Source: an uncultured bacterium
Lineage (GTDB): Bacteria > Patescibacteriota > Minisyncoccia > Phycocordibacterales > UBA9973
Direction: 5' to 3'
Assembly: GCA_903929735.1 (NCBI GenBank)
Contig: CAIYVW010000022.1
Coordinates: forward strand, 1 to 59,398
Length of the DNA stretch: 59,398 nucleotides
In this document: positions 1 to 59,398 of the stretch, one piece after another
Layout: the number at the start of each line of letters is the position of its first letter
Position numbering within the stretch: position 1 is the stretch's first letter
The notes under the pieces: generated by a model
The model's database searches: none
What the model was told of the DNA's origin: nothing
Seen by the model: the letters and a program-made list of their open reading frames with translations, nothing else
Position numbers and translations under genes: made by a program

Positions 1-76
1 AATAATAAAATTAATAATATAAATTTAGATACATTAATAAATACGTCAGATAGATTTTCTAATATATACAAATGGT

Positions 77-2146
77 ATGCCAATAAAGACCATGTCTGGA
101 AAATTTTTACTAATTAACAATAAATACGCTAAAGCGAAAAAAATGAACGAAAAACCAAAAACAAATCGAGATGATAGAAATAGAAATAATTTTCATTTTC
201 GTAGAACAAATAACATACGTGTAATACATAAAACTGATAGCCCTAAAATTATTACTCCCAATAGAGTAAATACAGAGGGTCCTTCAAATAATCAATTACA
301 CACAAAGAATAATCTGGATAAAAATAACAATAAGACTATGAGTCGTGGTAGTTATCAGTATGGAAATAATAAAGGAGGAAGAAGACCTAAAATGTCATCC
401 CCTATACCTCCTAAAGACAACATCACAAATGTAAAAAAGAAGAAAACAAGTTTGATTCCCCCTCCTGAGTTAGGTGTTATAAGAATAATCCCTCTAGGTG
501 GAGTAGAAGAAATAGGAAAGAATATGACAGCTATTGAAATCGGTAACGATATTATAGTTATAGATGCAGGTATGCAATTTAAAACAGAAGACACTCCAGG
601 TATCGACTATATAATACCAAACACCACATATTTAGAAGACCACAAAGACAGAATAAGAGCTATGTTTGTAACTCATGGACACTTAGACCATATAGGTGGT
701 ATTCCTTTGGTTATGAGCCGAATTGGTAATCCCCCTCTATACTCACGAAATCTTTCTATTTTAATGATAAAGAAAAGACAAGAAGAATTTCCACATCTTG
801 AAGCCCTAAAAACAAATGTAGTTGAGAAAGACTCTGTAGTTTATGCAGGAGATATAAGAGTTAGATTCTTTGGAGTTACACATACTGTGCCTGATTCTAT
901 GGGAATAGTAATAGAAACACCTTATGGAAGTATTGTCACTCCTGGAGACTATAAGCTTGACCAAGTAGATGGAGTAGTTAGTGATGAAGAAGAAAAAGAA
1001 TACGCATTTTTTGATAAAGAAAAAGTTCTTTTACTTTTAACTGATTCCACAAATATCGAGAATGAAGGATATGCTTTACCTGAAATAAAAGTACACCAAG
1101 GACTAGATAAGCTAATCAAAATGTGTAATGGACGCATAATCATAGCTGCCTTTGCTTCTCATATAACACGTTTAGTAAAAATTGTAGAAATAGCAGAATC
1201 TCTCGGTAAAAAAATAATTCTTGACGGAAGATCTTTAAAGACAAACATGGAAGTTTGTGAACAAGCAGGATTATTTAAGCCTAAAAAAGGAACGATAATT
1301 CCTCTAGAAGAAATTGATAAATATCCTCCAAATAAAATAATTATACTAATGACGGGTGCTCAAGGTGAAGAGTTTGCTGCTTTAAACCGCGCTGCAAATA
1401 AGACACATAAAAAATTCACAATTAAACCAGGAGACACAATAATTCTTTCTGCTTCTATTGTCCCAGGTAATGAAATAGCTGTTCAACATCTCAAAGATAA
1501 CCTTACTCGTCAAGGAGTTAGAATAATAAGTTACAGAACAAGTGAAGAATACATTCATGCAACAGGTCACGGAAATCAAGAAGACATCAAATGGCTTCAC
1601 AGAAAAACGCATCCTAAATTCTTTATACCTATCCACGGATGGCATTCTATGCTTGTTAAACATAAAGAAGTAGCTATGTCTATAGGAATGTCAGCAGAAA
1701 ATATAGTAGTCCCAGACAATGGATCAATTATTGAAATTGTTGATAATGGTACAAAAATAATAACTCGTAAAGAAAAAGCCCCTTCAGGACCAATGATGGT
1801 TGATGGATTTTCTATAGGAGATGAACAAGATGTAGTGATCAGAGATAGAGTGATGCTTGCTCAAGATGGAATGTTCGTACTTATCGCGACTATTGATTCT
1901 AATACAGGTAAACTAAGAAAATCACCGGACATAATTTCTAGAGGTTTTATATATCTTAAAGAGAACCAAGAGTTACTTCACCAAGTTAGAATAATCATAA
2001 AGAAAACAATAGAGGAAGGAGCAACAGGTATGAATCCTATAAATTTCGACAATATAAAAACAAATTTGGGTGATAATATTTCAAAGTTTTTATTCCAGAA
2101 AACAGCCAAAAGACCCCTAGTGATTCCAGTATTATTAAGTATCTAA
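77..2146 (+). CDS. rnj: Ribonuclease J (metallo-beta-lactamase/beta-CASP RNase) with a long basic N-terminal extension
   Basis: 689-aa ORF. The conserved core starts near IRIIPLGGVEEIGKNMT, with MBL motif VTHGHLDHIGG and later HATGHG and PIHG motifs typical of RNase J. The first ~130 aa are K/R/N-rich low complexity, so the true start (alternative internal Met codons in MSRGSY or MSSPIPP) is uncertain. Confidence 0.85.
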   Translation: MPIKTMSGKFLLINNKYAKAKKMNEKPKTNRDDRNRNNFHFRRTNNIRVIHKTDSPKIITPNRVNTEGPSNNQLHTKNNLDKNNNKTMSRGSYQYGNNKGGRRPKMSSPIPPKDNITNVKKKKTSLIPPPELGVIRIIPLGGVEEIGKNMTAIEIGNDIIVIDAGMQFKTEDTPGIDYIIPNTTYLEDHKDRIRAMFVTHGHLDHIGGIPLVMSRIGNPPLYSRNLSILMIKKRQEEFPHLEALKTNVVEKDSVVYAGDIRVRFFGVTHTVPDSMGIVIETPYGSIVTPGDYKLDQVDGVVSDEEEKEYAFFDKEKVLLLLTDSTNIENEGYALPEIKVHQGLDKLIKMCNGRIIIAAFASHITRLVKIVEIAESLGKKIILDGRSLKTNMEVCEQAGLFKPKKGTIIPLEEIDKYPPNKIIILMTGAQGEEFAALNRAANKTHKKFTIKPGDTIILSASIVPGNEIAVQHLKDNLTRQGVRIISYRTSEEYIHATGHGNQEDIKWLHRKTHPKFFIPIHGWHSMLVKHKEVAMSIGMSAENIVVPDNGSIIEIVDNGTKIITRKEKAPSGPMMVDGFSIGDEQDVVIRDRVMLAQDGMFVLIATIDSNTGKLRKSPDIISRGFIYLKENQELLHQVRIIIKKTIEEGATGMNPINFDNIKTNLGDNISKFLFQKTAKRPLVIPVLLSI

Positions 2147-2193
2147 TAAACATACAATGGGTAAGTATTATTCATTGTATATAATTTATCGAA

Positions 2194-3372
2194 ATGAATA
2201 AAATAAATCGAATGTATATTTTGTCATTTTTGTTTACTTTACATATAGCCCTTTCAGCTTATGTTAATTCTACATTTCTGACAAAAATAATGCCTGAAAA
2301 ATATGTTGGTATCTTATACACAATATCTTCCTTAGTAACATTGGTGCTACTTTCTAAGAGTATCAATATGCTTAAACATATTGGAAATCGAAAGTTTATT
2401 CTTTGGGCACTATTGATAAACATGATTTCACTTGTTGGAATGATAACATCTAAAAATCCTTATATAATAGGATCTTCTTTTATTCTATTAAGCACAACTA
2501 ATACATTAGTCATATTTTCTATTGATATATTTATAGAACATTTTGAAAATCCATTAAACATAGGAAAAACTAGAGGTTTATATCTGATGATAATAAATCT
2601 AGCTTACATGTTATCTCCTCTTATAACTGCTTTCTTAATAACAAGAGAAGGGGGTTTTATTTCTATCTATATCATATCATTTATAGCAACTGTAATAATG
2701 ACATTAGGATTATTTTTATCTGTAAAAACCTTTAAAGATAGTACCTACAGAAAAACACCTTTCATAGAAACTTACAATTATCTAAAAACAAATCATCATA
2801 TGATGGCTATTACGATGATAAATTTTATTTTACAATTTTTCTTCGTACTTATGGTGGTCTACACTCCTATTTACCTCTATAAACATATAGGTTTTGGTTG
2901 GGATGAAATTGGAGTCATTTTCACTGTCATGCTTGCTCCATTTGTTATATTTGGATTACCAATAGGAATACTAGTCGATAAATATCATTTTAATAAAAGA
3001 ACTTTACTTTATATTGGAATACTTATAATGAGTATCTCTACTTTTTTAATGTCTTTTATAAGCATGAAAAGTATAGCACTATGGGCTCTAGTCCTATTCA
3101 TGACTAGAATGGGAGCAAGTATCACAGAGACTACTTCTGAAATTTATTTCTTTACTCATATAGGAGAAGAAGACACTTATCTATTAAGTATCTTCAGAGA
3201 TATGACTCCTGTAGCATATATTGTCGGACCATTATTCAGTACTTTTATTTTCTTATTCTTGCCATTTAAATTCCTATTTGCAATACTTGGACTAATTACA
3301 ATAAGTAGTCTATACTACATACCTAGACTTAAACATAATCACAATCATGGAATATCCAATCAGAATAAATAA
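2194..3372 (+). CDS. MFS-type transporter
   Basis: 392-aa ORF with about 12 hydrophobic helices in two halves, separated by a basic central loop (KTFKDSTYRK). No substrate-specific motif recognised. Confidence 0.6.
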   Translation: MNKINRMYILSFLFTLHIALSAYVNSTFLTKIMPEKYVGILYTISSLVTLVLLSKSINMLKHIGNRKFILWALLINMISLVGMITSKNPYIIGSSFILLSTTNTLVIFSIDIFIEHFENPLNIGKTRGLYLMIINLAYMLSPLITAFLITREGGFISIYIISFIATVIMTLGLFLSVKTFKDSTYRKTPFIETYNYLKTNHHMMAITMINFILQFFFVLMVVYTPIYLYKHIGFGWDEIGVIFTVMLAPFVIFGLPIGILVDKYHFNKRTLLYIGILIMSISTFLMSFISMKSIALWALVLFMTRMGASITETTSEIYFFTHIGEEDTYLLSIFRDMTPVAYIVGPLFSTFIFLFLPFKFLFAILGLITISSLYYIPRLKHNHNHGISNQNK

Positions 3373-4051
3373 ATATCTGGCTCTCAATAATTACTCTACT
3401 AGAAAAGGAGCAGATGAGTTTATAAGTAAAGGTTACGTATCTATAAATGATCGTAAGGCAGTATTAGGTGATCTTGTTTATAAAGAAGATCGAGTTAAAG
3501 TAAGCCATAAAGCACCTAAAAAAGAATATGTATACTATGCTTATAATAAAGCTGTAGGAGTTTCCACAAATCCTGATATTAAAACAAAAGATATACTAAA
3601 AGTAACAAAATTTAATGAGAAAGTTTTTCCTATTGGTAGACTAGATAAAGACTCCCGTGGTTTAATAATAATGACGAATGATGGCCGTATTACAGATAGA
3701 CTTCTATCCCCTATTTATGTTCACGAAAAAGAATACGTAGTAAAAGTAGAACCAAATTTTTCAGATAAATTCATTACACTTATGAGTAATGGTGTTTATT
3801 TTGATAAATTCTTAAGTAAGAAATGCGAAGTGTGGAGAAAAACAAGTACTAAAGATACTTTCCACATAATTCTTACTGAAGGTAAGAAAAGACAAATAAG
3901 ACGTATGTGCGAAGCTCTACATCATAAAGTAATAGACCTCAGACGTATACGTATAATGAATATCAAACTAGATAAAATACCCGAAGGTGAATACAGACTT
4001 ATAAAAGGAGAAGAGTTAGATATCTTACTTAAATCTCTAAAATTAAGATAA
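3347..4051 (+). CDS. rRNA pseudouridine synthase, RsuA/RluB/RluE family
   Basis: N-terminal S4-like segment (INKYLALNNYSTRKGADEFI), catalytic-Asp motif GRLDKDSRGLIIMTNDG and KKRQIRRM motif. Overlaps the upstream gene by 26 nt. Confidence 0.85.
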   Translation: MEYPIRINKYLALNNYSTRKGADEFISKGYVSINDRKAVLGDLVYKEDRVKVSHKAPKKEYVYYAYNKAVGVSTNPDIKTKDILKVTKFNEKVFPIGRLDKDSRGLIIMTNDGRITDRLLSPIYVHEKEYVVKVEPNFSDKFITLMSNGVYFDKFLSKKCEVWRKTSTKDTFHIILTEGKKRQIRRMCEALHHKVIDLRRIRIMNIKLDKIPEGEYRLIKGEELDILLKSLKLR

Positions 4052-4096
4052 AATATAAATATCCTGTCTTCTAAAGAAGACAGGATATTTATATTT
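4051..4096. terminator. Bidirectional rho-independent terminator (perfect 21-bp stem)
   Basis: AAATATAAATATCCTGTCTTC / GAAGACAGGATATTTATATTT with a 4-nt loop (TAAA), lying between convergent genes. A/T runs flank it on both strands. Confidence 0.75.
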
Positions 4097-4109
4097 TATC
4101 TAATAATTT

Positions 4110-5255
4110 TTAATGAATATTACTATTTATTCCATTTATTTTGACTCCTAGCCCCAAAGACTCCATCTGCAAAAAGACCATTATTTGCCATTCTTTAACT
4201 TTTAATAGAGTTCCACGACCGAATACCCCATCAGATTTCAAACCAAGAAAATCCTGAAGTCTTTTAACATCATCACCTCTAATACCCCACTTAAGAGTTC
4301 TTGTTATTGACGTATGTATTTTATTATTTGAATCATTCTGCAACATCTCATAACAAGTATCCAAATGTCCACATTCATTTACAGGTTTTATAACTTTATT
4401 TTTTATATCATTCTCAATATCAGATTTTGCAACAGAAGAATATACATTTATAGTACATTGAGTTCCACTAGTAGAATCAATCCACTTTTGATCTTTGATA
4501 ACACAACTATAATTATGTTCACAATTAATTGTACAACCACCACCTTCTCCTACGTAATATTTTTGTAATCCTGATATTAATTCATCATTTGAAAATGTTA
4601 ATATTGACTCAAATTTACGAGTAGCTCCAGAACTAGTAGAATCTTTTGTTATTTTTATCTTAAAAAAAGAAGACAATACTGAAGTTGTACATTTATACGA
4701 CATTTTATTAGTTCCAATAGCATTACCTACATTTCCTCTACTTTTCCACGTATTAATTGTCTCTGCTTTATATGCAACAGTACCTACAATATTAGGATAA
4801 AATTTTTGACAATACTCTACCATACGATCACCATAATCATTAGAATATTCAGTACTCAAATGCCCACCCGAAACACCATCTGGGTCTGTTTTCCAAGAAC
4901 CTGAAGCTATATCTACATGCTGATTTACTTTACCTGGCCAAAATGAAATTCTAGGTGTTAAATCCGTAGTAGGAGTACTATCATTATTAGCAATATCTAA
5001 AGTAGAATTGCAAACTTGTCCTGTTACACATCCAATTGTATCATAAACTAGATGACCAGTTGTTCCAGTTGGACACTGAGCTAAAGAGGGAGGTTGTGGG
5101 CAGATTGTAATATTTTTAATTGTAAATGGCTGGTCAGATGAATCAGAAGCATAGATAGCACTACCATAAGCAGTAGAAACATATGCTTTATAATTTGATC
5201 CAGGAATTAAATTACTATCTAATGTGTAAATTAAACTTCCTAAATAATTTTCCAT
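4110..5255 (-). CDS. C-terminal fragment of a disrupted secreted multidomain protein (Ig-like half-domain, Cys-rich linker, unknown domain, peptidoglycan-binding repeat)
   Basis: Same reading frame as 5310..5816, separated from it only by one TAG and 18 sense codons. Carries the PG_binding_1-like segment LKWGIRGDDVKRLQDFLGLKSDGVFGRGT. The last ~25 codons look frameshifted (see findings). Confidence 0.55.
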   Translation of the reverse strand: MENYLGSLIYTLDSNLIPGSNYKAYVSTAYGSAIYASDSSDQPFTIKNITICPQPPSLAQCPTGTTGHLVYDTIGCVTGQVCNSTLDIANNDSTPTTDLTPRISFWPGKVNQHVDIASGSWKTDPDGVSGGHLSTEYSNDYGDRMVEYCQKFYPNIVGTVAYKAETINTWKSRGNVGNAIGTNKMSYKCTTSVLSSFFKIKITKDSTSSGATRKFESILTFSNDELISGLQKYYVGEGGGCTINCEHNYSCVIKDQKWIDSTSGTQCTINVYSSVAKSDIENDIKNKVIKPVNECGHLDTCYEMLQNDSNNKIHTSITRTLKWGIRGDDVKRLQDFLGLKSDGVFGRGTLLKVKEWQIMVFLQMESLGLGVKINGINSNIH

Positions 5256-5309
5256 CCTTATACTTTCAGTATGACCTTTATGGATACCATCAGAGATATA
5301 AATTTCGTT

Positions 5310-5816
5310 CTAAGCTGAGGTTATGTTTGGGGACATCCAACGAATTTCAATTTTCCCTCCGACTTCCACAGACTCACCACCATTGTTTGGGGATGTAATT
5401 ACAATTGAAGGAGTTGTTGTCGTGGATACAGTTATATTTGCAGAAAACATGGTCGTAGTTCCTCCTCCTGACCATGGTTGAGAAGCTGTTATTTTAAGAT
5501 TAGTATTACCAGATTTTATCGCTACAAACTCCCAGTAATCAGAACCAAAATTTCCAACAACAGGATTAGCTGTATTAATAACTGGATTTATATGACGATT
5601 ATTTACTAATTGAAGTATTGTATTATCATAAATAGGTGCATCAAAAGAAGCCCCTCCATCTCCAGGGTTTGAAAGTGTTACTTTTATAGTCTGACCTCCT
5701 GTAACATTAAAACTCTTTCCACTATCTGTAGAAACCAGTTCTAAACTGGAAGCATAAACATGACTACATATAGCAAAAGAGACAAAAATAAAAAACCCGA
5801 GTAATAGTTTTTTCAT
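5310..5816 (-). CDS. N-terminal fragment: secreted chagasin-like (I42) protease-inhibitor domain protein
   Basis: Signal peptide MKKLLLGFFIFVSFAICSHVYASS. Chagasin-family pattern LSNPGDGG ... GNFGSDYWEF ... SQPWSGG. The ORF ends at TAG (5310..5312) in the middle of the next Ig-like domain. Confidence 0.6.
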   Translation of the reverse strand: MKKLLLGFFIFVSFAICSHVYASSLELVSTDSGKSFNVTGGQTIKVTLSNPGDGGASFDAPIYDNTILQLVNNRHINPVINTANPVVGNFGSDYWEFVAIKSGNTNLKITASQPWSGGGTTTMFSANITVSTTTTPSIVITSPNNGGESVEVGGKIEIRWMSPNITSA

Positions 5817-5863
5817 TTTAAATGAATTTAGAAACTTATTTTTAATAATTATATTATATCATA

Positions 5864-5895
5864 CAAAAGCCCTGTCGTTTAAGGCAGGGCTTTTG
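5864..5895 (-). terminator. Rho-independent terminator after rpsR
   Basis: 11-bp stem CAAAAGCCCTG / CAGGGCTTTTG with a 10-nt loop, followed on the minus strand by a T-rich tract. Lies 13 nt downstream of the rpsR stop. Confidence 0.7.
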
Positions 5896-5907
5896 TATTC
5901 TAAATTT

Positions 5908-6108
5908 TTATTTAGCTATATAAGGTATCAAACCCATAAAACGAGCACGCTTGATAGCTACTGCTAACTTACGTTGATTCTTTGATGTCACATCTGTGCG
6001 GCGTCTAGGTTGCATACGAGCAGAAGGAGTCAAAAAACGACGTAATAGCTCTACATCTTTGTAGTCTATATGCTTAATATTATTGGATGAAAAGTAATCT
6101 TGTTTCAT
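5908..6108 (-). CDS. rpsR: 30S ribosomal protein S18
   Basis: 66 aa with the typical S18 core RRRTDVTSKNQRKLAVAIKRARFMGLIPY. Classic rpsF-ssb-rpsR gene order. Confidence 0.92.
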   Translation of the reverse strand: MKQDYFSSNNIKHIDYKDVELLRRFLTPSARMQPRRRTDVTSKNQRKLAVAIKRARFMGLIPYIAK

Positions 6109-6141
6109 AATTATTAATTCTTAATTGTTAATTCTAATTTT

Positions 6142-6588
6142 TTAAAATGGTATATCTTCTGCATTTATCTGTTCATCTGGATACTCTATTGTATCTATTT
6201 CCTCTTCTTTCTTAGAAGAAGAGTTAGAAGACGGTGTACTTGGAGAAGATGTTCCTGTACTCTTTGAGCCAAATTGAACTGTATCTGCAATTATTTCAGT
6301 ACGATATTTCTTTGTATTTGTAGCAGCATCATCCCAACTACGAGTCTCCATTCTTCCTTCAATTAATATCTGACTTCCCTTTTTCATATAAGTAGCAACA
6401 TTTTCTGCTGTCTTACCCCATACTACAATATTGTGATAATCAGTTTTCTCTTGTCTGACACCATTTGCATCTTTGTAAGTACGATTAGTTGCTATACTGA
6501 AAGTACAAACTTTATTACCCGATGCTATAGCTTTTAATTCTGGATCACGAGTTAAATTTCCTATAAGGATTGCTTTGTTTAAATACAT
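6142..6588 (-). CDS. ssb: Single-stranded DNA-binding protein
   Basis: N-terminal OB fold (MYLNKAILIGNLTRDPELK ... HNIVVWGKTAE), a Ser/Pro-rich linker and an acidic tail ending DIPF. Confidence 0.92.
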   Translation of the reverse strand: MYLNKAILIGNLTRDPELKAIASGNKVCTFSIATNRTYKDANGVRQEKTDYHNIVVWGKTAENVATYMKKGSQILIEGRMETRSWDDAATNTKKYRTEIIADTVQFGSKSTGTSSPSTPSSNSSSKKEEEIDTIEYPDEQINAEDIPF

Positions 6589-6624
6589 AAATATAATAAA
6601 TAGTTTAAATTATTAATACTTTAA

Positions 6625-7125
6625 TTATACCACAAGAGCATCAATTTCTTTGTCTATTACTTCTTCGTTAATAGGAACCTGATCTTCTGCTTTTACAGTA
6701 GTTCGACGTCTAGGACCTTCTTGCTTACCATAAGCCCTCTTTGTAGACATTGTATTTTCACGAACAGTTTTAATCATAAGATAACGAACTAGTGTTTCAT
6801 TCTTATCTAAATAATCTTTTATAACTTTTGCACTATTTGTAGCACATTCAAACTTAACCCAACCAAAATAACCATAAGAAAACTTTTGCTTCTTGTTGTT
6901 AATTGAACGAGACATTTCATAAGCTAATTCTAACATTTTAGGATATTCATCAGAGATGAATGTTGCTCCTAATTCAATTAGAGAATCCTTAAATTTTGTA
7001 ACTTCTGATCCTAAATTTTCCTCTGCAATTCCTGGAACCATTATATAACCAACTTCATAAATAGATACTTTAGAATCAACAGAATCTAAATTCTCTTCTT
7101 TATTAACTTCTTTTGCTTTCACCAT
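6625..7125 (-). CDS. rpsF: 30S ribosomal protein S6 (with N- and C-terminal extensions)
   Basis: S6 core IYEVGYIMVPG ... LELAYEM ... GYFGWVKFE ... VRYLMIKT, first gene of the rpsF-ssb-rpsR order. At 166 aa it is longer than the typical S6. Confidence 0.85.
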   Translation of the reverse strand: MVKAKEVNKEENLDSVDSKVSIYEVGYIMVPGIAEENLGSEVTKFKDSLIELGATFISDEYPKMLELAYEMSRSINNKKQKFSYGYFGWVKFECATNSAKVIKDYLDKNETLVRYLMIKTVRENTMSTKRAYGKQEGPRRRTTVKAEDQVPINEEVIDKEIDALVV

Positions 7126-7251
7126 AAGTGTTTTAGCGTAAAATACGCTTAATTTGTTACTTTTAATATCATTTCATTATGGACCAATGTGTACTGGTTA
7201 TAAGACCAGGACAAACGAAATGTAGAGTTATACTAACAGAAAATCATAAAA

Positions 7252-7292
7252 AAGTCAAAAACCTCTTGAATCATACTCAAAGGGGTTTTATA
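7252..7292 (-). terminator. Probable terminator after the tatD-like gene (imperfect hairpin)
   Basis: On the minus strand, AAAACCCCTTTGAG-TATGA-TTCAAGAGGTTTTT is followed by GACTTTTTT. The stem has mismatches. Confidence 0.35.
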
Positions 7293-7302
7293 AAAAAATG
7301 AT

Positions 7303-8163
7303 CTAAATATTAAACAATTTACTAGCATTTATAAAGATTTGTTTAGCTACATCAACCTCGTCTAAGCCCTTAATCTGAGCTATTTTTGAAACTATATGCT
7401 TCACATATGTAGGCTCGTTTTGAGAACCTCTATGAGGCACTGGGGCCACATAAGGACTGTCTGTATCAGAAAGTATCATATCTAAGGGAGTTTCTCTGAT
7501 AACAGCTTCATAATCACAAATTTCTGGCTTTGGTTTATAAGTTATAGGACCAGCAAAGGAAATATAAATACCAATTTCAACAAATCTTTTCATATCTTCT
7601 ACACTTCCTGCAAAAAAATGTGAGACTCCTTTCGTATCTCCTCTTGTAGAATACTTCTTTACTAGTTCATATACATCAAAATACGCATTTCGAGATTTAT
7701 CATTTGGATTATTACGAACATGGAGCATCAATGGGATATCGAGCTCATTTGCTAATTCTATTTGAGAAATAAAAGCTACTCGTTGCTTTTCAATATTCTC
7801 TTCTTCTAAATGATAGTAATCTAGACCGCACTCCCCTATGCCGACAACCTTTCCTAATTTTGTGAGTTCTCTGTATTTTTCTTTATCAAAAATTTCTCCA
7901 CGAGAAGTGAATTCTTTACCGTCTGCTCCTAATTCAGATTCATCATGATGCGAAGCTGTAGTATGAATAGGATGAAGGCCGATAGTCGAATACACACCTT
8001 CGTATTGATTCGTCATTTCTACTGCTTTCTTAGAAGTATCATATTGGGTGCCGATATTTATTATCCAAGTATCATTCTCCAATGCACGCAAAATAATTTC
8101 TTCTCGATTCTCATCGAAAACCTTAAAATTCGTATGTGCATGTATATCTATGTATTTGGGCAT
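7303..8163 (-). CDS. TatD-family metal-dependent hydrolase/DNase
   Basis: Motifs IDIHAHTNF, GECGLDYY, LMLHVRN and SDTDSPYV. It lies downstream of metG, with a GATase gene between them. Confidence 0.85.
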   Translation of the reverse strand: MPKYIDIHAHTNFKVFDENREEIILRALENDTWIINIGTQYDTSKKAVEMTNQYEGVYSTIGLHPIHTTASHHDESELGADGKEFTSRGEIFDKEKYRELTKLGKVVGIGECGLDYYHLEEENIEKQRVAFISQIELANELDIPLMLHVRNNPNDKSRNAYFDVYELVKKYSTRGDTKGVSHFFAGSVEDMKRFVEIGIYISFAGPITYKPKPEICDYEAVIRETPLDMILSDTDSPYVAPVPHRGSQNEPTYVKHIVSKIAQIKGLDEVDVAKQIFINASKLFNI

Positions 8164-8171
8164 AAATTTAT

Positions 8172-8726
8172 TTATAAAATTAATTCATTAAAAATCCAAT
8201 TTTTCAAATCAGTATTTGTATCTATCTCTGGATGAAATTGTAACCCAAGAATTGGTTTTTCTTTATGTTTAAAAATTTCAACGCCATCCTGAGAGTCAGC
8301 TATTATATCAAAACAATCAGGCAAAACATCTACACCAAAAGTATGACCTTCAAAAACCTTAATACTATCCCCAAGGATATTTTTAACTGCTTCGTCCTTT
8401 ATATTTATTAAATAATCTCCTTTTATTTTTTTATTTAATTCTTTAACTGAACCACCAAAAGCTACTGCCAAAACTTCTGACCCAAAACAAATTCCTAAAA
8501 TTGGTAATTTAGTATTTTGGATCATATAAACTTCCTCCTTGTAATAATCTGGATGCCTCATTACAGTTGGTATATGAGACCCTCCTGAAAATACAATCAA
8601 ACTATATTCACCTAGATCAATACCTGAGTTAAATTTATCTTTATCACAAACGATCACATCCCCTGGCAAAAATCTTATGAGTTTATCAACGTTATTTGTA
8701 TGATTATTAACTAGCAATATTTTCAT
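8172..8726 (-). CDS. Class I glutamine amidotransferase-like protein (stand-alone)
   Basis: Nucleophile elbow LGICFGSEVLA and the His-Glu pair in LQFHPE. No synthase partner domain in the ORF. Confidence 0.7.
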   Translation of the reverse strand: MKILLVNNHTNNVDKLIRFLPGDVIVCDKDKFNSGIDLGEYSLIVFSGGSHIPTVMRHPDYYKEEVYMIQNTKLPILGICFGSEVLAVAFGGSVKELNKKIKGDYLINIKDEAVKNILGDSIKVFEGHTFGVDVLPDCFDIIADSQDGVEIFKHKEKPILGLQFHPEIDTNTDLKNWIFNELIL

Positions 8727-8727
8727 A

Positions 8728-10167
8728 TTATTCTTTTCTCAAAAATAAAGGGGTTTCAGGCTTCTTGTTGTCGTGAATCAATTGCTTTAGCTTAATACTG
8801 GTCTCTGGCATTAAAGGATTAAGCATTCGGGCAATTGTATATAATTTCAAAACTAAATCAGTAATCATTTCTTTTCCCTTTTCTAAGTCTACTTTCACAA
8901 CTTTGAATGGTTCTGTAATTTGAATAGTTTTGTCTAATTCTGCAATTTTTTCCCAGACAAAGTCAGCGGCTTTTTTCAAATCGAAAGATTCATAAAATGC
9001 AAAATATTCTGTAAAGTCAGATTTTTCAGGAATCTCTGGACACTTATCCAAATACTTTTCAGATAAAGTTAAAATACGTGATGATAAATTACCCAATCCA
9101 TTTGCTAATCCTGAATTATATGCATCCTTAAATCGCTCAATGGTAAAAGGACTATCTTCAAAACTTCCAACTTCACGAAGTAAGAAATAACGAAGAGCAT
9201 CAGTTCCATATTCTTTTACGATATCTCTCGGATCAACAACATTGCCAAGTGTCTTAGACATTCTGATTCCTCCATCAGCTGTAATGAATCCATTGACTAT
9301 TATTTGATGTGAGTTTGGTAAATCAGCTGCCATCAGCATCGCTTGCCACATAGAAGCCTGGAATCGAGTATTATCCTTGCCGCAATACTGAGTTGGATTT
9401 CCACTAACCCAATATTTAGCAAAATCACCATCAATATTTGGCCAACCGAGAGTTGAAATATAATTTACAAGTGCATCAAACCAGACATAAATAACTTGAC
9501 TCTCATCCCCTGGTACTGATATACCCCAAGGCATTTTTTCTTTCAAACGAGATATTGAAAAGTCCTGAAGTCCTCCATTCACAAAATTCTTTATTTCATT
9601 CAATCGAAAGTCAGGAACAACAAAATTTGGATTGTCACTATATAGCTTTAAAAGTCTGTCTCCAAAAGCTGAATACTTAAAGAAATAATTTTCTTCACTA
9701 ATTAATTTTATTTCTAAGCCCGGGTGGAGTGGACATTCACCATTCACGAGCTCACTATCAGTCTTCTCACTCTCACAACCAGCACAATATTTGGCTTCAT
9801 ATTGTTTTTTGTAAATATACCCATTATCAGATACTTTCTTCCAAAAAGCTTGAACTGCAAGTTCGTGACTCTTATCTGTCGTACGGATAAAGTGTATATC
9901 ACCTATAACACCAAACATTTTTAGTTGTTCTTTGAAAGTTTCAAATCCTTGATCGACAAATGCCTGTGTATCAAGTCCTAATTCTTTAGCTTTCTCAAAG
10001 ATTTTAATACCATGTTCATCTGTACCTGTATTGAAATACACACCATAGCCTACGAGTTTTTTATATCTAGCTATCGTATCTGCACGCACAAATTCAAGTG
10101 CGTGACCCATATGAAGCGGAGCATTTACGTAAGGTAATGTAGTTGTAAGATAGAATGTTTTATTCAT
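8728..10167 (-). CDS. metG: Methionyl-tRNA synthetase (short form without the C-terminal tRNA-binding domain)
   Basis: PYVNAPLHMGHALE (HIGH-type), IRMSKTLGN (KMSKS-type) and a Cys-containing knuckle CAGCESE...CPLH. Confidence 0.92.
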   Translation of the reverse strand: MNKTFYLTTTLPYVNAPLHMGHALEFVRADTIARYKKLVGYGVYFNTGTDEHGIKIFEKAKELGLDTQAFVDQGFETFKEQLKMFGVIGDIHFIRTTDKSHELAVQAFWKKVSDNGYIYKKQYEAKYCAGCESEKTDSELVNGECPLHPGLEIKLISEENYFFKYSAFGDRLLKLYSDNPNFVVPDFRLNEIKNFVNGGLQDFSISRLKEKMPWGISVPGDESQVIYVWFDALVNYISTLGWPNIDGDFAKYWVSGNPTQYCGKDNTRFQASMWQAMLMAADLPNSHQIIVNGFITADGGIRMSKTLGNVVDPRDIVKEYGTDALRYFLLREVGSFEDSPFTIERFKDAYNSGLANGLGNLSSRILTLSEKYLDKCPEIPEKSDFTEYFAFYESFDLKKAADFVWEKIAELDKTIQITEPFKVVKVDLEKGKEMITDLVLKLYTIARMLNPLMPETSIKLKQLIHDNKKPETPLFLRKE

Positions 10168-10168
10168 A

Positions 10169-11233
10169 TTAATTATTATTTAAAATCTTTTTCTTTTCTA
10201 TATCATCAAAGAATTCAAGCAAACATACTGCAACAGGAACTGCCAAGAACACACCCCATATACCTGCTAATTCTCCTCCTATCAATACAGACAAAATGAC
10301 TACTAAAGGAGAAATTCCAGTAGCTCTCTTTACTATTAATGGATAGATAAGGTATGTTTCAAACTGACCGAGTATAAGATAGAAACCTAATGTTACTGCT
10401 GAAAGAGCAACACCTCCGTCTAGGTAAGCAAATAAAATTGCAGGTATTGTAGCTATAACTAAACCAAATGGTACAAGCTCGGCTATCATAACGATAAGAG
10501 CTAGAACAAGAGAATACTTCACTCCAATAATAGTAAGCCCTAAATAAGCCAAAACTCCAACTATAATACCCATCAACATTTGGCCCTGAACCCAGAGACC
10601 TATCTTCCTTTCAGTTCTTTGCCATAGTCCAACTAAATATTCTTTATGAACATCTGGAGTAACTATACGCAAGAAACTCTCTATCCCTTTTTCTGTAATA
10701 GAAAGGTAAAAAGAAACAATAAAAATAAGTAATAAATTAAGCATTCCTCCGAAAGCTGAACCGAAAATATCAAAAAATCCACCAGAGAGACTCTTTACTA
10801 AATTTTCTGTGCTTTTAATAACATCTCCTATTGATGCATTCTTTGAAATATTCGAGACTACAGTTTTTGCCCCTGATATGGTATCTGTCTGAAAAGAATT
10901 CAAAATACTATTATCTGGAATGTATTTACCGAGCTGTCCTACAAGGTCTGACATTTCTGAAATAAAAGTAGGAATGAAAACTGAAAGTAAACCTATAATT
11001 AAACCAATAGATAAAAGGTATATCAAAATCACAGAAACTAAACGATTCTTAATATATTTATTCATTTTACCTACAGCATAAGTAACAAATGATGCTATTA
11101 CGATAGAAGTAAGTATAATTAAGATAAGATTAGTTAACTTAAAGAGAGAATAGAATATAAACCCAAATATTATAACCCTAATAATAGTGTCATTAGAGAT
11201 TGAAATACGTATACTTTTATTATGTTCTTGCAT
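10169..11233 (-). CDS. AI-2E family (PerM-like) transporter
   Basis: 354 aa, multi-pass membrane protein with the family-typical layout and a C-terminal segment LVVILSVLIGGELAGIWGVFLAVP. Confidence 0.75.
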   Translation of the reverse strand: MQEHNKSIRISISNDTIIRVIIFGFIFYSLFKLTNLILIILTSIVIASFVTYAVGKMNKYIKNRLVSVILIYLLSIGLIIGLLSVFIPTFISEMSDLVGQLGKYIPDNSILNSFQTDTISGAKTVVSNISKNASIGDVIKSTENLVKSLSGGFFDIFGSAFGGMLNLLLIFIVSFYLSITEKGIESFLRIVTPDVHKEYLVGLWQRTERKIGLWVQGQMLMGIIVGVLAYLGLTIIGVKYSLVLALIVMIAELVPFGLVIATIPAILFAYLDGGVALSAVTLGFYLILGQFETYLIYPLIVKRATGISPLVVILSVLIGGELAGIWGVFLAVPVAVCLLEFFDDIEKKKILNNN

Positions 11234-11266
11234 AATTCTATATTATCACAAAAAGACAATCGGTGC

Positions 11267-12538
11267 CTAGAATTTAAGAATACTCTCAAATTGTGACTTT
11301 TCTTTATAAGGGCCAATAATTGCAAGATTTAAATTATTATCTTTTAAAATTAACTTAGCCATTTTTTGTATATCTTCTGCTGTAATAGCTTTAATTTCTT
11401 TAATTTTTTCTTCTAAGGTTTTTATTTCCTTTTTCATTAATTCCTGACTTCCATAATAGTTTGCAATATCATCTGTGGCTTCAAGTGACATCTTTGTATT
11501 CCCTATTATTAAAGATTTTACTTTTTCTAATTCATTAATACCAACTTTTTCATTAATCAATTTATTACATTCTTTTAATATTTCTTTTATTACCTCTTCT
11601 GTTCTAGAATTATTTACTCCAGCTGAAATTTGGAAAGAACCATGATCCAAAGAAGCTTGATTAAAGGCCCGAACATAATAAGCTACACCCATTTCTTCAC
11701 GAAGTTTTGTAAACAATCTTGAACTCATTCCTGCTCCTAGTACCGCTCCAAGTAAAGAAAAAGCTGTATTCCTCTTATCGAATATATCAAATGTTCTGAC
11801 TCCCAATACAAAATGTGTCTGGTCAGTATCTTTATACTTCACTAATACATTAGGTTTATCTTGAGAATCTTTAGTTTTTGGTTTTTTACCAGTCTTTGTA
11901 ACAGGGACATCCTTAAAATATTTATCTACTTCTTTATAGACTTCATCGTTTGTTATATTACCAGCTACTATAACTACAGTATTCTCTGATACGTAGTGAG
12001 TCTTTTTATATTCCACAAAATTATCTCTAACCATTTTATAAATATTCTCCTTGGATCCCAAAGTGCTTCTTCCTGATGGCTGATCTCCATACAAGACTTC
12101 ACTAAATAGATCTTGAACATGAGAAGCTGGCATATCTTCATACATATTTATCTCTTCAACTATCACTCCTTTTTCTTTTTCCATTTCACTTTCAGGAAAA
12201 GTAGAATTTAAATATATATCAGTTACAACATCAAACATTTGTTTAAAATTTTTAGAATCACCTTTTGCATAATACCCTGTATATTCACTTCCTGTAAAAG
12301 CATTATATTGACAACCTAAAGAATCAAGTTCGTGAGATATAACCTTAGAATTTGGTCTCTTTATGGTGCCTTTAAAACACATATGTTCTAGAAAATGAGA
12401 AATACCATTAATTTCTTTAGGTTCATAATCACTACCAGTTCCTACTAATACAAGTACTGTAACAGTAGGATTGTCTTTCATAGGTACAGTCACTACTCTT
12501 AATCCATTTTTATATGTTTTCTTTTTGGCTTTAATCAT
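11267..12538 (-). CDS. M16-family (pitrilysin/insulinase-like) zinc peptidase
   Basis: Inverted zinc motif HFLEHMCFKGT (HxxEH) near the N-terminus. The 423-aa, two-lobed length is typical of the family. Confidence 0.85.
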   Translation of the reverse strand: MIKAKKKTYKNGLRVVTVPMKDNPTVTVLVLVGTGSDYEPKEINGISHFLEHMCFKGTIKRPNSKVISHELDSLGCQYNAFTGSEYTGYYAKGDSKNFKQMFDVVTDIYLNSTFPESEMEKEKGVIVEEINMYEDMPASHVQDLFSEVLYGDQPSGRSTLGSKENIYKMVRDNFVEYKKTHYVSENTVVIVAGNITNDEVYKEVDKYFKDVPVTKTGKKPKTKDSQDKPNVLVKYKDTDQTHFVLGVRTFDIFDKRNTAFSLLGAVLGAGMSSRLFTKLREEMGVAYYVRAFNQASLDHGSFQISAGVNNSRTEEVIKEILKECNKLINEKVGINELEKVKSLIIGNTKMSLEATDDIANYYGSQELMKKEIKTLEEKIKEIKAITAEDIQKMAKLILKDNNLNLAIIGPYKEKSQFESILKF

Positions 12539-12570
12539 GGTGTGATTTTAGCATATTTTCAATATATAGA

Positions 12571-12616
12571 AAAATAACAAAAATAACCAAGTCATCTTGG
12601 TCATTTTTGTTATTTT
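12571..12616 (-). terminator. Rho-independent terminator after glyQS (21-bp stem, one mismatch)
   Basis: AAAATAACAAAAATAACCAAG / CTTGGTCATTTTTGTTATTTT with a 4-nt loop, starting 2 nt downstream of the glyQS stop. Confidence 0.7.
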
Positions 12617-12617
12617 A

Positions 12618-13994
12618 TTAAAACTTACTTTTTATAAAATTAATAACTTCCTCAATTTTAACTCTATCTTGTTTACCTGTATCACGATCTCGAATAGTAA
12701 CTTCATTATCTGTTAAAGTTTCAAAGTCTATAACTATACACCAAGGTGTTCCTATCTCATCTTGTCTTCTGTAGCGTTTACCAATGTTTCCATTATCATC
12801 CCAAACAACCCAACCAAATTCTTTCTTTAAATCCTTGAAAACATTTTTTGCATAAGTGACAAGTTCTGGTTTATTCTTTAAAAGTGGAGAGACACATGCT
12901 TTATAAGGAGCAATAGAAGGAGGTAATTTCAAATACACTCTTGTATTTTCATCCTCCCCTTCTTCTCTATAAGAAGAACATAAAGTAGCTAAGATTGCTC
13001 TATCTACACTTATAGTAGGCTCTATAACATGAGGTATAAATTTTTCTCCTGTTGCATCATCTAGCATCCACATAGACTCTCCTGAAAATTCTTGATGTCT
13101 TTTTAAATCAAAATCACCTCTGTGCGCTAGGCCTGTGAGTTCTTTTATCCCAAAAGGATATTCGAATTCTAAATCGACTGTCTTTCTACTATAATGAGCT
13201 CTAGCTTGCTCTGGATGTTCTAAAGCATGAAGTCTTGAAGTCTCAATACCTATTTTAGAAAGCCATTCTTTTTGTTCTAAAAGAAAATTATCAAAATAAG
13301 CCTCCCAAGGAGAAGATGGATGAATAAAATATTCAAATTCCATTATTTCAAATTCACGTAATCTGTAAATAAAATCACGTGGAGTTATTTCATTTCTGAA
13401 AGCTTTTCCCACTTGAGCAATACCAAAAGGAACCTTAGGAGATAAAGATTGTAAAACATTTTTAAAATTAACAAACATACTTTGAGCTTCTTCTGGTCGT
13501 AAAAAAGTATGAACAGAAGTTTCTTCTACTGCTCCCATTTTTGTCTCAAGCATAAGATTAAATCTACGAACATCAGAAAAAGAATTACCATCTGGACTTT
13601 TTAATCCAAGTTCTTTAATCTTTTTATCCATTTCATCCACTGTCAATTTCTCGGTATTTATACCTGCATCTTCTAGTAAATGATCCGCTCTGTATCTTTT
13701 CTTTGTTATAAGATCATCTACTAATGGGTCTATAAATTCACTAGTATGTCCTGATGCATCCCAAACTCTTGGATGCATTAAAATAGGAGTATCTATAAGA
13801 TAAATATTTTCCCTACTTCTTACAAAATATTCGATCCATGAATCTTCTATATTCTTTTTTAATAAAGAACCTAATGGACCATAATCATAAGTTCCAGCAA
13901 GACCTCCATATATCTCAGATCCTGGATAGATAAAACCTCTTCTTTTACAAAGTGATATAATCTTCTCCATTAATTTTTCATCTTTTTCTTGCAT
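12618..13994 (-). CDS. glyQS: Glycyl-tRNA synthetase, alpha2 (GlyQS) type
   Basis: Class II aaRS with GGLAGTYDYGPLG and FRNEITPRDFIYRLREFE motifs, plus a C-terminal anticodon-binding domain (GKRYRRQDEIGTPWCI). Confidence 0.92.
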   Translation of the reverse strand: MQEKDEKLMEKIISLCKRRGFIYPGSEIYGGLAGTYDYGPLGSLLKKNIEDSWIEYFVRSRENIYLIDTPILMHPRVWDASGHTSEFIDPLVDDLITKKRYRADHLLEDAGINTEKLTVDEMDKKIKELGLKSPDGNSFSDVRRFNLMLETKMGAVEETSVHTFLRPEEAQSMFVNFKNVLQSLSPKVPFGIAQVGKAFRNEITPRDFIYRLREFEIMEFEYFIHPSSPWEAYFDNFLLEQKEWLSKIGIETSRLHALEHPEQARAHYSRKTVDLEFEYPFGIKELTGLAHRGDFDLKRHQEFSGESMWMLDDATGEKFIPHVIEPTISVDRAILATLCSSYREEGEDENTRVYLKLPPSIAPYKACVSPLLKNKPELVTYAKNVFKDLKKEFGWVVWDDNGNIGKRYRRQDEIGTPWCIVIDFETLTDNEVTIRDRDTGKQDRVKIEEVINFIKSKF

Positions 13995-14019
13995 CTTATT
14001 TTAAAATATTAATTTGTAA

Positions 14020-15891
14020 TTATTGAACAACTCGATCAAAACCAGTTTGGAAATTCGGATCATCTGAAATATCTGTATTAATAGATTGCCTCTTATCTTT
14101 CACTAAAGTACCAGTGAAAACATCAGTACCAGAAAGGAATATTTCTTTCATGAGCTGAGGAACACTTCCTACCTGAGACAAAGATGGATTAAGAGCTATC
14201 GTAAATGAAACTTCTCTATTACTACCTCCACCTATATTTGCCCTAGCCGAACCTATATTCCATATCACCTCATTAGTTACTTGATTAAACTGAATGTTTT
14301 CTGTATGAGAAGAACTACCAATCCATTTAACATAGCCAGGAAGGACAGAACGAGCTACTGCTCCTGATATAGCATTGGTGCCATTCGATAATGTCCAAGT
14401 GACACTATATTGAGTTTCTGATTCTGCTTTAGGAGGAAAAGGACCTGATTTGTATAAAGCTGAAGAAGCTATTTGGAAATTAGATTCTATTTTTACTATT
14501 TTCTTTGAAAAATTATTAACTTCAGTATAAGTAGATCCTAAAGTTGGCTGGCGCCCCTTAATACTTACGTCTAAACCAAGTTGAGGATTTTTGATACTAC
14601 TCTGAGCTCCTAACAAAGGAATAGACTTTAAACTAAAGCTTACTTCACCTTTTCCTCCTGGTTCTATATCAGACAAAGAAGGAGTAGAATTTTTATCCCA
14701 AATAATACGATTGTTTAAAGAATCGAAAAATCCTTCATTTGAAGTAACCAACGATTTATCATAAGCATTTCCACTCAAATTTGCAATAATTTGTCCGTCT
14801 GTGATTCTACTAGATAGATTATTAGCCCAATCTATTTTTACATTTACAGGACTATTGGGAGATGCTGTATCATCGACTAGAATATTTGCTTCTATTATAG
14901 GCTTCACTACAGTAACTGTATGAAGTAGAGAATTATAAACAACATTAATTGTAGACTTATCAGAAGGTTTAACAGTACCAGCATAAACATGGAATACTTG
15001 TTGATCTTGATCTTGTCCTACTATTCTACCAGTAACAACTATAGGAATAGGATTAGATAAATCTAAACCTTCGAGACTCCAAACAGAATTTCCAAAGGAT
15101 GGGGCAGGAACAGCACTTTCAAATATAAAATTATTTGGATATGTAATTTGCATCATTATATTATTATCTGGCAATTTAGTATTTAATGTTGCCATAATTT
15201 TAAATGAAACAGGTTGATTTGAACTTACAGTATCTGGAGCTTCAATAGTTAAAGAAAGGGGGGAAGAACTTATGTTTACTATATATTCTTTACTCTTTGT
15301 AAAAATTGCATTTGATCCTTCTGGATGATAATCTAAATCTATTTTTATACTTCTATTTGACTTTTCATCTCCGAATAAAATTACTTTTATATTTTTAGTT
15401 ACTGTTTCTCCTGGCTTTATTGTACCAATATTCATTCGAGGTAATCTTGTATAATCAGAAGCACTATCACTAGCTCCACTAGGATAAGAGACCATTAGAT
15501 TAGAAAGCTCAAGACTTGCTTTATTATGATTAACTATTTCTATTTGAAGAGGTAGCTCTTCTCCACCTTTAGTAAAAGCATTTCCCATAACAGTTATATC
15601 TATATTATCACTAGAAACTGAAGAACTTCCTGTGTAGAACATATACAAAGCAAAACCAATTGCTATAAAAAAGAATATTATAGAAATAATAAAGAATTTT
15701 TTAAATACTGAAGTTTTAGGTTTTCTCATTTTATTTAGTGAAGATTCTGTCTCGTCTTTTTTTTTCCATTCAACTTCCACCTTATGACCTATTGGATGTA
15801 AAATACCTTCTCTATTTCTGTGTGTTACAGTATCCTCCCTTTCGTAAAGTTTATGTTTTATATCTTCTATTTTATGATTATCTTCTGACAT
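14020..15891 (-). CDS. Hypothetical membrane-anchored protein with a large beta-rich extracytoplasmic region
   Basis: 623 aa. A charged N-terminus, one TM helix (FFIISIIFFFIAIGFALYMFY), then about 530 aa rich in S/T/N/V with repeated beta-sandwich-like periodicity. No family recognised. Confidence 0.5.
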   Translation of the reverse strand: MSEDNHKIEDIKHKLYEREDTVTHRNREGILHPIGHKVEVEWKKKDETESSLNKMRKPKTSVFKKFFIISIIFFFIAIGFALYMFYTGSSSVSSDNIDITVMGNAFTKGGEELPLQIEIVNHNKASLELSNLMVSYPSGASDSASDYTRLPRMNIGTIKPGETVTKNIKVILFGDEKSNRSIKIDLDYHPEGSNAIFTKSKEYIVNISSSPLSLTIEAPDTVSSNQPVSFKIMATLNTKLPDNNIMMQITYPNNFIFESAVPAPSFGNSVWSLEGLDLSNPIPIVVTGRIVGQDQDQQVFHVYAGTVKPSDKSTINVVYNSLLHTVTVVKPIIEANILVDDTASPNSPVNVKIDWANNLSSRITDGQIIANLSGNAYDKSLVTSNEGFFDSLNNRIIWDKNSTPSLSDIEPGGKGEVSFSLKSIPLLGAQSSIKNPQLGLDVSIKGRQPTLGSTYTEVNNFSKKIVKIESNFQIASSALYKSGPFPPKAESETQYSVTWTLSNGTNAISGAVARSVLPGYVKWIGSSSHTENIQFNQVTNEVIWNIGSARANIGGGSNREVSFTIALNPSLSQVGSVPQLMKEIFLSGTDVFTGTLVKDKRQSINTDISDDPNFQTGFDRVVQ

Positions 15892-15914
15892 GGGTTTTAT
15901 TATACCATAAATGA

Positions 15915-16499
15915 TTAAAGTTGACTCTCATTTATAGCTTTATTAATATGGGATATTATTGACCTTTTTTCTTTTAATAATAATTCTGTTCTATTCAAAT
16001 CTATAGAACCTCCAAGATAATCTGATAACTTTAAAGAGTCCCCGATGTAACCTAATGAATTCATTATTCGTAATACTAAATGTAATTCAAGAGCTTCCCT
16101 CGCAGAAGATTCTATATTCATATCATCAAGCAAATAAAGCACTTGGGTAAAATCATCAAATATTTTTTCATTGGATTCCTCTCCGTCACAAAGTCTTTCT
16201 AGAAGAGAGCTTACATGAACAATAATAAGCAAAGAACTTCTAGAAGTTCTAGCAAAAGGAAAAGAAGAAATATTCTTAGCTGAAGTTACTCTCCATATAT
16301 CTTTTCCTCTGACTAAGTCTATAGTGGCATATGAAAAATCCTGTAAAGAAAAGCGTAACTTAGATTTATGCAATCTTATTCCTTGAACCATGGCACGCAC
16401 AAGACCCATCTCACGAGTATAAATAGTGAGCATTTTATTGGCTTCTCCTTTATTGCGAGAGCCCAATATAAATCCATGAGTGTGATAAATATGGTGCAT
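15915..16499 (-). CDS. recO: DNA repair protein RecO (short form)
   Basis: N-terminal OB-fold pattern GFILGSRNKGEANKMLTIYTREMGLVRAMVQGIRLHKSKL. At 194 aa it is shorter than the typical RecO. Confidence 0.65.
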   Translation of the reverse strand: MHHIYHTHGFILGSRNKGEANKMLTIYTREMGLVRAMVQGIRLHKSKLRFSLQDFSYATIDLVRGKDIWRVTSAKNISSFPFARTSRSSLLIIVHVSSLLERLCDGEESNEKIFDDFTQVLYLLDDMNIESSAREALELHLVLRIMNSLGYIGDSLKLSDYLGGSIDLNRTELLLKEKRSIISHINKAINESQL

Positions 16500-16508
16500 A
16501 AATAATTA

Positions 16509-17321
16509 TTAATTTTTCATATTTTTACCTAATTTTCTAAATGATCCCTTCCCGTAAGTTTTTTCAATTAATCTAGCTATTGGTAAAAGATTTCCATTTA
16601 TATCTGCTTCAAAAAATAACTTTTTTATTTTTTCCTTCGAATTAAAACTATCTTTATTTTTTTCCAATAAATCATCAGAAAATTCTTCAAATAAATCAAG
16701 GAGTTTAATTCTGGGCGAATCAAAAATATATTCTTCCACTTCTTGTTTATCAAAAAGGTTTGAGTTCTTAATTTTTTCTTCAAAAAATTTTCTACAAAAA
16801 TAATCATTTAATGTTTCATTAATTAAATTAAAATATTTTTCTCCATTAATAAAAACAGTGACACCAGACCTACGATTTACATAATAGCCTTCTTCATCTA
16901 GATTAATTGATGAAAAATCTTTAAGATGATATAGCTCATGAAATAATCTTAGTGAAAAAATAACATCATTTGGATTTCTGTCTACAATAAATGCACCATT
17001 TTGTAAACTAGCAGAACCCTCGAAGGCCACTCCCTTTGTAAGATTTTTCACTCCTTCAACAGGCATAATATGGATATTTTCATATTTGATTTCATTTATA
17101 TTTTCTCTAAAATTTAAAAGATATTCATCTAAACTTTTTTGAGAAAAATCTATTAGTTGCTTATCTCTAGGTGTCTTTTCTAGTTCTCCTTCTACTTTTT
17201 CTATGCCAAGATCAGACAATACAGATACAGTATTCTCTTTGTCTGTATTATTACCTACAACTCTATCTATATGTCCAATTTTGGATAATTTTTCCATGCT
17301 ATATTTCTTCTTCCTTACCAA
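16509..17321 (-). CDS. Hypothetical protein with an HExxH motif (possible zinc metallopeptidase)
   Basis: LFHELYHLKDF contains HELYH; no other family signature. The start overlaps the upstream gene by 23 nt. The alternative start at Met9 (17297) removes the overlap. Confidence 0.5.
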   Translation of the reverse strand: MVRKKKYSMEKLSKIGHIDRVVGNNTDKENTVSVLSDLGIEKVEGELEKTPRDKQLIDFSQKSLDEYLLNFRENINEIKYENIHIMPVEGVKNLTKGVAFEGSASLQNGAFIVDRNPNDVIFSLRLFHELYHLKDFSSINLDEEGYYVNRRSGVTVFINGEKYFNLINETLNDYFCRKFFEEKIKNSNLFDKQEVEEYIFDSPRIKLLDLFEEFSDDLLEKNKDSFNSKEKIKKLFFEADINGNLLPIARLIEKTYGKGSFRKLGKNMKN

Positions 17322-17937
17322 TTTCTAACTTTTTAAATAAAATATTATCTTCTTTTAAAATCATCTCTGGTATCTTCCATGCAAAAGAAGCAAAATCTTG
17401 CAATATAGCATCATGCACGGGGAAACAAATCCTTGGTCTTATATTCTTCGCATATTCTATTGCATCTTTCAATTTCATCCATGGTCCAACAACTGGTAAT
17501 GCTAAAATATCTACATTCAAATCAGGATAATGAAAAGAATCTCCTCCGTAACATAGACTATCTACCATGTATCCGGTATTTTGAACTTTACCAAAGTCTT
17601 CATATATTTCTGCGTGATTATCACCAAAAGCAACTATATTAACTCCTTCTATATGATACTTATCACCTTCTTCAACTTTTATATATGGAATATTATTAGT
17701 ATCAAGAATCTTTCCTACTGAAGTATTTGTTATCACTATTGCTCTTGGATTATTCTTTAAAACATCTTTCAGGGATTCTACATGTAAGTGATCTTGGTGC
17801 TCATGAGTAATAATAATAGCATTAATATTCTTCTCTCCTACTTGAAGCATAGAAAAAGACCCTGGATCAGTCATAATTCTAATACCATTCTTTGGTTCCA
17901 TCACGAAGCAACAATGTCCTAGCTTTTTAATCTTCAT
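17299..17937 (-). CDS. MBL-fold metallo-hydrolase
   Basis: Motif IIITHEHQDHLH (HxHxDH) and downstream His/Asp ligands. Starts 4 nt after the ileS stop. Confidence 0.75.
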   Translation of the reverse strand: MKIKKLGHCCFVMEPKNGIRIMTDPGSFSMLQVGEKNINAIIITHEHQDHLHVESLKDVLKNNPRAIVITNTSVGKILDTNNIPYIKVEEGDKYHIEGVNIVAFGDNHAEIYEDFGKVQNTGYMVDSLCYGGDSFHYPDLNVDILALPVVGPWMKLKDAIEYAKNIRPRICFPVHDAILQDFASFAWKIPEMILKEDNILFKKLEIGKEEEI

Positions 17938-17941
17938 TCTT

Positions 17942-20900
17942 CTATTTTACCAGATTTAATATAAATACTAAATCATCTATTTTAACTTCTTGTCCATTAT
18001 TTTCTTTTATGAGTAAATCCTTAGCTCCTACAGATTTTAATAAATCAGCCTTAAATTTATTTATCATTTCTCCACCTTTTACTTCTGTAGAGATTTCCAA
18101 AGTTATAATATCATTGGGGTTTAATCCATTCTTTTTTCTCATATCTTGAACTGCTCTTACTAGCTCACGATAGTTACCCTCCTGTTTTAATTCTTCTGTA
18201 ATTTTTATATCAAGCTCTATACTTTTAGTTTCTCCTAAAATATGTTTTATTTCTTTAACATTTAATTCATCTTTAACAATATCAAAAAAATCTTCTTTTA
18301 ATTCATAACCAGTAAGATTCAAGCTTTGTAGGGGCTGACGAACAGGAATCCCTGCCTTTTGTCTAGCTTGAAGTCCTAAAGTGACAACTTCTCTAACTTC
18401 TTTCATTTCTTTAATTACAGTCTTACTATACACTACGAGTTCTGGCCACTTTACAAGATGTATACTTTCTAAATCATTATTTGTTTTTAGTTTTAGCCAA
18501 ATATCTTCTGAAGCAAAAGGTGCAAATGGAGCCATTAAAACAGCTAGATTTTTAAGAACAAAATACAAAGTTTGCTTTGCTTCTGTATCTCCATCTTTTA
18601 ATCTTTCTCTAGAGCGACGGACATACCATGTAGATAAATCATCTATAAATTCACGAATAGCCCGAACTGGTTCTAACATTCTGTATGAATCTAAATTAGA
18701 CGTCGTCACTTCAACAAGTTCACTCAAACGAGTATTTATCCACTGATCCAAAACATTTTCTGATTTCTTATATTCTAAAATTTCTAATTTAGGGTCTCTG
18801 TATAATTCATAAAATGCAATTACGTTGTAAAGTAAATTAAAAACTTTATTATGAAGTTCGGAAACAGTTTTTTCATCAAAACTTTTTGTATCTCCTGGCT
18901 GATTTACTCCATACATCCATAAACGCAAAGTATCAGCACCATACTTATCCATCATTATTATAGGATCTACAACATTTCCAAGAGACTTACTCATCTTTTT
19001 ACCATTACCATCAAGCAAAAGCCCTAAACATATAACATTCTTATAAGCTTTACCCTTACCCATTAAGACTCCTACTGCATGAAGAGTATAGAACCATCCA
19101 CGAGTCTGATCCATAGCCTCACTTATATAATCTGCCGGATAAGAACCTCTCTCTATTAAATCTTTATTTTCAAAAGGATAATGATCTTGAGAAAATGGCA
19201 TTGTCCCTGAGTCTAACCAAACATCCATAACTTCTTTTTCTCTTTTTAAATTACTACCACAAGAACAAATCAACTCTACTTCATCTATGTATGGTTTATG
19301 TAAATCAAGTTCATAATTTTCATTATGTGGTATCGGTGTATGATCTAACTCACGAACTTCAGCATTTTTTAGATAATTAAAATTATGCAACATTTCTAAA
19401 GATTCTTCTGAATCAAGACCCATAGTTCCAGCAACAGCAAGCCAGCATGGTCCACCATGAGTACTTAAGAGAATATTTTTATTTTCGTATTTACTATCTA
19501 AATCACGGATTAAATCCATTGTCCTTTTCTTAATATCATTCCATGATTCATTCCCTTCACGAGTTTTATAAAAATAATCTACTTTATTTGGAAATTCTGT
19601 ATGATACTCTTGCCAAGTCTTACCTTCATAATCAGGTAGTACCATTTCTCTTAAAGAATCACTATATATAATAGACTCTTTATCTATACCTAATATACTA
19701 GAAACAATATCTGAAGTTTCTCTTGCTCTCTTAATTGGTGAGCTTATTATCAAATCAATTTTTTTATCTTTTAATCCTTCTGCTGATTCTTTAACTTGAG
19801 ATTTACCTTTTTCAGTTAAACCATGAATACTTTCAAGAGAGGTGCTTATAATATCACTAAGGTTATTCTCTGCTTCGCCGTGACGCATTACAAAATATTT
19901 ATTAGTCGACTTTTTAGTTTTTGATTTCAAATCTGTAATACTTCCTATTATTTCTCTTTTATTACAAGAATTACAAACCCAAACAGGAAGTGGTGTGCCC
20001 CAATATCTTTCACGAGATATAGCCCAGTCTTTAATATCCTTTAACCATTCACCAAATCTACCTTCTTTAATATAAGATGGTTCCCAATTTATTCCTTCAT
20101 TCTCTTTTACAAGTTCATCTTTAAGCGAAGACATTCTAATATACCAAGAATCACGAGCATAATATATAAGAGCTGTCTTGCAACGCCAACAGTGAGGATA
20201 TGAGTGCTCATACTTTTCTTTTTTAAATAAAAGTCCTCGATGTGCTAAATCTTTAATTATATCTACAGAAACATCTTCATCTCGAACGAACCTTCCGGTT
20301 AGAAAATCTGTTCCTTTTAAAAATTTACCATCAAGTCCCACCATGTGATGCTTTGGTAACCCTATTTCATTCCCTAATATAAAGTCATCAACACCATACA
20401 TGACAGCAGTATGAACAACACCAGTGCCATCTTCAGTAGTAACAAATGAAGCAGGATAAACCCTAAAAGCTTTATCCAATTTTTGCTTCTCTAAATCAGA
20501 AATAGTATTAGAAAGATAAGTATAAAGAGGTTCATATTCTAAACCAATTAAATCTGAACCTTTGAATTCTTCTACTATTTGATATTCTCCTTCTATTACA
20601 GAGAGACGAGATTTAGCTAAAATAAAGAATTCATTTTCTTTATTTATTTTTACATAATCTATGTCTTTACCTACTGCCAAAGCGACATTACCTGGTAAAG
20701 TCCAAGGAGTTGTTGTCCAAGCAAGAATATACGTATCTTCAGAGGTCCAACCTGAATCTTCCTTCAGATGTTCCACCTTTGAAGATTTTTTTACCTTAAA
20801 CTTCGCATATATAGATAAATCCTTCACATCAACGTACCCCTGAGCAAGCTCATGAGAAGAGAGAGTAGTACCACAACGTGGACACCAAGGAACTACCTTA

Positions 20901-21424
20901 TAATCTTTATAAAGTAATTTTTTATCATCAACATTTTTTATTACATTCCAAACTGATTCAATATATTTATTGTGGTATGTTACATAAGCATTCTTCTGGT
21001 CTACCCAATAGCCAATACGCTCTGTAAACTTCTCCCATAGATCAGTATATTCCCAGACACTTTCCTTACACTCTTTATTAAATTGAGCGATTCCATATTC
21101 TTCTATGGCTTTCTTAGAAGTAAGACCTAATTTCTTTTCAACCTGAAGTTCAACAGGAAGCCCGTGAGTATCCCACCCACCCTTACGAGCAACATGATAA
21201 CCTTTCATAGTTTTATATCTTGGTATAACATCTTTAAAAGCACGAGCTTCTAAATGATGAATTCCCGGTTTACCATTAGCAGTAGGAGGTCCTTCATAAA
21301 AAACATACTCACCCATAGGTGATTCCTTTTTCAAACTCTTCTCAAAAATTTCATTATCTTTCCAAAATTTTAGTATTATTTCTTCTCTTAACGCTGCTGT
21401 TGATTTTTGATTTTTATCTTCCAT
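17942..21424 (-). CDS. ileS: Isoleucyl-tRNA synthetase carrying an inserted histidine-phosphatase (PGAM-like) domain
   Basis: PPTANGKPGIHHLEARAFKD (HIGH-type), editing-domain motifs TTPWTLPGN and GTGVVHTAVMYG, and KKMSKSLGN. An in-frame ~230-aa insert holds RHGEAENN, SPIKRARET and STHGG between VCNSCNK and CSCGSN. Confidence 0.9.
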   Translation of the reverse strand: MEDKNQKSTAALREEIILKFWKDNEIFEKSLKKESPMGEYVFYEGPPTANGKPGIHHLEARAFKDVIPRYKTMKGYHVARKGGWDTHGLPVELQVEKKLGLTSKKAIEEYGIAQFNKECKESVWEYTDLWEKFTERIGYWVDQKNAYVTYHNKYIESVWNVIKNVDDKKLLYKDYKVVPWCPRCGTTLSSHELAQGYVDVKDLSIYAKFKVKKSSKVEHLKEDSGWTSEDTYILAWTTTPWTLPGNVALAVGKDIDYVKINKENEFFILAKSRLSVIEGEYQIVEEFKGSDLIGLEYEPLYTYLSNTISDLEKQKLDKAFRVYPASFVTTEDGTGVVHTAVMYGVDDFILGNEIGLPKHHMVGLDGKFLKGTDFLTGRFVRDEDVSVDIIKDLAHRGLLFKKEKYEHSYPHCWRCKTALIYYARDSWYIRMSSLKDELVKENEGINWEPSYIKEGRFGEWLKDIKDWAISRERYWGTPLPVWVCNSCNKREIIGSITDLKSKTKKSTNKYFVMRHGEAENNLSDIISTSLESIHGLTEKGKSQVKESAEGLKDKKIDLIISSPIKRARETSDIVSSILGIDKESIIYSDSLREMVLPDYEGKTWQEYHTEFPNKVDYFYKTREGNESWNDIKKRTMDLIRDLDSKYENKNILLSTHGGPCWLAVAGTMGLDSEESLEMLHNFNYLKNAEVRELDHTPIPHNENYELDLHKPYIDEVELICSCGSNLKREKEVMDVWLDSGTMPFSQDHYPFENKDLIERGSYPADYISEAMDQTRGWFYTLHAVGVLMGKGKAYKNVICLGLLLDGNGKKMSKSLGNVVDPIIMMDKYGADTLRLWMYGVNQPGDTKSFDEKTVSELHNKVFNLLYNVIAFYELYRDPKLEILEYKKSENVLDQWINTRLSELVEVTTSNLDSYRMLEPVRAIREFIDDLSTWYVRRSRERLKDGDTEAKQTLYFVLKNLAVLMAPFAPFASEDIWLKLKTNNDLESIHLVKWPELVVYSKTVIKEMKEVREVVTLGLQARQKAGIPVRQPLQSLNLTGYELKEDFFDIVKDELNVKEIKHILGETKSIELDIKITEELKQEGNYRELVRAVQDMRKKNGLNPNDIITLEISTEVKGGEMINKFKADLLKSVGAKDLLIKENNGQEVKIDDLVFILNLVK

Positions 21425-21583
21425 ATATTTTTAAAATATTATTTATAATAATTAAGTTTATAAATGTGTAGTAAATAACTTTCAAGTAAGCCACTGCGGA
21501 GGCTCATGAGCCGAGCAATAAAGAAAATTTCAGTAGAAATTTATCCATTGGCGAATCCAAAAATATTTTTACGGTACATAAAT

Positions 21584-21780
21584 AAAAAACTCGTCCACAT
21601 ACAACAATATTAAAATTGTTATATAAGGACGAGCTTCCAATGAAACACGTGGTACCACCTCATTTACTTCTCATTTAAGGGTTCTACTTCATGCGTTAGG
21701 TCTTGCCTAACGATGTTTCTTCCCTATGCTCCAAGGTGATAACCTCTTCACTGCATATGTTTAAATAATAACACTAAAAG
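21584..21780 (-). promoter_or_regulatory. T-box leader (tRNA-sensing riboswitch) upstream of ileS, including its terminator
   Basis: The minus strand reads AAATGAGGTGGTACCACGTG (plus 21646..21665), matching the conserved T-box sequence. It is followed by terminator stem CTCGTCC...GGACGAG (21590..21633) and TTTTTT. A candidate Ile specifier AUC lies at 21712..21714. Confidence 0.7.
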
Positions 21781-21792
21781 TAAAATTTGCAA
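21765..21792 (-). promoter_or_regulatory. Putative sigma-70-type promoter of the ileS leader
   Basis: Minus strand: TTGCAA (21787..21792), a 16-nt spacer, then TATTAT (21765..21770) preceded by TGt. Sits immediately upstream of the leader. Confidence 0.4.
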
Positions 21793-21800
21793 GAAAACTT

Positions 21801-22343
21801 CTATTCTTCAAATTTAATTATTCCATTATATTTTTTATTCATTACCATACCATTATATTTAGGTAATTCTATCTTATTCCCTACTTCTAATTTATTAGGA
21901 TAAGAGAAAAATATTCTTGTTTTAAAATCTATTTTTGCAAGTTCATCACCAAATACACAATTATCTATATCACCAGAAGAAATAGTAAGCTTATAATTTT
22001 TTAATTTATCAAATAATTTAGCACTATAATTCTCCATATTTTTCAAAAGAACAATTGTATTATCTAAATCACCTATTTGATCTAATTTCTCTATAAAGAC
22101 GCTTTCTTCTCCAGAGTCTACAATTATTGCATAATCATTTACTTTATCTCCGAGTTGTCTTCTGAAATCTTCCTTCGCAGCAGGATAAGCAGTTAAAAAC
22201 AGAACTCTATTATTATTCTCAAATAAACTTGTAACTAATGAAATACTAAAAAGAGAAGAACCTGTCTTACAAGCACCTGTTATAAGTATTGGGAAATCTT
22301 CTTTATTGAAAACTATTTCTTTGTCATTTATTAAAATTTTCAT
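21801..22343 (-). CDS. Hypothetical protein with a degenerate P-loop-like motif
   Basis: 180 aa. ILITGACKTGSS resembles Walker A but lacks the canonical GK[ST]. IIVDS is Walker-B-like. No family recognised. Confidence 0.45.
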   Translation of the reverse strand: MKILINDKEIVFNKEDFPILITGACKTGSSLFSISLVTSLFENNNRVLFLTAYPAAKEDFRRQLGDKVNDYAIIVDSGEESVFIEKLDQIGDLDNTIVLLKNMENYSAKLFDKLKNYKLTISSGDIDNCVFGDELAKIDFKTRIFFSYPNKLEVGNKIELPKYNGMVMNKKYNGIIKFEE

Positions 22344-22345
22344 AA

Positions 22346-24046
22346 TTACATTCTATTTGGAACTTCTATCCCCAAAAGCCATAGACCATTTTTCATAGTT
22401 TGAGTGAAAGCTTTTGTTACAGCAATGTTGTAAATCATATCAGGATTTTCTTCATCTATAAGCTTAGTATTGCCGTACCAACTATTAAACATACGAGCAA
22501 GTTCTAGTAAATATCCTACTAGATGATGAGGTGCCCACTCTTTCACTGAACGTTCGATAATATCAGGAAATTGACAAATCATTTTTTCAAAATCACTTTG
22601 TTCTCCCTTTGAAGAAATATTTCCATTAACTTTATATCCAAGACTGGAAGCTTTCTCTAAAACTGAATTAGCACGAACAACACTATATTGTAAATAAGGA
22701 CCAGAATCACCTTCAAAAGATAAAGATGTTTCTGGGTCAAAATTTATATTCTTACCTGCCATAGCTCGAAGTATTGTGAATTTGAGAGCAGATATCGCAA
22801 TAACCTGACAATCTTCTTCTTTCAAATCTTTTGATTTTTCTTTTACATCTTCAATAATTAAATCTAAAATATCTTTAGCTAAAGGAACTCCACCTAAACG
22901 AGAAGACATTTTTTGACCCTTAAAAGACATGCGTCCATGAGTACGATGAATACTTTTATTTGACCAATCTTTATTTATTTTCTCTGCAGAATCTAAAACA
23001 ACATTAAAATGTGATATCTGCTGATGGTCAGTTATGAATATAGAAATATCTGGATTATATTTTTTAAATTTAATATCTAAAAGTCCCAAGTCCTTAGCCT
23101 CATAAGTAGGATTACCTTGGCTATTTATGAAAACAGCTGTATTTATATATTTCTTAGATTCATCTGGTATATAGACAATAGCTCCTTCACTTTCTGTAAA
23201 AACACTAGGGGTATACTTTGATACAATCTCCTTACCGACAACACCCGCTTCACTTTCAAAAATATAATCATTAAATTTTGAACCTAAAATACCTGTAATA
23301 TTTTCAAAATAATCCATGTTAAATTTCTTACACGAATTATAAACATCTAGTTCAATAGATGCTTTATTAAGATAGATGTTATCAGCAATTTCTTTTACGC
23401 GAGGCTGAATACTTATATCTTCATCATATCTTTTAGTTCCCTCCACATAAGCATCACCAAGCAAAACTATATCATTAGGCTTGTAAATTTCACCATTAAC
23501 AACATTTTTTTCTAAAATTATAAAAATTGCTTTTGCTATACCTAAAGATATATCTGAGGGAAATGAAATCACTTCAACTTCTGCGCCTGAAAATTTAGCT
23601 AATCTACTTATGGATTCTCCTATAGCATTGTTCATAACATGACCGATATGAAACGGCTTAAAAAGATTTGGACTAGAATGTTCCACAAGTACTTTTTTAT
23701 TCAAATGGTTTTTTGTTTTTCCCCAGTTTTCCTTTTCATTTAAGATTCTATTTATATTGTCAGCAAAAAATTCTCTAGATAAATAGAAATTTATAAATCC
23801 AGGTGAAGCTACTTCTATCTTATTTATTTCCCCAAAGCCTTGCTTTGGGAGACTCTTTAATTCTATGGTTATTTTTTCTGCTAACTCTTTTGGACTGATT
23901 TTTAACTGCTTAGAATAAACCATTGCTACATTTGAAGAATAATCACCATTTTTAAAATCTTCAGGAATTTCAACTGAAAAATTAGCCCCTTCTATTCCTA
24001 AGGTTTTCAAAACTTCTTGTATTTGTTTTTGTATTTTTTCTTTCAT
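22346..24046 (-). CDS. argS: Arginyl-tRNA synthetase
   Basis: N-terminal Arg_tRNA_synt_N-like domain, HSSPNLFKPFHIGHVMN (HIGH-type), KMSSRLGG (KMSKS-like) and a C-terminal DALR-type anticodon-binding domain ending in RM. Confidence 0.92.
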   Translation of the reverse strand: MKEKIQKQIQEVLKTLGIEGANFSVEIPEDFKNGDYSSNVAMVYSKQLKISPKELAEKITIELKSLPKQGFGEINKIEVASPGFINFYLSREFFADNINRILNEKENWGKTKNHLNKKVLVEHSSPNLFKPFHIGHVMNNAIGESISRLAKFSGAEVEVISFPSDISLGIAKAIFIILEKNVVNGEIYKPNDIVLLGDAYVEGTKRYDEDISIQPRVKEIADNIYLNKASIELDVYNSCKKFNMDYFENITGILGSKFNDYIFESEAGVVGKEIVSKYTPSVFTESEGAIVYIPDESKKYINTAVFINSQGNPTYEAKDLGLLDIKFKKYNPDISIFITDHQQISHFNVVLDSAEKINKDWSNKSIHRTHGRMSFKGQKMSSRLGGVPLAKDILDLIIEDVKEKSKDLKEEDCQVIAISALKFTILRAMAGKNINFDPETSLSFEGDSGPYLQYSVVRANSVLEKASSLGYKVNGNISSKGEQSDFEKMICQFPDIIERSVKEWAPHHLVGYLLELARMFNSWYGNTKLIDEENPDMIYNIAVTKAFTQTMKNGLWLLGIEVPNRM

Positions 24047-24073
24047 TATTAATTGGTAATTAGTAATCAGTAA

Positions 24074-24496
24074 TTATTTCCTACCAGTGCTACCAAATGC
24101 ACCTTCTCCCCTTGCTGATTCACTTAATATATCAGTAACTTCTAATTCTGCAATAGCTACTGGAAAAATAACCACTTGAGCAACTTTATCACCCTCTTCT
24201 ACAGTATAAGGCTTATCTGAAAGATTCACCAGATGAGTATTATATTCCCCTCTATATCCAGCATCGAAAACTCCTCCCATTGAGTGGAGCCCTGCTTTCG
24301 ATATACTACTTTTGTCTTTAACTATAGCTGCATAACCTACAGGAAACTCCATCGCAAACCCATGCCAGAAGAAATGATGCCCTTCTGGCTCTATAGTATA
24401 AGTCTCCATAGCATACATATCCATACCTACATCTCCTTCGTGATGATACTTAGGTAATATTGCCCCTTCTTTCAATTTTTTAATTTTGATTTTCAT
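24074..24496 (-). CDS. dut: dUTP diphosphatase (trimeric dUTPase)
   Basis: Motifs GDVGMDMYA, GVFDAGYRGE and the C-terminal RGEGAFGSTG. Confidence 0.88.
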   Translation of the reverse strand: MKIKIKKLKEGAILPKYHHEGDVGMDMYAMETYTIEPEGHHFFWHGFAMEFPVGYAAIVKDKSSISKAGLHSMGGVFDAGYRGEYNTHLVNLSDKPYTVEEGDKVAQVVIFPVAIAELEVTDILSESARGEGAFGSTGRK

Positions 24497-24497
24497 A

Positions 24498-25232
24498 CTA
24501 TTTTAAAATTTTCTTTACTTGCTTATACATCTCTTCATGTATGTCTTCACGCGTACGTAATTTATTTTTATCTACGCAATCAACCTTACACCAATTTGCT
24601 TGATTATCTGCTAACCACATAGCACTCTTGTATGAATTTATCATAAAATTTTTATCTTTCTCGTGAACATCTTTTTTATTTCCTAGATAGGCTCTATCCG
24701 TATTTTTATTTCTTTCTTTTAAAAGTTTCGTCACAAAAGAAATCGGTAAGCTAAGATAAAATACAACATGAGGTCTAGGAATACCAAAAACCCTGTGCTC
24801 CATATCATCCAGCCATCTTATGAAATCTTGCCTCTTTTTTATATTACTTATTTTTCCTCCTTGATGTATTTGGTTTGCACTCGCATAACGATTAGCTATA
24901 ACTATATAACCCTTCTTGATCCAGCCTTCGATCTTATCTTTTGATTCAAATCTATCGGCTGCGTAAAGAACAGAAGCAATCTTTGGATGAATATTCACAA
25001 AATTATAATACTGCTCAGAAAGACAGTGACCAACAAAAGCCCCAAAGAAATTCTTGTAATACTCAGGAAAGTCTACCATTCTAACTTCATAACCATCACC
25101 CTTCAGTCTATTAATAAGTAAATCTACTTGAGTAGCTTTTCCACTTCCATCCGTACCATCTATTACTATTAACTTTCCTTTTTGTTTTTTATTCTTTATC
25201 ATAATAATTCTTTCCTGTTTTATATGAATCAA
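24498..25232 (-). CDS. tmk: Thymidylate (dTMP) kinase-like nucleotide kinase
   Basis: P-loop VIDGTDGSGKATQ, plus ADRF and NRYASANQIHQ segments typical of dTMP kinases. The likely true start is Met11 (25202), which reduces the overlap with the NUDIX gene. Confidence 0.75.
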   Translation of the reverse strand: MIHIKQERIIMIKNKKQKGKLIVIDGTDGSGKATQVDLLINRLKGDGYEVRMVDFPEYYKNFFGAFVGHCLSEQYYNFVNIHPKIASVLYAADRFESKDKIEGWIKKGYIVIANRYASANQIHQGGKISNIKKRQDFIRWLDDMEHRVFGIPRPHVVFYLSLPISFVTKLLKERNKNTDRAYLGNKKDVHEKDKNFMINSYKSAMWLADNQANWCKVDCVDKNKLRTREDIHEEMYKQVKKILK

Positions 25233-25617
25233 TTAAAATTGCTGTTGGTAAAAATATAGGCTGTGGTAATTCTTCTAAATCATACCAATCCCAATCACCT
25301 ATTCTTTCATTCGGATCTGTCCTTTCTGTGCCCTCATCCCACTCTGCCACTAAACCAGTGAGTACATCATGCCGGTAAGAGTATCTATCTATATTCGCCA
25401 AGCATTGGAATTTAATATTTTTAATTTTTACTCCAGATTCTTCTTCTGTCTCTCTCTTAATAGCATCTTCAAAACTTTCCATATAGTCTACCCTGCCTCC
25501 TGGGAAAGAATATTCTCCCGGTGCATGCTTTCCATTCCTCTTTCCAAGAAGAACCTTTCCTTCTTTGAAAATCATCACTCCAACACAAACTTGTATATCT
25601 TTACTTAAATCCGGCAT
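25189..25617 (-). CDS. NUDIX hydrolase
   Basis: Complete Nudix box GGRVDYMESFEDAIKRETEEESG. Confidence 0.85.
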   Translation of the reverse strand: MPDLSKDIQVCVGVMIFKEGKVLLGKRNGKHAPGEYSFPGGRVDYMESFEDAIKRETEEESGVKIKNIKFQCLANIDRYSYRHDVLTGLVAEWDEGTERTDPNERIGDWDWYDLEELPQPIFLPTAILIDSYKTGKNYYDKE

Positions 25618-25619
25618 AA

Positions 25620-26030
25620 TTATTGGAAAATTTCTTTTAATATTTTTAATATTTCTTCTTTAGTAGAATAAGGAAAAACTTTTAAGTGAGGACTTCCTGC
25701 AATCATAGCTGAAATTCTTTTATCTTCTATCTGATGATAAATACAGAAAATTTTCTTATTTAATTTCTCAGCATAAGCTATTTCATAACCAACCCCAAGA
25801 GATGGAACTGTAACGTCGGCAATAACGATCTCAGATTCTTTTATTAATTCAAGATCTCTTTCATAAATATCTTTATCTTTTAAATCAATATGCCCGTAAC
25901 TTGTGAGACTTTTATCAGCAACAAACTCACTATTTACCCTTCCATATTCTTTTAAACTTTCAACTATAAAGTCATACCACTCTGCATGGTCCCTGCCCCC
26001 TCTTATTGATCCTGAAAAATATATTTTCAT
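25620..26030 (-). CDS. DNPH1/Rcl-like 2'-deoxynucleoside 5'-phosphate N-hydrolase (nucleoside 2-deoxyribosyltransferase superfamily)
   Basis: MKIYFSGSIRGGRD N-terminus and VTVPSLGVGYEIAYA (catalytic Glu context) closely mirror the DNPH1/Rcl pattern as I recall it. Confidence 0.7.
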   Translation of the reverse strand: MKIYFSGSIRGGRDHAEWYDFIVESLKEYGRVNSEFVADKSLTSYGHIDLKDKDIYERDLELIKESEIVIADVTVPSLGVGYEIAYAEKLNKKIFCIYHQIEDKRISAMIAGSPHLKVFPYSTKEEILKILKEIFQ

Positions 26031-26031
26031 A

Positions 26032-27207
26032 CTATTTACTTCTTAATATCTTATCCATCTTTGCTGCTAGTTTAACCATATCAGCTTCTTTCTTTCCACG
26101 AGTTGTTTCGGCGCAAGTACCTAGACGAATTCCTGATGGATCCATAGGAGAACGCGTATCACCTGGAATGGTATTCATATTTACAATTATTCCTTCCTTC
26201 TCAAGCTTTATACTAGCATCCTTGCCTGGTATACCCGAACCATCCATCCATGTGTCTACAAGTATAAGGTGCGAATCTGTACCACCTGAAATAATATGCC
26301 AACCTAATTTTTGTAATTCTTTGGCTAGGACTTTTGCATTCTTCACTACTTGCTTTGCATACTTTTTAAATTCAGGCTTTGAAGCTTCGAGGAATGCGAC
26401 AGCTGCTGCTGCAATAGTATTCTCATGTGGACCACCGAAAAGTCCAGGAATAACCATCTTGTCTAATTTCTTATCGAATTCTCGTGCATCTTTCTTTACA
26501 AATAAAATCGCATGTCTTGGTCCGCGAAGTGACTTATGAGTAGTAGTCATGACAGAGTCAGCATATGGGAATGGTGATGGATAAGCTCCTCCTGCGACAA
26601 GCCCTGCGAAGTGAGACATGTCTACATGAAGAAGCGCTCCACATGCATCAGCAATCTCTCTAAACTTTTTAAAGTCTACGACTCGTGGGTATGCCGTAAA
26701 GCCTGCCACAATAATATTGGGCTTTTCTTCTATTGCTAGTTTCTTGATTGCATCATAGTTAATAACTTCTGTATCTTTATCAAGTTCAAATTGAACTGGC
26801 TTCCAAAGTTTACCTGTCATTGAACCAGGGTACCCATGAGTAAGATGTCCTCCTGACGAAAGCTTCATACCCATTATCTTTCCACCAATAGGGACAAGAG
26901 CAGAGTAAAGCGCAAAGTTTGCAGGAGAGCCTGACAGAAGTTGAACATTTACATGCCAGTCAGTTGGTTTAAGTTTGAAAAGTTTTAAAGCACGAGCTAT
27001 AGCTAAATTCTCTACTTGGTCTACAACCTGATTTCCACCATAGTACCTTCTTCCCGGATATCCTTCTGCGTATTTATTCGTAAGCTTAGAACCAAGAGCC
27101 TTAAGTACATCGTCTGAAACAATATTCTCAGAAGCGATCAAATTCACAACACTTTTTTGCCTCTTCTCTTCTTCTTTTATGAGTTTCTCTATTTGTTTAT
27201 CCCGCAT
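26032..27207 (-). CDS. glyA: Serine hydroxymethyltransferase
   Basis: PLP-lysine motif VMTTTHKSLRGPR, LIASENIVS and YPGRRYYGG motifs. Confidence 0.93.
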   Translation of the reverse strand: MRDKQIEKLIKEEEKRQKSVVNLIASENIVSDDVLKALGSKLTNKYAEGYPGRRYYGGNQVVDQVENLAIARALKLFKLKPTDWHVNVQLLSGSPANFALYSALVPIGGKIMGMKLSSGGHLTHGYPGSMTGKLWKPVQFELDKDTEVINYDAIKKLAIEEKPNIIVAGFTAYPRVVDFKKFREIADACGALLHVDMSHFAGLVAGGAYPSPFPYADSVMTTTHKSLRGPRHAILFVKKDAREFDKKLDKMVIPGLFGGPHENTIAAAAVAFLEASKPEFKKYAKQVVKNAKVLAKELQKLGWHIISGGTDSHLILVDTWMDGSGIPGKDASIKLEKEGIIVNMNTIPGDTRSPMDPSGIRLGTCAETTRGKKEADMVKLAAKMDKILRSK

Positions 27208-27272
27208 ATATTTATATGGTGATTAGATTGTTAATAAACTAATTTTAGCACAATTATAAGGTACAGTAAAAG

Positions 27273-27300
27273 TTGTTAAAATAACCCCACAAGGTATAAT
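27273..27300 (+). promoter_or_regulatory. Putative promoter of thyA-folA, giving a leaderless or near-leaderless transcript
   Basis: TTGTTA (27273..27278), a 16-nt spacer, then TATAAT (27295..27300). The ATG follows 6 nt later and there is no Shine-Dalgarno sequence. Confidence 0.45.
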
Positions 27301-27306
27301 AATCAC

Positions 27307-28179
27307 ATGAGAACTTATTTAGATATAGTTGAAAAAATATTAAAAGAAGGCAAAAAGGTTGAGACTAGAACTGGTATCAAAGCCTATACTATAGCAGGGG
27401 CTATATTTGAACATGATATGTCGAAAGGATTCCCTTTGCTTACAACAAAGAAAACTCCTTTTAAGTTAGTTGCAACGGAATTAGAATTTTTTATAAAAGG
27501 AATTACTGATAAGAAATGGCTACAGGATAAGAATAATCATATCTGGGATGAGTGGGCAAAACCACAACTCGCCCCTTATGGACACGACGAAGAGTCAAAA
27601 AAGAAAATGCTAGAAGAGAGAGATTTGGGTCCTATTTATGGATTCCAGTGGAGACATTTTAATGCTCCGTACGAAAATTATAATACCGATTATACAGATA
27701 AAGGAATCGACCAATTAAAAAAGATTATTGAGACACTAAAAACAAATCCACGAGACAGAAGAATGATAATTAGTGCATGGAATCCTCAACAATTCGGTGA
27801 GATGGCTCTCCCCCCTTGTCATTATTCTTTTCAGATAACAGTTATAGAAGACAAGCTGAACTTACTCTGGAATCAAAGATCTGTAGACACAATGCTAGGA
27901 CTGCCATTCAACATTGCCAGTTATGCCTTAATGCTTCATTTACTTGCAAAAGAGACAGGACTAAAGGAAGGTAAGCTTGTAGGATTTTTAGCAGATGTGC
28001 ATATATATGAAAATCATATTAATGGAGCACGTGAACAATTAACTAGAGACCCAGAAAAATTTCCTCTTCCAACAATAGAAACAGAAAATTGGCAATCCAT
28101 CTTCGAATGGGAAGCAGCTAATACAAAATTATTAAATTACCAAAGCTACGACAAAATTCCATTTGAAATAGCAATATAA
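27307..28179 (+). CDS. thyA: Thymidylate synthase (ThyA, folate-dependent)
   Basis: Catalytic Cys in ALPPCHYSFQ, plus DLGPIYGFQWRHF, WNQRSVDTMLGLPFNIASYAL (Asp and Asn retained) and DVHIYENH. Confidence 0.93.
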   Translation: MRTYLDIVEKILKEGKKVETRTGIKAYTIAGAIFEHDMSKGFPLLTTKKTPFKLVATELEFFIKGITDKKWLQDKNNHIWDEWAKPQLAPYGHDEESKKKMLEERDLGPIYGFQWRHFNAPYENYNTDYTDKGIDQLKKIIETLKTNPRDRRMIISAWNPQQFGEMALPPCHYSFQITVIEDKLNLLWNQRSVDTMLGLPFNIASYALMLHLLAKETGLKEGKLVGFLADVHIYENHINGAREQLTRDPEKFPLPTIETENWQSIFEWEAANTKLLNYQSYDKIPFEIAI

Positions 28180-28183
28180 CAAC

Positions 28184-28717
28184 ATGATCTTATCTATAAT
28201 ATCCGCCATCGCAAATAATAATGAAATTGGAAAAAAGAATGATCTTTTATGGAACTTACCTATTGATATGAAGCATTTCAAAGAAACCACAAGTGGTCAT
28301 CCTGTCATTATGGGGCAAAGAACATTTGAATCTCTCGGTATTGGTCCAGATGGCAAACCCGGCAAACCTCTCCCAAATAGAAGAAACATTGTACTAACTC
28401 TTGATAAGGAATTTAAAAGAGAAGGAATAGAAGTCTATTACGGAATAGAGAAACTAGAAAAAGAATTGAATGAGACAATGGGAAAGGAAGAGGAAGCCTT
28501 TATCATAGGAGGAGGTCAGATATACAAGCTTTTCATAGATAAAGCCGATAGACTATATATAACACATGTCGATGCAAATTTCCCTGATGCTGATACTCTC
28601 TTCCCTGCTATCGATCAGAGTAAATGGAAAATAACATTTGAAGATAAACACGAAAAGGACGAAAAAAATATTTATGATGTGAATTTTATAATCTATGAAA
28701 AAATAAAATCCGCTTAA
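28184..28717 (+). CDS. folA: Dihydrofolate reductase
   Basis: IGKKNDLLWNLPIDMKHFKETT, MGQRTFESLG and IIGGGQIY motifs. Starts 4 nt downstream of thyA. Confidence 0.88.
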   Translation: MILSIISAIANNNEIGKKNDLLWNLPIDMKHFKETTSGHPVIMGQRTFESLGIGPDGKPGKPLPNRRNIVLTLDKEFKREGIEVYYGIEKLEKELNETMGKEEEAFIIGGGQIYKLFIDKADRLYITHVDANFPDADTLFPAIDQSKWKITFEDKHEKDEKNIYDVNFIIYEKIKSA

Positions 28718-28730
28718 TGCGGATTTTATT
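28702..28730. terminator. Bidirectional terminator hairpin (12-bp perfect stem)
   Basis: AATAAAATCCGC / GCGGATTTTATT with loop TTAAT. The loop contains the folA stop codon. Lies between convergent genes. Confidence 0.65.
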
Positions 28731-29059
28731 TATGGATCTATATCTGTTTTTACTCTAATAAAAATGTCTTTACCATCTGGAGATTTTGACTTCAAGTATT
28801 TACGATTTTTGTTGGTCTCTATCTTGTTTAGTAATTCTTTCTCTAAATCATAGCCAAGTATCTCACAAATTCCCAACAGAAAGATAGCGACATCTGCAAA
28901 CTCTTCAGCAACTCCATCTTGATTCTTATTAAATTTAGAAAAGGCTTCTGAAAGCTCTTCATGGGCTCGACAAAATTCAATAGCTACGTCAGTAGTATTA
29001 AATCCTTTTTCTATTTTATTTCTCATTACTTCTTTTTGTAGTTCTTTAAGATTTACCAT
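28730..29059 (-). CDS. MazG-like all-alpha nucleotide pyrophosphohydrolase
   Basis: 109 aa with the pattern EELSEAF ... EEFADVAIFLLGICEILGYDLE, typical of small MazG/NTP-PPase proteins. Confidence 0.6.
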   Translation of the reverse strand: MVNLKELQKEVMRNKIEKGFNTTDVAIEFCRAHEELSEAFSKFNKNQDGVAEEFADVAIFLLGICEILGYDLEKELLNKIETNKNRKYLKSKSPDGKDIFIRVKTDIDP

Positions 29060-29064
29060 ATATC

Positions 29065-29568
29065 TTACATGTTTGGATATGTTTCCATTTTATTATTTAA
29101 TAATTGAAATTCAATCTTTGCTTCTTTAAAAATTTCTTTAGTTCTCGATGCTCCATGATAATCAGTAGCAGCAACCACTCGAATTATTCCTGAATTTATT
29201 ATACTTTGAGCACATTTATAGCATGGGGCCATTTTACAATATAAAGTACCACCTTCTATTGAGACACCTACTCTAGCAGCATTATTTATAGCATTCTGCT
29301 CAGCATGACTAGTTCGAATACAATGTTTAGAGATTGTTCCATTTTCAGCTGTTACAGTATGCAATTCATGTCCTATTTCGTCACAACTTGGTAAACTTAC
29401 AGGTGCTCCTACATAACCTGTAGAAAGAATCCTTTTATTTTTTGTAATTACTGATCCTGCGTAGCCACGATCACAAGTACCTCTAGAACCAACTAATTCT
29501 GCCAACTGAATAAAATATTCATCCCAAGTTGGTCTGATATGAACTACTTTTTTATCATTGTCTACCAT
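29065..29568 (-). CDS. dCMP deaminase (ComEB-type cytidine/deoxycytidylate deaminase)
   Basis: Zinc motifs SHAEQNAI and APCYKCAQ. Typical N-terminus RPTWDEYFIQLAELVGSRGTC. Confidence 0.88.
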   Translation of the reverse strand: MVDNDKKVVHIRPTWDEYFIQLAELVGSRGTCDRGYAGSVITKNKRILSTGYVGAPVSLPSCDEIGHELHTVTAENGTISKHCIRTSHAEQNAINNAARVGVSIEGGTLYCKMAPCYKCAQSIINSGIIRVVAATDYHGASRTKEIFKEAKIEFQLLNNKMETYPNM

Positions 29569-29597
29569 ATTTAATATTATATTATTTATAATAATAT

Positions 29598-30215
29598 TTA
29601 CCTAATAAAGAAAAATCCCAATATCATAGCTACAAAATTTAAGACTGTATGGGAAGCTGATATAAGGATCAAATTCTTATACTGATAATACATCCAAGCA
29701 AAACCTATACCTGCAATAAATGTCATAGGTAAGACAAAAATAGAATTCAGATATATAACATGCATCATAGAGAAAACAGCTGCATTAAGAATTATGATAA
29801 AAATAACACTTTTAAATGTTCTTTCTAGCATATTCATAAGTATTCCTCTGAAAATAATTTCTTGTAAAATACTAAGTGGAATGAATAAAAGAAGGAATTT
29901 TGCATTCTCCCACCATTCTAAAAATTGACCATGCGGAACAATCTGAGCTAACCAAATAAGAAAAAATACACCACCTCCTGTAAAGAGAGAATAAGGTAAA
30001 ATATCCTTCATAAAATTTTTATTAATACCTAAATCTTTATATGTCCAATTTGCATGTTTAACTATTCCAAATAATAACAAAGCTACCGTTAAAAGTAATA
30101 TGAAACGGAAATTACCTGGTAAAATCTTAAAATATAAAAGTAATGTTGGTATTATGAATAGATATAATATCTGAACCCATACTATCTCTTTATTCGTCTT
30201 TGTATTATCCATCAT
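29598..30215 (-). CDS. CPBP-family (CAAX-type) intramembrane metalloprotease
   Basis: Motif 1 LQEIIFRG and a later HxxxN-type motif (ASHTVLNF) in a multi-pass membrane protein. Confidence 0.7.
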   Translation of the reverse strand: MMDNTKTNKEIVWVQILYLFIIPTLLLYFKILPGNFRFILLLTVALLLFGIVKHANWTYKDLGINKNFMKDILPYSLFTGGGVFFLIWLAQIVPHGQFLEWWENAKFLLLFIPLSILQEIIFRGILMNMLERTFKSVIFIIILNAAVFSMMHVIYLNSIFVLPMTFIAGIGFAWMYYQYKNLILISASHTVLNFVAMILGFFFIR

Positions 30216-30234
30216 TCTATTATACTATAGAGAT

Positions 30235-31881
30235 ATGATTAAACTCAAATACATATTAATACTAATTTTACTTCTTTCCTTTACTTCAGAAGTATATGCT
30301 CTTGATATACAGTATGGAAGTATAAAAGGATATCAAGGGTCTAATGTATTAATCGAATATTATGGCTTAGGGAAAAAGAAAGATTATGTTTGTAATATTT
30401 TAAATTATAAATGTACAAATACTAAAAAAACAGTTTTAGGTAAAACAAATATTCCAATACTAGATACTTCTATTAAAAAAGAAGTTGAAGACCACAAAGG
30501 AGGTCGAGCAACTCTTTCCCCAAAAGGTAATTGGTTGGCTTATTATATAAAACCTCAAGAAACAACAAAAACACGTACCTATATTATAAAAAATATTAAA
30601 AACGGTACTGAGTATTCTACATCTAGTAGTGTAAATTATTGGGACCTAGTAAACGAGGAAAAGAAAGTTTTTGAATTTTCTCCAGACGAGAAGACTCTTA
30701 TTTATCTAGATGATAAAAGTGGATTCATGTCTTTATATAAAGTTGATTTAAATTCTCTGATAAATGGCAAGATAGAAAGTGTAGTAATAAATAGTGCAGC
30801 CTACACTATATCTAGTTTTATTTATGATAATTCTTCAAATATTTATTATGTTGGTAATAGTAAAGATAATCCCTACAAATGGTCACTGTACCATATGGAT
30901 TTAAATACGAACAAAGAAAACATAGTGGAATCTTATGTGTCTTACACAGACCCAATAACTAAGATAGGTTCTGCTTTAATATTTAATCGTTTACAAAACA
31001 AAGGTTATGGTCCTGAAATTTACAATCTAAAAACTAAAAAGATTGCTTATTTTAAAATTCCAAACATAAATACAAAAATTAATATACAGCACGAAGAATA
31101 TGTAAAAGTTGGAAATTCCAATGCTGTTGTTATGACTCCTTTGCCTTATAATCCAAAGAAAACTTACCCTGTACTGATATGGCTCCACGGTGGACCACTA
31201 AGGCAGACTAGCCTAGGGTACCACCCATATCATAGTTACGGTATATATGATGCCTCATTAAAATTACTACAGAAAAATAATGTAATAATACTTAAGCTAG
31301 ACTATATAGGAAGCACTGGTAATGGACGAGCTTATTCTGAAAAAATACAAGGCAATGTAGGAACCGGAGATATAAATAATGTTATGGAAGCAGTAACATA
31401 CCTACGCAATCAATACCATGTCAGTGACGTTTACCTTGCAGGTAATAGCTACGGAGGATATATGTCGCTTAAAGCGCTTGTTGAACATGATGATACCTTC
31501 AAGAGTATAACTTCTATTAATGGAGTAACAGACTGGGAAAGTTTGATAGTTAAAATGAAGACTTCTATATTCAACACAGAATTCAATGGAGTACCTGATG
31601 GAATGAATAAAAATCTATATGACCAGGCTTCGATTATAAATAAAATCAGAAATTTAGGAAATCAAAAGATAGAAATAATTCAAGGTGGAGCAGACGACAC
31701 CATACCCCCTTGGCAATCAGTTCTTTTATATGACAAATTAAAAGCAGCTAATAAAAATGTAACCCTAGATACTTACAAAGGAGAAAATCATGTTTTCAAA
31801 TTAAAGAAAAATATAGGGAGTATATGTGTTAAACTTTTTGGAATGACAGGAATAAAAAATACAAAAGAGTGTACTAATTAA
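30235..31881 (+). CDS. Secreted S9-family (prolyl oligopeptidase/dipeptidyl peptidase-like) serine hydrolase
   Basis: Signal peptide, a beta-propeller-like N-terminal half and an alpha/beta-hydrolase C-terminal half with LIWLHGGP, nucleophile elbow GNSYGGYM, GGADD and ENHVF. Confidence 0.75.
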   Translation: MIKLKYILILILLLSFTSEVYALDIQYGSIKGYQGSNVLIEYYGLGKKKDYVCNILNYKCTNTKKTVLGKTNIPILDTSIKKEVEDHKGGRATLSPKGNWLAYYIKPQETTKTRTYIIKNIKNGTEYSTSSSVNYWDLVNEEKKVFEFSPDEKTLIYLDDKSGFMSLYKVDLNSLINGKIESVVINSAAYTISSFIYDNSSNIYYVGNSKDNPYKWSLYHMDLNTNKENIVESYVSYTDPITKIGSALIFNRLQNKGYGPEIYNLKTKKIAYFKIPNINTKINIQHEEYVKVGNSNAVVMTPLPYNPKKTYPVLIWLHGGPLRQTSLGYHPYHSYGIYDASLKLLQKNNVIILKLDYIGSTGNGRAYSEKIQGNVGTGDINNVMEAVTYLRNQYHVSDVYLAGNSYGGYMSLKALVEHDDTFKSITSINGVTDWESLIVKMKTSIFNTEFNGVPDGMNKNLYDQASIINKIRNLGNQKIEIIQGGADDTIPPWQSVLLYDKLKAANKNVTLDTYKGENHVFKLKKNIGSICVKLFGMTGIKNTKECTN

Positions 31882-31893
31882 TTTTAATAAATT

Positions 31894-31947
31894 AAAAATA
31901 CCATTATATATTTTAAGCAATTGCCTAAAATATATAATGGTATTTTT
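31894..31947. terminator. Bidirectional terminator (perfect 22-bp stem)
   Basis: AAAAATACCATTATATATTTTA / TAAAATATATAATGGTATTTTT with a 10-nt loop, between convergent genes. Confidence 0.7.
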
Positions 31948-31953
31948 TAAAAT

Positions 31954-32382
31954 TTAATTTACTTTAACTTGTCCTTGAAATGCAGGTCTTATTTGAATTG
32001 AAGTTGCGTTGAAACTTCCGTCAGGATTTGAAGTACCCATAATCATAACAGACTTACCAACAGCAACGTCAGATGTTATACCATCAACTGTTTTTTCAAC
32101 TTTAGTTGAAGGAGAGAATAGAACTATTGTTGAACCCCCCGAACGTAATGAAACAGTCAGACTCTTGCCATCATTAGATAGAATCTGACCTGAAACTACT
32201 CCTCCATTGGTACTTCCTCTCATACCTTTACCTCCTCCGTTTTGACTAAAACTACCTTGTCCACGACTCGCAACTTGAAGAGAATTATTCTTGGAAGCAT
32301 CATACTTCATTCCTCCCCAGAAACTAACACCAGCAATAACTAAACAAACTACTACATATAAGACTATATTTTTATTTTGCAT
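31954..32382 (-). CDS. Membrane-anchored/secreted protein with a Gly-rich linker and a C-terminal beta-rich domain
   Basis: N-terminal TM/signal anchor IVLYVVVCLVIAGVSFWGG. C-terminal segment GVVSGQILSNDGKSLTV...VMIMGTSNPDGSFNATSIQIRP resembles the C-terminus of the 36135..36656 product. Confidence 0.55.
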   Translation of the reverse strand: MQNKNIVLYVVVCLVIAGVSFWGGMKYDASKNNSLQVASRGQGSFSQNGGGKGMRGSTNGGVVSGQILSNDGKSLTVSLRSGGSTIVLFSPSTKVEKTVDGITSDVAVGKSVMIMGTSNPDGSFNATSIQIRPAFQGQVKVN

Positions 32383-32390
32383 ATATTTTA

Positions 32391-32490
32391 CTAAGATACG
32401 TAATTAAATATAAAATTTTTTAATGGTCTGGCCCCTCGTCCTTCCTCGTCCGAGGACCTGAAAAAATTTTGATATTTAATGAGGTATCTA
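32391..32490. repeat. Imperfect ~100-nt palindrome with AT-rich arms and a GC-rich core
   Basis: Arms 32391..32421 and 32461..32490 are about 25/29 complementary. The core GGTCTGGCCCCTCGTCCTTCCTCGTCCGAGGACC holds CTCGTCC twice. Confidence 0.5.
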
Positions 32491-32512
32491 TTTATATTAT
32501 TAATAATAATCT

Positions 32513-32549
32513 AGAGGTACAACCTCTGGGTCCAGCTTGAAGTTGGACC
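32513..32549 (-). terminator. Two adjacent short hairpins directly after the ABC permease stop codon
   Basis: AGAGGT-aca-ACCTCT (32513..32527) and GGTCCA-gcttgaagt-TGGACC (29..49 of the 325xx block). They are followed on the minus strand by an A/T-rich tract, not a clean U-run. Confidence 0.4.
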
Positions 32550-32553
32550 TCTA

Positions 32554-33783
32554 CTACTCATACCTCAAAGCATCAATTGGGTTTAACTTTGATGCACGTT
32601 GAGCAGGATAGTAACCAAAAACAATTCCGATAAAAGCTGAAACTCCAAAAGCGAGCAACACAGAAGAAAGAGAGACTTGAGCTTGGAGTATTCCAAAATA
32701 CGTTATTCCAAAAGAGACTCCCCACCCAAGAATTACTCCAATAACACCTCCAATAAATGTAAGCATCACCGCTTCAACTAAAAACTGAATATTTACATCT
32801 CTTCTCTTAGCTCCTATAGCTTTCCTTAATCCAATTTCTTTTGTTCTTTCTGTTACTGATGTCAGCATCATATTCATAATACCAATACCTCCTACCAATA
32901 AGGAAATACCAGCTATAGCTGAAAGTAACATAGTAAATGTACTGGTCACAGAAGAAGCAGTAGCTATAATATCAGCTTGATTCATAGTACTGAAATCTGC
33001 AGTAGCAGTACCTGATATATGATGACGTCCTAAAAGAGCTGTGGTTATATCATTCTGAACTTGAGTTGTCACATCAGAACTTACTGCAGATACACTAATC
33101 GAAGAAACATATGAATCTCCTGAAAAATATCTTTGAGCAGTAAGAATAGGTATATAAATCATATCATCTGGATTTTGAAAACCAGTACCCCCTTTTGCAA
33201 CTGTTACACCAATTATTTTAAATTGATTACCTTTAATATTAATCACTTGCCCCACAGCACTATCAGATGTAGCATCTGTACCAAAAAGATCCGAGAGAAC
33301 AGTAGGCCCTATAACAGCAACTTTAGCCCCACTTAAATTATTTTGATCTGTAATAAAAGCCCCTTGATCTATAGTTAAGTTACGAACACTTGGATAATCA
33401 GAAGTTGTACCATCTACTGTCGTGTTAGTATTTGTACCCTTAGCAGTAACTTGATAGCGACTTGAAACTTCTGCTGTCACAGACTTAACTCCGCTAATAG
33501 TTTTAAGAGCTTCAACATCTCCTAATGTTAAAGTTTTAGCTGAACCACGTTCTTGTCTAACTTGTTGTCCTACTCCTCTTGGAGCCCCAGGAGAAACAAT
33601 AATTAAATTAGATCCTATTGATTGAATAGAAGATGCAATAGAATTCTGTGCGCCAGTACCAATAGCTGTCATAGAAATAACAGAAGCAATACCAATAATA
33701 ATACCAAGCATCGTAAGTCCGGAGCGAACCTTATTACTTGAAAGAGCCATAAATGTTTCTTCTAAAATATCTTTTGTTTTCAT
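32554..33783 (-). CDS. MacB/FtsX-type ABC transporter permease
   Basis: One N-terminal TM, a large extracytoplasmic domain and three C-terminal TMs. Has the KEIGLRKAIGAKRRDV loop and an NPIDALRYE C-terminus. ATGA overlap with the ATPase gene. Confidence 0.88.
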   Translation of the reverse strand: MKTKDILEETFMALSSNKVRSGLTMLGIIIGIASVISMTAIGTGAQNSIASSIQSIGSNLIIVSPGAPRGVGQQVRQERGSAKTLTLGDVEALKTISGVKSVTAEVSSRYQVTAKGTNTNTTVDGTTSDYPSVRNLTIDQGAFITDQNNLSGAKVAVIGPTVLSDLFGTDATSDSAVGQVINIKGNQFKIIGVTVAKGGTGFQNPDDMIYIPILTAQRYFSGDSYVSSISVSAVSSDVTTQVQNDITTALLGRHHISGTATADFSTMNQADIIATASSVTSTFTMLLSAIAGISLLVGGIGIMNMMLTSVTERTKEIGLRKAIGAKRRDVNIQFLVEAVMLTFIGGVIGVILGWGVSFGITYFGILQAQVSLSSVLLAFGVSAFIGIVFGYYPAQRASKLNPIDALRYE

Positions 33784-34484
33784 AATTTTATTATTTTCTG
33801 CTCATGTAAATTACTATCACTGATAATTAGTCCATCACGTATTGTTATAATACGATCAGCATGTAAAGCTACATCATATTCATGTGTAATAAGTACGATA
33901 GTTCTTCCCTGTTCTTTATTTAATCTTTGAAAAGTACCAAGAACAATCTCTCCTGTTTTAGTATCCAAATTACCTGTTGGCTCATCAGCTAGAATAAGGG
34001 TTGGATTATTTACAAGAGCTCGTGCAATGGCTACACGCTGTATCTGACCACCTGAAAGTTGATTTGATAAATGATAGAAGTGAGATTCATTAAGACCACT
34101 GGCCACAAGAGCTTCTTTAGCTCTTTCTACTCTTTCTTTCTCTCCTACTCCTTCATAAATAAGAGGTAAAACAACATTACGAAGAACAGTAGTTCTAGGA
34201 AGAAGATTAAACGATTGAAAAACGAATCCAATTTTATCTTTACGGATATCGGCAAGTTGATCATCTGTCAAAGTAGAAACATCTTTGCCATCAAGTAAAT
34301 AAGTACCTCCTGTTGGACTATCTAATGCACCTAAAATATGCATAAGAGTAGACTTACCAGAACCAGAAGGTCCCATAATAGCCACAAATTCACCATCTTT
34401 TATATCAAAGCTTACACCTTTTAAAGCCTCAAAAGGTTCCCCTTCTGTCATATATGCTTTTTTAATATTTTTGACTTCTATCAT
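33780..34484 (-). CDS. ABC transporter ATP-binding protein (MacB/LolD-type)
   Basis: Walker [10 protein letters not shown], signature [13 protein letters not shown], Walker [13 protein letters not shown] and H-loop ITHE. Confidence 0.92.
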
Positions 34485-34488
34485 AATA

Positions 34489-36132
34489 TTATCTTCCTGT
34501 TGTAGCAGCTTTTAAAGCTCCGGCACTAGAATTTCTATTATTTCCACCACCACTTACAGCATTTAAGATACTTGGAGTGGAGGTGGTAGATTTAGTAGTT
34601 GTAGAAGTAATAGTTTTTGTAACGATAATATCACCTTCTTTTAATCCACTAATTATTTCAGTTGAAGTATCATTTGCCAATCCTATTTGGACATCTGTTT
34701 TAATAGGCAACACTATAGATATTGAACCTTGTACACCAGTTACAGGAGAAGCTAAAGGAGAGCTAAATACTTCTACGTAGTTTGTTCCATTTGAAGTTTT
34801 AATAGCAGAATTTGGAACAACTAGGACATCTTGTGATGTATTTGTAATTACAGTTGCAGATACACTCATACCAGGTTTAACTCTAGCATCATCCACATCC
34901 AAATTAATTGTCACATTATAAGTTACAACCCCAGAACTTACAGTTCCAACTGTATCAACACCAACTACTGATCCTGTCATAGAAAGACCATCTATTGCAT
35001 CAAAAGTAAGAGTTACCTTTTGTCCTATTTTAATTTTCGCTATATCAACTTCATTAAATGGAATATTTACATTTTTCTGTTTTGATATTAAAGTTCCAAT
35101 AGTTCCACTAGCAGACTGGCCAACCTTGGCAGTTAAACTAGCTACTATTCCATCAAATGGAGCTCTCGTAAAACAGTCATTATAAGCATTTTGTTTTGTT
35201 TCTATATTAAGTTCAGCTTGGCGAAGAGTAAGATCATCTACTGGAACACTAACATCTTTCAAGGATTGAAGATTTTCATTTATACTATTTATATTAGACA
35301 AAATACTATTTACATAAGTATTAGAACTACTCGTCCAAGAAGTTAAATTACTTTGCAATGTAGTTGTCTCAGAAGTACTTTTTTGACCCAAGAAGTTAAA
35401 AGTATCATCAAAACTCTCTTGGGAAAGTTTTACAGAATTTGATATTTTTTTAGATGTAACAAGAGCTTTATTTAAAAGATTATCTATTTCTTCATTAGAA
35501 CTTGATCTTGAAAGAGTCTTATATAGAGTTATAGTATCATCATAACTTTGTTTTGTATCCCAATATGCCTTATCTGATTCATTAATTTTATCTCTACCTA
35601 TTTGACTTAGTTGAGTCCTATTCTGTAAATAACCAGAGTGTAAGTCTCCTATTCCATTAACAACACTATCCATATCTATAATAAAAGAAGATACATTATT
35701 CCACCCATCACTATAAGATTTATTCAAAGCATTTTCTTTTTGAAGAACAGATAAGGTATTTGGTTTATTCATTATGGCCAAAGAAAGTTTAGCATTTTCT
35801 AGTGCTATTTTTGCATCACGAGAATCTACACTAGCAATCAAAGTTCCCTTTTTAATATTTTGACCTACAGCAACCCCCACATAATTAACTATACCTCCTG
35901 CATTTGCATTTATATTAATTGTATTGGATGACTCTATCTGTCCACTACCTGATATAGAAACTACAACGTTACCTTTAGCAACAGTACTTGTAACATATCT
36001 TGTCTCAGTAGTAGTCTTACTTTTTAAAATGTAATAAGTTGAGCCTATCAATACTAATATAATTATTAGAGTCCATATTTTATTATTTAAGATAAAAGAT
36101 TTTATTTTCTGTAAAAATGTTTGATTATTCAT
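34489..36132 (-). CDS. Periplasmic adaptor / membrane-fusion protein (HlyD/MacA/YknX-like)
   Basis: N-terminal TM, lipoyl-like half-motifs (GTLIASVDSRDAKIALENAKL ... APFDGIVASL), a long coiled-coil insert, beta-barrel domains and a Thr/Ser-rich tail. Confidence 0.72.
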   Translation of the reverse strand: MNNQTFLQKIKSFILNNKIWTLIIILVLIGSTYYILKSKTTTETRYVTSTVAKGNVVVSISGSGQIESSNTININANAGGIVNYVGVAVGQNIKKGTLIASVDSRDAKIALENAKLSLAIMNKPNTLSVLQKENALNKSYSDGWNNVSSFIIDMDSVVNGIGDLHSGYLQNRTQLSQIGRDKINESDKAYWDTKQSYDDTITLYKTLSRSSSNEEIDNLLNKALVTSKKISNSVKLSQESFDDTFNFLGQKSTSETTTLQSNLTSWTSSSNTYVNSILSNINSINENLQSLKDVSVPVDDLTLRQAELNIETKQNAYNDCFTRAPFDGIVASLTAKVGQSASGTIGTLISKQKNVNIPFNEVDIAKIKIGQKVTLTFDAIDGLSMTGSVVGVDTVGTVSSGVVTYNVTINLDVDDARVKPGMSVSATVITNTSQDVLVVPNSAIKTSNGTNYVEVFSSPLASPVTGVQGSISIVLPIKTDVQIGLANDTSTEIISGLKEGDIIVTKTITSTTTKSTTSTPSILNAVSGGGNNRNSSAGALKAATTGR

Positions 36133-36134
36133 GA

Positions 36135-36656
36135 CTATTTATTATTAGTATTAATTACTGATATATTTCCTCCTGTCATTTCTTCTGGTGAAGGAATAAT
36201 TCTTATAAGCTTAGCTTCTATCTGTCCTGATGTATTTGGGCTTCCTATGACTACAATAAATTTATCTACTATGAGACTTTCCTTGTTTACTTTATCTGAC
36301 ATTTCGATAATATTAGTATTATTATCAATAATTATTGATTTCTCAGTTTGATCTTTATCTAAAACAATAATATTAGGAAAATCTACTTTTATTATTTTTC
36401 CTATTGCACCATGAGCGTTTGGAGTTTCACTAAAATTATCTTTTATAAATTTAGGCATACCACGACGAGAACCAAAATTCTTCTCATAATTATCTCCCCA
36501 ATCACGATGAAACGAGGCTTTCTTAAATCCTACTACTACTCCAGCTTGGAAAACAAAAAATAGAATAAAAAGAACTCCAAGAGTATATATTATACTTTTA
36601 AAATTTTTTGACTCTACATATTTATTAATATTATTTTTAAGTTCAGTTTTATTCAT
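36135..36656 (-). CDS. Membrane-anchored protein with the shared C-terminal beta-rich domain
   Basis: TM helix IIYTLGVLFILFFVFQAGVVVGF. The C-terminus GAIGKIIKVDFPNIIVL...VVIGSPNTSGQIEAKLIRIIP parallels the 31954..32382 and 44908..45588 products. Confidence 0.55.
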   Translation of the reverse strand: MNKTELKNNINKYVESKNFKSIIYTLGVLFILFFVFQAGVVVGFKKASFHRDWGDNYEKNFGSRRGMPKFIKDNFSETPNAHGAIGKIIKVDFPNIIVLDKDQTEKSIIIDNNTNIIEMSDKVNKESLIVDKFIVVIGSPNTSGQIEAKLIRIIPSPEEMTGGNISVINTNNK

Positions 36657-36672
36657 AAATAAAAAATTATAT

Positions 36673-37077
36673 TTAAGCTACTAATAATTGATCACTATAT
36701 TTATAGTGTTTCAATACTTTTCTTAAAGAAACTAATGTTGAAATTAATAAGAAAAATGAAACACCCAAACTAGCAAAAGGAAATGAATCAGCCAAAGAAA
36801 GAAGATATTCCTTCCAGTAAGTAGCCAAAATATTACCATCTGAAAAAGATAATGATACATAACTAAAGAAGCTAGATGAAACAAAATGTTTCTCTAAATT
36901 AAAAGACATAAATACAAAACCACATAAAGATACAGCCCCAATAAAACTATATACTAGAGATTGTATCTTTAGGTTTCTTGTCTGTTTGACTTTAATTGCA
37001 TACCAAATATCATCCGAAAGTCGACTTTCCGGATGATTATAGTTTTGCTTCATTAATTTTTCTAAATTCTTTTCCAT
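36673..37077 (-). CDS. Small membrane protein, putative anti-sigma factor
   Basis: 134 aa with two hydrophobic helices, immediately downstream of an ECF sigma gene. Function inferred from position only. Confidence 0.45.
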   Translation of the reverse strand: MEKNLEKLMKQNYNHPESRLSDDIWYAIKVKQTRNLKIQSLVYSFIGAVSLCGFVFMSFNLEKHFVSSSFFSYVSLSFSDGNILATYWKEYLLSLADSFPFASLGVSFFLLISTLVSLRKVLKHYKYSDQLLVA

Positions 37078-37099
37078 ACGAGAGTGTATACGGATAATA

Positions 37100-37648
37100 T
37101 TATATTTTGGTGCAAAGTTCTTTAAGTTTCTTAATAGCTCTATAGTGGTGACTTTTTACAGTATCAAGAGGCTTACCTAAAACTTCTCCGATCTCTTTAA
37201 AAGTCATATCTTCTTGATAATAAAGTGTCAGAACTGTTTTATGATCATCACTAAGTTTATCTATTAACTTAGAAAGCATGTCTTTGTCTTGTAGTTTTTG
37301 ATAAACTTCATCAGGTAAAATAGCACTATCTTGTATATTCTCTTCCATTAATTCACCATCTCCCAAAGAAGAAAAAGAAGGAATTTTCTTTTTACGTAGA
37401 TAATCAGTAATTGTATTCCTAGCTATGGTAAAAAGCCAAGTTTTGAATTGAGACTTATTCAAATCAAAATTTTCTAAGTTTTTCCAAACTTTTACAAAAA
37501 TATCTTGAGTAACATCAGGTGCCTGAAAAGAACCAACAAATCTTGCTGTGTAATTATAAATAGGAGAAGTATATTTATCTATCAGAATTCTTAAGGAATC
37601 CTGATTTCCATTTAAATATCTTTTTATTAAATCATGATCCTCTTCCAT
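37100..37648 (-). CDS. ECF-type RNA polymerase sigma-70 factor
   Basis: Region 2 (APDVTQDIFVKVWKNL ... FKTWLFTIARN) and region 4 HTH (MTFKEIGEVLGKPLDTVKSHHYRAIKKL). Confidence 0.88.
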   Translation of the reverse strand: MEEDHDLIKRYLNGNQDSLRILIDKYTSPIYNYTARFVGSFQAPDVTQDIFVKVWKNLENFDLNKSQFKTWLFTIARNTITDYLRKKKIPSFSSLGDGELMEENIQDSAILPDEVYQKLQDKDMLSKLIDKLSDDHKTVLTLYYQEDMTFKEIGEVLGKPLDTVKSHHYRAIKKLKELCTKI

Positions 37649-37717
37649 TACCCTACTATAATACTAAATAGCAATAAGGCAAACAAAGAATAATACTAGA
37701 TTTTTTAAAATTAAAAT

Positions 37718-38320
37718 TTATTTATTATATTTTGGGTGATCTTCGGGGATAGACAATATATAGTTAGAGTAACGTGACATAGCAAAAAGAAGAGATGATA
37801 ATCGATTTAAATAAGAAACTGTAATAATATTTATTTTACGGAACCCTTCTTCTTGAACTGAAATAATTCTTCTTTCTGATTTACGAGCTAGTGTTCTAGC
37901 AAAATCTAACTCTGCACTTAAAATACTACCTCCTGAAATAGTGAAAGATGTTATGGGTGGTAATATATCACTAATACAACTAATAATATTCTCTATATTT
38001 TTCAAATTCTTCTTTTCAATTTTTATATCTGACCCTGCTGTTTCAGCTTGTATAACAAAGAGATTCTGCTGTATATCATTTATAATTTCACTAAATAAAA
38101 TTTTATTTCTTTTACTTAAACTAATCTTTACCTGTTCTATTCCAGCATAAATTTTAATAATACCTAAGTATGCATTAAGTTCATCTAATGAACCAAGAGC
38201 TTCTATAAGATTGGCACTCTTTGATATTCTTTGCTGATTACAATGATAAAGAGTAGTTGTTCCATTATCCCCCTTACCTGTATATAAAGTATTAGATTTA
38301 ATTCTTAATATTTTCTTCAT
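37718..38320 (-). CDS. PduO-type ATP:cob(I)alamin adenosyltransferase family protein
   Basis: N-terminal signature YTGKGDNGTTTL and the helical bundle length typical of the family. Confidence 0.8.
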   Translation of the reverse strand: MKKILRIKSNTLYTGKGDNGTTTLYHCNQQRISKSANLIEALGSLDELNAYLGIIKIYAGIEQVKISLSKRNKILFSEIINDIQQNLFVIQAETAGSDIKIEKKNLKNIENIISCISDILPPITSFTISGGSILSAELDFARTLARKSERRIISVQEEGFRKINIITVSYLNRLSSLLFAMSRYSNYILSIPEDHPKYNK

Positions 38321-38424
38321 TTGAGTATTATAACAATATACTTATATTACCCCAACTATTGACTTTTCTAATAAATAACTTATAATATTAAAAAATAAGT
38401 ACAAACTAAAAAAAATATTAAACT

Positions 38425-38730
38425 ATGGAGGAAAAGGAATTTTGGCTAATGATCACAGATTTTGACACAACAGAAGAAAATGTTTCTTTCGTTGTAAAAG
38501 AATCAAGAATTAAAACTGTCCATGAGAACCACAGAATAAGGTTCTTTCATCAAAGGTTTCAAAGTAAAAATGGAACTTTATCTAGAATTTTAAAAGAGGA
38601 AAAAGATAAAGAGATACTTATAGTATTTCACAAAAATGTACCTCGTAAAAAGATTTCTAAAATTATTGATCACATTAAGGAAGTTAATAAAGATAAGATT
38701 TGTGCTTTTTCAACGAGTCTTGTTTTTTAA
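38425..38730 (+). CDS. Hypothetical small protein (possible paralogue of the next gene)
   Basis: 101-aa ORF with no recognisable motif. Shares a loose pattern (LxIT[DE] ... hydrophobic strand ... KIxxIIxxxxKxxDKKI/C-xF-x-SL) with the 38766..39152 product. Confidence 0.4.
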   Translation: MEEKEFWLMITDFDTTEENVSFVVKESRIKTVHENHRIRFFHQRFQSKNGTLSRILKEEKDKEILIVFHKNVPRKKISKIIDHIKEVNKDKICAFSTSLVF

Positions 38731-38765
38731 TTTTATTTACAACCTAAAATCTTAAACTTCAAACT

Positions 38766-39152
38766 ATGAAAAGGAAAAAGGTTATTCTTGTAATCACTGA
38801 ACATAAAATATTCAGCGATAAAAAAAGTATCGAAAAAAATAAAATTCGAGACTTAATTCTGGTTCAACATAAAGATAAGATTGATGTTGAATTTTATAAT
38901 GCCAAGGGACTTGATTTGTTTAATTTAAAATTAAACAAAATAATTAGATCAAATACTGTATTTTCAGTTTTCTTTTATCACTGCACAAGGGTAAAAATTG
39001 AGAGAATCATAGAAAAAACAGACAAGAGGATAGACAAAAAGATCCCTTTCTTCTTTTGTAGTTTAAATATGATTGGCTTAGATATTAAAAAAGCCAAAGA
39101 AATTACTATGATTAAAAATCTGCCGCTATTCCTAACAGCAGTATCCAACTAA
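38766..39152 (+). CDS. Hypothetical small protein
   Basis: 128-aa ORF, K/I-rich, with no recognisable motif. Followed by a strong terminator. Confidence 0.4.
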   Translation: MKRKKVILVITEHKIFSDKKSIEKNKIRDLILVQHKDKIDVEFYNAKGLDLFNLKLNKIIRSNTVFSVFFYHCTRVKIERIIEKTDKRIDKKIPFFFCSLNMIGLDIKKAKEITMIKNLPLFLTAVSN

Positions 39153-39154
39153 TT

Positions 39155-39193
39155 AAAATGCGATTCAGTCAAATAATGACTGAATCGCATTTT
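39155..39193. terminator. Bidirectional terminator (perfect 16-bp stem)
   Basis: AAAATGCGATTCAGTC / GACTGAATCGCATTTT with a 7-nt loop, between convergent genes. Confidence 0.75.
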
Positions 39194-39203
39194 CTTATAA
39201 GTA

Positions 39204-40316
39204 TTATTTATTGTATATACCTATAGCTTCACTAATATTAGTGTATCCATCTTCTTTAAGCAGGGTAGCTAATTCTTTATTAATTTTGCCTATTTGACTT
39301 GGGCCTTCATATATCATTCCTGTTATCATCTGAACTAGAGTTGCTCCTCTCTTAATCTTTTCATAAGCATCAACTCCATTAAAAATTCCACCACATCCAA
39401 TTATCACAAATCTATCACCATATTTTTTATAAACAGCTGTTATTAGATTATTAGATAGTTCTTCAGTTGGCTTTCCACTGAAATTACCTTTTGGTGCATT
39501 TAATATTTCATCTTTATCAAAGGATTTATTATCTCTATTTTTAACCAAATTAGACATTATTACTCCTGTTACCCATTTATAATCTTTTGCAATTTCTAAT
39601 AAAGACAGAGATTCTTCAATACTTTTTTCTGCATGCATTTTTATTAATAATGGTTTATTTATATTTAGGTAAGATAATTTATTCAAAAGAATTGAAAACC
39701 CTATAGGATCATCAAACTTTTCTTTCAAATTTTCAATATTAATAAGATTAGGACAAGAAATATTTAATTCAAAATAATCAAAATAATCATTTCTTAAAAC
39801 CATTTCAAAGGAAGAATATACATCCTCAGCCATATCTTCTATTTTTTTATAGGTTCTATTTGTAGAACCTATACTCAAACCTAAAGGTATAATACCTCTT
39901 CTTTTACCTATCTTTCTTAAAACTGATTCCATGCCCATACTTTTGAAACCTTTATTTACAAGTAAAGATTTTGATTTAGGAAGCCTACCTAACATAGGTC
40001 TTGGATTACCACCATAAGGGAAACAAGTAACTGATCCAACTGTATGAAACCCAAAACCAACAGACGGTAATATATCCATGAGATCAGCATCATAGTCAAA
40101 ACCCGCCGCCAGTCCAACTGGGTTTATAAAATCTATACCAAAAACTTTTTGATTTAAAATATTATTCGAATAAGGTAAAATTTTACCTAGAGAATTTTTT
40201 ATAATATTTTTGCTTCCGAAATACCTACCTGTTTTTAGAAAAAAGTTATGTACATCATCAGCTGGATACTTAAAAAGTATTGGCTTAATAATTTTTTTAT
40301 AAATAAATCCTATCAT
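39204..40316 (-). CDS. pyrD: Dihydroorotate dehydrogenase, class-2-like architecture
   Basis: Class-2-type N-terminal helical segment (KPILFKYPADDVHNFF), NPVGLAAGFD, VNKGFKSMG, the active-site loop ELNISCPN and IIGCGGI. The catalytic position holds Cys rather than Ser. Confidence 0.8.
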   Translation of the reverse strand: MIGFIYKKIIKPILFKYPADDVHNFFLKTGRYFGSKNIIKNSLGKILPYSNNILNQKVFGIDFINPVGLAAGFDYDADLMDILPSVGFGFHTVGSVTCFPYGGNPRPMLGRLPKSKSLLVNKGFKSMGMESVLRKIGKRRGIIPLGLSIGSTNRTYKKIEDMAEDVYSSFEMVLRNDYFDYFELNISCPNLINIENLKEKFDDPIGFSILLNKLSYLNINKPLLIKMHAEKSIEESLSLLEIAKDYKWVTGVIMSNLVKNRDNKSFDKDEILNAPKGNFSGKPTEELSNNLITAVYKKYGDRFVIIGCGGIFNGVDAYEKIKRGATLVQMITGMIYEGPSQIGKINKELATLLKEDGYTNISEAIGIYNK

Positions 40317-40318
40317 TT

Positions 40319-40717
40319 TTATAGTTCTGTTGTTATACCATCGAATTCTGTTTCATTATCCATTGCTATAACTTTAGTCTCACGAACTATACCATCTTTG
40401 TGATGAGCTGGAGAATAAATAGTATAAAGTTTAAGACCCTTATCTCCTGCTATTACATTATGGTTTGCTCCAGATGGAACAATGACAGCATCACCATCTT
40501 TTACTTCATATTCTGTTTCATTTATTATAACCTTGCCAACTCCAGCTTCAAATCTAAAAAATTGGTCATTATCTGTATGAACTTCCATTCCTATGTCTTC
40601 ACCAGGAAGCAAACTCATTAATACAAGCTGACTATGTTCACCAGAATATAAAACTTTACGAAAATTATTATTTGATAGTGTTAGCTCTTCTATATTTTCC
40701 TTAAATCCTTTTTTCAT
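40319..40717 (-). CDS. Cupin-domain protein
   Basis: Cupin motifs GMEVHTDNDQFFRFEAG and VPSGANHNV. Confidence 0.75.
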   Translation of the reverse strand: MKKGFKENIEELTLSNNNFRKVLYSGEHSQLVLMSLLPGEDIGMEVHTDNDQFFRFEAGVGKVIINETEYEVKDGDAVIVPSGANHNVIAGDKGLKLYTIYSPAHHKDGIVRETKVIAMDNETEFDGITTEL

Positions 40718-40779
40718 ATAATTATAGTTTATAAATTACTAATATGAGCCCATTATATCACTTTATTTTAAAAACTAAA

Positions 40780-42111
40780 TTAACTAATAATTTCTTCTAT
40801 AGTACTACCCTTTGGATAAATAATTAAATCATAAGTAGAAGTAGCCCAAGCCTTCTGAAGTGAATCTAGTATACGCCAAGTTTCTACAACTTCTTTACTA
40901 GTCGAGAATAAACTATGGTCCCCAATTATTGCATTAAATAGAACTTGTTCATAAGCCTCTGGTAAAGAAGTATAATGATCCTTAAAAGAAAAGTTTAAAG
41001 CGTGACGACTAATTTGATGTTCATAACCCGGACGCTTAGCCCAAACAGAAAAAGATATTCCTTCATCTGGTTGAAGTCTTAGTAGTAATTCGTTTGACTC
41101 ATGTTCATGATCTTTTTTGTAAAGAATTTTAATATAAGTTGTTTTATCTTTTAAAGCCTTACCTGTTGTAAGCTTTATCTTTACTCCTTGCCATTTTTCA
41201 TCACTTGAAACTAAATCTATAGATGCAAAAGTTTCCGTCATACTAAGAGGATTATTTACTTCTTCTCTATACCCTTTATACTGACCACGTTTTGCGTAGC
41301 TTAATAATGACTCTCCTGAAGAAAGATTCAGTTGTCTTAAGGCTTCATACCTCAAATTAGGAACTTCATTTATATGATCTTCTTTTGGTAAATCCATAAG
41401 AGTCAATGCCAACAACTGAAGTAAATGACTTTGAATTAAATCACGCAAAGCACCTGTCTGCTCATAAAAATTAGCACGTCCTTCTATATCAATTTCTTCA
41501 CTTACTATTACTTCTATTTTCTCTATAAAATCTTTATTCCAAGTCTTTTTAAACAAAGAGTTTCCTTCTCTAAAAATTATAATGTTTTGAGCTGTTTCTT
41601 TAGCTAGATAATGATCTATACGATAAACTTGTTCAGGTTTAAAATAATTATCTATATGATTCACTAACTCCTTTGCACTAATTAAATCTATTCCAAAAGG
41701 TTTTTCTAATAGAAGTTTTGTATTTATTCTCTCAGATAAACCAGACTTACCGATAAGTTCTATGATTGATTTTGAAACCTTAGGTGGAACAGAAAGATAA
41801 AATAGATATTGAGTTTCACTACCAAACTCTTTCTCTATTTCATTTAAACGATTCGAAAGATTTTTATAATCATCTTGGCTTAAAAGATCCATTTCAAATA
41901 GCTCTGTATTATTGATGATATAATCTTTATCTTTCGTATAATTAAGAAGTGTATCTAGCTTTATATCTGGCTGTCTTGTGACTCCTACAATCTTAAATTT
42001 CTCTGGTATCATACCAGTCTTAGCAATCTGACTTATAGCAGGTAAAAGTTTTCTCTTTGATAAATCTCCTGAGATACCTATTATTATTAATATAGTTGGT
42101 TTATTACTCAT
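40780..42111 (-). CDS. zwf: Glucose-6-phosphate 1-dehydrogenase
   Basis: N-terminal IIGISGDLSKRKLLPA and active-site signature YRIDHYLAKE. Confidence 0.88.
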   Translation of the reverse strand: MSNKPTILIIIGISGDLSKRKLLPAISQIAKTGMIPEKFKIVGVTRQPDIKLDTLLNYTKDKDYIINNTELFEMDLLSQDDYKNLSNRLNEIEKEFGSETQYLFYLSVPPKVSKSIIELIGKSGLSERINTKLLLEKPFGIDLISAKELVNHIDNYFKPEQVYRIDHYLAKETAQNIIIFREGNSLFKKTWNKDFIEKIEVIVSEEIDIEGRANFYEQTGALRDLIQSHLLQLLALTLMDLPKEDHINEVPNLRYEALRQLNLSSGESLLSYAKRGQYKGYREEVNNPLSMTETFASIDLVSSDEKWQGVKIKLTTGKALKDKTTYIKILYKKDHEHESNELLLRLQPDEGISFSVWAKRPGYEHQISRHALNFSFKDHYTSLPEAYEQVLFNAIIGDHSLFSTSKEVVETWRILDSLQKAWATSTYDLIIYPKGSTIEEIIS

Positions 42112-42115
42112 AATT

Positions 42116-43018
42116 TTATTGATTTATTTTATGACCACCGAAAGCATTTCTCATAGATGCCAATAATTTAGTCGCAAAATTAATCTTTCCTTTTTGAGAC
42201 TCTAATCTCACATCAAAAGATGATTGAATGGATTTCATTTCTATTCCATATTCTTTGGCTACTTCAAGAGACCACCTAGCTTCACCTGACTCAGCAACAG
42301 AACCCTCTACACCCTCTAGATTTGGATTATCTTTCAAAACGTCACGAGTTAATTCATTCAACCAAGAAGTAATTACGCTATGGTGTTGCCAAACAACTCC
42401 TGCTTTGTATAAATCTAAATTCTTATATGGACCTTCTTTAAGTAATCTATAACCTTCAGCCAGACTTTCCATCATTCCGTACTCTATAGCATTATGCACC
42501 ATTTTTACAAAATGACCCCCTCCACTCTCACCAAAATATTCATAATGACCTTCAGGACTTTTTAAAGTTTCAAGTATAGGTTTTATAATTTCAAAAGAAT
42601 TTTCTTCTCCTCCCACCATCATTGAAAAACCATTTTTATAACCCCAAACTCCCCCACTAGTTCCAATATCAACAAGAACAGATCCGGCTTTCATAACTTT
42701 TTCCGCTCTTATTTTAGTATCACTCCACTTAGAGTTTCCACCGTCTATTAAGATACTTCCTTTTGGAATTAATTTAAGCCAAGCATCAATCTCACTATCT
42801 ACAACATCAGAAGGAACCATTATCCAAATAATTAATTTTTCATTCTCAAAAGATTTTACTACTTCTTCTTTTGTGTAAGCAGGAATTAATCCTAAAGCTT
42901 TCATTTCATCAACAAGTCCACTACTTCTATTAGAAGCTATAACCTTATGCCCTCCCTCGTGTAATTTACGAGCAATTTGTGAACCCATTTTTCCTAAACC
43001 ATAAATTGCTATCTTCAT
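42116..43018 (-). CDS. gnd: 6-phosphogluconate dehydrogenase, short (about 300-aa, YqeC/GntZ-like) form
   Basis: Rossmann N-terminus MKIAIYGLGKMGSQIA and signature GGGHFVKMVHNAIEYG. Confidence 0.88.
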   Translation of the reverse strand: MKIAIYGLGKMGSQIARKLHEGGHKVIASNRSSGLVDEMKALGLIPAYTKEEVVKSFENEKLIIWIMVPSDVVDSEIDAWLKLIPKGSILIDGGNSKWSDTKIRAEKVMKAGSVLVDIGTSGGVWGYKNGFSMMVGGEENSFEIIKPILETLKSPEGHYEYFGESGGGHFVKMVHNAIEYGMMESLAEGYRLLKEGPYKNLDLYKAGVVWQHHSVITSWLNELTRDVLKDNPNLEGVEGSVAESGEARWSLEVAKEYGIEMKSIQSSFDVRLESQKGKINFATKLLASMRNAFGGHKINQ

Positions 43019-43032
43019 ATTTAATATTTTAA

Positions 43033-43710
43033 TTATTTACTAATATTTTTTTGAATATAATCAGTAAATATAGTTAGTAATGGAACCTTCTTAAGAATCT
43101 GAGAAGGATCTTCTATTAGAGGTATATCTTCTTCTAGTTTTTCTAATATAGGCCATTTCATATCACCCATAGAATAAACAACTGCTTCATCTAGCATAGA
43201 TATAACTTTAGGAGTTATAGTTATACGATCAAACATTGGAGTTTCATAAGAACAAACTAATTCATCTATATTTACTGCATCACTATTAGGTAATATACCC
43301 GCCGTATGTCCATCAATACCAATACCAAACATACCAATTTTATAATCAGATTTCTCTATTTCTTGTTTTATTATCTCTCGAAGATCTTTTGTTGTTTCAG
43401 AAAAACTTTTTCCAGAAAGAAAAGGTATTAACTTAGCCCCAGGAACATTAAATCCTAATTTCTGTAGTCTAGACCAATTCGATTCATCATGATTAACTGG
43501 ACCAAATCTCTCGTCAGTTAAAGTTATAACTAGATTATTAGATAATTCTTTATTAATTTTTTGAGAAACTAAAACTTGAACTGGTATAGAAGACCCTCCA
43601 GTTGCAAACCATAATACTTTTTTACCTAATTCTAATTGATGATTTATCTCATTAGACAGAAAGTCAACAATCTTTTCTTTTTCTTTTGTTGTTTTTATAT
43701 TCAAGTTCAT
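43033..43710 (-). CDS. pgl: 6-phosphogluconolactonase
   Basis: ATGGSSIP and LTDERFGPVNHDESN motifs of the 6PGL/NagB family. Adjacent to gnd and zwf. Confidence 0.75.
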   Translation of the reverse strand: MNLNIKTTKEKEKIVDFLSNEINHQLELGKKVLWFATGGSSIPVQVLVSQKINKELSNNLVITLTDERFGPVNHDESNWSRLQKLGFNVPGAKLIPFLSGKSFSETTKDLREIIKQEIEKSDYKIGMFGIGIDGHTAGILPNSDAVNIDELVCSYETPMFDRITITPKVISMLDEAVVYSMGDMKWPILEKLEEDIPLIEDPSQILKKVPLLTIFTDYIQKNISK

Positions 43711-43719
43711 AAATTTAAT

Positions 43720-44355
43720 TTAATTTAATTCTATAAATACATCTTCTTTTGCAAATCTAATTTTTTTAGATAAGGCACTTTTATCATCTTCTGATCTATA
43801 TCCTATTGCAACTATAACTTTTGATTCAAGATTCATAGAGGATAATCCTAATAACTCATCAAGTTTATTCCTATCAAAACCTTCCATAGGACAAGCATCT
43901 ATATCTAAAATAGCACAAGAAGTCAAAAAGTTACCTAAAGCTAAATAAAGCTGGCAAGTAGCCCAATTTATCAATGATTCACTTGACCTACCAGCAAAAC
44001 TACCATTTATCATTCCCTTAAATCCTTCTAATTTTTCTATGGAAATATTTTTTTCTTTAGCTGTAAATTGTAAATACTCATCAACCAAATTAGAATCTAT
44101 ATTTTTTTTATTTGCAAAAATTATAATTTGAGAGGAGTCAGTTATTTGTGATTGATCATATGCTATTTCTCTAATTTTAGACTTCATCTCTATATTGTTT
44201 ACAACAATAAATTTCCAAGGCTGTAGACCATAAGATGATGGAGATAGTCTTAAGACTTCCAAAAGAGTATCTAAGTTTTCTTTACTGATTTTTTTATTAG
44301 AATCAAACTGCTTAGTAGCATATCTCCAATTAAGAACTTCTGTTATATTTTTCAT
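43720..44355 (-). CDS. Nitroreductase-family NAD(P)H:FMN oxidoreductase
   Basis: N-terminal WRYATKQFD, SPSSYGLQPWKF and C-terminal IGYRSEDD patterns typical of NfsB-like nitroreductases. Confidence 0.75.
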   Translation of the reverse strand: MKNITEVLNWRYATKQFDSNKKISKENLDTLLEVLRLSPSSYGLQPWKFIVVNNIEMKSKIREIAYDQSQITDSSQIIIFANKKNIDSNLVDEYLQFTAKEKNISIEKLEGFKGMINGSFAGRSSESLINWATCQLYLALGNFLTSCAILDIDACPMEGFDRNKLDELLGLSSMNLESKVIVAIGYRSEDDKSALSKKIRFAKEDVFIELN

Positions 44356-44420
44356 AATTTCATATATTTAGTTATATAATAATACTTATATTGTATCATA
44401 GTTACATTAAAATTAGATGA

Positions 44421-44458
44421 ATAACAAAATAAAGCCCCTTAAGGCTTTATTTTGTTAT
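44421..44458 (-). terminator. Terminator hairpin (perfect 16-bp stem)
   Basis: ATAACAAAATAAAGCC / GGCTTTATTTTGTTAT with a 6-nt loop, 6 nt downstream of the 44464..44790 gene. Confidence 0.7.
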
Positions 44459-44463
44459 ATTTA

Positions 44464-44790
44464 CTATATATTACTAGAACTTAACTCTTTTCTTATCATA
44501 TTTGCTTCTTTTATGTTACCTTCTTTAGCTAATTTCCATGCTTCTACGAACTTAGGAAAATTATCTTTATTCACTGAAGTATCTATTTCTCCAGTAGTAT
44601 TCAAAACTAGCTGTTGCCATCCTTCAAAATCATTATTTTCCATAAATTTAGACATCTGTGATTCAAAAGCCTGACTATAAATAGAACTTTTCTTGGAAAA
44701 ATCTTGAGCCGCGAAAGCAGTCCCTGATAACCCCAGTCCTAATGTTAAAGCCAATAATCCACTCATTATCAATTTATTTCTATTTTTCAT
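44464..44790 (-). CDS. Small secreted helical protein
   Basis: Clear signal peptide MKNRNKLIMSGLLALTLGLGLSGTAFA followed by about 80 charged, helical residues. Preferred over the overlapping plus-strand ORF 44417..44674. Confidence 0.6.
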   Translation of the reverse strand: MKNRNKLIMSGLLALTLGLGLSGTAFAAQDFSKKSSIYSQAFESQMSKFMENNDFEGWQQLVLNTTGEIDTSVNKDNFPKFVEAWKLAKEGNIKEANMIRKELSSSNI

Positions 44791-44907
44791 ATTTATTTTT
44801 TACTTATTGCTTACACAGCAAGGTAATTAGTTAGATTTATAATATGTAAATGCTTAACCACTTACAATATCATATACGTTTCTAATTTAAAATTTGTTGC
44901 ATCAGTA

Positions 44908-45588
44908 TTACCAAGAACGAAATTCATCTGCAACAAAAAGACTATCATCTATAATATCTCCAGTAATTTTAATCTTTTCATCAACAAAAAGGTTGACTTG
45001 ATTACGATTAGAAGCACCATTTATGTTTACAGACCATATTAAGCCATTAGAATCTTTAACTTCTATCTCTTCGTTTCCAATCTTAGTAACTATACCCGAC
45101 AAAAGACCTTCTTCTGGTTGAGACCAAAAATTAATTCTATTTAAAATAATATTTCTATAGACTGGAGAAATATCAATAAAAGATTTCTCTAAAACATCTC
45201 CTATACCTACAAAATAAAATATTGATCCAAAAATTATAGTCGAAATCATATAAAACCCAATAACTATCACATATCTAAGACGATGACCAAGTAGTGTTTT
45301 CCTATAATAATATTCACCTAGAATTGTAAAAATTAAAAATGACCCTAACCAAAAATAAGGTAGTGTCTTCATTATAAAATTAAATCCAAATCTATCATAC
45401 AAATCCCAATCATTATTAAAAAGACCAGATAATATAAGAGAAAAGATGAATGAACCTATTATTAGAGAAAGAGTAACAACTGTCCAGAATAAAACTTTTT
45501 TTATATAAAAAATACGACGAGATATAGGTTTAATCTTCTCACCTTTTATTCTTTCTAAAACTATTTGACTTATATTTTTATTTTTCAT
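44908..45588 (-). CDS. Multi-pass membrane protein with the shared C-terminal beta-rich domain (putative anti-sigma/sensor partner)
   Basis: Four to five hydrophobic helices, then GLLSGIVTKIGNEEIEVKDSNGLIWSV...KIKITGDII. Lies directly downstream of an ECF sigma gene. Confidence 0.5.
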   Translation of the reverse strand: MKNKNISQIVLERIKGEKIKPISRRIFYIKKVLFWTVVTLSLIIGSFIFSLILSGLFNNDWDLYDRFGFNFIMKTLPYFWLGSFLIFTILGEYYYRKTLLGHRLRYVIVIGFYMISTIIFGSIFYFVGIGDVLEKSFIDISPVYRNIILNRINFWSQPEEGLLSGIVTKIGNEEIEVKDSNGLIWSVNINGASNRNQVNLFVDEKIKITGDIIDDSLFVADEFRSW

Positions 45589-45605
45589 ATATCAAGTAAA
45601 TTTTG

Positions 45606-46187
45606 CTACTTAGTATTTTTATTAATTATTAATTTATTGTATTCTTCTTTAAAAAGTTTTTTACCTCTTAAAATCAAATTACCTACAGTACTTACAGGCT
45701 TCTTTAATATATCAGCAATTTCAACATAATCTTTCTCATCAAGAAATCTTAAAACCAAAACTTCATGATATTTATCATCAAGTTTTGATAAAGCTTGATT
45801 AATCAATTTTCTATCGAAAGATTTATCAAGATCTCTTGATAAATCGAATGAATCAGTAAAATTCTTTAAATCTTCAGAATCAAGAGAAACAGTTGGTCTA
45901 GCTACTTTTTTCCTAATGGCACTTATTGTTTCATTATGAGCTATTCGATAAATCCAAGATGAGAATTTAAGATCTGGATCAAAACCATTTAAATTATAAT
46001 ATGTTTTAATAAAAACTTCCTGAAGAACATCTTCTGCCTCATCTCTACTGAATTTAGAAATTCTTGTTATGTATCTCAATAATTTATCTTCATATCTCTT
46101 AGACAAATATAAAAATTGATTAGGATCCGACAAGGACAACCTAACTAATTCATTATCAGTTTGTTCAGCATAAGGGTAATTATCCAT
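45606..46187 (-). CDS. ECF-type RNA polymerase sigma-70 factor
   Basis: Region 2 (EAEDVLQEVFIKTYYNL ... FSSWIYRIAHN) and region 4 (KDYVEIADILKKPVSTVGNLILRGKKL). Confidence 0.85.
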   Translation of the reverse strand: MDNYPYAEQTDNELVRLSLSDPNQFLYLSKRYEDKLLRYITRISKFSRDEAEDVLQEVFIKTYYNLNGFDPDLKFSSWIYRIAHNETISAIRKKVARPTVSLDSEDLKNFTDSFDLSRDLDKSFDRKLINQALSKLDDKYHEVLVLRFLDEKDYVEIADILKKPVSTVGNLILRGKKLFKEEYNKLIINKNTK

Positions 46188-46276
46188 CTTGTTTTATATT
46201 ATACACTTGGTACGAAAAATAATAGAATATTATCTCAATAATTATAAATACTCAAGTTTAAAATAATATAATTATC

Positions 46277-46285
46277 TGTTATAAT
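46277..46285 (+). promoter_or_regulatory. Extended -10 element upstream of the dedA-like operon
   Basis: TGTTATAAT (TGnTATAAT consensus) lies 14 nt upstream of the ATG. No Shine-Dalgarno sequence in between. Confidence 0.4.
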
Positions 46286-46299
46286 TAATAGATAGCCTT

Positions 46300-46887
46300 A
46301 TGGAAAGCTTCTATCACAACATTATTATTTGGATTGATTCTTCGAAATATTTTCTACTTTTTATAGGTACTATCATAGAAGGACCAGTAGTTATGATGGC
46401 TAGTGGTTTTTTGTATAAATTAGGTAAATTTAGCTTACTACCTATGTATTTTACTTTAGTATTAGGAGATTTTACAGCAGATATAATTTGGTATAGCTTT
46501 GGTAGACTAGGAACTCGCAATGCAATATTTAAATATGGTCATTTTGTAGGAATTAACCCTTACAACTTAGAAAAAATAGAAAAACTCTTTAATAAATATC
46601 ATCAAAAAATATTAATAATTTCCAAGCTTACTATGGGATTTGGTTTTGCTGTAGTTATCCTAGTAGCAGCTGGTATTTTTAAAGTACCATTCAAAAAATA
46701 TGCTCTTTTAAATTTATTAGGTGGTTTTATCTGGACTGCTTTAATAATTTCTATAGGTTTCTTCTTGGGTAACATTTATACTACAATATCAAAACCAATG
46801 AAAATTAGTTTCGTCATTGTAATATTTACATTATTCATATTAGGTATAAAATATACAAACAACTACTTAAAAACTAAAGTAATATAA
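46300..46887 (+). CDS. DedA-family membrane protein
   Basis: 195 aa with the family-typical N-terminal segment FIGTIIEGPVVMMASGFL and a multi-pass topology. Confidence 0.72.
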   Translation: MESFYHNIIIWIDSSKYFLLFIGTIIEGPVVMMASGFLYKLGKFSLLPMYFTLVLGDFTADIIWYSFGRLGTRNAIFKYGHFVGINPYNLEKIEKLFNKYHQKILIISKLTMGFGFAVVILVAAGIFKVPFKKYALLNLLGGFIWTALIISIGFFLGNIYTTISKPMKISFVIVIFTLFILGIKYTNNYLKTKVI

Positions 46888-46890
46888 TAT

Positions 46891-47610
46891 ATGTTATCAA
46901 TAATAATTCCAACACTTAATGAAGAGAAAGTTATAGAAAAGACCTTAAAATCTTTAAGAGATTATAAGGGAGATTATGAAATAATAGTCTCAGATGGTAG
47001 AAGCACAGATCGTACGATTGAAATATCTAAGAAATATGCTGATAAAGTTATGGTTTACGAAGGAATAACTAGACAAACAATAGCTATGGGTAGAAACTTA
47101 GGAGCATCTGTAGCTAAAGGAGAGTATTTATTATTTTTAGATGCTGATATTTATATTCCAGATATTAATATTTTTTTTGCTAGAGCCATTAGCTTTTTTG
47201 AAAAAGATTCTAAATTAGTTGGATATTCAGTTTATTTAAAAGTCTTTCCTGAAATGGCTAATTTTGCTGATAGATTCTTCTTTAGCCTTTTTAATCATAT
47301 GTTTTATTTTTTAAGTAACATTTTACATATAGGTGCCTCTTATGGAGAATTTCAAATGGTTAGAAATGATTCTTTTAAAAAATTAGGTGGATACAACGAA
47401 AAAATTGCAGTAGCAGAAGATAATGAATTTTTCAAAAGACTAGCCAAATCAGGAAAAACAATAATAGATTCAAAGCTTATCGTATATCACACAGGGCGTA
47501 GAGCTCATAAAATAGGTTGGCCTAGACTTCTTGTATCTTGGTGGGTTAATCAATTATCAGTTAGTTTTTTAAATAAATCTTACAATTCCGAATGGAAAGA
47601 GATAAGATAA
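46891..47610 (+). CDS. Family 2 glycosyltransferase
   Basis: LSIIIPTLNEEKVIEKTL, VSDGRSTDRT, LFLDADIY (DxD) and AEDNEF motifs. Confidence 0.82.
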   Translation: MLSIIIPTLNEEKVIEKTLKSLRDYKGDYEIIVSDGRSTDRTIEISKKYADKVMVYEGITRQTIAMGRNLGASVAKGEYLLFLDADIYIPDINIFFARAISFFEKDSKLVGYSVYLKVFPEMANFADRFFFSLFNHMFYFLSNILHIGASYGEFQMVRNDSFKKLGGYNEKIAVAEDNEFFKRLAKSGKTIIDSKLIVYHTGRRAHKIGWPRLLVSWWVNQLSVSFLNKSYNSEWKEIR

Positions 47611-47614
47611 ATAT

Positions 47615-48325
47615 ATGAAAATAAGTTTAATCATACCTGCATACAATGAGGAAAAATACATTGGTGACTGTCTAAAAAGTATTGAAGAATATGGTAAAGA
47701 TTTTTTTGAAGTGATAGTTATAAATAATGCTAGTAGCGATAATACAGCTAGAGTAGCAAGTAACTTCCCTTTTGTGCGTGTAGTAGATCAACCTCAAAAA
47801 GGTTTACTTTGGGCTAGACAAAAAGGATATGAAGAAGGTAAGGGAGATATACTCGCTTATATAGATTCTGATTGTAGAATAGGTCCTATGTGGTATGAAA
47901 ATATTTTAAAAGAATTTACAAAAAATAAAAACCTTGTATCATTAAGTGGTCCATATAAATACTATGATTTAACTTCTTTTGAAAATTTTCAAGCAAACAT
48001 AGGATGGTGGATATCTGCTCCTCTTACTTATCGTATCGTTGGCTATATGGTACTAGGTGGTAATTTCGCTGTTAAAAAAGAAGCACTAGATAAAATAAAA
48101 GGCTTTAATACTGGTATTTCATTCTACGGAGAAGACACAGATTTAGCCAGAAGACTATCTCCTTATGGTAAAGTAAAATTTAAAATGAATTTTACAATTA
48201 ACACGTCAGGAAGAAGATTAATAAAAGAAGGAATATTTAAAACTTTCATAGTCTATGGATTAAACTACATATGGGAAGTATTTTTTAAAAAACCATTAAC
48301 TAAATCACATGAAAACATCAGATAA
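47615..48325 (+). CDS. Family 2 glycosyltransferase
   Basis: ISLIIPAYNEEKYIGDCL, INNASSDNT, YIDSDC (DxD-like) and GEDTDLARRL motifs. Confidence 0.82.
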   Translation: MKISLIIPAYNEEKYIGDCLKSIEEYGKDFFEVIVINNASSDNTARVASNFPFVRVVDQPQKGLLWARQKGYEEGKGDILAYIDSDCRIGPMWYENILKEFTKNKNLVSLSGPYKYYDLTSFENFQANIGWWISAPLTYRIVGYMVLGGNFAVKKEALDKIKGFNTGISFYGEDTDLARRLSPYGKVKFKMNFTINTSGRRLIKEGIFKTFIVYGLNYIWEVFFKKPLTKSHENIR

Positions 48326-48872
48326 ATGGACTCTACATGCTAAAAATAAAGCATTCCTACTTACACTAGGATTAACTATTTGGACGATAATAGTTATCTA
48401 TGTATTACATATACGTCCCTTGTTTAGTTCGATGTTATTCTTCCATTTACTTTTACTTCTAAATACTTATTTTTCTGTAAGAATTTTTGATACAATAACT
48501 CCTAAAAATAATTGGGGTCAAAACTTTTGGGATATATTATTACTATCTTGTTTGATATATTTACCCCTTGCTTTTAACTCTTCTTTAATCTTTATTTTTG
48601 TAAACACACTGCTGTTCGTAATTGCCACACTTAAATATATATTTCTTATTCCACTTGTCGGTTTTTCAAAATTATTCTTTAAAAAAATAAGAATAGACAC
48701 ACTAGGAACTCTATTATGTATGGCATGCATGGCAGGAGTTATATTTGGATTTGATTATTTATCTTTTAATCTTTGGGCTATTACATTCTTCTTAGCAAAT
48801 ATCTATGTTTTATGGTATAAACCATTATACAAACTAGAGCATCACATAGAAAAATATTTAAATATTAAATAA
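48309..48872 (+). CDS. Hypothetical multi-pass membrane protein
   Basis: 187 aa with five to six hydrophobic helices. Overlapping starts and stops with both neighbours suggest co-translation in the GT2 operon. Confidence 0.5.
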   Translation: MKTSDKWTLHAKNKAFLLTLGLTIWTIIVIYVLHIRPLFSSMLFFHLLLLLNTYFSVRIFDTITPKNNWGQNFWDILLLSCLIYLPLAFNSSLIFIFVNTLLFVIATLKYIFLIPLVGFSKLFFKKIRIDTLGTLLCMACMAGVIFGFDYLSFNLWAITFFLANIYVLWYKPLYKLEHHIEKYLNIK

Positions 48873-49513
48873 TGAAAAAAATAAAGAAAAATTATCAAAT
48901 ACATTTTAAAAATAGAAAATTCATAATCTCTCTTGTTTCATCTTTTCTATTACTATTAATATCAATTTGTATAAACTTTTATGCAGGTACATACGCTACA
49001 GAAAGAGCCAGTAATTCAGTAACAGATATCATATTATCAAATACGAGAGTATACGACCTAGATGGAATGTTTGTATATGGTTCTTTTTTATTTGCTATTT
49101 TTATTGCTTTTATTTGCTTCTACAGACCCAATAAGATTCCTTTCACTTTAAAAAGTATATCTTTATTTATTGTAATAAGATCTATCTTTATAACTCTTAC
49201 TCACTTAGGACCATTCCCTTCTCAAGCAATTATAAACTCCGATATTTTAAGTAAGTTATCTTTTGGTGGAGATTTATTCTTCTCTGGTCACACAGGTATG
49301 CCTTTCCTTCTTGCTTTAGTATTCTGGAGGGATAAAACAATAAGATATATTTTCTTATCTTTTTCTTTAATATTTGCAATTGTAGTTCTCCTAGCTCACT
49401 TACACTACTCTATTGATGTTCTGTCTGCATTCTTTATAACTTATACTATATACAAAATAGCATTATTTATATTCAAAAAAGACAGAGAATCATTTGACTT
49501 ATACATAAACTAA
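48872..49513 (+). CDS. PAP2_C / sphingomyelin-synthase-like membrane protein
   Basis: GGDLFFSGHTG and HLHYSIDVLSAFFITYTIY match the SMS-family D3 (SGHT) and D4 (HYxxDV) motifs as I recall them. Multi-pass membrane protein. Confidence 0.6.
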   Translation: MKKIKKNYQIHFKNRKFIISLVSSFLLLLISICINFYAGTYATERASNSVTDIILSNTRVYDLDGMFVYGSFLFAIFIAFICFYRPNKIPFTLKSISLFIVIRSIFITLTHLGPFPSQAIINSDILSKLSFGGDLFFSGHTGMPFLLALVFWRDKTIRYIFLSFSLIFAIVVLLAHLHYSIDVLSAFFITYTIYKIALFIFKKDRESFDLYIN

Positions 49514-50211
49514 TGGAAGCCTTCGATAAAAAGACTACAATCATTATGGCTCATAGAATTAACCTTTGATATTAAATCATTACAGGCTTTTTCTTGACCA
49601 CAAACATAGATATCAGAATTATTAAAATCTAAATTATCTATAAAATCTTGTATATATCCCTTGGGTATTTTAGAATTTTCTTCAGATTTTGATACAACAT
49701 TTAAAACTGAAACATTTTTATGAGAATTAGCTAATTCTTTAAAATAAAGATCATAAAGAATTTCATCTTCACTTCTACTACCTGTTATGATAGTTAGATT
49801 ATTAACTTTTTTATAATTTGAAAAATAGTCAGCAATAGACTTTACTACTCCTACCCCTACCCCGAAAGCAAACAAATATATTTTGTCATGATTCATTTTA
49901 TCTATAGTATTTAATCCTAAAGGACCCATAAGTTCCACTTTTTGACCTATCATATTCTTATTCCAGAAAATAGGAGTTACTAATCCATTCGGGCTTAAGC
50001 GTATTGTAAAAGTAATATAGCCATGATCATCAGAAGAAGATGATATGGAATAAGCTCTTCTTACTATTTCACCATTAATATCAAAAAAAACATTCATAAA
50101 ACTCCCAGAGTTAAAATCAATCGGCTCTGACAATTTAATCTTTACTTCCTTGGCTGTTTTAGATAAATCTGTAATTACTACTATCTCTCCATTAAATTTT
50201 CTAATATTCAT
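49510..50211 (-). CDS. FNR-like FAD/NAD(P)H-binding oxidoreductase domain protein
   Basis: RAYSISS (RxYS FAD motif), MGPLG, FAFGVGVGV (NAD-binding glycine motif) and YVCGQ. Confidence 0.75.
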   Translation of the reverse strand: MNIRKFNGEIVVITDLSKTAKEVKIKLSEPIDFNSGSFMNVFFDINGEIVRRAYSISSSSDDHGYITFTIRLSPNGLVTPIFWNKNMIGQKVELMGPLGLNTIDKMNHDKIYLFAFGVGVGVVKSIADYFSNYKKVNNLTIITGSRSEDEILYDLYFKELANSHKNVSVLNVVSKSEENSKIPKGYIQDFIDNLDFNNSDIYVCGQEKACNDLISKVNSMSHNDCSLFIEGFH

Positions 50212-50221
50212 ATACTTTTAT

Positions 50222-50905
50222 TTAGATTCTTACTCTTTTAATTTGGACTTGTTCAACCTTTGGTAAAGATACTTTAGCCGATATATCAGTACTTATATTA
50301 TTTTGTATTAATCTTTTTTTATTTCTTACAGATGCTATATAAGTGATTGACGTAATAATAATTAGAATATATAACAAATTTATATCATGATAAGATAAAT
50401 ATACATACAAAACACTTGCATAAAAATAAATATAAGAAAGTTGTTGTATTTTTTTCCACCATGAACCTAAAATTCTTTTAGATAAATTATTTGAAGTGAC
50501 GATAAGGATTACAGCTGAAATATCAGCTAAATGAGCCAGTAAGGCATAGTTAGTAAATGACCAGTATTTATATGTACTTAAACTAGAAATATAACCAGAT
50601 GTATCAATCATTAATTTAGCTAAGATAAAAGAGACTATAATAGAAGCTGAGATTACCCCTGTCCCCTTTCTTAATATTACTAATGGTCTTAACCATTTAA
50701 TATTAGTAAATATATCAGAAAGAGGTCTTATCAGCATTACAAAAAATAAAAATAAATGAGAAACGGAATATAGATTCATAGTAACATCTCCAGTGATTAT
50801 ATTAGGATAAAAAACTATCAGAAGAGGCAAAACCATCATTATGATAATTGAAACTATTAATAATATTTCTTGTAAATATTTTATTGTATTGAAGTAATTT
50901 TTCAT
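50222..50905 (-). CDS. Ferric-reductase-like / YedZ(MsrQ)-like transmembrane protein (putative)
   Basis: Six hydrophobic helices with His residues in or near them (SVSHLFLFF, LLAHLADIS, LSYHDIN) and a GSWWKKIQQLSYIYF segment resembling the family W..LH.L.Y pattern. ATGA overlap with apbE. Confidence 0.4.
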   Translation of the reverse strand: MKNYFNTIKYLQEILLIVSIIIMMVLPLLIVFYPNIITGDVTMNLYSVSHLFLFFVMLIRPLSDIFTNIKWLRPLVILRKGTGVISASIIVSFILAKLMIDTSGYISSLSTYKYWSFTNYALLAHLADISAVILIVTSNNLSKRILGSWWKKIQQLSYIYFYASVLYVYLSYHDINLLYILIIITSITYIASVRNKKRLIQNNISTDISAKVSLPKVEQVQIKRVRI

Positions 50906-51801
50906 ATGAAATTTTTAATTATTTTCCCATTATTTTTAATAACTGCAAAAGAAATACTTTCATCTTCAAGAATTTCTAAGGCTTTTTCACAACCAACAGA
51001 CAAGAATACTTTTGTATAAGCCTCTGAAACTCCTCCATTCTTATTTATAATACTTGCAGAAATTATATCACTTTCAGGATTTTTATTACCTGTCTTGTCT
51101 AGAATATGATTAAATTCTTTATTAAGTATCATCCAAGTTCTTTTATATGTTCCACTAGTTGCCAAACTCTGATTATAAAGAGTCACAATAATATCTTCAT
51201 TTTTTAAAATTGGATTATATATACTAAAAACAAATCTATTACCATTTCTATCTAACCCTTTTGTATGGATATCTCCTCCAATATTCACTATAACACCTTT
51301 TACAAGAGATGAATTAGACTTTATCTTTTCTGCAATTATTTCAGATAGATATCCTTTTAAAAATCCACCATAATCAAGATTCTGACCTTTGTTTAGAAAT
51401 ATCTGAGAATTATCTTTATCAATTATAACTTCAGAAAAATCAATATCATAATCTTCATTATTTAAAAATATTTCATTATCTTGTATATCTAAAAAATTCT
51501 TATTATAACCATGTCTAGATATTTGAACCAGAGGATTAAAAATGCCTTTAGTTTTTACAAATAGTTTATAAGCTTGTTGTGTAACCTTAAGAAATTCTTC
51601 TGAAACAACTAAATTTTTATGTTTATTTAGTAAAGATAATTCACTTGTAGTCAGAAATCTTGAAAACTTTTTTTCATAATCATCAATCAAATTCTTACCT
51701 ATTTTATATAATTCGAGAGATAACTGTTTGCTTTCACAAACTATAGCTATAGAATACTCAGTACCCATTGCCTTGCCATTATATTCAAATTCTTCTATCA
51801 T
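50902..51801 (-). CDS. apbE: FAD:protein FMN transferase (ApbE family)
   Basis: GKAMGTEYSI, FSRFLTTSELSLLN, LDYGGFLKGYL, NIGGDIHTKG, LATSGTYKR and NHILDKTGN follow the ApbE pattern. Confidence 0.75.
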   Translation of the reverse strand: MIEEFEYNGKAMGTEYSIAIVCESKQLSLELYKIGKNLIDDYEKKFSRFLTTSELSLLNKHKNLVVSEEFLKVTQQAYKLFVKTKGIFNPLVQISRHGYNKNFLDIQDNEIFLNNEDYDIDFSEVIIDKDNSQIFLNKGQNLDYGGFLKGYLSEIIAEKIKSNSSLVKGVIVNIGGDIHTKGLDRNGNRFVFSIYNPILKNEDIIVTLYNQSLATSGTYKRTWMILNKEFNHILDKTGNKNPESDIISASIINKNGGVSEAYTKVFLSVGCEKALEILEDESISFAVIKNNGKIIKNFI

Positions 51802-51845
51802 AAGTAAATACTATACTATAAAGATGAATAGTAAATGAATAATAT

Positions 51846-52514
51846 ATGAGAATTTTAATAGTAGAAGATAATGAAAAGTTATCTAAATACACAAAACAGA
51901 TGCTAGAAGAGGAAGGATATGCCGTAGATACATCTTTCGATGGAGAATCTGGCGAACGTCTAACTCGTTTGGGTAATTATGATTTAGTTATACTAGATAT
52001 CATGTTACCTAAGAAAGATGGCATATCAGTAGCTAGAAGTTTACGCGAAGGAAACTTCAATCTTCCTATTATCATGATTACAGCTAAAGGAGAAACAGAT
52101 GATAAAATCTTAGGTTTAGACAGTGGAGCAGATGATTACTTAGTTAAACCTTTTGAGATGAAAGAATTACTAGCTAGAATTCGAGCCTTATTAAGAAGAC
52201 CACAAAATAAAATAATTACAAAATTAAAGATTAAAGATATAGAAATAGATAATAATCAACATATAGTTACCCAAAAAGGCATGACTCTAAATCTCACCTT
52301 AAAGGAATATGCCATATTAGAATATTTAATGCTTAATGCAGGACAAGTCATAACAAGAGAACAACTACTTGAACATTGTTGGGATTTTGCGTATAGTGCT
52401 TTCAGTAATATAACTGATGTATATATCAAACAATTAAGAAAAAAATTAAAAGACACCAATGAAAAATATATTAAAACAATTCGAGGAGTGGGTTATACCT
52501 TTAAATCGAAATAA
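51846..52514 (+). CDS. OmpR-family response regulator
   Basis: Receiver domain (MRILIVEDN ... DLVILDIMLPKKDG ... KPF) and a winged-helix output domain (LTLKEYAILEYL ... IRGVGYTF). Confidence 0.92.
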   Translation: MRILIVEDNEKLSKYTKQMLEEEGYAVDTSFDGESGERLTRLGNYDLVILDIMLPKKDGISVARSLREGNFNLPIIMITAKGETDDKILGLDSGADDYLVKPFEMKELLARIRALLRRPQNKIITKLKIKDIEIDNNQHIVTQKGMTLNLTLKEYAILEYLMLNAGQVITREQLLEHCWDFAYSAFSNITDVYIKQLRKKLKDTNEKYIKTIRGVGYTFKSK

Positions 52515-53487
52515 ATTTAAAAAGGCAGTTGTTCTTCTTACTATTTACTATAGTGTTCTTGTTTTTATAGTATTAGCTATTTTTAATCTTATGGTTTATG
52601 GTTTATTTACTAATAGTATAAGATCTAATGATAATGAAAATGCAGAAAGAACTTCCTTACAAAACCATGCAAGTCTTCTAGGAGAAAGTGGAATCCAAGA
52701 AATGAAAGATAATTTATTAAATATTCTTTTCACTTCAGATATTATGATTCTTTTCTTTACTTTAGTGATTGCATATATTTCTTCAAAAAAAACCCTAGCT
52801 CCATTAGAAGAAGCCTATAAAAAACAATCTATGTTTGTTGCTAATGCAGCACATGAATTTCGTACTCCCCTAGCTGTAATGAAAGCTGGATCTGAGGTGA
52901 TATTAAGGAATAAAAGAAATACAGATGAATATATAAAATTTATAAAAGAATCACTAGATGAAACAGAGAGACTCACAAGACTATCGAATGATTTACTTTT
53001 CTTGGCTCATAATAAAACCAGAGTAAATATAAAATCAAAAATAGATTTTTCTGCTTTATGTAAAAAACAAATTGAAATAATGAAAGTATATGCAAATACC
53101 AAAAATATCATAATAGAAAATGATATAGAAAATGATATAGAAATTTCAGGAACTAAGGATGATTTGGTTCGCATTATTATTAATCTAGTAAAAAATGCTA
53201 TAGATTACAATAAAAATGATGGCCAAATAATCATAAGTTTAAAGAAAAAAGTTGATACAATTATTCTTTGTATAGAGGATACAGGTATGGGTATAGACAA
53301 AAAACATTTACCTTACATATTTGAAAGATTTTATAAGGCTGATAATTCTCGGACTGAAAATTCATCTGGTTTTGGCTTAGGATTATCTATTGTAAAAGAA
53401 ATCATAGATCAACATATGGGTAAAATAGAAGTAGATAGTGATATAAATAAAGGAACTAAATTTACTATAATTCTACCTTATGAATAG
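52459..53487 (+). CDS. Sensor histidine kinase
   Basis: Two TM helices, H-box ANAAHEFRTPL, N-box LVKNAIDYN, G1 IEDTGMGI and G2 GFGLGLSIV. The 56-nt overlap with the regulator gene leaves the start uncertain. Confidence 0.88.
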   Translation: MKNILKQFEEWVIPLNRNKFKKAVVLLTIYYSVLVFIVLAIFNLMVYGLFTNSIRSNDNENAERTSLQNHASLLGESGIQEMKDNLLNILFTSDIMILFFTLVIAYISSKKTLAPLEEAYKKQSMFVANAAHEFRTPLAVMKAGSEVILRNKRNTDEYIKFIKESLDETERLTRLSNDLLFLAHNKTRVNIKSKIDFSALCKKQIEIMKVYANTKNIIIENDIENDIEISGTKDDLVRIIINLVKNAIDYNKNDGQIIISLKKKVDTIILCIEDTGMGIDKKHLPYIFERFYKADNSRTENSSGFGLGLSIVKEIIDQHMGKIEVDSDINKGTKFTIILPYE

Positions 53488-53563
53488 ATACTTAATCTCA
53501 TTCATCTAATTTTCACAAATATTGTATATAATAAGAATATTAATATTAAATAGTTTATAAATT

Positions 53564-53734
53564 ATGTCTCAATATATTTGTTTGGAATGTGGTTGGATTT
53601 ATGATGAAGCAAAAGGTGACCCAGCAAGAGGTATACCCCCAGGAACAAAATGGGAAACACTTCCTATGGATTTTAAGTGTGCTGAGTGTAATGTTAGAAA
53701 AAGTGACACTCATATGTGGCAAAAAATAAGTTAA
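53564..53734 (+). CDS. Rubredoxin (56 aa, below the ORF-track cutoff)
   Basis: My own translation: MSQYICLECGWIYDEAKGDPARGIPPGTKWETLPMDFKCAECNVRKSDTHMWQKIS. It has CxxCG and CxxC pairs and the rubredoxin core GWIYDE..GDP..GI.PGT.WE.LP.D..C. TAA stop at 53732..53734. Confidence 0.85.
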   Translation: MSQYICLECGWIYDEAKGDPARGIPPGTKWETLPMDFKCAECNVRKSDTHMWQKIS

Positions 53735-53738
53735 TAAA

Positions 53739-54164
53739 ATGATAAAAGACCTTAAAAATGTAATAATAACTTTTGGATTAATAGCTCTTGTTTTTGCACA
53801 AGGTTCTTTGGCATACAAAGAAAAGATTAAAAAAGAAAATACTATAGCTTCTGTTAAACAACAAGAAAATAAAGACACAGAACTTATAAAAGAAGAAAAA
53901 GACAACTTAGCAAAAATCCTTGAACAACAAAATGAATTAAAACAACAAGCTGAATCTAATACTTTAACTCAGAATAATGACCAGACTCAAGCCGATATTA
54001 AAAAACAGCAGGCCTTATTACTAGCTTCTGAAAAAGCTAAAGCAAAAATACTTGCTGAAGAAAAAGCTAAAGCTAAAGCATTACAAAAAGCTCAAGATTT
54101 AGCACAAGCTCAAGCACAAGTACAAACAGTAATCCCTAAAAGTAGACAATCAAGAGCAAGTTGA
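53739..54164 (+). CDS. Membrane-anchored coiled-coil protein with a K/A/Q-rich low-complexity tail
   Basis: N-terminal anchor VIITFGLIALVFAQGSLA, then charged heptad-like sequence with EKAKAKILAEEKAKAKAL repeats. Starts 4 nt after the rubredoxin stop. Confidence 0.55.
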   Translation: MIKDLKNVIITFGLIALVFAQGSLAYKEKIKKENTIASVKQQENKDTELIKEEKDNLAKILEQQNELKQQAESNTLTQNNDQTQADIKKQQALLLASEKAKAKILAEEKAKAKALQKAQDLAQAQAQVQTVIPKSRQSRAS

Positions 54165-54198
54165 TTGTAAATCAAAGCATTACAAATCATTTAGTTTA

Positions 54199-54207
54199 TG
54201 ATACAAT
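54199..54207 (+). promoter_or_regulatory. Extended -10 element, giving a leaderless transcript for the CDF transporter gene
   Basis: TGATACAAT (TGnTAnnAT) ends 7 nt before the ATG at 54215. No Shine-Dalgarno sequence. Confidence 0.45.
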
Positions 54208-54214
54208 CTAGCCT

Positions 54215-55219
54215 ATGTCTCACAAAACAGAAGGCAGTAAATCAGTTGTAACAGCACTTTTTGGAAATATTTTTGTTACTATTATTAAAACCATAGTATC
54301 TATTTATTCTGGGTCATCTAGCATGTTTGCGGAAAGTGTCCATAGTTTTGCTGATACATTAAATCAGTCTCTACTTCTTATTGGAATAAAAAGATCAAAA
54401 AGACCAGCAGATGAATCAAGAGGATATGGATATGGAATTGAAAGATTTTTCTGGTCTCTTATATCTGCTTGTGGAATTCTTTTTATAGGAGCTGGTATCT
54501 CTGTCTATCATTCAATAGACTCCCTTCTTAGCCATAATAATAAAATAAGTGATATAAATTATTATACAGTAGTAGTTCTTCTAGTTGCTCTTATTATAGA
54601 GGGAGCAACTTTTTTAGTTGCTTTAAAAGAACTTAAAAATAAAAGGAAGTTATCTCATAAAATCTTTATAGATGCTGATCCTATAATACTAGCAGTTATA
54701 TATGAAGATGGTGCTGCTGTCATAGGTATACTTGTTGCCTTAACTGCACAAGTTCTAATGCATTTCACAGGAAATAATATTTATGATTCCATGGGGGGTA
54801 TAATTGTCGGATTAATATTAGGGTTCCTTGCTATTATACTTATAGTAAAAAATTATCAATATATTATAGGCAAATCTCTTAATGAAGAAACCACAGAAGA
54901 AATAACTGAATTACTATTAGAAGATCCTTGCGTCGAAAATATATCAGAATTTAAGTCTGTAGCAATTGATATAAATAAATACAGAATTTACACAACAGTT
55001 GAATGGAATGGAACTCCCCTTTATGAAGAGATATATGAAGCCGGAGATTTAAAAGAAGAATTTGATAATATTAAAGATGATTTTAAAGAATTTACAAAGT
55101 TAATGTTTAAAACTACAGATAGAATTCCTCGTTTAGTTGGAAATAGAATAGATGAAATAGAGAAAAAAATAAAAGATAGATTTCCTCAGATTGTATATGT
55201 AGACATAGAAATTAATTAA
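54215..55219 (+). CDS. Cation diffusion facilitator (CDF) family metal transporter
   Basis: TM1-2 pattern ALFGNIFVTIIKTIVSIYSGSSSMFAESVHSFADTLNQ, six TMs and a C-terminal cytoplasmic domain. Confidence 0.8.
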   Translation: MSHKTEGSKSVVTALFGNIFVTIIKTIVSIYSGSSSMFAESVHSFADTLNQSLLLIGIKRSKRPADESRGYGYGIERFFWSLISACGILFIGAGISVYHSIDSLLSHNNKISDINYYTVVVLLVALIIEGATFLVALKELKNKRKLSHKIFIDADPIILAVIYEDGAAVIGILVALTAQVLMHFTGNNIYDSMGGIIVGLILGFLAIILIVKNYQYIIGKSLNEETTEEITELLLEDPCVENISEFKSVAIDINKYRIYTTVEWNGTPLYEEIYEAGDLKEEFDNIKDDFKEFTKLMFKTTDRIPRLVGNRIDEIEKKIKDRFPQIVYVDIEIN

Positions 55220-55220
55220 T

Positions 55221-55255
55221 AAAAAGCGAAATTATTACATATAATTTCGCTTTTT
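55221..55255. terminator. Bidirectional terminator (perfect 15-bp stem)
   Basis: AAAAAGCGAAATTAT / ATAATTTCGCTTTTT with loop TACAT, between convergent genes. Confidence 0.75.
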
Positions 55256-55619
55256 AATTACTTAGAATCCTTTGGGTTATTTCTTTATTATCATCAAGAT
55301 ATTTCACATTCAATGCTTTAACATGAATTGATTTATCATCAATAAAAATAAAATGACAAAATAAACGCAAAGTAATCAGATTAAGCCCATCATCCTTTTT
55401 GATGAGTAATTCACAATTATAAGATTCGGCAAAATTACTCTTATGTATTTTAATATTAAATCTATCAACAGATATTTTAATTAGCCCCTTCTGGTACTTA
55501 TAATTATTCACAATAGAAACATGTGATTCTTTACTAAGTCCCCTAGAACTAAAAAAACATTTAATATTTTGCCCAACTCCATTTTGATGAATAATTTCAA
55601 AGACTTCTTCTTTCCTCAT
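55254..55619 (-). CDS. Hypothetical protein
   Basis: 121-aa ORF with no recognised motif. Bounded by a terminator downstream. Confidence 0.4.
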   Translation of the reverse strand: MRKEEVFEIIHQNGVGQNIKCFFSSRGLSKESHVSIVNNYKYQKGLIKISVDRFNIKIHKSNFAESYNCELLIKKDDGLNLITLRLFCHFIFIDDKSIHVKALNVKYLDDNKEITQRILSN

Positions 55620-55674
55620 ACCAAAGTATATTAGTTTAGTCTAATTATACTCATTTTATCAATATAAGTAACTA

Positions 55675-56844
55675 TTATACAGACTTTGATTTCGTCTTAA
55701 CAAAAGTAAGAATAAGTATTCCTATAATCACAAATATCGTACTTATAGCAAAAGCTGTTACTAATCCATAATATTGCCATATAAATCCACCTACCCCTCC
55801 AGCTATAAGTGCTCCGAAACCAGAAACAGCATTCATTAAACCATAAGCTCCTCCTCGATTTTCTTCTTCTGTTAGAAAAGCTGCATAAGATCTTTGAACT
55901 CCATCTGTCAAAGCGGGGAAAAGTCCAAGCATAAGAAAACCTAATATAAGAAAAGAGAGAGAACTATCTAAAGCCAGAACAATATAACTTAATATTAAAA
56001 TTAAATATCCTATTATTATTACTTTTTTCTGTCCGATACGGTCACTTAACTTTCCTCCACTTATCGAAAATAATGCATAGGAAATATTATAGAGCATGTA
56101 AAAAAGAGGAATTGAGGCAAGAGTCATACCTATGCTTTGAGTTTTAAGTAAAATAACTGCTAAAGGTAAACTTCCAATAGAAAGAATAAATAATGAAATT
56201 AAATAAATTTTAAATTCCCTAGGATATAAACTCAGAGATGCAAAGGTCAACTTTTTACCCTTAAAATTACCAGTAACATCCTTAATTAAGAAAGTAGCTC
56301 CTATAGCAAACACACCTGCTATAAATGCAGTTATGAATACTTTATTAAAACCAAGTGGGTATTGTCTTAATATAAGATAAGCCACAAGAGGACCTAAAAC
56401 TGCTCCTATAGTATCCATGGCTCGATGATAGCCAAATGACTTACCTAAGTCTTCTTTAGATGAAGAAAGAGAGATAATAGCATCTCTTGGACCCTCACGT
56501 AGCCCCTTACCCACTCTATCGGTCAAACGAAGTCCAATAACTCCTCCTACAGATGAAACAAGTAAATAAACAGGACGAATTATGACTGAAAGCATGTAAC
56601 CAAAAACAATAAATGGTTTACGTTTCTGGATTTTATCTGAAAGACCACCAGCAAATATTTTAATAAAATTAGAACCAGCTTCAGCTATTCCTTCTACTAT
56701 TCCTAAAGAAGCTGCTCCTGTTTTTAAAATTGAAGTAAAAAAAGCAGGAAAAATAGACAATATCATTTCCGAAGAAAGATCATTAAAAAAACTAATAAGC
56801 CCAAGTAAAAATATATTCTTTTCTAAACCAAAAAATTTTTTCAT
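55675..56844 (-). CDS. MFS transporter
   Basis: 389 aa with about 12 TMs. MFS loop motif GLSDKIQKRKP and a second-half equivalent GKLSDRIGQKK. Confidence 0.75.
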   Translation of the reverse strand: MKKFFGLEKNIFLLGLISFFNDLSSEMILSIFPAFFTSILKTGAASLGIVEGIAEAGSNFIKIFAGGLSDKIQKRKPFIVFGYMLSVIIRPVYLLVSSVGGVIGLRLTDRVGKGLREGPRDAIISLSSSKEDLGKSFGYHRAMDTIGAVLGPLVAYLILRQYPLGFNKVFITAFIAGVFAIGATFLIKDVTGNFKGKKLTFASLSLYPREFKIYLISLFILSIGSLPLAVILLKTQSIGMTLASIPLFYMLYNISYALFSISGGKLSDRIGQKKVIIIGYLILILSYIVLALDSSLSFLILGFLMLGLFPALTDGVQRSYAAFLTEEENRGGAYGLMNAVSGFGALIAGGVGGFIWQYYGLVTAFAISTIFVIIGILILTFVKTKSKSV

Positions 56845-56872
56845 TTGCTGATTATAACAGATAATATATTAT

Positions 56873-57418
56873 CTATAAAGAACATTTTTCCTCCATATAT
56901 AATATTTGTTTAAGATTATCTTTTCTTTCAGGAATTAAAATTTTATCTTTCTCTATTAAAGGCCAGCGCATCTTTACTATAGAATTATTATCTAATTTAT
57001 AAACTTCTAGTTCTTTATTATTTGATCCTTCAACACTATAAGAATAGACTAACTCAAGTAAGCCATCTTTAAATCCGCCATCTAAATTACCAATATAACC
57101 ATTTGTCATATCTGGGCCTTTCTGATTTCCAGTTTTTATTCCATCTACTTTATCACCTTTTCTGTTTAAAACCATGTTTTCTTCTACTTCATATGGCTCA
57201 GCTTTGGTAGCTATTTGCTTTCTGTAAAAACAATATTTACCATCTTTTGATAAAACATTATTATTTTCTATTTTATTAACAGAAGTAATAGACTCATCTA
57301 TATGAGCAATTTCTTTTTTCATTTGTCCTAAAATAAAACCTATGTAAAAAGTTAATACAAATAAAATGATAGCTACTACTTTTGAATACCAAGTTACTTT
57401 ATTCCAGATAATTTTCAT
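56873..57418 (-). CDS. Hypothetical membrane-anchored protein
   Basis: N-terminal TM (VVAIILFVLTFYIGFILG) followed by a soluble domain of about 140 aa. No family recognised. Confidence 0.45.
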   Translation of the reverse strand: MKIIWNKVTWYSKVVAIILFVLTFYIGFILGQMKKEIAHIDESITSVNKIENNNVLSKDGKYCFYRKQIATKAEPYEVEENMVLNRKGDKVDGIKTGNQKGPDMTNGYIGNLDGGFKDGLLELVYSYSVEGSNNKELEVYKLDNNSIVKMRWPLIEKDKILIPERKDNLKQILYMEEKCSL

Positions 57419-57439
57419 AATTATTTGATTATAACAGAA

Positions 57440-58222
57440 TTATCTTCTAAATATAAATTTAATTGTCTCCCATACAGTCAGAAAACCATAGTTAATACTT
57501 CTTGCTAGATTAATAGAAGAAGCTTCCTTAAAGTATCTAACAGGTACCGGTATATCCCCTATCCTATAACCCTTTTTAATAATCTCAAATAGAACCTGAG
57601 TATCAAAAACAAAATCATCAGAAAATTTATTATAATTTATAGATTCTAAAACTTCTTTTCTATAAGCTCTCATTCCCGTATGCCATTCTGATAAAGCCAT
57701 TCCAGTTGCTAAATTTTCAATAAACGAAAGAAATCTATTAGCATAATATTTATAATGAGGCATACCTCCTAAAATAGCTTCTTTACGACTTCTAATTCTT
57801 GATCCTAGCATTACATCAAAATATCCATCATCTATAAATTCAACAAAATATTTTATAAGCTTTGGGTCATATTGATAATCAGGATGAAGCATTATAACAA
57901 TACTAGCTCCGTGAGATAAAGCTATGTCGTAACAACTCTTTTGATTACCACCATAACCCTTATTCTTATCATGCTCAAAAATAGTAAAAAGAATTTTACT
58001 CTTATCATTATAATATTCATCTATAGAGGTAGTAAGTCTGGGGTGAGACTCCCCTATTTTTTGAGCGGTTACAACAGTCCTATCTTTTGACTCATCATCC
58101 ACAAGAATAAGCTCATCTATATAATCAAAAGGGATATCTGATATGGTTTTAGCTAGTGTTGCCTCTGCATTATAAGCAGGCATTATAACAATTTTTTTAG
58201 TATTTTCCATAATTATAAACAA
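57440..58222 (-). CDS. Family 2 glycosyltransferase (Dpm1/polyprenol-phosphate glycosyltransferase-like)
   Basis: IVIMPAYNAEATLAKTI, LILVDDESKDRT and the HPDYQYDP region typical of GT2 enzymes. Confidence 0.8.
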   Translation of the reverse strand: MFIIMENTKKIVIMPAYNAEATLAKTISDIPFDYIDELILVDDESKDRTVVTAQKIGESHPRLTTSIDEYYNDKSKILFTIFEHDKNKGYGGNQKSCYDIALSHGASIVIMLHPDYQYDPKLIKYFVEFIDDGYFDVMLGSRIRSRKEAILGGMPHYKYYANRFLSFIENLATGMALSEWHTGMRAYRKEVLESINYNKFSDDFVFDTQVLFEIIKKGYRIGDIPVPVRYFKEASSINLARSINYGFLTVWETIKFIFRR

Positions 58223-59334
58223 TAAGGATTACAAACCCATATGTTATTACCAACTAGATCTATGTTATATACAAATAATAAAATAATAATTAAAATCTTA
58301 AATAAAACTATATATTTACTATCAAATTTATCTAGTAAGCTAAAAAATAATAAAGGGAAAAATACTTCCCATATAAAAATAATAGGAAGAAAATATCTTT
58401 CCGCTTGATAACGAGAAGATAAAAAAATAAAATAGAGACAAAAAGTCATTATAATAAGAGTCCATAAAAATAAGATAGGAATTGGTGATAAATTATTTTC
58501 TTTTTTGGGTATTAGAAAAAATGCAGAAATTATTATACTTATAAAAACAAATGATGACACGGTAATAAGATTAAATAAATTAATATGCGTCTGATTAAAT
58601 TCAGCGTAATGATAAACTAATTTAAATATTAAATCTTTTATATGCTGAATAGGCATGAACCACATAAATGGATCAAAAATAGAAAAAGCAGCAAATGACC
58701 CTAAACAAATTAATCCAATCTTTTTCCAATTCAATTTTCTAGATAGTAGAAATATAAATACAAAAAAAGAAAAAACTCCAATGTCAGCCCTAGTTGCAAT
58801 AGACAGACCTGCAGTTACTACCCATAAAACAATAGGGATATTCTGTGACTCTGCTTTTTCTTCATAAATATAAAGAGTGAGTAGACACAGAAAAGTAACC
58901 AAAATACTAGAAATAACAGAAGGAGGAGTACCATACACATATTTCCAATTAAAAACCAAAAAAGGAAATACAGATATAAACCAAAGTTTATTTTTATTAA
59001 GAAGAATACATAGTAAGCATATCCCCGCTATAAAAATACTACAGAGAAAAGCGACAAAAAGTAAAACTGACTTTTCATAATTTATATCAAATAATTTATG
59101 AATAATCACTGAACCTTCTATAATTGTACCACCTGGGTGCCCATATGCTTGTAAATAATCAAATTCTCTATGATCTCCATTCAGAACGTACTGAGCTTGA
59201 GACCCCCACATAGAACTATCAGTCATAATATATATCTTCCATCTTAATCCTAAGAATAAAAAAGATAAGATAAAAATAACAAAAAATATAATCTTCAAAT
59301 TACGTGGGCTATTTAATACGCCATTATTTATCAT
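58213..59334 (-). CDS. Polytopic membrane protein, possibly a GT-C-type glycosyltransferase
   Basis: 373 aa with at least 9 hydrophobic helices. Its 10-nt overlap with the downstream GT2 gene suggests a polyprenol-phosphate-sugar donor/acceptor pair. Functional call is by context only. Confidence 0.4.
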   Translation of the reverse strand: MINNGVLNSPRNLKIIFFVIFILSFLFLGLRWKIYIMTDSSMWGSQAQYVLNGDHREFDYLQAYGHPGGTIIEGSVIIHKLFDINYEKSVLLFVAFLCSIFIAGICLLCILLNKNKLWFISVFPFLVFNWKYVYGTPPSVISSILVTFLCLLTLYIYEEKAESQNIPIVLWVVTAGLSIATRADIGVFSFFVFIFLLSRKLNWKKIGLICLGSFAAFSIFDPFMWFMPIQHIKDLIFKLVYHYAEFNQTHINLFNLITVSSFVFISIIISAFFLIPKKENNLSPIPILFLWTLIIMTFCLYFIFLSSRYQAERYFLPIIFIWEVFFPLLFFSLLDKFDSKYIVLFKILIIILLFVYNIDLVGNNIWVCNPYCL

Positions 59335-59398
59335 ACAAAATATTATAACATATATAGTATCATTAAAAATTTAATAAAACTATATATGTTATAATATT

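What the first reader, a model, noticed from the sequence alone, without database searches (positions are those of the whole stretch)
19276..19960. Complete histidine-phosphatase (PGAM-like) domain inserted in-frame inside isoleucyl-tRNA synthetase
- **Intact ORF:** the ileS ORF is uninterrupted (1160 aa). It has all the class I and editing signatures (PTANGKPGIHH, TTPWTLPGN, GTGVVHTA, KMSKS).
- **Location:** between the two Cys pairs of the zinc knuckle (VWVCNSCNK at about 19965, ELICSCGSN at about 19262) lie about 230 residues. As I recall, Thermus-type IleRS has only a short linker here, leading into the DLH(K/R)PYID motif.
- **Domain identity:** the insert has every catalytic hallmark of histidine phosphatase superfamily branch 1, in the correct order: MRHGEAENN, SSPIKRARET, LREM..DYEGKTW and LLSTHGGP.
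- **Implication:** this looks like a catalytically competent phosphatase looped out of the synthetase body, which I have not seen described.
- **Possible roles (speculative):** acting on tRNA 3'-phosphate or cyclic-phosphate ends, on Ap4A-type by-products, or on phosphorylated inhibitors.
Basis: partly seen in the sequence, partly recalled or inferred. Interest (0 to 1): 0.8.

Follow-up and report, generated by a model that had tools for sequence, protein, structure and literature searches.

The report
Phosphatase built into isoleucyl-tRNA synthetase
The gene for isoleucyl-tRNA synthetase, the enzyme that loads isoleucine onto tRNA, carries a complete and apparently active phosphatase inside one of its surface loops; related bacteria keep the same phosphatase as a separate gene next door, so the two enzymes probably work as a pair whose joint purpose is not yet known.

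Summary
Window 17942..21424 (-) is one intact 1160-aa ileS ORF of the IleRS2 type. Residues 501-698 (nt 19331..19924) are a complete branch-1 histidine phosphatase (Pfam His_Phos_1, E = 3.7e-31). It sits in the tip loop of the CP3 zinc knuckle, where solved IleRS structures have about 3 residues.

It is not a chimeric assembly. All 120 closest homologues carry it, as do the best 80 of at least 549 matches in Patescibacteria species genomes. The catalytic residues R-H-R-E/D-H are kept in 355 of 355 aligned copies.

New here: this phosphatase subfamily is tied to ileS. In 76 of 78 evaluable metagenome loci it is either a separate ~190-aa gene directly upstream of an insert-less ileS (51 loci) or embedded at the same CP3 loop (25 loci). 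Trees indicate at least two independent switches between these arrangements.

My best reading (confidence 0.5) is a dedicated phosphohydrolase held 1:1 with IleRS. The substrate is unknown. The main rival is an unrelated housekeeping phosphatase that moved in from the neighbouring gene.

I found no description of it in the searchable literature. Novelty: new variant of a known kind. Interest 0.74.

The parts
17942..21424 (-). ileS ORF, 1160 aa. An IleRS2-type isoleucyl-tRNA synthetase with an embedded phosphatase.
   Evidence: ORF. (TIGR00392, 852.9 bits against cut-off 621.4). (best matches are IleRS2 8c8w/8c8v, 1ile and yeast IleRS).
21254..21268 (-). Class I signature region PGIHH (residues 53-57). 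The tetrapeptide GIHH is the non-canonical GXHH form of HXGH.
   Evidence: position. (P53 and H56 invariant; G54, I55 and H57 at 90% or more in 119 homologues). PMC10485003 read (G/AXHH occurs in IleRS2 and confers mupirocin hyper-resistance).
20405..20713 (-). CP1 editing-domain motifs TTPWTLPGN (238-246) and GTGVVHTA (333-340).
   Evidence: positions. (T237-L243, G333, G335, V337 and H338 invariant).
19997..20029 (-). DWAISRERYWG (466-476), the CP2-CP3 linker. In yeast IleRS this segment lines the pocket for the tRNA 3' end.
   Evidence: position. (invariant D466-W475). PMC7955072 read (the homologous ARDWNVSRNRYWG lines the reveromycin/tRNA CCA-end site).
19925..19984 (-). CP3 N-arm (residues 481-500) with the first Cys pair, C484 and C487. 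It ends in ...GSITDLK.
   Evidence: AF2 model strands 481-484 and 490-492, helix 496-502, pLDDT about 91.
19331..19924 (-). Inserted histidine phosphatase domain, residues 501-698 (Pfam match 511-694 = nt 19343..19894).
   Evidence: His_Phos_1, E = 3.7e-31. (insert bounds). (translation). (pLDDT 91-96, alpha/beta fold). (profile matches PspA 4ij5 at 1.4e-30 and PhoE 1ebb at 4e-28).
19880..19885 (-). R514-H515 of the RHG motif. H515 is the predicted phospho-acceptor.
   Evidence: Invariant 120/120 and 355/355.
19727..19729 (-). R566, the second phosphate-binding arginine (SSPIKRARET).
   Evidence: 359/359 aligned.
19646..19648 (-). E593, the predicted proton donor (LREM).
   Evidence: 120/120. 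(E in 342, D in 17 of 361 aligned).
19457..19459 (-). H656, the second catalytic histidine (STHGG).
   Evidence: 120/120. (354/355 aligned).
19220..19330 (-). CP3 C-arm (residues 699-735), PHNENYELDLHKPYIDEVELICSCGSNLKREKEVMDV. It holds the second Cys pair, C720 and C722, and leads into the second half of the Rossmann fold.
   Evidence: translation.. (pLDDT 90-92).
18983..18997 (-). KMSKS loop (residues 810-814).
   Evidence: (K809-S814 invariant).
17951..18748 (-). Anticodon-binding domain (893-1033) and type-2 C-terminal domain DUF5915 (1068-1158).
21622..21760 (-). Probable T-box leader of ileS with a shortened stem I, followed by a terminator-like hairpin and a U-run (about 21578..21645).
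   Evidence: RF00230, 35.6 bits, E = 2.2e-6, below the gathering score of 93. (sequence, GGTGGTACCACG core). (core motif upstream of ileS in 31 of 86 embedded-type loci).

Best explanation
**Shown.**
- The gene encodes a full IleRS2-type isoleucyl-tRNA synthetase. It has the GXHH signature, KMSKS, the CP1 editing motifs and the anticodon domains.
- The tip loop of its CP3 zinc knuckle carries a complete histidine phosphatase (HP) of the PhoE/PspA/CobC type with every catalytic residue intact.
- This phosphatase belongs to a Patescibacteria subfamily, marked by N-x-Y-x-x-x-RHG near the N-end and (A/G)E.R.L at the C-end, that is tied to ileS.
- In some lineages it is a separate ~190-aa gene directly upstream of an insert-less ileS. 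In others, including this one, it is embedded in frame at the same CP3 loop.
- The switch between the two arrangements happened at least twice.

**Inferred.**
- The two proteins act as a 1:1 pair, and here the pair is hard-wired into one polypeptide.
- The phosphatase uses the standard mechanism of its superfamily. A terminal phosphoryl group is transferred to H515. R514, R566 and H656 hold the phosphate, and E593 acts as acid/base. The phospho-enzyme is then hydrolysed.
- Its most likely job is to remove a terminal phosphate from something that the synthetic site makes or must handle. My first choice is pyrophosphate or a nucleotide polyphosphate by-product of amino-acid activation. My second choice is a 2'/3'-phosphate that blocks the tRNA acceptor end.
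- The substrate is a guess. The dedicated pairing is the part I commit to.
For: **Domain identity and integrity.**

**Spread.**
- All 120 closest homologues have the domain.
- At least 549 hits were found in one-genome-per-species contigs. The best 80 are all embedded between the IleRS N- and C-parts.

**Link to ileS.**
- On 3 of 3 long contigs a solo HP gene lies 4-137 nt upstream of a 946-964-aa ileS, on the same strand.
- Of 80 metagenome loci, 51 have the solo gene adjacent and 25 have it embedded, giving 76 of 78 evaluable.
- The solo genes share the subfamily signature.

**Independent embedding.**
- The HP of embedded group E2 is 54% identical on average (66% maximum) to the solo genes, against 35% (43% maximum) to the HP of embedded group E1, which includes this window.
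- E2 nests among solo lineages in both the HP tree and the host tree.
- In 100 NJ bootstraps, a single clan holding all embedded forms appears in 2 (HP tree) and 0 (host tree).
- Junction sequences show insertion into the loop ...L(K/R)EKSG|..L.DLH(K/R)PY.

**Further in-frame HP copies.** They occur at a second IleRS site and in ValRS.

**Rigid junctions.** pLDDT is 83-92 around both junctions and pTM is 0.74.

**Position.** CP3 follows directly after the segment that lines the tRNA 3'-end pocket.
Against: - No substrate can be read from the sequence. The closest characterised relatives (PspA, PhoE, CobC) act on unrelated small molecules.
- The whole block argS-(HP)-ileS-x-recO-x-class II aaRS is conserved. 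Adjacency may therefore be inherited gene order, as it is for argS and recO, and not a sign of shared function.
- Gene fusions in these bacteria can be promiscuous. TsaC is fused to MGMT, TruB, GNAT, Nudix, 2H phosphoesterase and this HP.
- I could not obtain model coordinates, so the distance between the two active sites is unknown.
- The trees are neighbour-joining only, rooted at midpoint.
Confidence: 0.5

Rival explanations
1. The phosphatase is an independent housekeeping enzyme that is only hosted by IleRS. It has its own metabolic job, for example a broad sugar-phosphate or phosphoserine phosphatase, or the 'missing' phosphoglycerate mutase of Parcubacteria. It happened to lie next to ileS in an ancient gene block and was moved into a permissive loop. 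Both activities are kept because each is needed, with no mechanistic coupling.
For: - The conserved syntenic block also holds unrelated genes such as argS, recO, dut and tmk.
- TsaC fusions in Patescibacteria are promiscuous.
- CP3 varies in structure between IleRSs, so it is probably permissive (PMC7191050).
- The best characterised relatives are metabolic phosphatases.
- PMC7304191 reports phosphoglycerate mutase as absent from several shallow Parcubacteria clades, possibly because it is too divergent to detect.
- dPGM_arch is the best-scoring phosphatase-family model in NCBIfam.
Against: - Embedding happened at least twice at the same loop.
- More in-frame copies exist in IleRS and ValRS.
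- 76 of 78 loci keep the subfamily at ileS.
- All mutase and phosphatase equivalog models fall far below their cut-offs: dPGM_arch 90.5 against 225, PspA 42.4 against 350, CobC 71.6 against 162.9.
- From my own recollection of dPGM, the mutase-specific WRR and HGN motifs are absent. The sequence reads ...GKTWQEYH... and THGG.
Confidence: 0.33
2. The domain is a protein or inhibitor phosphatase that protects IleRS. It would reverse an inactivating phosphorylation of the synthetase, as HipA-type kinases impose on other synthetases, or it would destroy a phosphorylated inhibitor at the active site.
For: - The 1:1 tie to a single synthetase.
- The host enzyme carries the GXHH motif linked to antibiotic hyper-resistance, which suggests inhibitor pressure on this enzyme.
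- Some IleRS relatives carry a GNAT domain as well (NCBIfam NF040702).
- From my own knowledge, the superfamily includes protein phosphatases (SixA, PGAM5, Sts).
Against: - No kinase or toxin gene appears in the conserved neighbourhood.
- The SixA model scores 32.2 against a cut-off of 74.5.
- I know of no phosphorylated natural IleRS inhibitor.
Confidence: 0.07
3. The domain is a structural or ligand-sensing module with little or no turnover. The phosphatase fold would serve as a tRNA- or phosphate-binding platform, or as an allosteric sensor.
For: - The junctions are rigid and confidently modelled.
- The N-junction is lysine-rich, KSKTKKSGNKY.
Against: The full catalytic set, including the proton donor, is retained in essentially every copy over deep divergence. 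That is the pattern of an active enzyme.
Confidence: 0.08
4. It is an assembly chimera or a recent accidental insertion.
For: None found.
Against: - The identical protein is found in independent assemblies.
- It is present in all 120 close homologues and in hundreds of species genomes.
- Composition is continuous.
- It is under purifying selection.
Confidence: 0.01

Closest known systems
Type 2 isoleucyl-tRNA synthetase (P. megaterium IleRS2, PDB 8c8u/8c8v/8c8w; T. thermophilus IleRS, 1ile)
   Same: Same domain order and motifs. The phmmer E-value is 4.7e-242 and the model gives TM-scores of 0.73-0.85. It has a CP3 zinc knuckle like the Thermus enzyme. It has the GXHH signature described for part of IleRS2.
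   Different: These enzymes have about 3 residues where this protein has a 198-aa phosphatase.
Small branch-1 histidine phosphatases: PspA/iPSP1 of Hydrogenobacter (4ij5), PhoE of Geobacillus (1ebb, 1h2e), CobC (6nru, 6e4b)
   Same: Same fold family, same size (~190-210 aa) and same catalytic residues. Profile E-values are 1e-30 to 1e-23.
   Different: Those are free-standing enzymes with known small-molecule substrates. This one is a distinct subfamily below every equivalog cut-off and is bound to ileS by position or by insertion.
IleRS with an N-acetyltransferase domain (NCBIfam NF040702, ileS_w_GNAT)
   Same: A precedent for an extra catalytic domain carried inside an IleRS. One relative (P0196) has both HP and GNAT.
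   Different: The extra domain is different. The window protein scores 309.8 against a cut-off of 1999 and has no GNAT.
CP1 editing domain of class Ia synthetases, and the LeuRS editing insertion
   Same: A hydrolytic domain inserted into the connective polypeptide of the Rossmann fold. It acts on a product of the synthetic site, which is the classic case of a coupled insertion (PMC13114784).
   Different: CP1 is an esterase for mischarged tRNA and is universal in Ile/Val/LeuRS. The HP is a phosphoryl-transfer enzyme, restricted to one lineage, with an unknown substrate.
Bifunctional RNase H/acid phosphatase (Rv2228c type, NCBIfam NF005567) and mycobacterial MutT1 (Nudix + histidine phosphatase, NF052459)
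   Same: The same phosphatase family fused to a nucleic-acid or nucleotide enzyme (family hits). From my own knowledge, the MutT1 phosphatase domain hydrolyses a nucleotide phosphoanhydride, which shows that such chemistry is possible.
   Different: Those are end-to-end fusions, not an insertion into a catalytic core. The scores are far below the cut-offs (71.8 against 326).

Membership tests
Isoleucyl-tRNA synthetase (class Ia, TIGR00392) | Whole-protein score above the curated equivalog cut-off | tested here: met
   852.9 bits against 621.4, in two stretches split by the insert.
Isoleucyl-tRNA synthetase (class Ia, TIGR00392) | Class I signature motifs HXGH and KMSKS | tested here: met
   KMSKS is at 810-814. 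The first motif is the non-canonical GIHH at 54-57. That form is documented as functional in IleRS2 (PMC10485003).
Isoleucyl-tRNA synthetase (class Ia, TIGR00392) | CP1 editing domain with its Thr-rich and GTG.VH motifs | tested here: met
   TTPWTLPGN at 238-246 and GTGVVHTA at 333-340, invariant in 119 homologues. PDB editing-domain fragments match residues 196-411.
Isoleucyl-tRNA synthetase (class Ia, TIGR00392) | Charges tRNA-Ile with isoleucine | not testable with these tools
   Needs an enzyme assay. A T-box-like leader upstream is consistent with a housekeeping ileS.
IleRS2 (type 2, eukaryote-like) subgroup | Type-2 C-terminal domains instead of the IleRS1 zinc-binding domain, and closest relatives of type 2 | tested here: met
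   DUF5915 at 1068-1158. The best PDB hits are IleRS2 (809 bits), against 323 bits for IleRS1.
Histidine phosphatase superfamily, branch 1 (Pfam PF00300) | Score above the Pfam gathering threshold over nearly the full model | tested here: met
   108.7 bits against 21.7. Residues 511-694 cover model positions 2-180 of 194.
Histidine phosphatase superfamily, branch 1 (Pfam PF00300) | Catalytic core: RHG histidine, two arginines, second histidine, acidic proton donor | tested here: met
   R514, H515, R566, E593 and H656 are present. They are invariant in 120/120 and kept in 355/355 aligned domains.
Histidine phosphatase superfamily, branch 1 (Pfam PF00300) | Alpha/beta fold of the family | tested here: inconclusive
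   The AF2 model shows alternating strands and helices with pLDDT 91-96 over 501-698. The Foldseek run on the whole model returned only synthetase matches, and the domain was not searched on its own.
Histidine phosphatase superfamily, branch 1 (Pfam PF00300) | Phosphatase (or mutase) activity through a phospho-histidine intermediate | not testable with these tools
   Needs an assay of wild type against H515A.
Cofactor-dependent phosphoglycerate mutase (dPGM; NF038349 and other NCBIfam models) | Score above the equivalog cut-off | tested here: not met
   dPGM_arch scores 90.5 against 225 and GpmB 32.4 against 261. In the PDB profile search true mutases rank below PspA, PhoE and CobC.
Phosphoserine phosphatase PspA / alpha-ribazole phosphatase CobC / SixA | Score above the equivalog cut-off | tested here: not met
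   PspA 42.4 against 350, CobC 71.6 against 162.9, SixA 32.2 against 74.5.
IleRS with GNAT domain (NF040702); MupA/MupB resistance IleRS | Score above the 'exception' cut-off, and presence of a GNAT domain | tested here: not met
   309.8 against 1999; MupA 758 and MupB 751 against 1900. There is no acetyltransferase hit in Pfam.
IleRS-associated histidine phosphatase subfamily of Patescibacteria (defined here) | Signature N-x-Y-x-x-x-RHG and a C-terminal (N/T)(A/G)E.R.L strand, with the gene adjacent to or embedded in ileS | tested here: met
   N508, Y510 and N687-A-E-V-R-E-L are present in the window protein. Context counts are 76 of 78.

The most novel reading that the evidence does not exclude
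IleRS, and sometimes ValRS, of a large part of the Patescibacteria needs a dedicated phosphatase as a third active site. That would reveal a phosphate-removal step coupled to aminoacylation that has not been recognised in any synthetase. Candidates are on-enzyme hydrolysis of pyrophosphate or nucleotide polyphosphates, and healing of a phosphate-blocked tRNA acceptor end. Selection would have welded the partner into the CP3 loop more than once.
Probability: 0.3. Interest if true: 0.88.

Novelty: new variant of a known kind. Interest (0 to 1): 0.74.

Why it matters
Aminoacyl-tRNA synthetases are among the best-studied enzymes. Their known built-in hydrolytic activity is editing of mischarged products. 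Here a phosphoryl-transfer enzyme is kept with one synthetase across hundreds of species, as a neighbouring gene or as an insert in the catalytic core.

That points to one of two things. It may be an unrecognised accessory reaction in tRNA charging in ultra-small, host-dependent bacteria. Or it may be a clear natural case of a neighbouring gene being absorbed into a permissive loop of an essential enzyme.

There are also practical consequences.
- Annotation pipelines name the protein only as IleRS, so a whole phosphatase activity is hidden from metabolic reconstructions of these genomes.
- The CP3 tip is shown to tolerate a 200-residue domain, which is useful for engineering.

Tried and rejected
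1. **Single-sequence AlphaFold of the whole protein.** It gave pLDDT 31.6 and was useless. I repeated it with a 119-sequence alignment.
2. **Genome scan with an alignment of 21 divergent inserts.** I repeated it with a closer alignment.
3. **Assembly chimera.** Rejected.
4. **A second phosphatase copy nearby.** There is none in the 59-kb window or in the 80 genome loci.
5. **A decayed remnant of a former upstream phosphatase gene in the 377-nt gap before ileS.** There is none. The gap holds a T-box-like leader instead.
6. **A T-box upstream of solo-HP/ileS operons**, which would have shown co-regulation by tRNA-Ile. The core motif was found in 0 of 37 such loci, so this gives no support.
7. 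**Rosetta-stone argument from a TsaC-phosphatase fusion.** I dropped it as weak. Only 4 clusters carry it, and TsaC in these bacteria is fused to many unrelated enzymes.
8. **Conserved neighbours as a functional clue.** Only housekeeping genes turned up: argS, recO, a class II aaRS, dut, tmk and glyA.
9. **Filing as phosphoglycerate mutase, PspA, CobC or SixA.** All scores are below the cut-offs.
10. **My first assumption that the ValRS insert is also in CP3.** Corrected. In P0271/P0246 it lies after the DTWFSSG...LGWP segment. Only one of the P0121 copies is CP3-like.
11. **Nine literature searches.** None found a description.
Full report
**1. The observation**

The region lies in one uninterrupted ORF, window 17942..21424 on the minus strand, 1160 aa.

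Pfam finds the following:
- tRNA-synt_1 split into two stretches;
- His_Phos_1 at residues 511-694 (E = 3.7e-31, 108.7 bits against a gathering score of 21.7);
- Anticodon_1;
- DUF5915.

NCBIfam's ileS equivalog model scores 852.9 bits against a cut-off of 621.4. In the residue-by-residue alignment to P. megaterium IleRS2 (8c8w), query 2-500 pairs with chain 2-475 and query 699-1083 with chain 479-869. The extra segment is therefore residues 501-698 (nt 19331..19924), 198 aa replacing about 3. It lies between C484/C487 and C720/C722.

Published IleRS structures call this region the CP3 subdomain. The Thermus enzyme has a zinc motif there, and CP3 topology differs between IleRSs (PMC7191050).

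**2. It is real and old**

- GC content and skews are continuous across both junctions.
- The identical protein is encoded on contigs from independent ENA assemblies.
- The 120 best database homologues (64-100% identity, 1080-1270 aa) all carry PF00300. Where named, they come from Nomurabacteria, Paceibacterota or the Patescibacteria group.
Of these, 549 encode a relative.
- In all of the best 80 loci the phosphatase sits exactly between the IleRS N-part and C-part. These loci come from Nomura-, Yonath-, Taylor- and Zambryskibacteria, Paceibacteria, Minisyncoccia and the 693-kb RAAC4_OD1_1 contig.
- Most are single ORFs of more than 1100 aa.

**3. The phosphatase looks active**

- Across the 120 close homologues the insert evolves faster than its flanks. 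The mean frequency of the commonest residue is 0.60, against about 0.85 in the flanks.
- R514, H515, N521, S562, R566, E593, R634 and H656 are nevertheless invariant.
- I aligned 362 phosphatase domains from close homologues, 50%-identity cluster representatives and genome loci. R and H of RHG are present in 355 of 355 aligned copies, and the second Arg in 359 of 359. The acid is E in 342 and D in 17. The second His is present in 354 of 355.
- An AlphaFold2 model built with 119 sequences has pLDDT 82.6 and pTM 0.74. Over the insert pLDDT is 91-96, and around the two junctions it is 83-92.
- The low-confidence stretches are the mobile active-site loops, at 46-61, 747-762, 769-775 and the KMSKS loop.
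- The whole model matches IleRS2, Thermus IleRS and yeast IleRS with TM-scores of 0.73-0.85.

A profile of 21 divergent inserts matches these solved structures best:
- phosphoserine phosphatase PspA (4ij5, 1.4e-30);
- PhoE (1ebb/1h2e, 4e-28);
- CobC (about 1e-24).

True mutases rank lower. Every NCBIfam equivalog model of the family is far below its cut-off. I therefore file it as a member of the superfamily, closest to the PhoE/PspA/CobC group, and not as any named enzyme.

**4. The new finding: the subfamily is tied to ileS**

I searched 1.84 billion cluster representatives with the insert alone. This gave 1003 hits at E <= 1e-10. Most of the best 150 are IleRS with the insert at the same site, with N-part identity down to 36%. 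About 37 are free-standing ~190-aa proteins. These share N-x-Y before RHG and the C-terminal ...GE(L)RKL strand.

A search with one of them found 387 relatives, named as Patescibacteria where a name is given. On all three long contigs examined, the solo gene lies 4-137 nt upstream of a 946-964-aa ileS that has no phosphatase domain, on the same strand. The gene block there is argS-x-HP-ileS-x-recO-x-class II aaRS. The window has the same block: tmk-dut-argS-x-[leader]-ileS-x-x-recO-x-class II aaRS.

A metagenome scan with an alignment of solo proteins returned 80 loci:

| Arrangement | Loci |
|---|---|
| Solo gene directly upstream of an insert-less ileS (gap about -27 to +127 nt) | 51 |
| Phosphatase embedded in ileS | 25 |
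| Locus ends too soon to judge | 2 |
| Exceptions | 2 |

One exception (L100) is rearranged downstream of the phosphatase gene, with opposite-strand ORFs there. In the other (L143) the gene is flanked by reverse-transcriptase-like and GIY-YIG-like ORFs, with only 780 nt of downstream sequence. That makes 76 of 78 evaluable loci.

**5. History**

I compared 134 loci, 93 embedded and 41 solo. The embedded state falls into two groups:
- E1: 71 loci, including the window.
- E2: 22 loci.

| Comparison | Mean identity | Maximum identity |
|---|---|---|
| E2 phosphatase vs solo proteins | 54% | 66% |
| E2 phosphatase vs E1 phosphatase | 35% | 43% |
| E2 host N-part vs solo-lineage hosts | not quoted | 71% |
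| E2 host N-part vs E1 hosts | not quoted | 59% |

In 100 bootstrap NJ trees of a 41-taxon subsample, a clan holding all embedded forms appears twice (phosphatase tree) and never (host tree). The two arrangements have therefore interconverted at least twice. Because the shallow E2 group nests inside the broader solo diversity, the likelier direction is neighbour to insert.

The junctions fit this:
- Insert-less enzymes read ...GSI.EL(R/K)EKSG..L.DLHRPYID.
- E1 reads ...DLKSKTKKSG|N.YFVMRHG ... NAEVRELDF.P(I/L)|PHNENYELDLHKPYID.
- E2 reads ...DLL.QKFS|TNQYYILRHGQT ... RKI.YK.F|P....G.LDFHRPY.

Rarer variants are:
- IleRS with a second phosphatase before the anticodon domain;
- IleRS with an IS200-like domain plus phosphatase plus GNAT;
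- ValRS with one to four phosphatase copies at other loops.

**6. What it most likely does**

Shown:
- a complete synthetase;
- a complete phosphatase with a conserved catalytic set;
- a fixed, confidently modelled connection at the CP3 tip;
- a long-standing association of the two genes in two architectures, with repeated in-frame embedding.

Inferred: the two act as a 1:1 pair. CP3 follows directly after the DWAISRERYWG segment. Its yeast counterpart lines the pocket for the tRNA 3' end (PMC7955072).

Enzymes of this superfamily need a terminal phosphoryl group (established mechanism, my own knowledge). Plausible substrates are therefore:
- pyrophosphate or nucleotide polyphosphates made during activation;
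- a 2'/3'-phosphate on a damaged tRNA end;
- a phospho-residue on the synthetase;
- an unrelated metabolite.

I commit to 'dedicated phosphohydrolase partner of IleRS' at 0.5, with PPi or a nucleotide by-product as my first guess for the substrate.

The strongest counter-argument is that the whole gene block is conserved, so adjacency may be inheritance and not function. Fusions in these bacteria can also be indiscriminate. TsaC is joined to MGMT, TruB, GNAT, Nudix, 2H phosphoesterase and this phosphatase.

The hosted-enzyme rival therefore gets 0.33. One version of it would explain why phosphoglycerate mutase appears to be missing in shallow Parcubacteria clades (PMC7304191). However, the mutase models fail, and from my recollection of dPGM the mutase-specific residues are absent.

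**7. Comparison with what is known, and novelty**

Both parts belong to well-known families, and an IleRS carrying a GNAT domain already has an NCBIfam model. The new elements are:
- a phosphoryl-transfer enzyme inside the catalytic core of a synthetase;
- its restriction to a major lineage;
- the neighbour-or-insert duality.

Nine full-text searches and four relevant IleRS or domain-insertion papers gave no description. These include a 2026 IleRS phylogeny and a 2026 survey of domain insertions. The corpus excludes most subscription journals, so an earlier mention cannot be ruled out.

Verdict: real, conserved and undescribed. It is a new variant of a known kind, and its function is open.

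Noticed in passing
window 21578..21760 (-), upstream of ileS: T-box-like leader (RF00230, 35.6 bits, E = 2.2e-6, below the gathering score of 93). Stem I is very short, the GGTGGTACCACG core is present, and a terminator-like hairpin with a U-run follows. The core motif is found upstream of ileS in 31 of 86 embedded-type loci and in 0 of 37 solo-type loci.
   Followed up: partly
window 21254..21268 (-), residues 53-57: The class I signature motif is GIHH, not HXGH. It is conserved across the 119 homologues. This is the non-canonical G/AXHH form that PMC10485003 links to mupirocin hyper-resistance in IleRS2.
   Followed up: partly
proteins P0277-P0393: TsaC (threonylcarbamoyl-AMP synthase) of Patescibacteria is fused to many different domains. 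MGMT-like PF01035 is the most common. Others are TruB, His_Phos_1 (4 clusters), 2H/cyclic phosphodiesterase, GNAT, Nudix and methylpurine glycosylase.
   Followed up: no
proteins P0135, P0205, P0241 (1379-1419 aa); P0196: Some IleRS variants have two phosphatase domains, the second just before the anticodon-binding domain. The P0135 cluster occurs on contigs of up to 1.06 Mb. P0196 combines an IS200-like Y1 transposase domain, the phosphatase and a GNAT domain inside an IleRS.
   Followed up: partly
proteins P0121, P0246, P0271: Valyl-tRNA synthetases carry the same phosphatase subfamily. P0271/P0246 have one copy after the DTWFSSG...LGWP segment. P0121 has four copies, including one at a CP3-like position.
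   Followed up: partly
window 12618..25232 (-): Conserved housekeeping block tmk-dut-argS-(180-aa ORF)-ileS-(MBL-fold hydrolase)-(270-aa ORF)-recO-(623-aa ORF)-class II aaRS. The 180-aa, 270-aa and 623-aa ORFs have no Pfam match. The 623-aa family is present downstream of ileS in 61 of 80 genome loci.
   Followed up: partly
L143:2..838 and 1403..1738; L083:6815..6940: Reverse-transcriptase-like and GIY-YIG-like ORFs sit next to the phosphatase/ileS genes in a few loci. This suggests that mobile elements visit the region.
   Followed up: no
L020:4456..7032: In one genome locus the embedded-type ileS reading frame ends early (859 aa, C-part matched only to residue 240). This may be a frameshift, a pseudogene or an assembly error.
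   Followed up: no
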